Shown one piece after another: positions 1-64,000 of a DNA stretch of 64,000 nucleotides (position 1 is its first letter; each line of letters begins with the position of its first letter). Both the position numbers and the translations under genes were made by a program. The notes under the pieces are model-generated. The model had not been told where the DNA came from and ran no database searches. It worked only from the letters and a program-made list of their open reading frames with translations. The DNA comes from Trichoplax adhaerens. Lineage: Eukaryota; Animalia; Placozoa. The stretch is from assembly GCF_000150275.1 (NCBI RefSeq), contig NW_002060948.1:4250395-4314394 (forward strand), written 5' to 3'.

Positions 1-1195
1 TAATGCGAAGTAATACCGAATATTTTCATTATAACGTAAGCTGAAAAATTACTATGGTCACTAGATAGGGTTTCTTATGCTTGTTGCAACGCTTAATAAT
101 CATCTTGCAAATTGAATATTAGAGTGCTTCATCGATTACTTTTAAGAATTACAATATGTGATAAGTTTATCTGTGTTAAGGCAAACTTTTTCATGCTCGC
201 GGGTTTAGAATTGTCGTTTCCTGTAATATGAATGATGTTTATGGGTAATACTAATACGCAGCATACATTTAGTGCTTGCTTATTAAATTTTTATGCCGTT
301 TTCTTTTTGAACCGTGAAATGGCTCTTAGCAAATCGGTTCTATTAAAAAACTTCTAATGAGCTAAAGAGAACGCTACGTACATCATAAGTCATCGCTGTT
401 GACGAGCATATTAAATATATTGCTATGGAATAGTATTTGTACGATTGTAATTTCTAACGTTTTACTTTTAAAGGCTCCAATCGGCATAGCATACGAATAT
501 GCTAAGGCTGATGTCGTTTTCATGGCTATCCAGAATCTTTTCTGTAGATTTTGCTTTTGCAAAGTTAATAAGTAAACACTAGTTAAATGCAAAATATCGA
601 CCATTTACAATAATGATCTTGCAAGATTACTGTTCTAAGATAATCATTGGACCGTTACTGCACAACGTTGCCTAGCGGGGTAAGCATAAACACTCCAGCT
701 GCAAGATTTATGGATACTGCTATACCTATTCATAGTATAATCTGTCGTTTTTATCATATCCGATTTGAAATAATTTTTCTTCTTCACGATAGTGTCATTA
801 TATAACTAGAATGCTCAAGATCTCAATTGTTTCTGCGATATCATCAATATGGCATTTAATTGCCCTATAATTAATAGATAACTTATGAAAAGCTGTCTGA
901 TATATATTTTAGAGCGAAAGATATCCTTTATTTATTGTAAGAGGAATCATGGAACATAGAAATTATATGACAAAATATTTCATTGATAGAAATGTCGGAA
1001 ATTTCTAATTATATTGAATAACGATTAGAAAAGATTTGTGCACTGGAATCATAGAGTTAGTGTTATCAATATGGAATAGCTATAATACTGCTTTGCTGTA
1101 TTATTTTCAAGAGTAACGCCTACAGGGCAAGAATATCAATTTCTTCACGTTAAATATCCGTAAATAGTAAAGCAATCATGAGAAAATTGATAGAA

Positions 1196-3568
1196 TTAAG
1201 TATAATCTTGAACGCGTAGTAGGTCGTCCAGCTTTTGCCAATTTTTAGTTTTAAGTTGATAGAAGAATTCAGGCTGAAGAGCTCTATTTAAGGATTTAAC
1301 CAAACGACTGGTATTAATTTTGGGTAAGCCACATTCAGCAAAGAAAAATTCCACATGTTCATTAGCTTTCGATGTGGTTAATCGTCTACCACGGCAATTT
1401 AAAAAGACGTAAGATTCATCTCCTTCAACTATTTTGGGTAAGCAACGCCTTACATAACGCCAAAAATTATAAAAGACCACTTTAGGATAGCCTGTTAAAG
1501 TAATATATATTGCGTTGTAGTCGTTAACATCGTGATCATATACCGTAATTGTGACTTCCTGATCTTGGTCTAGCCAATCGGTTTTAGCAGCTTCGATATC
1601 GTCAAAGGTCATATTACACAATGCAATCAATCTTGCTTTACACCAAATTAACACTTGAACAATCGTATAACGTAAAGCGAAAGTATAGCCTTGGTATTCA
1701 ACAGACTGCCACCCTGGGGTAGGATTACATTTTAACGCCCATTTGGATATCATATCGTATCGTAGTCGATTATCACGACGATTAACTAGCTTAAATAGGG
1801 TAATTGGGTTCAAATAATAATCTCCTTTATCGGAAAGGCGAATTTCACGGCATCGCTTTTGCTTATCGGATTTATAGGAATCTAATAAATTATTAACAAT
1901 ATCGTGTTCGCTTTGGTCTAATTGTTCAATCATTCCCATTTTAATGGCATATTCTCTTGCTCGTTTAAGACTGAAGACAATATTATAGATAGATGATGTA
2001 AAGAGCTTAACTTCATCTGTTAAGATACTTGCATATTTATTAATAAGCTGTGTATCTGCTAAATATTGCCAATTAAATTCTTGACCATTGGCACACCAAT
2101 ATAAGAAGCGATTGACAGAATTGGTTACTTTTTGACTATATGAGCGCTGCTTTCCATCAGCAATGAGGTAATTAAAAAATTCATCCAACGATGAGCAATT
2201 ATCATAGCGTTGATCAAGCCCAGAATCTTTTAAATTCTGATTCGCAACACTCCGACTTGGTCGAAAAGGAGTTCCTCGGACTTTATCTTGCCAATTACCA
2301 ATTCTCATTTTATCTTTGATAGTCCGTTTTTCGCGAACAAATTCATTGTGATTTTGCAGTTGATTCTCTTCGTCACTTTTATTATTTTTAACACAGTACT
2401 GGCTAGAAATGCTAGTGACTTGAATTGTGTCCGTCTCTAGCTTATTCTGCTGATTCATGAAAATAAAATAATGTTTTTTGCTTTAGTTAATCAACGTAGA
2501 CATACCCTACACTATCATTATAAGGCATATATCAATTGTTTGATGTCTAAAAAGTGTAAAGAGATCTTGAAGCAAGTTATTTGAGTTATAATGATACCAG
2601 ATTGGTAGAAAATTTATGAAATTTAAATTCTTGATAAGAAAGACTAGGTTAGGATTCATGTGCAGGAATTCTGAATAATTGCAATAGCGGATGCTATTAG
2701 AAATCGATGCAATGTGTTGATGATATAATAAATATTCTATCAGTGGTCGAAGTTTGATCATCTAGATAATATTAACGCATTTCTGTCGTAGCAAGTTATT
2801 AATTCGTGATCTTTAGAATAACTCTGAAATAGTTCTTATTTAGAAAAGAATGTAATATAAGGTTAACTTCAGCAATTAGTTTGTAGTATTATAAATATTG
2901 ATTGCTTTTCTACCAAAATTAACAAATTCGAAAGAGGCTGATGCTAGATCTACTTAGTTAAAGTAGTTTTGCGAAGTTGTATCAATAGATGATTACTCTA
3001 ATATTATGAATATAGGAATGAGATTTTAAATTATTTTCTCATATGAATAACAATTAAATTGAGAGAAAGCTTAGATTGAGAAGAAAATGATGCTGATATT
3101 AAAGTATTAACAAACCTTAAAATTAGGAACAACATCGAAAGATTCCTCAGTGACAGTTATGTCGCTGTCGTTATCATCTGCATCTTGACTTTGAACATTT
3201 CTACTTGAGCTAGATGAACAAAGCTCTAAAATTTGAATATATACAAGCTTTAATTACGCGCTTTATACTTTATGAATAGAAAACTCTTTCTCATTTAAAA
3301 ATAAGGATTATTACTACATCAATATGCTGCTTGATAAGTAATATGCCTTACTTTTGGTGGGTTGTAAATCCTTTATTAAGCAAGACTGCCTCTTCCCTAA
3401 GAAAGATTGTTCTCATTTTAGTGTAAGAAAATACTTCTTAAATTCGTTATCAATTTATGAAATTAGATTGATGGCACTCTAATTTATACTTAGCAGTATA
3501 GACTAACCTGAATACCATGAGCTTTCAAGCGTATCGTTACATTTTTCATTCCCTTCACTTTGGTCCAT
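1196..3568 (-). CDS. Tyrosine recombinase/integrase-fold protein with degenerate catalytic motifs (Crypton-like or domesticated), probably 4 exons
   Basis: ORF 1196-2458 has integrase core-binding-like helices (FFNYLIADGKQRSYSQKVTNSVNRFLYWC; KLFTSSIYNIVFSLKRAREYAIKMGMIE), a box I-like segment (RYTIVQVLIWCKARLIALCNMTFDDI), YVFLNCRGRRLT and a box II-like segment (INTSRLVKSL). Phase-compatible upstream exons are 3508-3568 (ATG, MDQSEG...), 3352-3396 and 3116-3225, splicing to a CAG|CAG acceptor at about 2449. The upstream exons are tentative. Confidence 0.7.
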
Positions 3569-5396
3569 AACTTTTATAAACCTTATTAGATCAGCCAGGT
3601 AGTAATGTTGTCGGTAATAAGGCAATTAATTATATTAAAATTTTAATTTCATGTTGAGAATAATTGTAATTAATCAGAGATTTCTAAGTACAAAAAATTC
3701 GTTACTAAGCATCTTAAACCCAAAAATGGCTAAATTTATTTTAAATATCGTAGTAATAATGTCTAATTCATATAAAATAGATACATGGTGTTATAAGCGT
3801 GGTAATCCATACCTACAATTACCGTTTCGATATTTTATTTGTAATCTGCTAGTAATTGTACGTTTGTATTAATATATAAGTGGCTGAAATTAGAAACGAA
3901 ATGACTGAAATAGATATTTGATCAGCATATATAGGCGTAAATTATCGTGAACTGTAATGTCCTAATAGCATTTTATGACTATTATCATGCTTAAAATTGA
4001 AAAAGTTCTTAAAAATTCTCATAGCTTAGCAACGCTAGGTATAGCATCTGTATATCAATATATACGATATATAAGTATACCAGTGCCGTAAAGCGCGATG
4101 TAATTATGTATTGATATTTTTTAAATATTATTTTAAACGATATGCAGACTAGGACACCTCGATTGTGCATTGCTTGAGTTATGTTATTTATCTTGAGCTC
4201 TGTCTATCATTTTGATTACTGTATTACGGGCTCGATTAATAGTAAAAATTCCAGGTACTTTTGACTCTCAGATACCAGATAGAAAGATGCGATCTCAAAT
4301 GTTACAATATTTCTAGATCGATCTGGTACAATCGTATCTGTTGTCATGGTGACTCGTGATTAAACTACTGAGTATATTGCAATAACGAGGACATCGATGC
4401 TACATTCAAAGCTCTTCTTGAAAGGAATACCTAAATTGCACATTTGATAATTAAGCTACAATTAGCCTTACTGTACGTGTAGCCTCCATCGATCGATTCA
4501 TTTACGCCCGAGTAGTGTTAGATCGTAGCAAGTAAATACTTCTAAACTCTCAGATAACTGGAACGAGACTAAGTAGTGTCTCCATAGTTACTCTACTTTA
4601 TTAACTAGAGACCTGGACACAGCATAGAAACTAAGATTATCAAAGTGATGGTAGATTTATTGAATACCTTTTGAAGAATTCAACTTAAATGCATTTATCA
4701 TTAAATATCAACTAGCTCATTATTGTGTGTATCAGCTACAAATGATGGGTTGTAAAATGGAAGTATATGATCTTAAACGGAGATTATCGTAATGAAGTAT
4801 TAGCAAATTTGATATTATGTAACATTGATAGGAATAATATACGATACCATCCTCTATGTATTCGATAAAATTTCGATGATTATACAAAATTTTAAACATT
4901 TGGAAAGTAGCGTTTACTGTATGTTGAAAAATTAGCTAAGTTATGAATTGTAAAATTATCGCGTTTATAATGCAAATATTAATGATCGAATTTCGATATT
5001 ATCGATCGATACAATAATAAAGGTGAAATTGTAGTTATCGTATGATGTTAGGATTGTATTATTATCGGTAAGCTCCTATAGTGTAAGAAAATATTCAGTA
5101 ATATAATTCTAACTGTCAATTTTTCGCAATGCATAGAGTTTTATGAATATAAAATATTTATGTAAGTTATTTAAACTGATTGTATTAGTAGATATTAATG
5201 AATACTAATATTATAAGACGTTTATGATCATCACGTAGGCTCATATTTATTGTTGCGAACGAATTAAATTTATTACTGGCTATATCTTGCGATAATAGGT
5301 AAAGATAAATTAAAAACTAGCGTCTGTTGCGGCTCATTAGTATTATTTACAGACAGCACTATTGGAGGTATAAATAATTGCCTATATATCGCACTA

Positions 5397-6325
5397 TTAG
5401 TCGAAAGAAGATTTTACTGTTGAATTTCCTTGGCTGTTTTGGCTTTCTAAACGTTTTCGAATAGAAATTGGTCTTTGGTAGATGCTATTGTTACCAAAGC
5501 TACTTTTATAGGTATGGTTGTCGCTGTAAATAGGACTTGATGTTTGGTCTTGCGATAGTTTGGCTCTAACTGCATCGGGTGTTACTTTCTTATACGTAGA
5601 AGCTACACTATCAAGACTGGAATAACCATAATCTTCGTCATTTCTGTCCTCCTCCTTTATATTTGCCTTTGATTTTGACATTGATGTTAGAGTTCCATTT
5701 GAAAAACTAGCATTAATTATTCCATTAGTACTATTATCACTGGAAGTATCAGTTGTGCTAGAGTCGAATTCATCCGGTTGAAATTGAGAATCTTCGTCAA
5801 TGGTGGTTAGTGCACCAGTATGGTCTAATTTAGCTCGGTCATGGGAAGACATGTGTGGGTTCACTCTATCAATTTGTACCGCCGTCGATTTGGGCTGAGC
5901 ATAGGATATGGATGTCTTGATAGAATTGCTTGGGATAGTAGAATAGACTTGGTGGATATCATCGTCCTCATCATCGTCTGTTTTTTTGATTTCTCCGTTT
6001 GATTCTGCTTTTTTCACACTATCAGCAATTTTTGCATTCATATAGGTACTATTATATGGACTACTTTTGGTATCTCGACTTATGCTTGTGCTTACTGGAT
6101 CATCGTTGCCTTCAAATGCTGGGTTTTGTCTACTACTAGCATGATTGCCCTTAAAGATTGGATTATTGTTGAGGTTACTTATGTCCACCAATGGATGATC
6201 TAAAGACTGTTTTGATTTACTAACTACATATTTATTACGATAATAAATGAAGAGTAGTAAAACCGCGAAAGCTATTATTGCAGCTATTACACCAAGAGAA
6301 ATGGCGACGAAAAAGAGTGGAGATA
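5397..6325 (-). CDS. Gene A last exon: transmembrane helix and about 280-aa cytoplasmic tail
   Basis: Acceptor TTTTAAG at 6326-6332. The exon reads [33 protein letters not shown]... in frame with the listed ORF 5397-6191 and ends KSSFD*. Confidence 0.9.
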
Positions 6326-9300
6326 CTTAAAAGTAAAAATGAATGTTATCGTTAAAAACAAGCTGTTTTAAAAATGTAATCAATGTCTAAATATATTACT
6401 AAAATGGCTACTTTCGTAAAAACGTTATTAAATATTTTAAAATGTGAATAATTCTAATTCGGAAAGAATTTTTGATTTACCTATGTTAACACGTGTGTCT
6501 GGAGATATTTGTAATCCTTGTATTTGGCCGCTACTTGTATCTAGGTGTTGTATTAATGCTTGCATAGCCTTTTGTGCATCATCTGTGCTAGTATTTGTTT
6601 GCTATAAAGTAAGATTTTGTAAAATCGTAAATTATCTGACAGGTTTTAATTCACTGTACAATTTCATCAAAAATTGGACGATTTTTGTAATGACCGGACA
6701 TATACGGGTTTAAAATACGAAATGATTTGCTAAATTAAATATTTGAGCGTTTGTAAAGAATATTTCTGACCTACATAACTGAAAAAACTTACTATAGCTA
6801 GGGCAATCCGAACGTCGGTGCCAATATTATCTGTTACATTACATTGCAAGACAAGGCTAGTATTTGTAGCATAATTTTTCAAAACCCGGACTCTTCTTAA
6901 TCGATCACATATCTGGTTGATGGTAGTACCCTGGGAAAGAATTATCTTGATTAGAAACTTTTAAGTAAAATTGAGATATTCTTCTATTAGGTAGCTAATA
7001 AAGCTACTATTAAGACTAATCTTTGAAAGAATTATGGCTATTCGGTACCGTAATAAATGCTTCATAAGTTAAATTATACTGTAAAAAGAAGTTGATTGCT
7101 CATTAAACAATAATTAAGTTCATAAATTACATTAGGTAATTTAGCTGGAGAGATTTGATGGATTTCTCGATAACAGTTCGATGGAGCAGTTCCTTGGTAG
7201 TTTAAGCAGCTAAGCCCATCTTCACTATTTTGGCAGTAGCTTTGTGCGACACATGGCGATTGTAGGCAATTAGATTCGCTGTAAGAGACGCAAGAACCAC
7301 CATTTGTACAAGAAACACTTGCTGAACAATTGCTTGGACCACACCAAACCTAATAATTAAATTTATCCAGTTTAGGCTTTTATTAATTTACAGTAATATA
7401 AGGGTATTCATCATCGATAAAGAAAATTAATTGGAGAAATCGTTATACCTGTGTGCAGGTTACTTGGCCGGATGAACAACTGCACTCATTGCAATCTGCC
7501 GGCCATTTAACACTATCTTGATAGACTATACCACCGTAGACGCAAATACCTAAGTGTAAATGTTTACAAGATAGAAATATGCGATAAGTTAGAATAGAGT
7601 TGATTAAATACTCATGTGAGATTGGTGTTAGGTAAGACAATACCATGAACTTTTTAATACATACGTGTGCTGCAATGTTGTCCAGTCCAAGTGGTAGGGC
7701 AAGTGCATGTATAACGGTTGACTTGGTCAGTACATGTACCTCCATTTTGACAAGGATTCGATGAGCACTCATCGATTTCTAAAAATGTGCAGAGAAAAGC
7801 GATGAATCGTAACACAGTCTTTGCTAGTAATTTTAAAAATACAATCGAATGAAGAAATTAAGAAAGGGTTTTTTATTCTATATACTTTGATAACTTACGT
7901 TGCTTACATAGCGGACCAGTATAGCCAGCAGAGCAGTTGCATACATATCCGCCAATAAGACCATTACAGCCTCCATTTGGTGAACAAATATTTTCGGATA
8001 TGAGACTTCCAGAAGTGTCATAAACCTTACAGTAATCGATTCGAGAATCACATAATTGACCAGTATAACCTAAGCCGCAATTACAAGTGTAGCCATTGAC
8101 TTGATCAATGCAGGTAGCGCCATTTTTGCAAAGAGAACCGGCGCAATCATCGATATTAGTTTCGCAGATTGTGCCAGTATAGCCTGTATTATTGCAATTG
8201 CAAGAATAACTGTTGATCAGATCCAAACATATTCCTTGGTGCAAACATGGTGTAGAAGCACATTCATTAATGTTCACTTCGCAATTTGTTCCTGTATATC
8301 CGAATGAACACTGGCAGGAATATCCCGCAATTAGATCATTACATTGCCCGTTATTTTGGCACGGCTGGCTTTGACACTCATCAATATTAACTGTACAATT
8401 AGTGCCCGTATAACCAGACCTATAATAAATCGAGAGTTAAATTAATTGGCATTCATTAAGGTTTCATTGACAGCAGGAATAGAATTAGTTATTAACTAGG
8501 TATAAAGCGCTGTTAAAATATTTACCCGCAATTACACTTGTATCCATTTACTTGATCAACACATTGACCATTATTAGCACAAGAATTCGGCTCACAATCA
8601 TTTATGTCTACCGTACAAAATGTACCAGTATAACCAGGTAGGCAACTGCAACTATATCCATCAACTTTATCTACACAAGTACTTCCGGATGCGCACTGAT
8701 TACTTTGGCATTCATCGATGTTAACTCCACAGCTGGAACCAGTAAATCCTCTAGCACATACACATTGATATTGGTTAACATTATTAAGACATGATCCGCC
8801 GTTTTGACATGGACCACTTTGGCATTCATCAATGTTAGTTTCACAGCTTTTGCCGGTATAACCAGGATTGCAACTGCAGGAGTAATTGCTAACTAAATCG
8901 GTACACGTGCCAAAGACGCAATTTCGTGGATCTTGACACTCGTTAATATCAACACCACAGTTACTTCCGGTATATCCAGTGGTACAACTACATATAAATC
9001 CGTCTACTTGATCTATGCAACTGCCGTTGATACATGGATTGGAAGCACATTCATTAATGTTGGTTTCGCATAATTGTCCGGTAAATCCAATTCTACATCA
9101 ACAGGAATAAGATCCGATTCTGTCTACACAAACTCCTCCACTAGTACAAGGTGAGCTACTGCATTCATTGATTTCTGTTTCACAGTGAGTTCCAGTGTAG
9201 CCATTACATTGGCAGGTATAACCGTTCACTTGGTCATTGCATGTTCCACCGTGTTGACAAGGAGAAGATGTACATTCATTAATATTAACTTCACATCGGC

Positions 9301-12300
9301 TACCTTGATAGCCAGCAGGACAAGTACAGTTATATTCATTAATGCCATCGTTGCATGCACCAGTAGCGCAAGGATTGCTGCTACATTCGTTGATATTTGT
9401 TTGGCATTGATTTCCTGTAAATCCATTTTGACAGCTACATGAATAGCTATTAATATTGTTAGTACATGCACCACCATTAGTGCAAGGGTTACTACTGCAT
9501 TCATTAATATCGATCTGGCATGATGTACCAGTATAACCAGCAGAACAAGTACATTGATAGCCATTGCGTAAGTCAGTACAATTTCCGTCATGTAAGCATG
9601 GCTTCCCTTCACAGTTGTCAACACATAGGAGGCCTTGCAGGTTATTTGGACATTTGCATTGAAAGCTATTTACGCCATCTGTACAGTTACCATCATTATG
9701 ACAAGGATTAGGCGAGCAATCATCGATATTGTTTTGACAAGACGTACCATTAAAGCCTGCAATACACTGACAGACATATTGATTGACTCGGTCGAAACAA
9801 GTACCATTATTAAGGCATGGGTTGCTGCTACATTCGTTAATATCTTGTTCACAATGCGTACCAGTATATCCATTAGCACAACTACAAGAATAGCTATTAA
9901 TCTGTTCATTGCAGGTACTACCATGTTGGCATGGATCACTAGAGCATTCTGCGATATCAGACTGGCAAGTTTTACCGGTGTAACCAGCAATGCAATTGCA
10001 ACTGAAATCATTGATTTGGTCTGTACAAGTACCGCCATGACTGCATGGTGTTGCAGCGCAATCATTGATATTATTTTCGCAATTGGTACCGTTATAACCA
10101 GCAATGCAATAGCATTGATATGAATTAACTTCATCTTGGCAGGTGCCATTATGATTGCATGGGCCACTAGCACATTCATTGATGTTAGTTTCACAGTTTA
10201 CATCCGTATAGCCGCTGGCACATGAACAGCTATAACTGTTGATAGCATCTTGACATGTTCCTCCTTTATAACCAACAATGATAATTAATAAAGTACGTAA
10301 TTTGATGGAATAGGCATAATTACAGTGCACAGACTAACTTAGGTATATTCATACTATTCACACCAATAAACTGAAATTAATATACAATATTTACAACTAG
10401 CTATATTCTTTGAATAAACGTGTGCAACTTATACTCCATTATTGGTCTGTAATAGCTTTGCTATAGCATAATTATCTGATGCGATACTTAGCATTAGTAT
10501 ATAATACTTTACCATGTCGGCATGGCGTTGATTGACATTCATTAATATTTACTTCGCAGTTTTTACCAGTATACCCTCCCATACAAGTGCAGCGGTAGTC
10601 GTTGATTTGATCCGTACAGGTACCACCGTTAATACACGGGGTAGAATTACATTCATTGATGTTTATTTGGCACGTTGTGCCGTTAAAACCAGCCTTGCAT
10701 TGACAGCCAAATTGATTGATATCATCGATACAGGTACCATTATTCAAGCATGGTTGGCTAGTACATTCATTAATATTAGTTTGGCAGTTGATATTAGTAA
10801 ATCCAGCTTGACAGGTACACTGATAGGCGCTAACAAGATCCTAAGTCGGAGAATATTGCAAAATGAGGAATATGAGTAATTATAGTAATATACTGTACAT
10901 TTGTGTATGTACACATAATACTTTTACCATTCCTTATGAGATTTTACCTGGCATGTGCCATTATTTTGGCAAGGCTGAGGGCTACAATCATCGATATCTA
11001 GTATGAAGTAAGCAAAATTTATTTCAATAACCAAGTTTATACCTTAATTAAAAAGTGATATTAATGTAAATACCATTGGCTTTAATTCAGTTACATACTT
11101 ATTTGGCACATTTTTCCGGTATAGCCTTGGATGCAATTGCAGCGATAATCAAGCACTTGATCAAAGCATGTGCCGTTATTTTGGCATGGGGCTGCAGTGC
11201 AATCGTTTATATCTATATAAAAAATCATTTCATTTCAGAATATTATACAAACAACAATTTTAAAATTATATATCCAGTATTTGGCATAAACTATTAGGGC
11301 CCATAGATGGTTGATTATACAATTGGGTAATTGTTAGTTGATAAACTGAATTGAATAGAGTAGAGGCTTACCATTTTGACAGTGGTATCCATTAAATCCT
11401 GTGTTATTACATATGCATGAATAACCGTTTATTCCATCTTGACAAGTTCCGCCATTCTGGCATGGATTTGATAAGCATTCATTAACGTTTATTTGGCATG
11501 TCGTGCCGTTGTAACCGGATGCACAGTTACAGCTATAGGAAGCGATCTGGTCTATACATGAGCCTCCATTGATGCATGGAGATGAAGAACATTCGTCAAT
11601 ATCTGCAAATGCGGTAGAGCAAATTGAAAATTAGAAAATATCGGATACTTTAATTTAGTAAAAGTATGTACGAATTACTTATTTCACAACTCTTTCCCGT
11701 GTAGCCGGCACTACATGTACAGCTATAATCGTTAACCCAATCCGAACAGTTTCCATTATGAAGACACGGATTGCCAGCGCAGTCATCGATATCTGAAAAT
11801 GTTATTAATAAAGCAATTTGCTTCAACCATACAAGTACTAGTATCAAATAGCAATTATATGACGCATAGTATACGAAAAAATATATCTATGGCAATAATA
11901 GGGAATAAGTCTTACTTGTTTCACAATGAGTTCCATTGAAACCAGTTGATGTGCAATTACATGAATAACTATTTATACCATCGATGCACTGCCCACCATT
12001 TTTACATGGAGATGATAAACACTCATTAATATTGCTATTACAGTGGGTACCAGTATAACCGGCTGAACAGCTACAATTGTAACCATTGACTAAATCATTA
12101 CACGATCCTTGGAAACATGGATTACTGGTACATTCATTGATATTGGTTTCACAATTGGTATCTGTATAGCCAGCTGTACATGTGCAGTTATAACGGTTAA
12201 TTAAATCAATACAAGTTCCGTTATATTGGCATGGATTTGATGCACATTCATCAACATTCATTTCACAATGAACGCCTTTATAACCAGACTGACATGAACA

Positions 12301-15300
12301 GTTATACATGTTAACCATATCTTTGCATACGCCATTATTCAAGCATGGTAAACTATTACATTCGTTGATATCTGTTTCACATTGATATCCAGTATAACCA
12401 GGTAAGCATGAACAATTATATTTATTAACATGATCATGACACTGACCACCGTTCAGGCAAGGCAGTGAATTGCATTCATTATAGTCAATTTGGCAGTTTG
12501 TTCCCAAAAATCCTGGCAAGCAAGTGCAGTTATATCGATTGACGAGATTGTGACAAGTAGCTTGATTTTGGCAAGGATTACTATTGCATTCATCAATTTC
12601 TGTTTCACAATCGTATCCAGTATAGCCAGGTAAGCATGAACAGTCATATTGATCGATTAGATCGTTGCATATGCCATCATTTAAACATGGGCCACTTTCG
12701 CATTCGTTGATATTAGTTTGACATTCATTTCCTGCATAACCAGGTACGCAAGTACAATTATAGCCATTGATTAAATCTTGGCATGTTCCACCATTTTGAC
12801 ATGGACTGCTTATGCATTCATTAATATTAGTTTGACAGTCAGTTCCAGTAAATCCAGCGATGCAGTTACAGGAATATTTGTTAATTTGATTGACACATTC
12901 TCCATCGTTTTGGCATGGCATTGATAGACATTCATCAATATCTTGCTCACAATGTGTTCCCGTGTAGCCAGCAACACACTGACAATTATAACCGTTAATT
13001 GCATCAGCGCATGTAGCACTATTTTGACAAGGAGAGGAACTGCATTCATTAATGTCTTTTGCACAAAAAAGAAACAAAGATATTAAGAAATTGCGTTACG
13101 CACTACTTAAATTAGGTATAGATCACTAAAATATATTAATATTAGACTCGGAACTAACTTATTGTGCACTGATCGCCTGTGAATCCAGATGCACAAGTAC
13201 AATTATAATAGTTTGGTGCAGAGTTGATGCACGTAGCTTCATTATGACAGGGCGTGAATCTACATCGATTAATATCTATATTTACAAAGTAAGAAGAGCA
13301 ATCCAAATGATTAGTAACTCACTTACCGACGATCCACTAGGTAATTGTCGAATATAACAGAGTAGACAGTGCAATGTATGCTTGTATATATATATACTGT
13401 AGATTCTTACCATCTTGACAAATATTCCCAGAATAATCCGACGTACAATTGCAAGTAAATGAATTTACTTTATCAATGCATACACCATTATTTAGACATG
13501 GCTGGACATGACATTCGTTAATATCTGTTTGCAGTACAAAAATATTTATACCTTAGTAGCTTTATCATGTATTGATACTACACTAGGACCTATAATTTAC
13601 AAAGTGTATTCGAATTTAGCATACAGTTTCCAATGGCTTTCTAATTGAAATCAGTAATTAAATTTTCGACTTACCATTTTCACAATTGGTACCGTTAAAG
13701 CCGGAACCGCAATTGCATCTGTATTGATTTGCACCAACATTGATACACGTACCACTGTTTTGGCATGGTGTTATCCTGCATCGATTATGATCTATAAGGT
13801 TGATAGTTATATACGGTAAAGAAAATCTTAGCATAATATTTTTCCTTGTTAAAGTCAATATTCTTTAGCTAAAAGACGTATGATACAAACAGAAAATTAA
13901 TAAGACAATTGACTCTTTGGTATCTTTATTTATCATTAGGATCCTTACATGAGATATTCTACTATGCTTTACACGTTCAACTTACCGTGTTCACAAAGTG
14001 TTCCATTATAATCTTGTGTACAAACACAAACATATCCATTTATCGAATCACTACAGCTTGCATTGTTACTGCATGGGCTAGAAACGCATTCGTCGATATC
14101 TGTAGTACGAACATTGATTGGAGGGTTAGAAATAAATTTACGCGCTGGTAATGCAGAGACAGCGGCTAGCTACAATAGACATGAGGTATTGATTACTTGT
14201 TTCGCAATGAATTCCTGTGAATCCAGCAGCACAGCTGCAGTTAAAAGTATCAGGGAAGATATTGGAACAGGTAGCGCTGTTTAAACATGGCTCTAGGCGG
14301 CATCGATTATTATCTGTAGCAAAATAGGAAATTATAAAAAGTTATTTACACCGATAAATTTAAGCTAACTTATTTTACGTCAATTAGAGTATATGAATTC
14401 TATTTTGAAAATTATTATAATCCTTAGGCCTTAATAATCGCAAATATATGGAATAGATAACATTTTACATACCATATTGGCAATTAGAACCACTAAAATT
14501 GGTTTTGCAAACGCAGTCGTTACCCAAGACACAATTTCCATTAGCTGTGCAATGGTTAATAAGAAATATATGTATGACAGTCAATGATAATATCTTTATA
14601 GCTAAAGAAGATCAATTCTACCACTAGATTAATTTATTTTTTACCTGTACATCCCTCTTTGATCACACACTGCATGCAGGTGTTTCCTGTCCAACCACTA
14701 TTGCATCTATTTGGTTTGAAGTAAAATTTCATTATAAATACACAGGGAAACATAATCTTTTGGACAATTATTTTTAAGACAATTTATGAAGCTACTGAAA
14801 GTTTTTTGGAAAGAATTTAATATTTTTAACCAACTTACAAACACTCTCCTGGCGCATTTGTACAATTGGCATGAGATAAATCGCAGCCATCCCTACATAT
14901 AGCTTTAACAAAAAGTATATACGTATACAATAAGTCATTTTATTTAAATGAAATAGTAATTGCTGTAATTCCATTTTTTAAAAGCTTCATTTAGTTTTAA
15001 AATCATTATAAGTTTGTTTGGATAATCAAAATTACCAGTATCGCAGGTTTTTCCTGTCCAACCCGTAGTGCAAGAACAGTTATAATGGTTAATCATGTCA
15101 TTACAAGTAGCATTATTTAAGCATGGATTGGAGGAACATTCATTGATTTCTGTCAAAGATATGTTGAAAAATGTATTGGTTACTTCATTAATCACAGTTA
15201 CATCAGAGCTTATGCGATAGTTAATAGTTGTAATATCCAAATATTGCTTTGTAAGTATTTTAACCAGTTGCGTTGAAATGCAATAACTAAATAAGTTGAA

Positions 15301-18300
15301 TGACTGACTACTCGGTGTAAAGTTTAATTAATTTGTTAATGGTTGTATTAACAGACCTGTTTCGCAATTATTTCTAGTATATCCTGGAACACAACTGCAA
15401 GTATAATTATTAACTCCATTATTATTGCATGTGGCGCCGTTACTACAAGGGTTGCTTCTGCAAGAATTTAGGTCTGTAAAACGATATTAAAAACGCTTAC
15501 CATGGGGTACATTGAAAAAATGGAATTTTAATTCTGTTTATAGAAGAAACAGTATATCGAAAATCATAATAGATGGAAAGATCAATGGTACTTGTAATAT
15601 CCTACTTACCATTTTGACAGTTTACACCTGTATAATTAGCCATACAAGCACAGCTGTATGCATATGGTGTGGTATAAGAACAATTTCCACCATTTGTACA
15701 TGGAGGCGCTATTCTACAAGGGTTCATGTCTACAAAATATGTATAAATTAAGTTCTTTAGCTGGATCGGAAATAAAATTAAACTTAAAGTACACGAAACA
15801 AAATTTATAGCTGTTAATGACAAAAATTATGAGTCTATTAGCGCTTAATCATGAAACTTCTAAATATCTATAAATTTGAAAGCTGGCTTATATATCGTAG
15901 ATCACGTTTTCATTTACGGCGTACATGGCAAAGTAATCCCGTTTTTGAGGAACATTTTATCTGATAATCCTGACACTAGTGTGATAGTAGCAGCAGTATT
16001 TGCTGTCATTTATTTAACGCTGCAGTTGCATTTTAATAATGGTACCCTACCTTGTTCGCAATGAACCCCTGTATACTGCGTTGGACATTGGCATGTATAT
16101 CTATTGATTTGATCGATACATGTTGCTTGTATATGTTGGCAAGGATTGGATGCACATTCATCGATATCTTTGAGTACAAACAAATATAAAAATAAAATCG
16201 TATTATTCAATGATCAATGATAAAAATCTTTTAAACATCTCAAGTAGAATTAAGCTAAATTACTTTGTTCACAAGTTATGCCAGTATATCCAGCTGCACA
16301 ATTACATATGAAAGAATTAGCCCCATTATTGATGCAAGTGCTGTTGTATTTGCAAGGAGAGCTGCGACAGCTATTTAAATCTGTAAAAAGTATATAAGTT
16401 GGATCCAGTGGAATAAAAGAGTATGTATTTAAATTTATTTAGTGGCACCTGCATAAATGCATTTAATTACTAAAATGCATCTCAATCCAACATACCATTT
16501 TTACAGTTATTTCCAGAGTAATTGGCTGCACACGTACACGTATAAGTGTCAATACCTGTGGCTGAACATGTACCGCCATTCTGACATAAGCTGCTGTTTT
16601 TTCGACAAGCATTTCCATCTTGTGAGAGTAACCGCAGTATAAGTTAATTAAAATGAGAAATTACTATCTCTGTATGCTTAAATTACAATAGATGCTCAAC
16701 GAAATACGACTAAATAATTTATATCAAGTTTAAGATTTCTATACCGGTTTCGCAATGATTTCCAGTCCAGTCAAATAGACAATTACAAACATAGAAGCTG
16801 ACTTGATCTTGGCATGTACCACCATTTTGGCATGGATTTGAAGAACACTCATTTATATCTATAAGAGAGTTATGGACGTAGAATATTAATTTATCCTGAA
16901 ATTAGGAACTAATTGATTTTAATTTCTAATTATCAGAGATCTTACTTATTTGGCAGTTAGTGCCAGTATATCCGGTAGCACAGCTACATGCATAGTTATT
17001 AACGTTATCTGTACAGCTACCACCATTCTGACATGGGGTTGATTGGCATTCGTTGATATCTATGTGATTATATACCAACAAAAGGATTATATAAAAATGA
17101 GACGGAAATTAAGTCTATAAACTATTGCAATTTCATTAAAATGTAACAGATTGTTCTGTGTTAAAGAACGCTTATTTGTTGACAAAATCTGTAAAACCTT
17201 GTTACAATATAATCAGATTATTTATATTCAGCTTATTATAATAAAAGATGTAACGAATCTAACCTTGATCACAATTGGTTCCTGTATAACCAGGAGCACA
17301 TGTACAAGAATAAGTAAATACTCCTGTAGCAGCACATGTAGCTCCGTTTTTACAAGGTGCACTTATGCGACATTTATTAGCGTCTAAAGAATAAATAAAT
17401 AAATGTTAATATAGATCCTCGTTAAGATAACTTGTAACAAGTTGTAATTATCGGTTCAGTATTAGTTACACTGTCATAATCAGTTAAGTAACGAATTACC
17501 AGTTTCGCAATGTGTACCAGTCCAATCAGAAGGACAATTGCATGTATATCCGTTTATTCCATCAACACATGTAGCATGGGTATGCTGACATGGATTCGAT
17601 GCGCATTCGTCAATGTCTAGCATTAAATAGGTAATATCAAGTCGTGTAAGAAATGGTTAAGCTGATCTTAATTATATAAGTTTTACTTGTGGTACAGATA
17701 GCTCCAGTATATCCAGCTGCACACGTGCAATTATAATAAAGATGGTAATCGTTGCATGTTGCTCCGTTAAGGCAAGGTGTAGAGGCACATTCAGCAACAT
17801 CTACAAAAGAATTAGATAAAAGTTAGACGATAAATTAGGGTAATAAAGTTACAGCAATTTCATTACAATGTAACAGTTTTTCTTAGCTATAGAACGCTTA
17901 TTTGTTAACAAAAACTGTAATAAATATTATATTGCTTTCGTAAGTCTACATTTAAACTGGTCGAAATGTTTACCTAATGCACAGTTTGATCCGGTATAAC
18001 CGGATGTACAAGTGCATGTATAGTCATTAATACCATCTGTACAAGTTGATGAGTGTTGACAGGGATTTGATGAACATTCATCAATGTCTATAAATAGCAA
18101 AATAAATTGAAATTATTGACTTCAATTTCCTTACATAAAATTGGAAAAAGATAAGTTTTAAAGGAAGAATGTGGCTCAAATAATTTCTGTCTTATGCAAA
18201 TTTCTCTCAATTTGACTGAACGAACAAATATTTTAGAGTTTAATATAAATTTACTTGTTCCGCATTGGGTTCCAGTATATCCTGCAGCACATATACAATT

Positions 18301-21300
18301 GTATTTATTAACCAAGTTATCACAGGTTGCACCATTTAAGCACGGAGTCGATATGCATTCATTGACATCTAAATCATTCAATTTCGACATAAGAGTTTAG
18401 CAAGTGTAGGCTAATATCTCAAATTTTACAGCATGATACGAGTGAAAAACATATGAAGAATACGTGCATGGTTACCTTGATCACAATTTATTCCTGTATA
18501 TCCTGGCGCACAAGTACATGTGTAAACGTTGAGGCTAACATAAGAACAAGTACCTCCGTTCTGACATGGTGAAGATAATCGGCATAAATTGCCATCTGGT
18601 GTAAATGAAAACAATGTTATTCATTAATTATTTTATCCAGTACACAGTACAATTTAGAATTATATGTCATTAATTATCTTGATACAATTCATTATATATA
18701 TATAGTTAAGTATTCAGAATTGATGATAGATACCAGTTTCACAATGAGCTCCTGTCCAATCAGAAGGACAATTGCAAGTGTAACTATTTACACCATCAAC
18801 ACATGTAGAGTAAGCATGTTGACATGGATTCGATACACATTCGTCGATATCTATCATGTAGTTTAATTAGATAGAGTAGATTAAGGGTAAGTAAATACCT
18901 CAAATACTATCAGCCAGCCTCAAGAATATATTTACGTATAATAGACACTATATTGCAGTCGAGGCTACTTTGAAAGCTGAATTTAATTAAGTAAAGTTTA
19001 CTTGTGCTGCAGATCGCTCCTGTATATCCGGCTGCACATGTGCAATTATAGTAGAGATGATAGTCGTGGCATGTTGCTCCGTTAAGGCAAGGTATAGAGG
19101 TACATTCTGCAAAATCTACAAAAGCATTTTATAAAATTAGACGGAAATTAAGTCTATAAACTATTGCAATTTCATTAAAATGTAACAGATTGTTCTGTGT
19201 TAAAGAACGCTTATTTGTTGACAAATTTTGTAAAATCTTGTTACAACAGAATCAGATTATTTATATTCAGCTTATTATAATAAAAGATGTAACGAATCTA
19301 ACCTTGATCACAATTGGTTCCTGTATAACCAGGAGCACATGTACAAGAATAAGTAAATACTCCTGTAGCAGCACATGTAGCTCCGTTTTTACAAGGTGCA
19401 CTTATGCGACATTTATTAGCGTCTAAAGAATAAATAAATAAATGTTAATATAGATCCACGTTACGATAACTTGTAACAAGTTGTGATTATCGGTTCAGTA
19501 TTAGTTACACTGTCATAATCAGTTAAGTAACGAATTACCAGTTTCGCAATGTGTACCAGTCCAATCAGAAGGACAATTGCATGTATATCCGTTTATTCCA
19601 TCAACACATGTAGCATGGGTATGCTGACATGGATTCGATGCACATTCGTCAATGTCTAGCATTAAATAGGTAAATATCGAGTCGTGTAAGAAATGGTTAA
19701 GTTGATCTTAATTATATAAGTTTTACTTGTGGTACAGATAGCTCCAGTATATCCAGCTGCACACGTGCAATTATAATAAAGATGGTAATCGTTGCATGTT
19801 GCTCCGTTAAGGCAAGGTGTAGAGGCACATTCAGCAACATCTACAAAAGAATTAGATAAAAATTAGACGATAAATTAGAGTAATAAAGTTACAGCAATTT
19901 CATTACAATGTAACAGTTTTTCTTAGCTAAAGAACGCTTATTTGTTAACAAAAACTGTATAATCCTATTACAACATAATCAAATTGTTTATATTGATTTT
20001 ATTATTAAGGATGATATAAAGAAAACAAACCTTGATCGCAATTGGTTCCTGTATAACCGGAAGTACAAGTGCATTTATATGTGCTTACTCCTGTGGCAGC
20101 ACATGTTGCTCCATTTTTACAAGGTGCACTTCTGCGACATTCATTAGCATCTAAAGAATAAATAAATGTTATTATAGATTATATTTACGTTCAATTTTAA
20201 CAAATGGAGTTTATATTGGCTTAGCGTTAATCAAACTGTCATACTAAGTTAAACAACAAATTACCAATGTCGCAATGTGTGCCAGTCCAGTCAGAAGGAC
20301 ACTGGCACGTATATCCATTTATTCCATCAAGACATGTAGCATAGACATGCTGGCATGGACTGGATGCACATTCATTAATATCTGGTATTAAATTTGCAAA
20401 TATTAAGTCTTTCAGCTTATATTTAAAAGCAATCGTCTATTGCAATGAGGTGTATTTAAAGTTTGAGAATAATGATCGAAACAGGATATTAACATACTTG
20501 AACTACAATCTGATCCGGTATAGCCATTAGCACAACTGCATGTATAACTGTTGACACCATCGACACAAGTTCCACCATTTTGGCAAGTTATACTGGCACA
20601 ATCATCAATATCTAAGGATGACAGAGATGAAAACGATACATATGTAAGTGTTTTCTTTAATTTTTGCTTAAAATATCTTTTGTAACGAGTTGGATTCAGA
20701 ATTCTATCGCAAGTGTATTTAAGCCATGGTATATTCTTCTAGAGAAAAATTCTTATGGAATTATTTGCAAGCTAAGTATATTATGAACGATATGTTTCTA
20801 TCTTTAATTGTGTATATTAAACCGCAATATATATGCAGATCTAATTACATATGTGAATATTTTCACTTTATCTAATTAATAACTTTGGTTTCTTACTAGA
20901 TGCGCAAGTTGATCCAGTAAAGCCAGTTTCACATGCACAAGTATAAGTATTGATTCCAGTATAGGTACATGTGCCGCTATTTTGACAAGGAGTACTCGAT
21001 CGACAAAGATTTCCATCTATTTTTGTAGGAATGTAGATGAGACGTTATACTAAGTATGAATTATTGTAAAACAGCAATTTGTTATTTAATTAATCAAATC
21101 ATCTAAAGCTTATTGCAGAAATCCATTCTGACAAGGTATAAATTAATTATCCGTAGATTAAGAATCTTACCGGTTTCACAGTTAGTCCCAGTCCATTCTT
21201 TGGGGCAGGTACAGGAATACGAATTGACGTTGTTATGACAAGTTGCATAAACATGTTGGCATGGATTAGATGCACACTCGTTAATGTCTATAGTTAAAAA

Positions 21301-22644
21301 GTAAATATTGTAGTTAGTACGTATGAATCCAATTTCTTCCAGAGTCGGCATTTTATTATATGCGTTATAAAACAATTATTAGACTACTAGGCGATTAAAG
21401 TTACGCGTACATTCTTTATCGTAAGATAATAGTAGAAATCTTATAGTTAGTTTACGATATACCTGTTTGACAGTTTGTGCCAGTGTAGCCTGTCACGCAG
21501 GAACAAGTGTAAGCATTTGCCCCATTATTTGCACATGTGCCACCATTCTGACAGGGGGTACTACGACAGCTATTTAAATCTAATTAAATTAAAACAAATA
21601 GTTCTTTAATAAGTATATAAGTTCATGAATTTAATACAGGCATGTATTTCGTTAATATATAGCTAAAACTGTCTTTTCGAATATCAATTAGGAACAAGGA
21701 ATACCTTGAAAAAGTGATGGTTCAATTAATGCAAAAATTAAATTATATTTATAGGAACGCTTAAACTCGAAGTTTACTTGCACTTAGAACTGCGTTTATC
21801 TGGTTAAATGTATTTAATATCTTAGATATCGTATTTATTTGAATATTATCAGATTTATAGATGCAACTCGTGCAAGTAATGGCGTATTCCTACCGGTGTT
21901 ACAATCTGTCCCAGACCATGTACTTTCACAAGTAACAGAAACCTTTAATGTAAATTCGGATTTATTATCAGTGATGGGCCGAGAACCAGTCATGGTGATT
22001 GTTGATGAAGATCCAGGTATAACATAAAATGTGCTTGAAAGTTTGTCAAGTAAGTCGTCAGCACCATCACTATAATCTTTATCCATAGATGTAATATGTA
22101 CATTGACATAGCCCTAAAGCAAAGATCTTTGTTACTCCAAAACAAATTGATAATCCAAAATAACTTTAAGTTACATTTTTAAACACTTACTTCGTATCGT
22201 TCACTGATTGAACCTTGATAAGGATTATTTACGCCACTATCTGTTAGCGCTTGACTACTTGTGAAAGTTATAGTTTCACCGCCATCCCATACTTTAGTAG
22301 TTAGAGAACCATAAGTACATGCATCATTGATATTGCCTTTATTACTGCATAAAATGAAGTAATAGTTGCATGAAGAGAAAGTATCGCATTTGCCATTATC
22401 CCAGTTGCGTTCATTCTTGTTGTAATATTTTTGAAATTCGTAAGTGACGTAAGCATGAACATCAGCTTCAACGTACTGTAATTATTTGGAAAGGTGAGAA
22501 GAAAATATTAGGTGCTTTTACTTAAATAATCGATAATTACCGATTTTGGCACAGATACATTTATTTAAATCCGTAGTCGATATAAATAACTAAACAAGGA
22601 ATTATCAGAATTACTATGCTATCTTCAGTAAAGATAGTCTTCAT
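5397..22644 (-). CDS. Gene A: giant Jagged/Serrate-like type I membrane protein (C2/MNNL, 25 EGF, DOS, about 43 EGF, vWC, TM, long tail); no DSL core; in-frame TGA at 9098-9100
   Basis: Chain of GT-AG exons with compatible phases. C2 exons 22191-22475 and 21894-22113; single-EGF phase-1 exons 15036-21579; DOS exons 14473-14902; multi-EGF exons 11916-13055, 8526-10263 and 7899-8419; Jagged-type vWC 7131-7549; juxtamembrane exons 6793-6930 and 6481-6601; TM and tail exon 5397-6325. The start codon and signal exon ([18 protein letters not shown]|YVEA) are tentative. Confidence 0.85.
6793..7549 (-). CDS. Gene A Jagged/Serrate-type vWC (cysteine-rich) and juxtamembrane exons
   Basis: Exons 7449-7549, 7131-7349 and 6793-6930 give [33 protein letters not shown]|VWCGPSNC...CLQSPC...|[14 protein letters not shown]. 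This matches the Jagged pattern W..dCN.C.C..G.v.Ct.vWCGP and G.T...iC..LR. Confidence 0.85.
14473..14902 (-). CDS. Gene A DOS motif (atypical EGF1-2 of Delta/Jagged ligands), three small exons
   Basis: Exons 14839-14902, 14645-14706 and 14473-14544 give [22 protein letters not shown]|[20 protein letters not shown]|[24 protein letters not shown]. Cys spacing matches ligand EGF1-2 (AIC..GC...HG.C..PG.C.C..GW.G..C..C....GC..G.C.....C.C...G..C). Confidence 0.85.
17100..17919. repeat. About 820-bp three-exon EGF cassette, duplicated (other copies about 19139-19959 and 54767-55588)
   Basis: Near-identical exon and intron sequence, e.g. agacggaaattaagtctataa...aaaactgta in all three copies. The same spurious + strand ORF (MFCVKERLF...) appears at 17151, 19190 and 54818. 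Confidence 0.95.
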
Positions 22645-23990
22645 GATCACAATATTGTCAACAGTTCATTGTTAATGTAAAAGACATAAGCGGAAAAGGA
22701 AAAGTTTAATATAGCAATACACAGCCGCCCCTTCTGTTACAAGGCAGTGTTGATCATGGCTGTGCTACGTTTTGAAACTATAAAGTTGAAGGTTAGGCAG
22801 TTGGGCATTATGAAAATTACATTATTAATCTTTAATTTGATGGAAATGTGTTGCATTTTTACTGCATTAGTAAAGAAAGGACTACTTGTAAGAAGAATTT
22901 TAATCTATGATTTGTAATGCAAATTCTCCCATAGTACTTCAACTTCTAACCTTTAAGCTTTTGACCTATGAAGTTAAAAATTACTTGATTCTTTTATATT
23001 ATGATACTGTGGAATTCTAACGTATAATTGTGGGTGTATAATATGTGATATTAATACTGTATTATTAAAAGCACGTTGTCGTCGATGATGAATTTGAGTG
23101 CGAGAAAGGAATTTATTTATCTTAATACATTCTCATCCTAAAATCTGATGAAATTGATGTAGATGTCAACATCGGGTGAAATCATGTATCTTATTGTATC
23201 TGGTATGATTGTTACCGTGATGATGAGTGTCATATCGGGCAATTGAAGCATGAATTTTTATTATCTTTTCAGTAGGCGTATGATATTATCTATGTCTTAA
23301 AAAGTAATCATTCTAAGAAGTGCATTTGAATACGCTTCAGCGATAATAAGTAACAATCGATAATGCATGATATTACTTTAATTTCTAATCTGAGTTGAAG
23401 TTAGTAGATAGCATGTTTTAAAGCAGCCGTAATAACATAAAGGAACTACAACATCTGGCAATTGCTTATCAATTAAAATTGTAAACGATGTTATGATACT
23501 AAAGGCATAGTATCACTTCCAATAAAGATAGAGAGTAAGTTTAAGTAATTTAAAATTTAGAATAATGATTTTAATCCTATCAATATAATATAGGAAATTT
23601 ACCAAAAATTTTCAATTATTTGGCTAACATCTGTTACTCATTAAGGTATTTTATAATAAGATAGTAGAAGCTGATATGTTATACATATATATAAGCTATG
23701 CTACATTGGGCTAAAGAAAAATATGTACGCCTTCATGCACTAGAATGTTCAGTCATATTTATTAAATTACCTGTAAATTAGATAGCGCTAGAACAGCTAT
23801 TAATAGTAATAACTTGATATTGAGATGGATCATTTTTGTCGAAAACCGATTTGATATGATGAACGCTGAAGAGAAGAGACTTCAATGGTTAGTTAAATAA
23901 AATTAGTACCATGGATTAAATTTCAACCAGGGATCAAAACGATTGTAAAGATGACAAATAAAGTTTAATTATTGGTTGTATAGTATCCAA
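18250..23990. repeat. Segmental duplication copy 1 (gene A 5' exons and upstream region); copy 2 at about 53880-60420
   Basis: Near-identical exons, introns and upstream DNA at an offset of about 35.6 kb (e.g. 21835-22086 vs 57464-57715). Identity declines toward both ends. Confidence 0.95.
21894..22475 (-). CDS. Gene A N-terminal C2/MNNL (Notch-ligand N-terminal) domain exons
   Basis: [65 protein letters not shown]...NNPY...|[13 protein letters not shown]...DDLLDKL...[18 protein letters not shown]. This matches MNNL motifs C..fF..C, CtyG...T.V, NP, li.r and l...v.C...y.G..C. Confidence 0.75.
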
Positions 23991-25893
23991 TGTTTAAATC
24001 AAATTCGTAACATGAATTGATTTAAAGGTATTATAAACCGATCTATGTCGATTTAGGAAAATTTTTACGATAGTTACCAGTGCTTTAAGAACGTCAATAA
24101 GTTAATCAAGAATTAACCAAGAAATGACTGATATATGCGTTCAATCTTTGACACGAAAACAATGTAAAACTTGTTGAATGTAACGATGTTGATATGAAAT
24201 TTTGCATATCATTGGCTACTATTGAGTACCGGAATACTATTGTTCTTAGTGCGATGCTATTTCATAGTATCCAAGTCACGCGGCTGTGTTATCACTCAGG
24301 GTGGTTAAATCGCATTACGGGGCATTAATGCGTTTATGATTGACTCCAATTGCATATCAAATTTGGAAATAGCCCAACTATTATCTTGAAGACAATCAAA
24401 AAGTTGACGATTGTTCATGAGGCTATCCCTTGATTGTACTAAAACTAAAATGCTATTATTTGACATGGTAGTGAATGAGTCATTAATTGCCTTGTGCTTT
24501 ATGGTATAATATGCTAGAATTTAATATGAATAATGTTCAACTAATCGCTACAGATCTGCTCTTGATTTACAACGATGAAATACTTAATGGCTAAGAATGC
24601 GAGGATCACTTCTACCGCAGTTATCGATCTTCCTTTTATATATCATGTTTTTTTCATTATATGTACAATTGAATCACGATAGTATAAGGAACATAAATTC
24701 AATAAAGGTTGGATGTCTGTGACCTAGGTATATGAGTTTAGGTGTGCTTTGTAATTGGATTTATTAATTATTAATAGCAGGATGTATTAATGATCATGAG
24801 ATAAAGGATCTCTTGAAGGAATCTAATCGATAGCCAGTGGACACGTTTGATTTCGAGATTGTTATAATAATGGTATTTTAATTTCTAAAAATATTAATAG
24901 ATTGTTCAATTTTCAAGAAATGCATACTAAATTAAATCAGTCGGAATTGTAGTTCCGAATGATAGTGATGTAAATAGTAAGATGTTGAAAAAGCTGCAAA
25001 TAAATACAATACAAAGTATCCGTCAGTTTATGTGATGCAATACAACCTTCTATTCAATATTTGTAGAAAATGCTTTCGATAGAATTGCAAAGTATCTTTC
25101 TGATTAACTTTCGACTATGAACGTAAGTGTAATATGAATAATTTGGTACATCTACATTCGTATAACTTAATATTGTTGTTAAAGGTCGACGAAGAAATTT
25201 CAAGTGCAGTAGATTATATCCTGCTATTGGATATTAATTTAGTCAAACGTTGGCACCCAAGATTTCATTTTGAACTCCATTAAATATGTTCTCAGGGCCA
25301 TCAAGACAATTTAGATTAGTTTTAGTTATTCAAAGTGCTGTATATTGATTAATTCTAACATTCTCATTAATAAATGTTAAACATTAATAATTCAGATCTA
25401 ACTACACGAAAAGCAAAAAGTCCAACTTGGGTGGTGTAGATTAGCATATGTCAATATTATTGTTGATGATTACGGAGAAATGGAGAATGTCTTACAATAT
25501 TGCAAGTAAAGGTCAGAATAGCTTTATGTACGTAGAAAATATTCTAAATATCATAGTTACACCCTCTATTCTAGCCATTGTTGACAAACGACGAAACTTT
25601 GTTGACTGTTTTATAAAGTCAATACGTGATTGTCCTTGCAGATAACGTATATTCCTGTTGCTTGGAAACAACCATTCTAATTGTAATTTACATGAGACGA
25701 TTACCTATGGTCAGTTGTTTATAATTATAGTCGCTGTCATTACGAGAATATAATCTTATTCAATGTCTTCAACAAATCTGTAAGTGGTAGTCAATTAAAT
25801 TCATGTTTTAATTGGCGGGATAGCAAGATTCCCTGTAAACCGATAAGTAGTTATTGTTATCAGATAATACATTAGGATTTACGATCCTGTCAT

Positions 25894-26444
25894 TGTTACG
25901 GTGTTGCCTTGTCATTAGGATAGTTTACTAAGTACAGTAGTAGCTAGTATGGAGAATATCCATTTTTGTAGTACTAGGTAAGATAAGTAATGCCTTAACG
26001 TGGATGTTGTTTGTAATAGTTCATTACATACTTGATATTGATTGTTATTATGTGACAGATAGTACTAAGATGATTCAAGTTCTAGTTGATGATAGTTGAA
26101 TTAGACAACCTACGAGCTTAGATTAAGATTAAGTATAAGTAAGAGATTCAAAATATTTACTGATAGGAAAGCTATGTAAGGAACATCTCAGTTCGAGATG
26201 TTTCTCCTAGTAAGATATAACAATAATACTGTTGTTGTTTAGAAATTAGACGGTTCCTATATAAACGGAAACATTTTGAGTTCAGTGTTGGTAAAAAGTA
26301 GTAGATGTATCTTTGCTAATTTAAGTTTCATCTTTACAGTCTTTTGCTGAGTGTGTTTAACGTTAAGTAAAAGGGCGTTTAAGTCAGTAGCTACTCATAG
26401 ACTTTTACTGTACGTTACCTTGTCGCAGAGGTGAAATTGTGACA
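25894..26444 (+). mobile_element. Solo LTR, family 1 (551 bp)
   Basis: Termini TGTTAC...GTGACA; flanks gtcat/gccat (5-bp TSD, one mismatch); internal TATATAAA at about 26257. Near-identical inverted copy at 39576-40120. Confidence 0.85.
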
Positions 26445-26902
26445 GCCATTTATTCAGTACCGTTGGCGACCGCCTGATGAGTTAGACAGTCTAAATTCAC
26501 CTTCCGTCTTCATTGTTATGTTATAAATGCCATAAGGATATTGTCCTTTTAGGTTCATAACAAAAGTTTTGAAATAGTTCAAAGCTGGATTGCCTTTAAA
26601 CTGCACTAATTTATAATTACGGTCATATCTTTATTTTTAATTTCTATGTAATGATATTTTCCTGATATGTAGACTGTATTGTGCCGGGTGATATGATGCA
26701 ATTGCTATGATAGGCAACATAATAGTGGCTATGGATAATTACTATTTGCTAATTAACTTAATACAAGTTTATTTTCCTTTATGTATACAAGGATTATCAG
26801 ATAGTTTCAGTTTTTTAATAGATTTAAGTAATTTATAATTAAAGTGAAATTAGCTAATGTTAATATAATATTGTATAGTTTAAGATTTATTCGTTAATTA
26901 TC

Positions 26903-27318
26903 TGTAAGACAGTGTAATATTGTATTCTAAGTTAATGATATATTTAGTAATGTCTACCGTAGGTGTTGTGTTCAACATGTGATAGATATTCTCGTTAGAA
27001 GCTTAAGTATTAAATATAGCTAGCTTAGTAACTGTAATCCTTTTGAAGAGGAGCGCTACAGTGCTCACACTAGAGCTTCACATGAAAGGTGTAAACTATC
27101 CTGTATGTGAGATGCTAATACTGAAGTGTGTAGTAAGTAAGGTGCTAAGACTGTAAACGCGGAAAAGTATATAAGCGAGTAGTTTAGTATAGTAAGATAG
27201 TTCTTTCTCGTTAGAGGTCCTCAGCTAATCGTTTACGTTCTATCTTCGTAAAGGAGGTTTTGTTCAATAAATCTTAATTTTCTAAAGTTTTGAAGATTCT
27301 TGACCTATCAACCTCACA
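26903..27318 (+). mobile_element. Probable solo LTR, family 2 (416 bp)
   Basis: Termini TGTAAG...CTCACA; perfect 5-bp TSD ttatc (26898-26902 and 27319-27323); TATATAA at about 27168 and AATAAA at 27266. Only one copy in the window. Confidence 0.65.
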
Positions 27319-28897
27319 TTATCATTTTGCAAAATTGCGATAAAAATATCATACACGAACTTTGATTCGTTATAGAACTTTAAGATATTGCGTAAATTGC
27401 GTAAATTGGTTTTCTTGCAAAACAGATTATTATACGCCTTCATTTAAAATTATTCAACTTATATTTAAATCTACGATTTAAGCAGTTAGTTACAGGCTTA
27501 CTTTTAGCTCAATCCCACCTTGAAAGTTAAGTCGTAATGTGTATCAGAGCTAAAAATTACTATTGCACGATTTATCAATAACTACCATAGCACCTCTAAT
27601 TAAACTATCGCGGTAGTTCTACTCTGTACTAAATTACTTTTCACAATCTATTAATATCTCATAACCCTAAAGTAAGTAATGTACTACTGTAAAGTGGTAA
27701 CAATGCGTACCACAGTGGCGTAATCTACTAAATAATACTTGCACAATCTTATAATGTAATATGCAATTTGAAATACTTTCCCGCCATCCTACGACTATAA
27801 CGGCATTGCTATTTCAGCGGCTACACTACAAGTTGTCCTTGTTTTGAAATTTAATTTTGTTTAAATGTCAGTGAAATCTATCAATATACGTCTAGAGTTC
27901 GTTGATTAATTTGACTTTGTTAGATCAAAATGCTACGTTAGATTATCTTGTGGTTTTTTATAACATGATGATATTAAGCTATATCAACAGTTTTAATAAA
28001 TTAGTTGGCGCTCTAGATGTTGGGCTGATATAAAAATGTTAATCCTAAAGAGGTTTAGATGATGCATAATAGAGATGATTCCAAAATGTTGAATATTTTA
28101 TGCCAAAATTGACTTTCAAATCGACAGTGTATAAGAGTAATCTTTATGATGTTCATATTAATTATGAGTGGACTAATGACGATTTTCAGGTCATATTTGT
28201 CTTGAAACAGAACTTTCGATATCGCGAAAGAAATTTTCTGTGGCAATATTAGCCTGCACAGTTGTTGTAGTAAATCGACTCATGAATACCAAAGTATTAT
28301 TCCAATATTACTCAATTAAATATTGATTAATCTTAGTCTTTGCCTGCCCAGCAAACATTCACTTGAAATAATAGCAAATAACATTTTATGTCAGTCGTAT
28401 TTTACTGCATAATGCTGCTGTAGTATACCAGTAAATTAGTCTAAGATTACGATTGCTAGAATGCAATACTTAATTGGCAAAATATGATCGCGTTGAGGAA
28501 AAATCATTCTGTGACTGATTGTAAAAAACGATGAAATTACTGTTATAATTTACTTGATAATCTGATAGTAGCTAACTAGTTCTTGGTAGTGGTAAGTTGA
28601 ATCGAATATTCGTAATAAAGGCAAAGTTTACTAGAGAGTTTAGTTCTTGCTACAATATTTTTGAGAAGATATTTCATTATAGCTGCTCATAACAGGTTGA
28701 TATGTGCGTATATTAATATAGGATATTCTCGCGTACGAGTACTTATTATAAGGGTTTGTTGATTCGAGAAAAGTTGAGTTACCAGCCCTTTAGATTAGCA
28801 CATATGCAATAAAGGTTATATTATTCAAAGGCTTGTAAATGATTGATTGTAGTAAAGCTAAGAAGCGTAACTATCATTTTATGGCATAATTGTATAC

Positions 28898-31800
28898 CAA
28901 TTTCGCAGTGCGTTCCAGACCAATCACTAGGGCAGTTGCAGCGATATCCATTTTTTTCATTTGAACAGTTAGCATTTATATGTTGACATGGATTTGACTG
29001 GCATTCATGCGAATTTTGATATATAGAAAGCAAAATGGTATAATACTTAATTGTTTGTGGGATGATGAAAGATTATATCATGACCAGAGCAAGAACTACG
29101 CTTAAATACGTATTAATTAATATTTACCTTCAGTACAATTTTTATCCTATGTAGACAGATAAGCTGCTGCAGTTATATGAAAACGGACTAGTCCATAGGT
29201 ACAATGCTCCATTTTGGCACGAAGAATATTTTCAGCATGGATTTAAGTCTAATCGATTTAATCAATTATTAGGTTAATTTTTATAAATAAGATAGGCATA
29301 ATGAAATAATATAGATATGCTATATAAATGACTTATACTAGTAAAAGATTTTTTAAATAAAAAAGCTATAGAATGATGCTCAATCCAAAGCAGTAGTAAA
29401 AACCATATTTCAAGTATTATGATTTACTTATACATGCCAATTTCGCTGTGTATTCCAGACCAGTTAGGAGGGCGTTTACAACGATATCCATATATTTAAT
29501 CAATACAACTAGCTTTCATATGGCGACGCGGATTCGAATAATATTCATTCATATCTGTATGAAATTTTATGCATTTCAAGTTCACTTCTGTTTACTAAAA
29601 TCTATACTATCATTGACTCGCCACTAATTATAATTCTTAAATAACCCATAAGTGATGTTCTGTTATTGATTATTATTAATCTATGGAAATATTAGTTTAT
29701 TTTAAGAATTTATTAGTATTGCCCATTACATAAATTTATTAGTTATGTTTTCCTAGCTAAGTATTTTCCAGTATATCCTTCTAGACAAGGACAGCTGCAA
29801 CTGTTGTGTAAATAGTGGTAGCTACCATTATTTGTGCAAGAATGGGAAAGAAATTCATCAATTTCTTTTAAAAGTATAACTATATTTTTAGCTGAAATAA
29901 TTTACACAGCTTGATAAGAATCTGAAACTTTTAAGTCCTTTTGATAAGTTACTAAATGAAGTACGAGTTCTATAAGTTGATGGCATTCTTAAAGTTATTT
30001 GTAGTATTTTTTCGATTGACATTGATCTGCTAATAATTCTAGCACATAGATGAGGCATACCTTCGGTACAATTTTTTCGTATATATCCAGCAAAGCAGTT
30101 GCAGTAGTATGATAATGGGCCAGTCCATGAGCGTGATGCTTCTATTTTACAAGGGAAGGGCTTTCGGCATGGATTAATGTCTTATCGAATAAATGGATTA
30201 TGATATAATTTTTGTTTATTATATAAAGGTAATGTAAAATGTTACTTTTATGTTATAATATAAGATTTGCTCAAAAAAAGATTAAATTAGGCAAAAATGA
30301 AAAATACTATCCTATCTGAAGTACTTTTAAAAGTGATAATTAAAGTGTTGAGATTATGTATTAACCGATTTCGTAAAGTGTTCCAGACCTGTCCGGAGGG
30401 CAGCTACAGCGATATCCATTTATTTCGTCGGTACAGGTATCATTTACATGTTGAAAGGGATTGGATTGACATTTATTTATATCGAAGAGAAATTACATAT
30501 GTGATTTGTTACTGTTGAACTCTTAAATTGCAAACAGATAAATATTTTTCGGAAATAAAGACATACAGCTATTTTATCTACTATACTATAGCATAATTTA
30601 ACCAACAGAATTTCCTATCTATCAGTTGTAATTTATATGTTATCATCCGTTGTCTAACCTATTAGGCAACTTGTTCCAGTATAACCTGCTCAACAGGAGC
30701 AGTTATGTAACTGTTGAGTAATTCGTAACAGCTTTCATTATTCACGCACGGCTAGGGAAGACATTCGTTGATTTCTAAATTGAATAAATTATCAGCCCAA
30801 TTGCAAGTTACGAGTGTATTATAGCATAATTGTAAATTATAAAATTATGACCTAACAGGGTTATGAGTTAAATATCTTCAAAATAATTTTTGAATTTACT
30901 AAGTCATTTTGTTCATTTCTACGTAATAATATGTGTTTATTGTCATTGCAGTATACTAAGATGCCGTGGTGTGAGTATATTCGTGCTATTATACGCTAAT
31001 ATACTTTAATTTTCAGATAATGCATACCTTTGGTACAATTTTTTCCTGTATATCCACTTGAGCAATTGCAATTATATGACATTGGTCCAGTCCACAGGCA
31101 TGCTCCGTTTTGCCAAGGTGCATGAGTTCGGCAAAGATTCAAGTCTTATAATTTGAATTCGAATGAATTTAATTTAATTACGAGGTCAAATAAGCAAAGG
31201 CTATTAACGATTAGAATGCTTAGAATAGTTGATATAATTTGTTTTCGTCGTCACTATAAGCATAGTATGTTAGCTATATTATTAAATGATGTAAAACCAT
31301 TAAATAGTGTTTTAAAAAGCTGGGGAAGAAATTAAGACCAATTTTTCATACCAATATCGCAATGAGTTCCTGTCCAGTCAGAGGGGTAGTTAGATTGATA
31401 TCCATTTACCTGATCAATGCAGGTGGCTTTTTTATTCTGACATGGACTGGAGTAGCTCATTAATATTTGCGCATTAAATGTTTTTAAAATGCATTAATCT
31501 CTTTCACAATGTTACCGGAAAATAAATTTATTTTCTTTCAATTCCCGTTCTATGGTATTGATTATTACAGAATATTTGTAAAAATTTTTAATTACCAGTA
31601 CTGAACAGATACTGCAGTATATTAAAATTTAAGATAACTTTAAGTAATTAAGGCTGATGATTTAATTTAATTTAGTTTAATTTGCTGGTTTGGCAATTCG
31701 TTCCGTTATAGCCTGTTAAACATAAGCATTTGTAGCTGAGATGGAGATCAAGGCAGGTTCCATTAATAGCTCAAAGCTTGGGCAAACAGTCATCGATTTC

Positions 31801-34800
31801 TAAGGTTTGAAATCAGAAGGCATTATTTGTTGGTAAATGCCTGATATGCCTTTGGGTTGCGTTGCGTAGAACGAATTTTCATTCGAAGATCGAATTGCAG
31901 ACTTTATATTTTAGTTTTACCTTTTGTGCAGTTTATTCCTGTGTAGCCGGGTAGACAAGTACAGTTATTGGAATATGGCCCAGTCAAATGACATGTTAAT
32001 CCGTTTTGGCAAGGCACAATGGTGCGACAAAGATTTAAATCTGAGTTGTGAGATATACGTAAATTTCTGTTATGAAAATTTTAAATAGCAATTATAGGAA
32101 TTATGAGTACGTCTTTTTGCTACCTGCAATGACAAGTGGCTTAGATTGATACGTAGCTGATACATTAACTTCTGTGATTTAATTCATTAACTTATAACTT
32201 GTGAAACGAGATGCTTCCTTAAATTAACAGTGGGACTGGATACTTTTTATAAGTGAATTCATTCACAAATAATTTACAATTACTGTATAACTCGACTTTT
32301 CTAAAATTTTCTATCGTATACTGTACTAAAAGTAAAGCTAGGCACAAAATTTGTATTTATGGAGTAAAGGTGCTCATAAAGTATGATATCACATTAATAA
32401 CATTATATTCTCTCTTCTCTGTTGCAGCTTTAAATTTTAAGGAGACTATCATATATGAGGTTTAAGGTATTCTATGCTGCATATAATTATAAACCTAATA
32501 AGGTCTAGGTTGAATACTGTTCTTGTGGTGCAAGGAAAAGCTATTGCTTACCGATTTCACAATATGTTCTTGTCCATTCTGATGAACAATCGCAGCGGTA
32601 TCCATTCACTTGATTTACACATGTTGCGCTCAAATTGTGACCCGGATTTCAGTTACACTCATTGACGTCTATTAAAAATTTGATATTCATATTTAGCTAC
32701 ATAACTATAGATAAACCTACTTTGAAGAAGGCTGCTTCCTCTGATCTAAAGTGAATTGATATTGAAATAATCCTTTTTAACTGTAATTGTATTTTTTATA
32801 AGATTGCAAAGCTTTTTTCTACCAAAGAGTTATGTTAATTAGAACTAGTTAAAAAAGTTTTCTTATTATTAGATCAATTGCGCTTACATTACATTTTTTC
32901 CTCAAATAAAATGCAGAGAAATCTCAAGCACTAACTGCACCAATATTTAAAGATGTAACAATTCAGTATTCTGTTTACAATACCTTCTGGTGCAATTATT
33001 TCCTGTATAGCCAGCACTACAGCTAAAATTATACGTAAAATGGCCCGTCGATGTGCAATTAGCACTATATTGGCAGGGAGAACCGGTACGGCAAACATTT
33101 ATATCTGGCAATGTTGTGATAACATTAAAATAGCTAAGATGTATAATTTCATTTAGCCCGATGCTGCCATTTTGTCGAGAGTAGTTACACAGTTAAGATG
33201 AAAAATCTTTATCAGACGTATACTAATAAACTAATAAAGATCCGATATTATACATATTTAAATGCAATAGTAATTACACTTAGATCTTACGCTTCACATT
33301 TGTAAAGAAAATTGAATCGCTACAGTATTTCAGTTACTATTTCTATACCTTGTGTACAATCAGTCCCAGTGAAACAATTAATGCAGTTGCAAGTGTAATT
33401 AAAAGGACTTGTTGATGTATAGTTGAGGCCATTTTGACAAGGGAATTGGGTCCGAAAAAGGTTTGCATCTGGTATAATTATTATAATAAATTGGTAAAAG
33501 TATATACGTGATATACACTAGTATATGACCGCATATATCGTAATATATTTCATCTTTCACAAAGGCCAACACTTACAGTGAGCAAGGCTTCTATTAACTG
33601 TGGTTTACAGTATTAATTTAATTATAATCTAATAAGTATTGAAATGATGACTCTTTTTCTGTTTATATCTTTGACTTTAATAAATATAATAATCTCCGAA
33701 GGTTTACGTTAATGTTATTAGATATAGTATTTCAGTGGTCTCTTTGCAATACCTTGTGTACAATTAGTTCCCGCGTAATCTTTAGTACATTTAAATTCAT
33801 AAGTAAAAGGATCTGTCGATGTACAGTTACCCCTGTTTTGATATGGAGATTTAATACGGCAAAAATTTGTGTCTAATATTGATAAATAAGAATAAATTAA
33901 AGTGAAAATGATCATAAAAATATTGATTTCATCTAATACAGATGTGGCCGAGACTGATTTATTACTATTACTTTGCTTAGCACAAGAACGGTAAATGGAC
34001 CGTTTATAAGTACTTTATTAGTTCAATTTTAATTATCGAAACATAAAGTAATAATCTTGATATATTACTTATTTCGTAATGAGTCCCGCTCTATTCACTG
34101 GGACAACTACAATTGTAGTCATTTAATTGATCGATGCAAGCAGCATTGGGATGTTGGCATGGATTTGATTCACATTAATTAATACCTACAAACGGAATAA
34201 GTAAATAATATTAAAAGCAGAAGAATGTGAAATTTCAAATGACTCTACGTTTCGTGTTTATCGCTCAGTTGTGTTACATCATGAAGCCATATCAGTAAAA
34301 AGCTTGATATAATGAACGTTTGTAGATACAGTCATGTTCAGCTGATATTATAATAGCTCAAAAAAGTATACTTCCTCCCATTCTGTAAAGGTGCAAGGCT
34401 TATTGCTGATAGTAATATACTATTAAAAGTTCATTCTTTCTATCGTATGATTATCCTCGATATCTATAAATATTTGCTAAGATAGTCTAGTTTATTACAA
34501 TGTATGGTAATAAAAATAATTTACAAGCATATTTAGGCCTCTGATAGCACTTATTTATGATTAGCGATAACATTTTTGAATACATAGTAAAAGAATTAGC
34601 CCTTAAAGCTCGCAAATTTTCACACGTTAATGAATAGTTTCTTCCCGAGGCTAATCTTTTTTGAAAGCTGTTACTTGTATAATAATTAGCTATCAGGGAT
34701 ATTGATATCTAGGCATCTATTCGTCAAATTACATCACGGCAGTAGACTGCATATACAAGTTAAATATTATAACACAGTCCAGGTCTATATCTAGTTTTTA

Positions 34801-36893
34801 AGTAGCGATGATTTAATACACATTGATGAATAACCTTGCGAACAATTTTGACCAGAAAATCCCGCAGTACAGGCACATGAATAAACGCTCACACTAATGT
34901 ATGAGCATGTACTGCCATCTTGATAAGAAAAATAGCGGTAGCAGTTCCAATCTATTAAACAAATCATAATAATATAATTCAGAATAAGTTTCGGAAACAA
35001 CCTTAAATTAGTGCTGTAGTTAATTTAAGACTAATTTTCTTAATACATGAATTCAAGAGTCTTAAATGATTGCTAATTTAATTGGGCTATTAAAATGCCA
35101 ATAATAAATGAATATTGAACCTTAATAACTGCACATAATATACCAGTCCACTCTGAAGGGTATTTGCAGGTAAAACTATTAACTCTATCGATGTAACAGG
35201 AGTAAATATGTACGCATGAATTCGATGCACATTCATCAATATCTATTTATGAAAGAATACGAATTTACAGAATATAATTAGTGTGTTTTTAATAGGACTA
35301 ATGTTTGTAAGTAAATTTTTATTTCATTACTTCTAGTTTGTACACTTATCGTTAAGTCTAATGACCTTATCTTAGTAAATGTACTAGCATAACATTTAAG
35401 CACAATATTACGTTATACACTCCTATATATGTATAATATACTTTTATGGAGGAATTGATTGGATTTGAAATTTATTGCAGCTTATTCGTATAACATGATT
35501 ACTTTTGTTGCAGTTAATGTTTGCTATGTGGAATTGCATAACCAATTAAATTTATCTTCGAAGATCGAACTTAATCCGAAATTTAATATTAATAACTCTA
35601 TTACTTTGATTGCAAGTCGATCCTGTAAAACCGCTTTGGTAACTGCAGCCATACGTATTGATACCAGTAAATGAGCAGTTTCCTCCATTTAGACACGAGG
35701 TACTCGAACGACATAAATTTCCATCTATTCGATATTATTTCACTGACTTAATCATGGTGTACTGGTTTTGATTGTAAAAATTAAATTTAGATTTAGAAAT
35801 TAGGTTTTTGGCTTACCCACTTCACAATTGGTACCAATCTATTCAGAAGGGCAACTGCAAGAATACGAGTCAATATTGTTATGGCAAGTAGCATTTATAT
35901 GTTGACAGAGATTAGAGGCACATTCGTCAATATCTATTCAGAAACCGGAAGAAACTTGAATCAAAATTACGTAACAAATAATAGTTATGTCGGGTATAGT
36001 ACTGAAAACAACGGAAGAAATTGTATCTTTAATAAATGTTCAAATGGCTTTATTTGACATAAAATTTCTTTAGTAGTTATAAACCTTGTTGGCATTGGGT
36101 CCCATTAAAACCATTCTGACAGGTGCAGTTATAATTATCAGGGCCGGCACTATTACAAGTAGATCTATTTTTGTACGGATTGCTTTGACAAGGGGTGCCT
36201 GTGTTGGCTATCGAGTTAAAATGTACTAAAATTAAGAAATTATATTTTAGATACAAACTAATTGCTAATAATATACGCAGTTCTCTAATCATTATTGGCC
36301 ACTAGATGAAGTTGGCGAACTCCATCTTTTAGTCTAACAAGCTATGTTTACAATGAAAGTCAAACAAGAGTTTTCAAGATATAAATGTATTTTATTTCAA
36401 ATCTATGCTATAATTTAGCCCAGTCCAATTACTGGCACATTCTACCGAAACTACTATAGTAAATTGAGACTTATTATCTGCGATCGGTCTTGTTTCATTA
36501 ATAGTAATTGTCGATGCTGTTCCTGATGTGATATGAAAAAAGAAAGGATGAACTTAAAAAAATTATCTCATAAAATAATTCGCATTTCACTTGACTCATA
36601 TTTCTTTCGGCATAAGGCGGATTTAAAGACACTTTATAAGGATTAGTAATGTCGGTGCTAGTTTGATTTTGATTTCTTGTGAATATTAGCGTTTCAAATA
36701 CGTCCCAAACAGTCGTCATTAAGTAGCCATAATTACATGGTTGATTAATGTTTCCTACGTCTGAACACATGATAAAATAGTAGTTGCATAATGTTGAGGG
36801 ATCACATTTCCCATTATCCCAATTTCTTTCGTTACGGTTGTAGTATTCTTTGAAATCGTAACTGATGTCGCCATAGACATCGGCTTGGATACA
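28898..36893 (-). pseudogene. Decayed paralogue of the gene A/B head: C2/MNNL remnants and about 21 single-EGF exon fossils
   Basis: C2 remnant [31 protein letters not shown]...PCNYGYLMTTVWD (about 36610-36893, splice sites lost) and RPIADNKSQFTIVVSVECASNWTG (about 36420-36495). The first EGF exons follow gene A order. Stops at 35839-35841, 34175-34177 and 34091-34093; stops and a frameshift in the 30660-30775 exon; many Cys-to-Tyr changes. No DOS, vWC or TM found downstream. Confidence 0.85.
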
Positions 36894-37164
36894 TTAAAGT
36901 TCAGTATTGAAGTTTTCAATCTTAGTTTCATTATTTTCTTCATAAATTATTGCAATGTTATTAAATATCACACGTGTAATGAAGGTTTTGTAGATGAAAT
37001 TTTATAGCGCTGGTATCCAATAATTAATACTTGGAACTTGATCATTTCGAGCTATTTCCTCAAATTAACAAGTATATGAGCTATTTCTTAAATTAATAGA
37101 CATTGAATATCTTTAATCGGTTATCAAACTACTGTACGGTGTGGAAACTAATGAACTATTTTGC

Positions 37165-38750
37165 AATAGAGTAGAGGATTTGACAATGGCTATTATCGAT
37201 CGTTGAAATAAATATTTTGTGCGTCATGTCGAAAATAACTGTATTAAAATTGTTTGTAACCGATCCAATTAACAATGAAAATCAAGCTTTTCTCTAGCTT
37301 GATAAGGCTAGAATAGGTAAAAAATAAATCTCTATAGTTACGATCCATATTTGATATAAGATACAGTAAACAAATATCGAAAATTATTTGCTAGGATTCA
37401 AGGTCTATTTCATCGTTTTTTCCTAACTCATGCATATTACCTTCAAAGTTTAAGATTTCTACTCTTTTAATAGGAAACCTATCAAAATCTCAATTGCTAG
37501 AAGTGTATTGCAGTTTACTTTCATACTCCCTGCAATTAAGATTACTATTTTGATTAATTTATTCTCTTGTAATTTCTAAAATTATGACGGACACTCAATC
37601 TTCCGGAGCATCATAATTTCCTGATTGTTAAAGATAGAAGAAGTGTCTTGAAATATTGATTTATCTATATTTTTTTCTTTACTGCCACTTCTGGAATAGA
37701 TTACCCGCCCGTATTATAATTAGCCACTTCATGCACAAGAAAACTGTAATAATAGGACTAATAGAGATACCACTTCACTAAAATATCAGAGTTTTAGGGA
37801 TATAAAACCAGAATACAGGATTCATAGGTTTGAGTAATATACTTTTGTACCTTCAGTTGGAATGTCCATAATATAATCAAAGTCCGTAACAGCAATTGAA
37901 ATCCTATTTGTCTCATTTATCCGATCTATTTGTAATTGGCTTAAAGGCTAAAAGTTGGTACTCAAATTATACTTTTTCACGTGAGAAAGTGACACTAATG
38001 TTACACAATACGTATCGAAATGTCAATGATTTACACTAACATCAGCAGATTTAATGAATTCAGATATACTAGTTACAAAACAATGAAATGGATTTAATAG
38101 CTTCATGGATTTTACACTAAAGTTGCTACCTTAAAATTACTTTCCGAATGCTATATTAGGGTATCAAAAGCTTTACCTAATTATCACAATGCATACAACC
38201 CAGTAAATAATATTACTTCATATTTACATGCTTACTGCATACTGTATTCTACCATAGATTTGTCTAAGAATTCCTACTGCATAATATTAGCAGCAGCTTT
38301 TAATCACGATACCGCTTGCTAAATTAATTGAAAATACCTAATTCTTTATTTTCTTTATTAATTAATTGTATATGCCTTTGTCTTTCTTTATCTACTAATT
38401 ATATATAGAATAATTGCTAATGATTATTTATAAAATTGGAGAATGCTAGCTTAAATAAAAACTGTTATAATGTTCGCACTATGGATATTGGTAAGAGACG
38501 GAGACCATGTACAACGCCAAAACCCTTCATTTTTATAGTTCATTTGGAATTTAAATTGAATAATCTCTTAAATGGCGAAGTAATGCTTTTAGATACTCCT
38601 TGAAAAGACTAAATTTGATTTTATATATTTAAGTTTTCTACACAAATAAGGTTTAATACTTTATGATATATTTAGAGCTGATAATTTCGGGCTGGCTACC
38701 CGTAAATGATATAGGCATACATTGCAACCATTAGTCAAATATCGTAATGT
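37165..38750. repeat. Diverged non-coding direct repeat upstream of the pseudogene; homologous to about 60535-62190 upstream of gene B
   Basis: Collinear blocks, e.g. gatataagatacagtaa (37353/60719), cactcaatcttccggagcatcataatttcc (37592/60961), aacatcagcagatttaatgaat and gggctggct. Confidence 0.9.
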
Positions 38751-39324
38751 CAGAATTACAACCTTATCAATGGAATGAAGCAAAATTAGAATTATAGATT
38801 GTACTTGACTTATTTTAGATCTAGCCTACTGCACAATTCTAAACGATGAGATTAACAGAGTTGTTAGATTTAATAAAATCTTAGTATTTTATTTTTTCGG
38901 TGACGTATAATTTATAGAATGAATAGATGACAACCTTATACTGTGTTAGATTTCGTCATGTTATAAAGTCATTAATGCCAGATTTCGTAAATTTCCATTT
39001 ATATATACTGTAAATGGTAATAATCGACTTTTCGATATCACTCAAAATTAAAGGAAGAAAGATATTTTATAATTTATGATCTATTTGCAGCATTCCATAT
39101 ATCACTGCACTATTTCGACATGAGGCTGGTGTTTGTTGTTTGTGGCATTGCAATAGATGCCTGTATTACTGGCCAAATAGTTGCTGTTGTTGCTATTGAC
39201 CAAGTCATATTTTGACTCCTGATTATATAGACCGCATAAACATTCATTGGTGTTTCTTTCACCCTTTCATCTGAATTACGACAATATTGTTACATTTGTA
39301 ATAGTCAATTATTTTTAAATCATC

Positions 39325-39540
39325 GACATGGAACTGGAAAGCATTTATCAACACTCTTTATAATATAATGGAAACTTGTATAGCCTGCCAGCTTGGCATA
39401 TAGAAATATACCGTAACATATTGACCGTATCTTTGAATGCACTACCGTTTTTGCAAAGCAAATTATTGCATTTGTTGATACCTGTTCACATTGATGTCAG
39501 GTATAACTAGATATGCATGAATAATTATATTTATCAATTT
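39325..39540 (-). pseudogene. Fossil fragment of the multi-EGF exon (EGF6-8 of 11916-13055)
   Basis: Reverse strand reads IDKYNYSCISSYT*HQCE / INKCNNLLCKNGSAFKDTVNM...CQAG / SVDKCFPVPCR*. Gene A reads [41 protein letters not shown]...[11 protein letters not shown]. Contains stops and frameshifts. Confidence 0.7.
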
Positions 39541-39575
39541 TTTATTGCAAAAACTTACTTATAAATATTATCTAG

Positions 39576-40120
39576 TGTCACAATTTCACTTCTGCGACAA
39601 GGTAACGTACAGTAAAAGTCTATGAGTAGCTACTGACTTAAACGCCCTTTTACTTAACGTTAAACACACTCAGCAAAAGACTGTAAAGATGAAACTAAAT
39701 TAGCAAAGATACATCTACAACTTTTTACCAACACTGAACTCTTTCCCATTTATATAGGAACCGTCTAATTTCTAAACAACAACAGTATTATTGTTATATC
39801 TTACTAGGAGAAACATCTCGAACTGAGATGTTCCTTACATAGCTTTCCTATCAGTAAATATTTTGAATCTCTTACTTATACTTAATCTTAATCTAAGCTC
39901 GTAGGTTGTCTAATTCAACTATCATCAACTAGAACTTGAATCATCTTAGTACTATCTGTCACACAATAACAATCAATATCAAGTATGTAATGAACTATTA
40001 CAAACAACATCCACGTTAAGGCATTACTTATCTTACCTAGTACTACAAATATGGATATTCTCCATACTAGCTACTACTGTACTTAGTAAACTATCCTAAT
40101 GACAAGGCAACACCGTAACA
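39576..40120 (-). mobile_element. Solo LTR, family 1 (545 bp), inverted relative to 25894-26444
   Basis: Termini TGTCAC...GTAACA; perfect 5-bp TSD tctag (39571-39575 and 40121-40125); reverse complement is nearly identical to 25894-26444. Confidence 0.9.
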
Positions 40121-40515
40121 TCTAGATTCCACTTCAGCAGTCAGTTTTAATGTCACAGAGATGCACTATTAGTAAAATTATTGATATAAAGATTACCTTG
40201 AATACAGCATAAAACTAATGACAAACGTTTTATTTTTAAGCTTATAAATTACTCTTAAGACAATTAGGGTCACTTTTACACTGCTACTACATACTATGCC
40301 GCGAAGATACCATACGGAACTAAAATCATTCATAAAATTGAATTGATATTTTATTTACGAACTTACTGGAACGCAACTATTATGCGTTTGAATTAGCTAT
40401 CTGCGATTAACCGCATTTACGGTAGCGAGATATACGGTGCATGTAAAATTGAAGAACAGGAATATGCAGTAGTAAAATATGTCGCTAAGGTCTATCAAAA
40501 TTGATATTTCGATTC

Positions 40516-43500
40516 TTAGCCATTGTTAGATTGATTTTCATTATTTTCGTAGCTTTCATAAATGTTATCTGAAATATTTTCTTCAGGTAAGCTGATACTT
40601 TGGCTGTTATTATTTGTAGCTCCTGCGATATAAACATTCTCTTTAGTTGGAAGCACTTTGAGTTGTACATCTGCCTGATGCGATTTGTAGGATCGTTTGT
40701 GTTTAAAGTACAGGATTAGAAATATTAGAATCAAAATAGTGGCACCGACAGTACCGACAGAAACTCCAATAATTAAAATGAGGTTTTGTGTTGTCTCCCC
40801 ACATCTAGTGCCTCGAAATCCTGCTGTACAGTTGCATCTTTGCTGGCCGTCTACGATGTGGCACTTCCCACCATTGTAACAGAAATTGTTACCGCAATCA
40901 TTATCAGAATAGCATCCTGTGTTGGAATAGGGATTACCTTGATAACCTGTTTCGCAGAGACAGCTATAAGATCCTTCCGTATTTACGCATATTGTATTTT
41001 TACCACATGAAGACTTATTTAAGCATTCATCAATGTCGATGCAGTTGCTTCCTGAATAGCCCGCTTTACATCGACATAAATAAGTACCTAGCAAGTTGAC
41101 ACATATTTGGCTAACATTGTTGCAACTGTTATCGATATTATTTGCACATTCGTCATAATCTTTAATAACGGCCTTCTGTAAATATTGTCCATTGATGGTG
41201 ACATTGCTACTAGTAATAATATTGCGTAGTTCATGTAGACTAAAGTTTGCTGTCAGTTGGAATAGTACATGGTAATCTATAATAATGCTGCCTGATCGAA
41301 AGCCTTTTACTTTAACTTGTTCAAAATTGGGGCTTGTTACTGAGGATGAATTAAAAGCAATTGTTAGCGCGGTAGTAGCTCTTCTTTGAAGTATTTGATA
41401 TTCAGCACTTGTTTGATCATTCAGTGACGAATTGAAATTACTAGTAATCTCAACAATTCCGATAAATAATTTACCATGTTGACAATGTGAATCTGATTGC
41501 AATTGCACTTCTGATAATAGACTATTGGAATAATATCCGATCTTACAACTGCAATATATGTTGTTGTGATATGTCATACAGTTTGCCTTTTTACCGCAAT
41601 TCTTGCTGTTATTACAAATAATTTCTGGAGTACAATCAATTCCATTACCGTAGTAGCCTAATTTGCATTGACATAGATAAGATCCAACAGTATTTATACA
41701 GTTAGCTTGAGTATGACAGTTATTCTGATTGAGTGAGCATTCATCGATGTCTTGACATAGAGACATAGCTTGACCTGAAAATCCAGGATCACACTTACAT
41801 ATGTAAGAACCATTAACGTTGAGGCAGGTAGAGTTATCAACACATTTATTTGTAGTAGTAGTAGAATTGCATTCGTTGGTATCATGACAAGTATAACCAT
41901 CGCCGTTATATCCAGATCTGCACTGACATTGATACGATCCCATAGTGTTAATGCACTGTGCAAAACTAGAACAGTTATGATGCGATGACGAACATTCGTT
42001 TTCGTCAACGCACGATTTTCCATTACCGGTATATCCTAACTTGCATTTGCATAGATAGGATCCTACATTATTAATACAATTAGCATTAGTGTGGCATTGA
42101 TTATAATTATTCGTAAAACATTCATTAATATCTTCACATATGAATCCGGTTCCTGTATAGCCAGAGTTACAGAAACAAGTATAAGATCCATTATTATTGA
42201 CACATTTGCTATGAATGGAGCAGTTGTGTAATCCAAGCGAACATTCATTGATGTCAGAACACGTTTTACCATTTCCAGTATATCCAGGATAACAAGAGCA
42301 CGTATACGATCCAATATTATTAAAGCAACGACTATTAGCTGAACAAACATTGCTGTTAAGTGTGCATTCGTTGACGTCCGTACATACCAATCCATTACCT
42401 ATAAAACCTTCATTGCATTGACATCTGTAAGATCCATTGGTATTACTACAGTTAGCTTTGGAACTGCAGGGATTATGCTGTAGTGATAAACATTCGTCTA
42501 TATCATTACATATATATCCATTTCCAGTATAGCCAGGTTTGCAGTTACAATTATACGACCCGATAATGTTTGTACATATTGCGTTAATCGAACATGTATC
42601 GACTCCAGTGGCGCATTCATTAATATCTTCACAGGTCCAACCATCTACTCTAAATTTATAACCTGCTAGACAATTACAAGTATAATTGCCCATGGTGTTA
42701 GTGCATTGATGATAACAAGGTGATGGACTTGCATCGCATTCATCTATATCGACACACTCAGTCAGGCTGCTATTCAAAAGGTGGTAACCTTTATTACAAG
42801 AACAAACTATAGATGAATTAACATAAATACAAATTTGTGAGCAATTATGACCTGGTGAGCATGGATTTGTATTATTACAAGTAAAACCGTCGCTGTTTAA
42901 TTGGAAGCCTTGATAACATTGACAAGAGTATGATCCTATAGTGTTAATACATTGTTGATCGCAGGGGTTATAGCGATTGCATTCGTCGATATCAACGCAT
43001 GTATGCTGATCATTACTCAACTCGTAGCCACTATTGCATGAGCAGGTGTAGTTGCCTTCTGTATTATTACATAAATGATCGCAATTTCCATTAGTTATAT
43101 TACATTCGTCGATATCGAAGCAAGTATATCCGTTACCTTGGTAACCTAGTTTACAAATGCATTCATATAAACCGGGTTGATTAATACATATCGCAAGATA
43201 ACTGCAATTGGCATTTCCGAATGTGCATTCATCAATGTCAGTACAGCCTTTCTTATCGTTATCCAGCTGATATCCAGGTAGACATTGGCAACTATAACTT
43301 CCATCTTCGTTGATACATGTTTGATTACACTGATGGGTTCCATTTTCACATTCATTTAAGTCGTAACATTTTCGTCCATCGACAATATAACCTATAGGAC
43401 AATGACTACAAGTGTAGCCAGCTTGCGGCGCCAGATTATCTGTACATGTTATATTTTCGAAACAGGGTTGATCAGCACATGCATCAAAATCTGATGTACA

Positions 43501-45744
43501 ATAATCTCCAGTCCATGCCGGATCACAAATGCATTCAACTAGATCTATATTTTCAATGCGAACCATTTCAGCATTATAATCACAGATTCCATTATTTAAA
43601 CAGTAACACATGATGACTTGCGGCATTAGTTCACTTGTTGCTCCTTTAGAATCTGTTGCAACAAATTTTAAAGTAATATTTTGGATAGTCGAAACATTCC
43701 AGGTAAGAATTAATGATTCTTTATCAAATATAGCATTTCGAGGTGAGTCGATCAATTGAATCGTTACCATATCACCCGGATTTGGGTCTGACACATTCAA
43801 CTTTGTTATAAATGTTTCTCCATATGTGACATTGTATATTTCCAGTCCTGATATTTGAGGTGGAAAGTTTTCTAACTGAATATTTGTTTCTTCATTGCTT
43901 ATGGAATTATTTTTGCTTATGATAGCAGCATTGAGATTTTGAGTTAGTGCTGCATCATAAAGACAAGTATAGTCGTTTCCGCACTGATCTACAGATTGAT
44001 TGTAGAAAAAAGTATTATTGCCAAACAATGCAACGATATTGTCACCAAATATTGGAGTAAATTCTGGATCCGTATAATTATAATAGGATTGATCGCTAGG
44101 ATAAGTGAAAAGTGAATCACTGATATTAATGGCCCACAACTGACCGAAATCATAATAGATTTGTGATTCTGTGGAATTAATATCGAGGTATGTTCCATCT
44201 GGCTTTTTGAAGTCATCGTCAATGTTATCATTCCACGTTCCTAGTAATCCAGCAGTATCACCTTTAATTTCCTCTGGACCGTTCATGGTAATAGTTAACA
44301 TCTCTGTTAGCATTGTTACTTCAACAGAAATTCCTGATGAAAATACTGCAGCGAGTGACTGATTAGATATTTTAACTATATCAACATTAGTATACTCACG
44401 GGATTCATTTAAAAGTAAAGAATCCATAGAGAATGCAACGGTGCTATTAACCAATACATCGATACCATTAAATGCTGAATTAAGTGAAAACTGAATAATA
44501 TCTGCGTTATTTTCTGTTGTAGCTACGCCTGAAAATACGGTAGCCGCTGCCGATAATGAACCGTTCGTTATTGTACGCATAGTACGCCCTTGTAATATAA
44601 ATGAACGATTTCCTGTTTGCAGTAAGACATATTCACCTAATCCATTGAAGGTATATTGTTTGCCATCTAAGGTTTTAATATGTGGATCGCCCCAGGTCCA
44701 AGCTCTTCTAGGGGGTCTATATCCTCTGCATGCATTAATGGGTCTTTTACTTATATATAAATTGCATAAGCTAGATTTAATACAGCAATCTCTTAATGCT
44801 CGGTAATCATAGAACTGATAGTAGTAATTTTTAAAGATAAATGAACTACCAGAAGGATACGTTGTAATAAGCGAACCAAAAGATGATCCAAGTGATGAGT
44901 AGCAGCATCTTTGATAGACACGTCTACCATTTTTAGCTCTACGTGAAAATCTTGATCTTGCACAGAAAGTAAAAATATTAAATCGAAATCGCCGATCCCA
45001 AATTGCTTGAAAAAACGTGCAAGGACAGGGTCTTCTTCTTAGTGCACGAAGATACATAGATGGAGAAATTTCGTTTGCATTCCATAGTTGACACCGATAT
45101 ACATGATTAACACGATAGATAGAAGGACTATCAATTCTATACATCCACCTTCCTTTTTTACCATAATTACCAAATGTGCTATCAATATAGAGAAGGTTTT
45201 TTGTATGTGAATCGGGTAATTCATATGTATAAGCTGATACTCCGTTACTATAACCAGCGCGAGGTCTAATAAATTTATACCTTTTCCACCAGTTCATTCC
45301 TTTATCATCGTAAAGAAAGTTTACAAACAAATTATTGCCATTCGATACCAGTATCAGTTGAAAAGTACTTGTTACGCCATATTTTGCTGAGCGAAAGGAC
45401 GGATATGGAACGATTTTATCCCATGTAATAACTATTACCAGGGAGGCCTCAAAGTTTGTTATAATTTGTTTGAATAGACCATATTGGTTTAGGTTAGGAT
45501 TATTATTGATAAAGTTTTGGTATTGATTTACATCATTTGTAGCAGAACTTAAAGTCTGCTCAGTTGATAAGGAGGGATTTAGAACTGAATGCTGGCTAAC
45601 ATAAATTTTAGAATATGAAGCATACGTACTGTCAGCATCTGCAAAAAATGGAGCTATAATAGGAACATGTTTAGATGTATACAACGGGTTAGCAGAACTT
45701 CCATAATACGCTTGATTGAAGGAAATGAATCCATTCATTGAAAT
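40516..45744 (-). CDS. 5.2-kb single exon: NIDO, AMOP, vWD (GDPH), EGF array, SEA, EGFs, TM, cytoplasmic tail (MUC4/SUSD2/Mesh-like)
   Basis: ORF 40516-45738 contains NIDO ([25 protein letters not shown]), AMOP ([20 protein letters not shown]), vWD ([37 protein letters not shown]), cbEGFs, SEA ([12 protein letters not shown]) and TM ([30 protein letters not shown]). Confidence 0.95.
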
Positions 45745-48700
45745 CTAAAATTGGTGGTGATTAGTGTAATTGTAGCCTTGATATCTAAATTTTATTACTA
45801 TTTTAAGTTAATTAATTGTTGAGAAAACTTACATATAATTTGCGGTAAAATTTGTTCATGTAAAATATTGGAGATCTCAAGTTGATAACGAACGACGCAT
45901 CATCTACTCTTCCAAACGACTGATCACTTGCCTGTGGCCCATATGGATATAATCTCAGTTCTTTAAAGAAAATTGCATAGGAATATTAATAGCAATTACT
46001 ACAATAGCAGGTCTTAATTGTGCTCATAGAAAAAATTACCGGCTATCAGTAATTTACTAGATACAGTTATGAAAGCCTTGGCTGCTACGTTCTGAATTAT
46101 TGTTTAAAATGAGTAATGTATCTTACATGTGCATATTACCCATATTACCTTTGCAGATTGAGCCATTGCCAACAAAACCTGGGTTGCATATGCAAGTATA
46201 GGAGCCAAGTGAATTATAACACGTTGCATCTGGACTGCATTGGTTCGATCCTATACTGCATTCATTTACATCTAAAATTTTAAATAAAAACTTAATTAAT
46301 TATGCAGTCGTAATACTTTCTCAACTTTTACTTGTAGAAAATTCCAGTGAATTTACGTACAAAGTGTAATTGGTTATGAAAATATAAAATACAGTCACGG
46401 AAGACGAACATACGTAAAGTAGGTAAATTTGTATCGTTACCTGAGCAGATGCGTCCATTTCCAGTAAATCCTGACTTGCATAGACATTGATAAGACCCGT
46501 TCAAGTTATTGCAAATTGCGTTAGTATGACATCCATGAGTATAAGAGATGCATTCATTCACATCTATTAGATCATATTCCAAGAAATTTATTATGAAATT
46601 AATAATAAAATAGATTCTAACCCATTCATTTAAAATCAGTAATTATATTCTTTCTAAAATATTGCTGACCAAATTTAAGGCTAGAACTTTGAAAGGGATT
46701 GTATTAAAAATACCTTTACAATTGAATCCGTTTCCTGTGAATCCGGGCTTACATTGACATGCATAAGACCCGTAGGAGTTGCTACATATTGCATTACTAT
46801 TACAACGATGTATCCCAATGCTACATTCATTAACATCTAGAAATTCATGGAACAATGATATAATTTTGTTAGACAGTAGGGATAAACATCGATAGCATAG
46901 TTCATAATAATTAATGTACGATTTTACTGTCCTGAAATCGGTGCTGCAGTTATTTTAATGTCCAGTTAAACGGTACTAAACAATTAATTTGTACATTATT
47001 TGGTATAATGTACTTCTAAAATAATTGAAGTTTTTATATTTTAACATTAGTTAGCAATTCGTCGATTTACGAAAACAAGTTTTATGATTTGCAAAAAATC
47101 TGAAAAAATTGTGTAAACGAAGAAAGCATATCAAGTAAATCGTCTGTACTATGAATTAATCGGAAAGAAATTCAATTTAAGATATAGGTAGTGGTTAGAT
47201 TATTACTCTCCATATGAAGATCCTTCGTCATTCTATCCATATTAAACAATAACTTGAAGAGTGAAAAATGCGCTCAAAAATGCGATATATTCAATTTAAA
47301 TCGGAAATTTACGTACCGAATTGGCAGTGAGTCCCACCAAATCCGCTATTGTTGCAAAAACAAGAGTAAGAATTTATTCCGTCTAGGCAAATTCCACCAT
47401 TTTGGCATGGATTGGATATGCATTCATCGATATTAAATTGACAGAGAGCACCACTATATCCAGATGAGCATATGCAACTGTAAGAAGCGATATGATCTAT
47501 ACAACTTCCTCCATTAATACAAGGTGATGACAAGCAATCATCAATATCTATGAATTAGTATCATGTAGAAAATAAGAAGTCTAGATTAGTCTTACTTTCG
47601 GATTTAGTAAGAATGGACTATTCTTACTGCTACGTATCTTTCACTAGTATAACATGACCTAAATGTGCTACTATGTTCTATTTAATTTTTAATCTTAGCA
47701 GATTCTGATACACTATTTTGCAAAAAGTTTTTAAGGATACCACTAGATATCATTATATATGAACTTAAACAAATACAACTTTTACTCTTCCAGAATTATA
47801 TCAAACAATTAGTGTACAAAATCTATAGATCTTACTCGTTTCGCAATGGATTCCAGTGAAACCAGTCGATGAACAATTGCAGGTATAAATATCAACACCA
47901 CGGATACATTGACCACTATTTACACAAGGCGATGATGAACATCTATCAACTATGATATCACAGCGATTGTTAGTATAGCCAGGTAAACAGTTGCAATTGT
48001 AATGATCGATTAAATCGATGCATGTTCCTGAATTTTGGCATGGGTAGGAAGCACATTCATCAATATTTACTTCACAATGTGTTCCAGTATAACCAGGTTG
48101 GCATGTACAATTATACATATCGACCATATCGTTACACATGCCGCCGTTTATACATGGAAAGCTACTACATTCATTGATACATGTTTCACATTGGTGTCCT
48201 GTATAGCCAGATAAGCAAGAACAATTATATTTATTTATATAGTCATTGCATCGGCCACCATTTAAACACGGCTTAGATTGACATTCATTGTAATCAATTT
48301 TGCAATCTGTTCCTCGATATCCAGATAAACAAGTACAGTTATAACCATTGATAAGATTGTGGCAAGTAGCTAAGTTTTGGCAAGGATTACTATTGCATTC
48401 ATTAATTTCTGCCTCGCATTGGTATCCAGTAAAGCCAGGTACACAAGAACAATTATATCGGTTAATAAGATCATGACATGTGCCATTATTAAAACATGGA
48501 CGGCTTTCACATTCATCGATATTAGTTTGGCAAACATCTTCTGAATAACCAGGTAGACAAATGCAAATGTATCTATCTATGAGATCTCTGCATGTTCCGC
48601 CATTTTGACATGGATTACTAATGCATTCGTTAATATTGGATTGACAGTGAGCTCCAGTAAATCCAGTAGTACAATTGCAATCGTATCTATTAATGCGATT

Positions 48701-51700
48701 GATACATTCGCCATTATTTTGGCAAGGCAATGATAGACATTCATTTATATCTTGTTCACAATGTGTACTAGTATAGCCAGCTCTGCATTGGCAAGCATAA
48801 GTATCAATTATATCGACGCATGTAGCGTTATTCTGGCATGGAGAAGAACTGCATTCGTTGATATCTGTTGAAAGTAGATAGAAATAAGTAATAAATCTTG
48901 TAAAATAAATAAAATCACATGAAGCTAGACATTTAACAATTTTTCAACAATTCTCAGGTTGAAGCATTTCTATATAAATGTGAATATTAACTGACTTATT
49001 TCACATTCATCGCCTGCAAATCCAGCCGAACAATTGCAATTATATCTGTTGACAAGATTGATACATTTGCCATGATTTTGACATGGTAATGATAGACATT
49101 CATTTATGTCTTGTTCACAATTTAAACCACTATATCCAGAGCTGCATTGGCAAGTGTAACCATTAATTATATCGGCGCATGTAGCGTTATTCTGGCATGG
49201 AGAAGAGCTACATTCGTTGATATCTGTTGCACGTAGACAGAAATTAGTAATAAATCTTGTAAAAAATTAAAATTGATATACTTAGATATTTAACTATTGT
49301 TCGATGAGTGTATTATTATGAATATTAAAAAGTTACTGACTTATTTCACATTGATCGCCCACGAATCCCGAAGCACAGGTACAATTATAATAGTTTGGGG
49401 CAGAATTAAAACATGTTGCTCCATTCTGACATGGGACAAATCTGCATCGATTAATGTCTATATTCATACCGATAAGTTACCGGATTAATAGGATGATATT
49501 CTGAATTAAAATTTACATATCAAAGATCTGTAAATCTGGATAACTTTATATATCAAAAGTCTTACCATCTTCGCAGAGATTTCCATAGTAATTGGATGTA
49601 CAATTACATGAGAATGAATTGATTTTATTAATACATATGCCATTATTTAGACAGGGTTCAACATGGCATTCGTTGATATCTGTTACAATTACAAATTTTA
49701 TACGTTTAGAATTGTTAGGAATAGATATCAGGTGATAAAATAGTATTATCAATTAGCAGAAACAGAGATTGTTTATAATACAAGATGTTGCGCCGACTAT
49801 CTAAAATAGTAAGTAATCTAATTATAGCTTACTGTTCTCGCAGTTAGTGCCACAATAACCAGAATTACAGTTACATTGATATTGATTTGATCCAAAATTA
49901 ATACAAGTGCCTCCATTCTGACACGGTGTTATCCTGCATCGATCATGATCTAATCATAATATGATCTTTGTTTAGTAAACAGTTTTCAATTAATTACAAA
50001 GATGGTACTTGGATTGAATTATTGAACAGCTTATTCATCTCAGTTTGTTAGGAAAAATAAAGCCATTGGATTACTGAAGTTTACAGTATGAAATGTTGAA
50101 AAGACTACATTTATTAATTTTATACATGTTAGATGGTGCAATAAAGTAGCTTTTATTTTTCATCTTACCGCTTTCACAGTTTGTTCCATTATAACCTAGC
50201 GCACAAATACAAGCATATCCATTTATAGAATCACTGCAACTTGCATTGTTACTGCACGGATTGGAAATACATTCGTCAATATCTAAGACAACCAATATTT
50301 CATCATAAGTACAAGCTAGTTATTTCTGCATATTAAATTAGCAATCTTTCTTGTCCTTTATAATTAATTTATGGATATGAGACAGTTACTTGTTTCACAA
50401 TGTGTTCCGGTAAATCCAACTGCACAACTACAATTATAGCTATCAGGTAAGATATTTGTGCATATAGCATCATTTAAACAGGGTCGCAATCGGCAGCGGT
50501 TATTATCTGCAGTGGATGAAAACATTTTAATTATAAATTTAATTCATTGAAATAGTGTATATTAAAAAATATTATAGTAGTCCAGTTTATAATTACAGCT
50601 ATCATTCATTAAGTGATAAACAAGTTAACAACACCTTATTTATTAATTGTAAGTGCAAATGATATTAATTTTTATTCAAACCATTTTGGCAGTTGGGACC
50701 ACTAAAGTTAGCTCTACAAACGCAATCATTGCCGGATACGCAATATCCATTCGCTGGATAGTAATATAGTAATTGCAGAAGACAAAAGGTACAGGTTAGC
50801 TAAATTTCTAAACTTAAATTATCTTCCATAACTAAGATTAACAAGTTAATAAAAAATAGCAATCCTTGACACCTGTGCATCCCTCTTTAATTGTGCATTG
50901 GTTGCATAAATTTCCAGTCCAGCCACTGCTGCATCTATTAATTTGCGACACGTTGAGTCAAGCTTGTATACTAGTATAAGTCGCATGATGAGGATAGTAA
51001 AGTAATACTTCTTAATACTGTAAGAGAGGCGAAAGAATTATTGACTTACAAGCACCCTCCAGGGGTATTTTTGCAACTTGCATGAGACAGGTCACAACCA
51101 TCCTTGCATATAGCTTAATTTGATATAAGTAGAATATAATTATTAGATCGCTATTAAACAGATATCATAATGATAATTCAATAGACATTTTTGAATTACT
51201 TATGGCTTTAATATCTACTTTGATTTTAAAAATTAAGCTTACCGGTATCACATATCGTTCCTACCCAACCTATTGCGCAAGAACAGTTATAACCATTAAC
51301 GAGGTCTTCACAGGTGGCAGAATTTAAGCAAGGATTGGAAGAACATTCATTGGTATCTACCGTTCATATTTTAATAAATATTTGTACGTTATGTTAAAGT
51401 ATAAAGTTAGTTCATTTTGAAAATTGTAAGGTTATCGAAGCTGGTTTATTTTATTGAAGTATTATGTAAAATGTAATGAAGTAATTTTAACTTTGATCGC
51501 AACACATATTTTAGATCTGTATTCGTCGATACGGTGTTCTATTACTCATGCGTGAAGGTTAGCATCTTATCAAAACTACTACAGCATTGGTAGTAGCATA
51601 AAAAAGAATTCGTTTCTCCTATTAATGAATTAGTATCAAAATTGATGACTTAAGATAATAAAATTTCAGTAGCATTAAATCTATTGATTGTAATGATGAC

Positions 51701-54700
51701 AAATTCTACATACGTTTTCGATAGTAAAATATTGTGTTACTGTCATGGCTGTATTAGTCATTGCTGTATCAGAGACTGTTGAAAGAATGTCGTATGATAC
51801 CGATACAGCATAAATATGATATTTCTACTACGAAAATAGGTATTTAGCCGCAATACAGTTATGGACTCCTGAAATCTCTATGATTGTTATAATTTGCTAG
51901 AGAAATTAGCACTAGTACTTCAGTCCTGGCAATGCGATACAACAATCAATTAGCTGCTTAGGTGTTTCCTTATGATACTTTTATTTCTCAACAGTTCTTT
52001 CGGTTTATAATCGAACATTATCTTAACTACTTCGCATGAACTGTGAAACAACGACACCCAATTTGTACTGCTGATCATGTCCTCATAGTAATCGCAGTAT
52101 CATAGTACTGTACTACATAACATTAATACCGTATACTAAAATCATAATAATGATAGAGTACGCTGTAAAGCCGGTAATAGAGGACTAATTTTTCGCTTTT
52201 TTCAATTTATATTATATGCAAGACAGATGATAATGAAATTGATATGGCCATAGTGAAAAAGAGAAATTTAATTGTGTATTGCCCGGATTTAGTTTGAGTA
52301 ATCATTAAAGTTGGCTGGTTTTATATAGTTCAGATAATTTTGATCTTGTACTAATAGTGAAAGTGAGTCAAAAATACTTGTTTCATTGCTATTTCAAATG
52401 TAACCTGAATATCATGTACATTATACAGCTATATAGCAGTTCTTAACTAAATGAAACAATTTCCATTATGAAGGCAAGGAATGTCCAGCGCAGTTATCGA
52501 TATTGAAGAATGTTCTTAAAATAGATTACCTTAATCATACCGCGTTTGTAATATTATCAAATAGCATTTTACACTCGTATGGTATTGTATGGGAAATAGA
52601 TGTGACTATAGCACGTAGTAGGGAATATGCTTCTACAAGACGATATTTACGAAGTTTACTTAACAAAATGCGTATAGTAATATTCTGCAGTCTTACTCGT
52701 TTCACAGTGAGTTCCACTAAAACCAGATGATGTACAATTACATGAGTAACTGTTAATACCGTCAATGCATTGTCCGCCATTTGTACAGGGAGACGATGAA
52801 CATTCATTAATATTGATATTACAGTGGGTACCAGTATAACCGACCGAACAGCTACAATTGTATCCATTGACCAAATCATTGCATGATCCTTGGATGCATG
52901 GATTACTTACGCATTCATTGATATTACTTTCACAATTGTCATTTGTATAGCCAGCGGCACAGGTACAGTTATAACGGTTAATTAAATCGATGCAAGTTCC
53001 GTTATATTGACATGGATTTGACGAGCATTCAATAATTTCTATTTCACAATCAAATCCAGTATAGCCAGGTAAGCATAAGCAGTCATATTGATCGATTAAA
53101 TCGTTGCATGTGCCATCGTTTAAGCATGGACCACTTTCGCAATCATCGATATTAGTTTGACATTCATCTCCTTCATAACCAGGTATGCAAGTACAGTTAT
53201 AGCCGTCAATTAAATCTTGACATCTTCCACCATTTTGACAAGGACTACTGCTGCATTCATTGATATTGGTTTGACAATCAGTTCCAGTAAACCCAGAAAT
53301 GCAGTTACAGACATATTTGTTAATTTGATTGATACATTCTCCATCGCTTTGACATGGCAACGATAAACATTCATCAATATCTTGGCTACAATATGCTCCA
53401 GTATAACCAGCAATACACTGGCAGTAATAACCATTAATTACATCAGCACACGTAGCATTATTTAGACATGGAGAGGATAAGCATTCGTTAATGTCTTTAG
53501 AGCATAAATGAAAAGAAGCATATTGAGAAATCAAGTTATGTATTACTAAGATCGGACTTACGCAACAAAGATATAAAAATATCAGATTATCAACTAACTT
53601 ATAGTGCACTGATCGCCTGCGAATCCAGCCAGACAGGTGCATGTATAGCCATTAATGCCATCTTTACAAGTTGATAAGTGTGGGCAGGGATTTGAGAAAC
53701 ACTCATCAATATCTATATACAGTAATAAGATTTGAAATTATTTACTTACATTTCTATATATCGTATTAGAGGGAAGGTGAAATATAAAGACAGAATATGG
53801 TTCAGAATATTTTTGGTACCAATTTTTCTTAATTTGACAGAATAAATAAATATTTCAAAAGTAGAGCTAAGTCTTTTATAACTTTACTTGTTCCGCATTG
53901 GGTTTCAGTATATCCTGCTGCATATGTACAGTTATATCTATTGACTAAGTTATCACAGGTTGTATTGTTTAAGCACGGAGTCGATGTACATTCATTGATA
54001 TTTAAATCATTCAACCTGGACGTAAATGTTCTGCTATTTTAGGCTAATACCTCAAATCTCCGTGTGTTACAAGTAGTAAAATACATAAAAAAATACACAA
54101 TTACCTTGATCACAATTTGTTCCTGTATATCCTGACGCACAAGTACATGTGTAAACGTTGAGGCTAACATAAGAACAAGTACCTCCGTTCTGACATGGTG
54201 AAGATAATCGGCATAAATTACCATCTGGTGTGTATGAAAATAATGTTACTCATTTATTATTTTATCCAGTACACAGTAAAAATTAGAATTATATGTCATT
54301 AATTATCTTGATACAATTCATTATATATATAGTTAAGTATTCAGAATTGATGATAGATACCAGTTTCACAATGAGTTCCTGTCCAATCAGAAGGACAATT
54401 GCAAGTGTAACTATTTACACCATCGACACATGTAGAGTAAGCATGTTGACATGGATTCGATACACATTCGTCGATATCTATCATGTAGTTTAATTAGATA
54501 GAGTAGATTAAGGGTAAGTAAATACCTCAAAATACTATCAGCCAGCCTCAAGAATATATTTACGTATAATAGACACTATATTGCAGTCGAGGCTACTTTG
54601 AAAGCTGAATTTAATTAAGTAAAGTTTACTTGTGCTGCAGATCGCTCCTGTATATCCGGCTGCACATGTACAATTATAGTAGAGATGATAGTCGTGGCAT

Positions 54701-57700
54701 GTTGCTCCGTTAAGGCAAGGTATAGAGGTACATTCTGCAAAATCTACAAAAGTATTTTATAAAATTAGACGGAAATTAAGTCTATAAACTATTGCAATTT
54801 CATTAAAATGTAACAGATTGTTCTGTGTTAAAGAACGCTTATTTGTTGATAAATTCTGTAAAATCTTGTTACAATATAATCAGATTATTTATATTCAGCT
54901 TATTATAATAAAAGATGTAACGAATCTAACCTTGATCACAATTGGTTCCTGTATAACCAGGAGCACATGTACAAGAATAAGTAAATACTCCTGTAGCAGT
55001 ACATGTAGCTCCGTTTTTACAAGGTGCACTTATGCGACATTTATTAGCGTCTAAAGAATAAATAAATAAATGTTAATATAGATCCTCGTTACGATAACTT
55101 GTAACAAGTTGTAATTATCGGTTCAGTATTAGTTACACTGTCATAATCAGTTAAGTAACGAATTACCAGTTTCGCAATGTGTACCAGTCCAATCAGAAGG
55201 ACAATTGCATGTATATCCGTTTATTCCATCAACACATGTAGCATGGGTATGCTGACATGGATTCGATGCGCATTCGTCAATGTCTAGCATTAAATAGGTA
55301 ATATCAAGTCGTGTAAGAAATGGTTAAGCTGATCTTAATTATATAAGTTTTACTTGTGGTACAGATAGCTCCAGTATATCCAGCTGCACACGTGCAATTA
55401 TAATAAAGATGGTAATCGTTGCATGTTGCTCCGTTAAGGCAAGGTGTAGAGGCACATTCAGCAACATCTACAAAAGAATTAGATAAAAGTTAGACGATAA
55501 ATTAGGGTAATAAAAGTTACAGCAATTTCATTACAATGTAACAGTTTTTCTTAGCTATAGAACGCTTATTTGTTAACAAAAACTGTATAATCCTATTGCA
55601 ACATAATCAGATTGTTTATATTGATTTTATTATTAAGGATGATATAAAGAAAACAAACCTTGATCGCAATTGGTTCCTGTATAACCAGAAGTACAAGTGC
55701 ATTTATATGTGCTTACTCCTGTGGCAGCACATGTTGCTCCATTTTTACAAGGTGCACTTCTGCGACATTCATTAGCATCTAAAGAATAAATAAATGTTAT
55801 TATAGATTATATTTACGTTCAATTTTAACAAATTGAGTTTATATTGGCTTAGCATTAATCAAACTGTCATACTAAGTTAAATAACAAATTACCAATGTCG
55901 CAATGTGTGCCAGTCCAGTCAGAAGGACACTGGCATGTATATCCATTTATTCCATCAAGACATGTAGCATAGACATGCTGGCATGGACTGGATGCACATT
56001 CATTAATATCTGGTATTAAATTTGCAAATATTAAGTCTTTCAGCTTATATTTAAAAGCAATCGTCTATTGCAATGAGGTGTATTTAAAGTTTGAGAATAA
56101 TGATCGAAACAGGATATTAACATACTTGAACTACAATCTGATCCGGTATAGCCATTAGCACAACTGCATGTATAACTGTTGACACCATCGACACAAGTTC
56201 CACCATTTTGGCAAGTTATACTGGCACAATCATCAATATCTAAGGATGACAGAGATGAAAACGATACATATGTAAGTGTTTTCTTTAATTTTTCCTTAAA
56301 TATTTTTTATAACGAGTTGGATTCAGAATTCTATCGCAAGTGTATTTAAGCCATGGTATATTCTTCTAGAGAAAAATTCTTACGGAATATTTGCAAGCTA
56401 AGTATACTATGAACGATATGTTTCTATCTTTAATTGTGTATATTAAACCGCAATATATATGCAGATCTAATTACATATGTGAATATTTTCACTTTATCTA
56501 ATTAATAACTTTGGTTTCTTACTAGATGCGCAAGTTGATCCAGTAAAGCCAGTTACACATGCACAAGTATAAGTATTGGTTCCAGTATAGGTACATGTGC
56601 CGCTATTTTGACAAGGAGTACTCGATCGACAAAGATTTCCATCTATTTTTGTAGGAATGTAGATGAGACGTTATACTAAGTATGAATTATTGTAAAACAG
56701 CAATTTGTTATTTAATTAATCAAATCATCTAAAGCTTATTGCAGAAATCCATTCTGACAAGGTATGAATTAATTATCCGTAGATAACAGAATCTTACCGG
56801 TTTCACAGTTAGTCCCAGTCCATTCTTTGGGGCAGGTACAGGAATATGAATTGACGTTGTTATTACAAGTTGCATAAACATGTTGGCATGGATTAGATGC
56901 ACACTCGTTAATGTCTATAGTTAAAAAGTAAATATTGTAATTAGTACGTATGAATCCAATTTCTTCCAGAGTCGGCATTTTATTATATGCGTTATAAAAC
57001 AATTATTAGACTACTAGGCGATTAAAGTTACGCGTACATTCTTTATCGTAAGATAATAGTAGAAATCTTATAGTTAGTTTATGATATACCTGTTTGACAG
57101 TTTGTGTCAGTGTAGCCTGTCACGCAGGAACAAGTGTAAGCATTTGCCCCATTATTTGCACATGTGCCACCATTCTGACAGGGGGTACTACGACAACTAT
57201 TTAAATCTAATTAAATTAAAACAAATAGTTCTTTAATAAGTATATAAGAATTCATGAATTTAATGCAGGCATGTATTTCGTTAATATATAGCTAAAACTG
57301 TCTTTTCGAATATCAATTAGGAACAAGGAATACCTTGAAAAAGTGATGGTTCAATTAATGCAAAAATTAAATTATATTTATAGGAACGCTTAAACTCGAA
57401 GTTTACTTGCACTTAGAACTGCGTTTATCTGGTTAAATGTATTTAATATCTTAGATATCGTATTTATTTGAATATTATCAGATTTATAGATGTAACTCGT
57501 GCAAGTAATGGCGTATTCCTACCGGTGTTACAATCTGTCCCAGACCATGTACTTTCACAAGTAACAGAAACCTTTAATGTAAATTCGGATTTATTATCAG
57601 TGATGGGCCGAGAACCAGTCATGGTGATTGTTGATGAAGATCCAGGTGTAACGTAAAATGTGCTTGAAAGTTTGTCAAGTAAGTCGTCAGCACCATCACT

Positions 57701-58274
57701 ATAATCTTTATCCATAGATGTAATATGTACATTGACATAGCCCTAAAGCAAAGATCTTTGTTACTCCAAAACAAATCGATAATCCAAAATAACTTTAAGT
57801 TACATTTTTAAACACTTACTTCGTATCGTTCACTGATTGAACCTTGATAAGGATTATTTACGCCACTATCTGTTAGCGCTTGACTACTTGTGAAAGTTAT
57901 AGTTTCACCGCCATCCCATACTTTAGTAGTTAGAGAACCATAAGTACATGTATCATTGATATTGCCTTTATTACTGCATAAAATGAAGTAATAGTCGCAT
58001 GAAGAGAAAGTATCGCATTTGCCATTATCCCAGTTGCGTTCATTCTTGTTGTAATATTTTTGAAATTCGTAAGTGACGTAAGCATGAACATCAGCTTCAA
58101 CGTACTGTTATTATTTGGAAAGGTGAGAAGAAAATATTAGGTGCTTTTACTTAAATAATCGATAATTACCGATTTTGGCACTAGATACATTTATTTAAAT
58201 CCGTAGTCGATATAAATAACTAAACAAGGAATTATCAGAATTACTATGCTATCTTCAGTAAAGATAGTCTTCAT
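40516..58274 (-). CDS. Gene B: chimeric membrane protein with a Notch-ligand-like head (C2, about 21 EGF, DOS, about 21 EGF) fused to NIDO-AMOP-vWD-17 EGF-SEA-3 EGF-TM-tail
   Basis: Head exons: 57820-58104, 57523-57742, single-EGF exons to about 54105, 53599-53712, 52697-53494, 51243-51355, DOS 50682-51113, 47836-48864 and 47317-47547. Fibrillin-type cbEGF exons 46714-46836, 46441-46562 and 46149-46271 follow. Then a phase-1 NIDO exon 45833-45960 (ELRLYPYGP...) and a phase-0 terminal exon 40516-45744. The junctions checked are phase-compatible, and no separate signal-peptide exon or terminal exon was seen between head and body. Confidence 0.7.
50682..51113 (-). CDS. Gene B DOS motif exons
   Basis: [22 protein letters not shown]|[20 protein letters not shown]|[24 protein letters not shown], with the same exon structure as 14473-14902. 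Confidence 0.85.
52420..52505 (-). pseudogene. Dead EGF exon inside gene B (homologue of gene A exon about 11679-11792)
   Basis: CTTCAA-TATCGATAACTGCGCTGGACATTCC... versus TTTCAG|ATATCGATGACTGCGCTGGCAATCC. The acceptor G is lost and the exon is frameshifted. Confidence 0.75.
53888..54001 (-). pseudogene. Dead EGF exon inside gene B (homologue of gene A exon 18255-18368)
   Basis: Acceptor TTTAG changed to TTTAA (c-to-t at 54002 on the + strand). Cys-to-Tyr (NCTY vs NCIC) and Gly-to-Glu substitutions. Confidence 0.8.
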
Positions 58275-59234
58275 GATCACAATATTGTCAACAGTTCATT
58301 GTTAATGTAAAAGACATAAGCGGAAAAGGAAAAGTATAATCTAGCAATACACAGCCGCCCCTTCTGTTACAAGGCAGTGTTGATCATGGCTGTACTACGT
58401 TTTGAAACTATAAAGTTGAAGGTTAGGCAGTTGGGCATTATGAAAATTACATTGTTAATCTTTAATTTGATGGAAATGTATTGCATTTTTACTACATTAG
58501 TAAAGAAAGGACTACTTGTAAGAATAATTTTAATCTATGATTTGTAATGCAAATTCTCCCGTAGTACTTCAACTTCTAAACTTTAAGCTTTTGACCTATG
58601 AAGTTAAAAATTACTTAATTCTTTTATATTACAATACTGTGGAATTCTAACGTATAATTGTGGGTGTATAATATGTGATATTAATACTGTATTATTAAAA
58701 GCACGTTGTCGTCGATGATGAATTTGAGTGCGAGAAAGGAATTTATTTATCTTAATACATTCTCATCCTAAAATCTGATGAAATTGATGTAGATGTCAAC
58801 ATCGGGTGAAATCATGTTATCTTATTGTATCTGGTATCGTTCTTTGACCAATATCTTGTATGATTGTTACCGTGATGATGAGTGTCATATCGGGCAATTG
58901 AAGCATGAATTTTTATTATCTTTTCTGTAGGCGTGTGATATTATCTTTATCTTAAAAAGTAATCATTCTAAGAAGTGCATTCGAAGACGCCTCAGCGATA
59001 ATCAGTAACAATCGATAATGTATGATATTACTTTAATTTCTAATCTTAATTGAAGTTAGTAGATAGCATGTTTTAAAGCAGCCGTGATTACATAAAGGAA
59101 CTACAACATCTGGTAAGTGCTTATCAATTAAAATTGTGAACGACGTTATGATATACTAAAGGTATATTATCACTTCCAATAAAGATAAAGAGTAAGCTTA
59201 AGTAATTAAAATTTAGAATAGTGATTTTAATCCT

Positions 59235-60019
59235 TGTAGCGCCGCGTAAATTTTAAGATTCCTTCGGCATTAACTAGCTGAGTAATACTCTAGTTATAAG
59301 TCCTTGGTACTATAAAAAGTAATATTAATCTGTATAATGATTCTACAGTCCTAAGTATCAGGATAATTATCCGGTTCATCTTAGCAGGGTGTTGTTTCTG
59401 GGTTCGATTGATTTTCAAGTAAGAAATTACTATATATTGTTAACATTCGGTATATTTGACGTATTGCATGAGAACTAATTCATCCTCGGATGCGGGAAAT
59501 TCTAGAGGTACTCCGACAAATGTACTAATTGGACTACTTTTACACAAATAATCAATACCTGACCGATATCTGGTAGTCCTTGGCTACTCTTTATTTAAGG
59601 CAAAGTAATGATCCAAAACGACGTAGAATATTATTTGACTTTACGGTCTAACTGAAACAATGTAGATCACGATGGATCTTATTACTGAACGTAACTAAAT
59701 CAAACAGCGCACGTGATGGTGCTTAGACTTCTTAAACAATCATAATTACTTATGATAGCCGATAACTGGCAACTACTAACTGCAACTCTGATGAGTTGAC
59801 TGACTAGAATCGAACCACTACTTTCGACTGTTCTTATCAGGGAGGAGAAGTGATTTACGACGGACCTCCCAGAACGTGATTCGCATAGCGGTTTAATAAA
59901 CCTTTTAAATTTGAAGGCTATATCTATATCGGTTATTCTTATTGTGAGATAAGATAGTGTTTTGTTAATTCTAGCAAATTGAACAAATGTAAGTGAAAAG
60001 AAGTAAGAGAGATCTTACA
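59235..60019 (+). mobile_element. Solo LTR, family 3 (785 bp), with an empty site in the paralogous copy
   Basis: Termini TGTA...TACA; perfect TSD atcct (59230-59234 and 60020-60024); a single atcct at the empty site 23574-23578; TATAAAA at 59311 and AATAAA at 59895. Confidence 0.9.
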
Positions 60020-60534
60020 ATCCTATCGATATAATATAGAAAATTTGCCAAAAGTTTTAATTACTTGGCTAACATCAGTTACTGATTAAGGCATTTTATA
60101 ATAAGATAATAGAAGTCGATATATTCTACATGTCAATGAGCTATACTACCTTGGGCTAAAGAAAAATATGTACGTTTTCGTGCACTAGAATGTTCAGTGA
60201 TATTTATTGAATTACCTGTAAATTAAATAAAGCTAAAACACTTATTAATAGCAATAACTTGATATAGAGACGGATCATTTTTGTCGAAAACTGATTTGAT
60301 ATAATGAACGTTGAAGAGAAGAGACTTCAATGGCTAATTAAATAAAATTGACGCTATGGATTAAATTTTAACCAGGGGCTAAGAGGATTGTAAAGATGAC
60401 AAATAAGGTTTTATTATTGGTTGGGTAATATCTACTGCTGGTAACTTTAAAGTTTAATATACTATTAATTTATCACGCATTTATCTTGGTTTAGGATTAT
60501 GATCAGAATTTAATGGTACAACTTAATAGAAACG

Positions 60535-62190
60535 AAGTAGAAGATCTTACAATGGTTACTATGTATCTTTGAAATAAACATCTTTTGTATCAGGTCGAAA
60601 ATAACTGGATTAAAGCTGTTAGTAAACGATCTAATTAACAATGATGTTGCATTTATTTTCCGGCTTAGTACGGCTAGAACAGGTCAAAAATAATTCACTA
60701 TAGTTACTATTCATGCTTGATATAAGATACAGTAAGCAACTATCGAAAATAATTTAGCAGGATGCAAAGTCGATTTTATAGTTTTTTGCCTATGACAGGC
60801 AAAATATTTTCAAAGTTTAGGATCTTTACTATTTTAATAGAAAAGCTATTAAAGGTTTAATTGCTAGAAGTGTATTATAGTTTTCTTCCTGATACTACCT
60901 GTGATAAAGATTACTACTTTGACTTAATTATTCCCTTGCAATTTCTGCGATAATGACGGGCACTCAATCTTCCGGAGCATCATAATTTCCTCATTGTTAG
61001 GGATAGAAGGAGTGTCTTGAAATATTAATCGAATTTTTTTTTACGATCACTTCCGGAATAGATTACCCCGTCCTTATTAAATAGCTATTAGCCACTTCAT
61101 ACACAAGAAAACTGCAATAATAAGACTAACTGAGATACCTTTTCAGTAATGCCGAATAAAACATCGGAGTTTTAGCGATTTACATTCAGAATATAGGATT
61201 CATAGGTTTCAGTAATACATTTTCATACCTTAAACTGGAATGCCCACAATATCGTAAGACTTAGTAACAGCAACTTAAGTCCTGTTTGTCTCATTTCCCG
61301 AGCTATTTGTAACTGGCTTAAAAGGCTAAAGGTTGGTAGACAAATTATGCTTTTTCTTCTGAGAAAGTGACGCTAATCTTATGCAATACACATCAAAACG
61401 TCAATGATTTATCCTAACATCAGCAGATTTAATGAATCCAGATAGACTAGTAACAGAAACGACGAAATAGATTTAATAACTTTATGAGTTTTACACTAAA
61501 ATCGCTACCTTAAAATTGCTTTCCGACTATTGTATCAGAGTATCGAAAGCTTTCCTAATTATCACAATGCATATAATCCTTTAGGCAATATTGCTTTGTA
61601 TTTAGGTATTAATTACATACTGCGATCTACCATTAATTTGCGTAACAACTCCAGTTGCATAATATTTGTAACAGCTTTAAATCATTAAATCACGATGCCG
61701 CTGGCTAAATTGATTGAAATGCCTACTTCCTTATTTTCTTTGTCAATTAATTATATATGCCCTTGTCTTTCTTTATCATCTACTAATTATATGCATAATA
61801 ATTGCTAATGATTAATTTATGAAATTGGAATATGTTACTTTAAGTTTAATAAAAACTGTTAGAATAATCGCACAATAGATATTAGTAAAAAAACGGAAAC
61901 CATACATAATGCCGAAAGACTTTCTTTTTATGGTTCATGTGGAATTCAAATTGAATGATCTCTTAAATTGCATGGCAATACTTTCAGATACCCCTTGAAA
62001 AAAAAGCTGAATTTGATTTTACATGTTTTAGTTTTCTACACAAATGAAGATTAATACTCTACGGTATGTTTAGAACTAATATATTAGGGCTGGCTGCCCG
62101 CTATTGATATATATGTGCATTGCAGGCATTTTGCAATATGTAGGCAACTTATTAAATTGCAACAATTAGTCAATTATCATAATATCGGAA
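60535..62190. repeat. Diverged non-coding direct repeat, homologous to 37165-38750
   Basis: Collinear similarity with many substitutions and indels; see 37165-38750. Confidence 0.9.
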
Positions 62191-62659
62191 ATGGAATGTT
62201 ATCCTTTTAGAATGCAGCAGACTAATTGAAATTTATAATAGATGTACATATTATAAACAACATTATTCCTGACATACATGAAAATCAAAGCTATAATTAG
62301 CAATGAAGCAGTAGTAGTCATGATAAAGTAATTATAAATAACCGCATAACATTACTTACAATAATAGTTTATCTTGCAATGGTGTTATTTTCATTCAAGC
62401 CTATGATCTCAGTCTCTACAGCCTTTTTTATGATTGTAGTTATGCGACTGAACATTCCATCACGATAACAAAACTGTAAATCAACCTTTATTTCATACGG
62501 GCCGAGACCACTATACATGAATGGCAACCAATGTATTACACTGATTTGTTCTTATAGTAAATTACAGTATATTATTATTTGATAAATAATAGGGCAACGT
62601 TGATATATTAAGCAGAATTACCTTGGGATTACATCCGAACTTCGTGAATAAGTAGGTAG

Positions 62660-63046
62660 TGTAGTACGAGATACGGATAAGCAAAATGAGTTAAGTTGTT
62701 GGCGAGTTTATTTTTAATGATCGAACAGGTCACGAAACGATTGTTGAAGGTGACGTCTGTGATGGAGGGTTCGAAGAGTTAGATAATGTGGTTTTAGTTG
62801 CCATGCAGAGAATTGCACAATGGGCTTAAGAAAAGAGGACACTTTATTGTAGATTGTAGTTAGGTACAGTGTGATAATTACGGTAGGTCAGCGTGGTAGC
62901 TGCCGTGAGTAAAGTGTGAATACTAACTGTGACTAATAATGCAACTTAACAAATCTAAGGTAGAAAACGGCAGTATTTATAGCTATGGTATTAGAACACA
63001 TGCAGAGAACATGATTGTAGGATTAGATACAACATATACCATAACA
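62660..63046 (-). mobile_element. Possible solo LTR, family 4 (387 bp)
   Basis: On the minus strand it begins TGTTAT and ends ACTACA, with TATAAATA (about 62974-62981) followed by AATAAA (about 62843-62848). Flanks are ggtag/ggtaa (5-bp TSD, one mismatch). Confidence 0.5.
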
Positions 63047-64000
63047 GGTAATAGAATAGCAGATGATTGTAGAAAATAGTGAGGACTGTAATAACTAAAT
63101 GTAGTAAGCCATATTTGAATGTGATGCGAACAGACTGTAGATATGTCTAAATATAAGATCAATACAACATGTTTATATTTAAGAGTAGAATATAGTTACA
63201 GTATATTCTAAATACACTGTAACGTCATCGACCCATACTTGGGTATTAACTTCAGGAAATGACTAGTAAAGTCGACAATTATACGAGTATAATCTTATAT
63301 AAAATTCTACAAAAATGTATTTACTGCAATGGCGGTAATTAATGAAATAGGGTATACTTGTGTAATGAAATGAAAAGTGTAGAGATCAATCTACAAAACT
63401 TTAACAAACTTTGATTCTACTTTCATTGCACTCCGGTCGACTTAACGAAACTTTGACACAAAATAAAATTTGGGGAAATAATCGAACAACAATTTATTAC
63501 AAAACAAAATGGAGAGAAGTATAAACCGAACAACCTTACAAATACTTAGCTTTAAGTATTAATAAATGTTACGGTTCATAATTACCGTAAATAAAAAAAA
63601 AAAGATATTCATATTTTTTTTCTAAAGTAGAGTTGTGATATGTCAAGTCGTTAATGGATTTCCATTAACGAATGTGTAATAAAGATTGTCACACTTGATT
63701 AGTGAGTTGTTAAGTAACAAGTCTAGTTGATTTGTTAATTGGAGTAAGAGTGGTAAACACTCAATATTAATTTACAGATATTTATTCTATACTGACTATC
63801 ATAAATATATGTTATACAAAACCAAGTATATTATAAATAGAATTATGCCGATAGAAACTGGCACAGGTATATAAGAGCGTGCCTTTAATCATAGAAGGAG
63901 GTCTGATATTACATTGCCAAGTAGTATATTCTATCGTTCGAATAAAGAGGATTTATGAAGTCATCTGGATATACTCATTGCTGAATAAGGTCGTATACTA

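What the first reader, a model, noticed from the sequence alone, without database searches (positions are those of the whole stretch)
40516..58274. Chimeric gene: Notch-ligand head on a MUC4/SUSD2/Mesh-type mucin-like body, giving one head with two bodies
Seen: gene B shares C2 and the first EGF exons almost base for base with gene A, and has a diverged DOS block. After the homologue of exon 11372-11602 (47317-47547) it switches to fibrillin-type cbEGF exons and NIDO-AMOP-vWD-EGF-SEA-TM, with matching phases (47317 to 46836, 46149 to 45960, 45833 to 45744). Known: NIDO-AMOP-vWD proteins are epithelial adhesion/mucin proteins, and I know of no described fusion with a C2/DOS ligand head. Inference: a paired system presenting the same extracellular tip on two different stalks and tails, diversified by exon shuffling. 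This resembles paired-receptor or allorecognition loci. It is the best candidate in the window for an undescribed system.
Basis: partly seen in the sequence, partly recalled or inferred. Interest (0 to 1): 0.85.

Follow-up and report, generated by a model that had tools for sequence, protein, structure and literature searches.

The report
Jagged-like head fused to mucin body
In the simple animal Trichoplax, one transcribed gene joins the front end of a Notch-ligand-like protein to the body of a MUC4-type surface mucin, and that front end is kept almost identical to its neighbour's; this domain combination is new, but nothing here shows that the two genes act as a paired recognition system.

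Summary
The window is Trichoplax adhaerens scaffold DNA. On the minus strand, 34 exons from 58274 to 40516 form one open frame of 3,660 codons, all with AG/GT borders.

- **Transcripts:** spliced contigs from three independent studies join 52697|51356, every exon down to 47317|46836, and then run on about 6 kb, the length of the NIDO body.
- **Body:** NIDO, a diverged AMOP, GDPH-vWD, about 20 calcium-binding EGFs, SEA, a membrane anchor and a short tail.
- **Head:** a C2 domain of the Notch-ligand type, without a DSL domain.
- **Head versus gene A:** the head plus 12 EGF exons and their introns are about 98.5-99% identical to gene A. Older homology of 70-87% lies on both sides, which is the pattern of gene conversion.
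- **Older Jagged-like exons:** under purifying selection, dN/dS about 0.1.

**Not shown directly:** that the C2 head sits in the same RNA. I infer it because there is no Met and no candidate signal exon downstream.

The paired-receptor or allorecognition reading is untested speculation. The public annotation holds only a 257-aa fragment of the body. The scan had already found the DSL-less Jagged-like family elsewhere in this genome. What is new here is the fusion to a mucin body.

The parts
58221..58274 (-). Predicted exon 1: ATG at 58274 and a hydrophobic signal-like segment. The donor (GTTATT) is weak and not verified by RNA.
   Evidence: Sequence read; frame check. Nearly identical in gene A.
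57820..58104 (-). Exon 2: N-terminal half of a C2 (MNNL-type) domain.
   Evidence: Pfam MNNL E 7.7e-4, 19.4 bits, below the cut-off. A profile of 11 family exons hits the C2 domains of DLL4 and Drosophila Delta in the PDB at E 4e-4, and these are the top three hits. 98% identical to A 22191-22475.
57523..57742 (-). Exon 3: the rest of the C2 domain, ending in a single Cys loop where a DSL domain would start.
   Evidence: Read. No DSL match anywhere in the window. An earlier scan report on gene A reads this loop the same way.
54105..57206 (-). Twelve single-EGF exons of phase 1-1: 57206-57090, 56914-56798, 56642-56523, 56239-56126, 56009-55893, 55778-55659, 55467-55354, 55283-55167, 55050-54931, 54743-54630, 54477-54361, 54224-54105.
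   Evidence: All have AG/GT borders and six Cys each. 98-99% identical to gene A, introns included.
54105..59234 (.). Homogenised tract shared with gene A (A 18480-23578). It covers about 960 bp upstream of the ATG, the head, 12 EGF exons and their introns.
   Evidence: Divergence is 0.92% in exons, 1.48% in introns and 3.1% upstream. The flanks are homologous to A at only 87% (60019-60432) and 69-75% (54100-53720).
53888..53999 (-). Dead EGF exon. The acceptor AG of gene A reads AA here, and one Cys codon has become Tyr. It is presumably skipped, which keeps the frame. The upper bound is approximate.
   Evidence: A/B alignment; no in-phase acceptor found.
53599..53712 (-). EGF exon in which colinear homology with A 18084-17990 ends.
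   Evidence: Alignment. By length arithmetic, the 1,864-1,878-nt RNA contigs cover this exon plus 14-28 nt further upstream.
52697..53494 (-). 'B1' exon of 7 EGFs. It is a copy of A's 10-EGF exon (13077-11887) with a clean in-frame loss of three EGFs.
   Evidence: 82-85% protein identity to A; dN/dS 0.13 and dS 0.6. The RNA contig runs through it; a loose end maps to 53186-53215.
51243..51356 (-). First exon of 'B2', the older copy of A 15151-11376. It is spliced to 52697.
   Evidence: Joint 52697|51356, skipping 1,340 bases with GT..AG ends, in X4, X5 and X10, which come from three studies.
50682..51113 (-). Diverged DOS-like EGF1-2 pair in three short exons (51113-51050, 50934-50873, 50753-50682).
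   Evidence: Joints seen in RNA. Weak Pfam hits to EGF_DL_JAG (E 0.023) and JAG1-like_EGF2 (E 0.09) on one exon-spanning open stretch. The Cys pattern was read.
48996..50506 (-). Five single-EGF exons and one 2-EGF exon (50506-50390, 50282-50169, 49949-49833, 49679-49566, 49457-49341, 49223-48996).
   Evidence: All joints seen in three runs.
47836..48864 (-). 'B2' exon of 9 EGFs, a second and older copy of A's long EGF exon.
   Evidence: 70% protein identity to A, dN/dS 0.11, dS about 1.5. Joints 48996|48864 and 47836|47547.
47317..47547 (-). 2-EGF exon, the last Jagged-like exon and the homologue of A 11602-11372.
   Evidence: It is joined to 46836 in three runs.
46149..46836 (-). Three cbEGF exons (46836-46714, 46563-46441, 46271-46149), native to the mucin-like gene family.
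   Evidence: Pfam EGF_CA and EGF_3. The Trichoplax paralogue P0002 has the same three cbEGFs in front of its NIDO domain. Joint 47317|46836.
45833..45960 (-). Exon encoding the start of the NIDO domain. It enters in phase 1 and leaves in phase 0.
   Evidence: Sequence; frame; same motif in paralogues.
40516..45744 (-). Terminal exon with these features:
- NIDO 45127-45735
- AMOP-like 44704-45096
- GDPH 44680-44691
- vWD 44191-44700
- C8-3 43921-44019
- cbEGF array 41479-43671
- SEA 41251-41460, with a G|SIII site inside 41278-41304
- EGFs 40786-41127
- TM 40705-40782
- 65-aa tail, then the stop
   Evidence: Pfam; coordinates; AMOP homology. The length of the 7,393-nt RNA contig fits the whole exon plus about 425 nt of 3' UTR.

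Best explanation
Gene B is one expressed mosaic gene of Trichoplax adhaerens. It encodes a type I membrane glycoprotein of about 3,660 aa.

**Domain order:** signal peptide; Notch-ligand-type C2 domain; a vestigial loop in place of DSL; about 45 Notch/Jagged-type EGFs, including a diverged DOS-like pair; three cbEGFs; NIDO; AMOP; GDPH-vWD; about 20 cbEGFs; SEA; EGFs; membrane anchor; short tail.

**How it arose (inferred from homology levels):**
1. Exon shuffling among phase 1-1 EGF exons in a tandem array of DSL-less Jagged-like genes. An old partial copy of the A-type gene (B2, dS about 1.5) became joined in the 47316-46837 intron to the body of a placozoan MUC4-like 'mucin-like protein' gene.
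2. A second partial A-type copy (head to B1, dS about 0.6) came to lie upstream.
3. Recently, about 5 kb of promoter, head and 12 EGF exons were homogenised with gene A by gene conversion (dS about 0.02).

**How it works (inferred from the families):** by analogy with MUC4, SUSD2 and Mesh, it is probably cleaved at GDPH and at the SEA G|S site. It would then sit on an epithelial surface as a glycocalyx or adhesion molecule, holding out a lipid- and/or Notch-family-binding C2-EGF tip identical to that of the Jagged-like neighbour.

**Shown:**
- the exon chain from B1 to the 3' end in RNA
- the open frame
- the domain content
- purifying selection
- the conversion pattern

**Inferred:**
- inclusion of the C2 head in the transcript
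- the cleavages
- the location and any binding partner
For: **Organism.** TRIADDRAFT_54443 matches the genome at 100%.

**Gene model.**
- The 34-exon model has a 10,983-nt open frame and every border is AG/GT.
- Thirteen GT..AG joints from 52697|51356 to 47317|46836 appear in spliced contigs of X4, X5 and X10, which come from three studies.
- A 7,393-nt contig has the length expected for the whole body. Intron 46967-47166 has zero depth in those three runs.

**Domains.**

**Gene conversion.** Head identity with older homology on both flanks.

**Selection.**
- dN/dS is 0.13 for B1 versus A and 0.11 for B2 versus A, and all Cys are kept.
- The neighbouring copy C (36893-28824) has lost many Cys.

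**Head inclusion.**
- There is no Met between model residues 187 and 1575.
- No ATG-plus-hydrophobic-core-plus-phase-1-donor candidate exists in the four introns scanned.
- The constrained B1/B2 frame therefore needs a start upstream.
- The RNA contigs extend 14-28 nt beyond exon 53712 (arithmetic).

**Family context.**
- Paralogues carry SRCR, MAM or EGF heads on the same body.
- A MUC4-like SRCR/VWD/EGF gene is reported in placozoan upper epithelium (PMC11452194).
Against: - No read or contig was laid on 53600-58300, so the C2 head has not been seen joined to B1. Head contigs would in any case be hard to tell from gene A at 98.5% identity.
- The exon-1 donor is weak (GTTATT).
- One head-side EGF exon is dead in B.
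- Pfam thresholds are not reached for MNNL, AMOP, C8-3 or the DOS-type EGFs.
- Contig depths cannot prove that a single isoform exists.
- Three loose ends lead to sequence outside the window. One maps to another scaffold and one was not found in the assembly; the third was sought in the window only.
- The cleavages and the function rest on analogy alone.
Confidence: 0.75

Rival explanations
1. The body transcript (B1-B2-NIDO) starts at its own, unrecognised 5' exon. The near-identical C2 head upstream would then be a separate short gene or a silent recent copy of gene A's 5' end. The chimera would be Jagged-type EGFs on a mucin body, without the C2 tip.
For: - The head-to-B1 link was not observed, because one search covered only 46767-52766.
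- The EGF exon between the head and exon 53712 is dead.
- Recently copied DNA stays open whether or not it is used.
- Loose ends at 51345 and 51351 lead to sequence that is not in the window; the 51345 end is also absent from the assembly.
Against: - There is no Met codon in model residues 187-1575 and no signal-exon candidate in the introns 54104-53713, 53598-53495, 52696-51357 and 47316-46837.
- Only one joint enters exon 51356, and it comes from 52697, in three studies.
- RNA contigs run 14-28 nt beyond exon 53712.
- The loose ends differ between runs and start inside an exon, as assembly chimeras at repeated EGF words would.
- Head exons diverge less than head introns (0.92% against 1.48%).
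Confidence: 0.15
2. A and B form a paired system in which the same recognition tip is mounted on a signalling stalk and on a mucin stalk. It would work like paired immune receptors or an allorecognition locus, with gene conversion keeping the tips matched.
For: - The tips are near-identical while the rest of the genes is 66-85% alike, and the pattern fits gene conversion.
- The anchors and tails differ.
- The genes lie in a tandem array with a decayed third copy, as in fast-turning receptor clusters.
- That paired receptors share these traits is from general knowledge, not tested here.
Against: - I saw no ITIM/ITAM-like motif and no charged TM residue in B's anchor and tail (read by eye).
- Crude dN/dS in the head is about 0.4 from only 20 changes, with no sign of diversifying selection.
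- Only 17 variant sites were found in 6 kb across four runs, though these may be clonal cultures.
- No ligand is known.
- Conversion between tandem repeats needs no functional reason.
- The body family takes many different heads.
Confidence: 0.07
3. The joined RNA is a by-product. Transcription reads through from a truncated Jagged-like pseudogene into the mucin gene, and no functional chimeric protein results.
For: - Tandem partial duplicates, one dead exon and a decayed neighbour show that the locus is in flux.
- Public annotation holds only a 257-aa fragment here.
Against: - The frame stays open over 10,983 nt and 34 exons.
- dN/dS is about 0.1, with dS of 0.6-1.5, in the Jagged-like exons.
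- All six Cys are kept in each EGF.
- Splicing is uniform in three studies, and contig depths are similar for the B1/B2 contig and the body contig within X4 and X5 (34.5 against 40.6, and 38.7 against 44), though depth is a weak measure there.
Confidence: 0.03

Closest known systems
MUC4 / SUSD2 / Mesh-type membrane proteins, and the placozoan and cnidarian 'mucin-like protein' family
   Same: - Colinear NIDO-AMOP-vWD with a GDPH site and the MUC4-type C8-3 region, followed by EGFs, SEA and a single membrane anchor.
- Vertebrate MUC4 proteins align over 86-96% of the 700-aa core at 29-34% identity.
- Trichoplax paralogues are 60-66% identical and have the same three cbEGFs in front of NIDO.
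   Different: - The N-terminal part is neither a PTS mucin repeat (MUC4) nor SRCR/MAM (placozoan paralogues). It is a C2 domain plus about 45 Jagged-type EGFs.
- AMOP and C8-3 fall below Pfam's cut-offs.
Jagged/Serrate and Delta (DSL ligands of Notch)
   Same: - An N-terminal C2 (MNNL-type) domain.
- Arrays of Notch-type EGFs in phase 1-1 exons.
- An EGF1-2 pair with the Delta/Jagged Cys spacing.
- A type I membrane protein.
   Different: - No DSL domain. The only DSL in the genome is on scaffold C1403, next to a strong MNNL match.
- Thirteen live EGF exons, the B1 exon and one more EGF lie between C2 and the DOS-like pair.
- B has no VWC and no Jagged-type tail.
DSL-less Jagged-like gene family of Trichoplax (gene A in this window; cluster near C1409:1.83-1.90 Mb; earlier scan reports s1-747284, s1-784167, s1-766207, s1-766220)
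   Same: - The head exon is 98% identical to A's and 30-54% identical to ten other loci.
- The same vestigial DSL loop and the same EGF exon types.
- B1 and B2 are copies of A's exons.
   Different: - After exon 47547-47317, B continues into a mucin-type body. A continues into VWC-like exons, a membrane anchor and a tail of about 275 aa.
- No other C2-head locus lies near a NIDO locus in this genome.
Paired receptors kept alike by gene conversion (for example KIR or SIRP; recalled from general knowledge, not tested)
   Same: Neighbouring genes have near-identical distal ectodomains and different anchors and tails, with a conversion-like identity step.
   Different: - No immune-type signalling motifs were seen.
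- Only the distal 655 of 3,660 residues are shared.
- No ligand, polymorphism or expression data exist.

Membership tests
MUC4/SUSD2/Mesh-type NIDO-AMOP-vWD proteins | NIDO domain | tested here: met
   Pfam PF06119 at 85.8-89.9 bits against a cut-off of 25. It begins in exon 45960-45833.
MUC4/SUSD2/Mesh-type NIDO-AMOP-vWD proteins | AMOP domain between NIDO and vWD | tested here: inconclusive
   - Pfam PF03782 gives only 11.2 bits, E 0.41.
- BLASTP aligns residues 216-353 onto residues 482-641 of mesh-like P0134 at E 1e-9. Pfam calls AMOP at residues 479-611 of P0134 (E 2.6e-37). The Cys pattern is shared.
MUC4/SUSD2/Mesh-type NIDO-AMOP-vWD proteins | vWD domain with a GDPH autocleavage motif | tested here: met
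   - PF00094 at 55.1 bits against a cut-off of 22.9.
- GDPH lies at 44691-44680.
- Cleavage itself was not tested.
MUC4/SUSD2/Mesh-type NIDO-AMOP-vWD proteins | Single C-terminal membrane anchor, with EGF and/or SEA modules before it | tested here: met
   - SEA at 37 bits against a cut-off of 26.4.
- A G|SIII motif and a 26-residue hydrophobic segment at 40782-40705.
DSL ligands (Delta/Jagged) | N-terminal C2 (MNNL) domain | tested here: met
   - Pfam MNNL on one exon is below the cut-off: 19.4 against 22.5 bits.
- The family profile finds the C2 domains of DLL4 and Delta as the top three PDB hits at E 4e-4 to 7e-4.
- One family member passes Pfam MNNL at 35.5 bits.
DSL ligands (Delta/Jagged) | DSL domain | tested here: not met
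   A six-frame search of the whole genome with PF01414 finds one locus only, C1403:1214973, outside the window. Exon 3 ends in a single Cys loop.
DSL ligands (Delta/Jagged) | DOS-type EGF1-2 directly after DSL | tested here: inconclusive
   - A pair with Delta/Jagged-like Cys spacing exists at 51113-50682 and is transcribed.
- Pfam EGF_DL_JAG (E 0.023) and JAG1-like_EGF2 (E 0.09) are below their cut-offs.
- The pair lies about 800 residues from the C2 domain.
Jagged/Serrate subfamily | VWC domain before the membrane anchor | tested here: not met
   B has none. Gene A has a weak VWC match of 24.3 bits against a cut-off of 27.6 at 7443-7772.
Paired receptors / allorecognition loci | Opposing signalling motifs, or high allelic polymorphism with diversifying selection | not testable with these tools
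   - No ITIM/ITAM-like motif and no charged TM residue were seen by eye in B's anchor and tail.
- The head has 9 synonymous and 11 non-synonymous differences from A.
- No population data are available.

The most novel reading that the evidence does not exclude
A and B are a functionally coupled pair. Gene conversion keeps one C2-EGF binding tip identical on two carriers: a Jagged-like protein with a long cytoplasmic tail, and a self-cleaving, sheddable mucin-type stalk. The mucin form would then compete with, mask or present the same partner (Notch or a membrane lipid) as the signalling form. That would be a decoy or paired arrangement at the base of animal cell-cell signalling.
Probability: 0.1. 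Interest if true: 0.8.

Novelty: new variant of a known kind. Interest (0 to 1): 0.5.

Why it matters
- **A new mosaic caught in the making.** It is a clear, transcribed example of how a large extracellular protein is assembled by shuffling phase 1-1 EGF exons between neighbouring genes. Three layers of different age are still readable in the DNA: dS about 1.5, 0.6 and 0.02.
- **A domain combination not in the searched literature or the public gene models.** It places a Notch-ligand-type C2 domain on a MUC4-type body. I found no paper in the searchable library describing this.
- **It escapes architecture searches.** The public gene model here is a 257-aa fragment.
- **Relevance to placozoan biology.** It adds a member with a different fate to the DSL-less Jagged-like family, and a new head to the MUC4-like surface glycoproteins. 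Published surveys list Jagged as absent from placozoans (PMC2770060).
- **Practical consequence.** Single-cell atlases built on the old gene models will have split or missed this gene.

Tried and rejected
- **Profile search of the protein database.** I searched with a profile of the three copies of the long EGF exon, hoping for annotated Trichoplax models or transcript-derived ORFs that would show the exons upstream of B1. It returned only generic EGF proteins of 32-53% identity and nothing from this locus.
- **Searches for a full-length annotated orthologue.**
  - A search limited to 957-3,045 aa and one limited to 1,527-4,860 aa found none.
  - The length-free representative search also found none. 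Its only exact match is a 257-aa fragment from this scaffold.
- **The look-up of encoding contigs was closed.** I therefore could not fetch the 11-kb contig of P0001, the likely orthologue of the body in another placozoan (69% identity, reciprocal best). Its upstream exons remain unread.
- **A single head exon against PDB sequences** gave nothing significant. Only the family profile did.
- **Loose ends.**
  - The one at 48555 is the B1 exon cross-matching B2.
  - The one at 50388 maps to another scaffold.
  - The one at 51345 was not found in the assembly.
  - I treat them as assembly chimeras at repeated EGF words, not as alternative exons. The 51345 and 51351 ends are not fully explained.
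- **The 'goes back 4290' joint** is the same cross-match, not a back-splice.
- **Run X8** shows low-depth contigs across introns and no joints. It behaves like DNA or unspliced RNA, so I did not count it as support.
- **The joined model.** The 3,660-aa model was assembled only inside local scripts, to check frame, Met positions and motifs. It was not sent to any search or folding tool. All searches were done exon by exon, by reference.


Full report
**What and where**

The window is AT-rich animal DNA (GC about 32%). The genome it comes from has 105,631,681 bases in 1,414 contigs and encodes TRIADDRAFT_54443 at 100% identity. It is therefore the Trichoplax adhaerens assembly, and the window is C1409:4250395-4314394.

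Three related genes lie head to tail on the minus strand:
- **Gene A** (about 5400-23600) is a DSL-less Jagged-like gene already treated by this scan (s1-747284).
- **Gene C** (about 28800-36900) is a decayed copy.
- **Gene B** (40516-58274) is the finding.

*Identity with gene A.*
- BLASTN aligns B 53633-59234 with A 18008-23578 at 95.5%.
- A global alignment shows 97-99.5% identity per 200 bases from 58700 to 54300, introns included. Identity drops sharply right after the donor at 54105.
- Downstream, B carries two separate copies of A's long EGF exon:
  - 53494-52697 (B1) is about 80% identical in DNA and 82-85% in protein, with a clean loss of three EGFs.
  - 48864-47836 (B2) is about 76% identical in DNA and 68-70% in protein.
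- B2 sits in a block (51358-47321) that is colinear with A 15151-11376 at 66-76%.

*The switch.* After exon 47547-47317, the homologue of A 11602-11372, the exons change character:
- three cbEGF exons;
- a short exon that opens a NIDO domain;
- a 5.2-kb terminal exon.

*Domains of the terminal exon*:
- Pfam finds NIDO (86-90 bits), VWD (55 bits), C8-3_MUC4 (23.8 bits, just under the cut-off), at least 15 cbEGFs and SEA (37 bits).
- A 26-residue membrane anchor and a 65-residue tail follow.
- AMOP fails Pfam (E 0.41). The stretch still aligns at E 1e-9 exactly onto the Pfam-positive AMOP domain of a brittle-star mesh-like protein, with the Cys pattern shared up to the GDPH motif.

**It is one transcription unit**

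I used the single read-laying run on 46767-52766.
- Runs X4, X5 and X10 come from three studies, and X10 is on record as RNA-Seq. Spliced contigs in all three show thirteen joints with GT..AG ends on the minus strand.
- These include 52697|51356 (a 1,340-base intron) and 47317|46836 (480 bases). The intron interiors have zero depth.
- One contig of 1,864-1,878 nt runs from 49177 up through B2, across to 52697 and on through B1. A loose end maps to 53186-53215.
- By length, that contig covers exon 53712-53599 plus 14-28 nt more.
- One X5 contig of 7,393 nt starts in the B2 long exon and crosses 47317|46836. It runs on for the length expected of the whole body plus about 425 nt of 3' UTR.
- X8 gave low-depth unspliced contigs and no joints. 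I read it as DNA-like and do not count it.

I did not find one. No other joint enters those exons, and a scan of four introns for an ATG with a hydrophobic core and a phase-1 donor found nothing.

**The whole model**

I joined the 34 exons in a local script only. The joined model was never sent to a search or fold tool, and all searches were done exon by exon.
- The result is an open frame of 10,983 nt (3,660 codons) with AG/GT at every border and about 60 EGF-like modules.
- One EGF exon present in A is dead in B: its acceptor AG reads AA and one Cys codon reads Tyr. Skipping it keeps the frame.

**Is the C2 head part of it?**

This is the one link I could not observe. The case for it is indirect but fairly strong:
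- B1 and B2 are under purifying selection. dN/dS is 0.13 and 0.11 against A, with dS of 0.6 and about 1.5, and every Cys is kept. They are therefore translated.
- The model has no Met codon between residues 187 and 1575, and no hidden signal exon was found.
- The RNA contigs continue upstream of exon 53712.
- The head exons have intact splice sites and diverge less from A than their introns do (0.92% against 1.48%).

I put the full head-to-tail reading at about 0.75. The B1-B2-mucin chimera alone stands at about 0.95.

**What the head is**
- The head exon alone scores below Pfam's MNNL cut-off (19.4 bits).
- It belongs to a family of twelve loci in this genome.
- A profile of eleven of them finds the N-terminal C2 domains of DLL4 and Drosophila Delta as the three best PDB matches, at E 4e-4 to 7e-4.
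- One family member passes Pfam MNNL.
- There is no DSL domain. The only DSL in the genome sits on another scaffold beside a strong MNNL match, which is the canonical Delta.

So 'Notch-ligand-type C2 head' is fair. 'Notch ligand' is not shown.

**History**

The identity profile has three levels:
- B2 against A, dS about 1.5;
- B1 against A, dS about 0.6;
- the head against A, about 0.02 (9 synonymous changes).

The near-identical 5-kb tract is flanked on both sides by older homology to A: 87% at 60019-60432 and 69-75% at 54100-53720. That pattern indicates gene conversion within an older duplicate, not a fresh duplication. The tract includes about 960 bases upstream of the ATG, so A and B may share regulatory DNA. 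Further upstream, 60536-62130 resembles the flank of copy C.

Copy C has lost many EGF cysteines. It is a useful contrast to the intact B exons.

**The body's family**
- The closest proteins are placozoan 'mucin-like proteins' at 60-69% identity. Their N-termini carry SRCR, MAM, EGF or Ser-rich segments, then the same three cbEGFs and NIDO.
- A MUC4-like SRCR/VWD/EGF gene of this kind is reported in placozoan upper epithelial cells, as a likely glycocalyx component (PMC11452194).
- No other NIDO locus in the genome lies near a C2-head locus, so this fusion is a one-off within the family.
- P0001, from an ENA assembly, is the reciprocal best match of B's body at 69% and is probably its orthologue in another placozoan.

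**Function**

By analogy with MUC4, SUSD2 and Mesh (established knowledge of those families, not tested here), the GDPH site and the SEA G|SIII site predict self-cleavage into non-covalently held subunits on an epithelial surface. What the C2-EGF tip binds is unknown.

Nothing tested here supports the paired-receptor or allorecognition idea. I saw no opposing signalling motifs, the 20 head differences show no sign of diversifying selection, and no polymorphism data exist. I keep it as the novel case at about 0.1.

**Novelty**
- Published surveys list Jagged as absent from placozoans and note only an EGF+VWC association (PMC2770060).
- No paper in the searchable library combines NIDO and AMOP with Trichoplax. 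The one paper that holds both MNNL and NIDO is on an unrelated topic, by its title and abstract.
- The public model for this locus is a 257-aa fragment.
- This scan had already found the DSL-less Jagged-like family on other DNA of the genome.

What is new here is the fusion to a mucin body and the conversion-maintained shared tip. I class it as a new variant of known kinds, of moderate interest.

Noticed in passing
window 28824-36893 (minus strand): A third C2-headed copy ('gene C') lies between A and B. Its head exon is 53% identical to B's. It has about 17 EGF-like exons, many of which have lost cysteines, so it looks like a decaying pseudogene. Its upstream flank 37170-38732 is 79% identical to 60536-62130, upstream of B.
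   Followed up: partly
window 53888-53999 (minus strand): An EGF exon that is intact in gene A is dead in gene B. The splice acceptor AG has become AA and one Cys codon has become Tyr. This looks like exon death within an otherwise constrained gene.
   Followed up: yes
window 59234-60019: A stretch of about 785 bp present upstream of B has no counterpart in gene A's upstream region. It interrupts otherwise homologous flanks (A 23573-23578) and may be an insertion. I did not characterise it.
   Followed up: no
window 1196-2458 (minus strand): A 420-aa ORF with no Pfam match. An earlier scan note reads it as a possible domesticated tyrosine recombinase (s1-747305). I did not examine it.
   Followed up: no
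G000:C1409:4376677-4376967 (about 62 kb beyond the window's end): Another C2-head exon, 54% identical to B's, lies just outside the window, so the tandem array of C2-headed genes extends further. Twelve such head exons exist genome-wide, but only one DSL domain.
   Followed up: partly
window 51345-51351 (loose ends): Contigs in X4, X10 and X5 leave exon 51356-51243 some 5-11 bases before its upstream border and continue into sequence that is not in the window. The 51345 loose end is also absent from the assembly at up to 2 mismatches. They are probably assembly chimeras at repeated EGF words, but this is unexplained.
   Followed up: partly
window 5400-6326 and 7077-7778 (minus strand): Gene A ends with VWC-like Cys-rich exons, then a terminal exon that holds a 24-residue membrane anchor and a Ser-rich tail of about 275 aa. 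This is probably the 'EGF+VWC' association that Gazave et al. 2009 noted in Trichoplax.
   Followed up: partly
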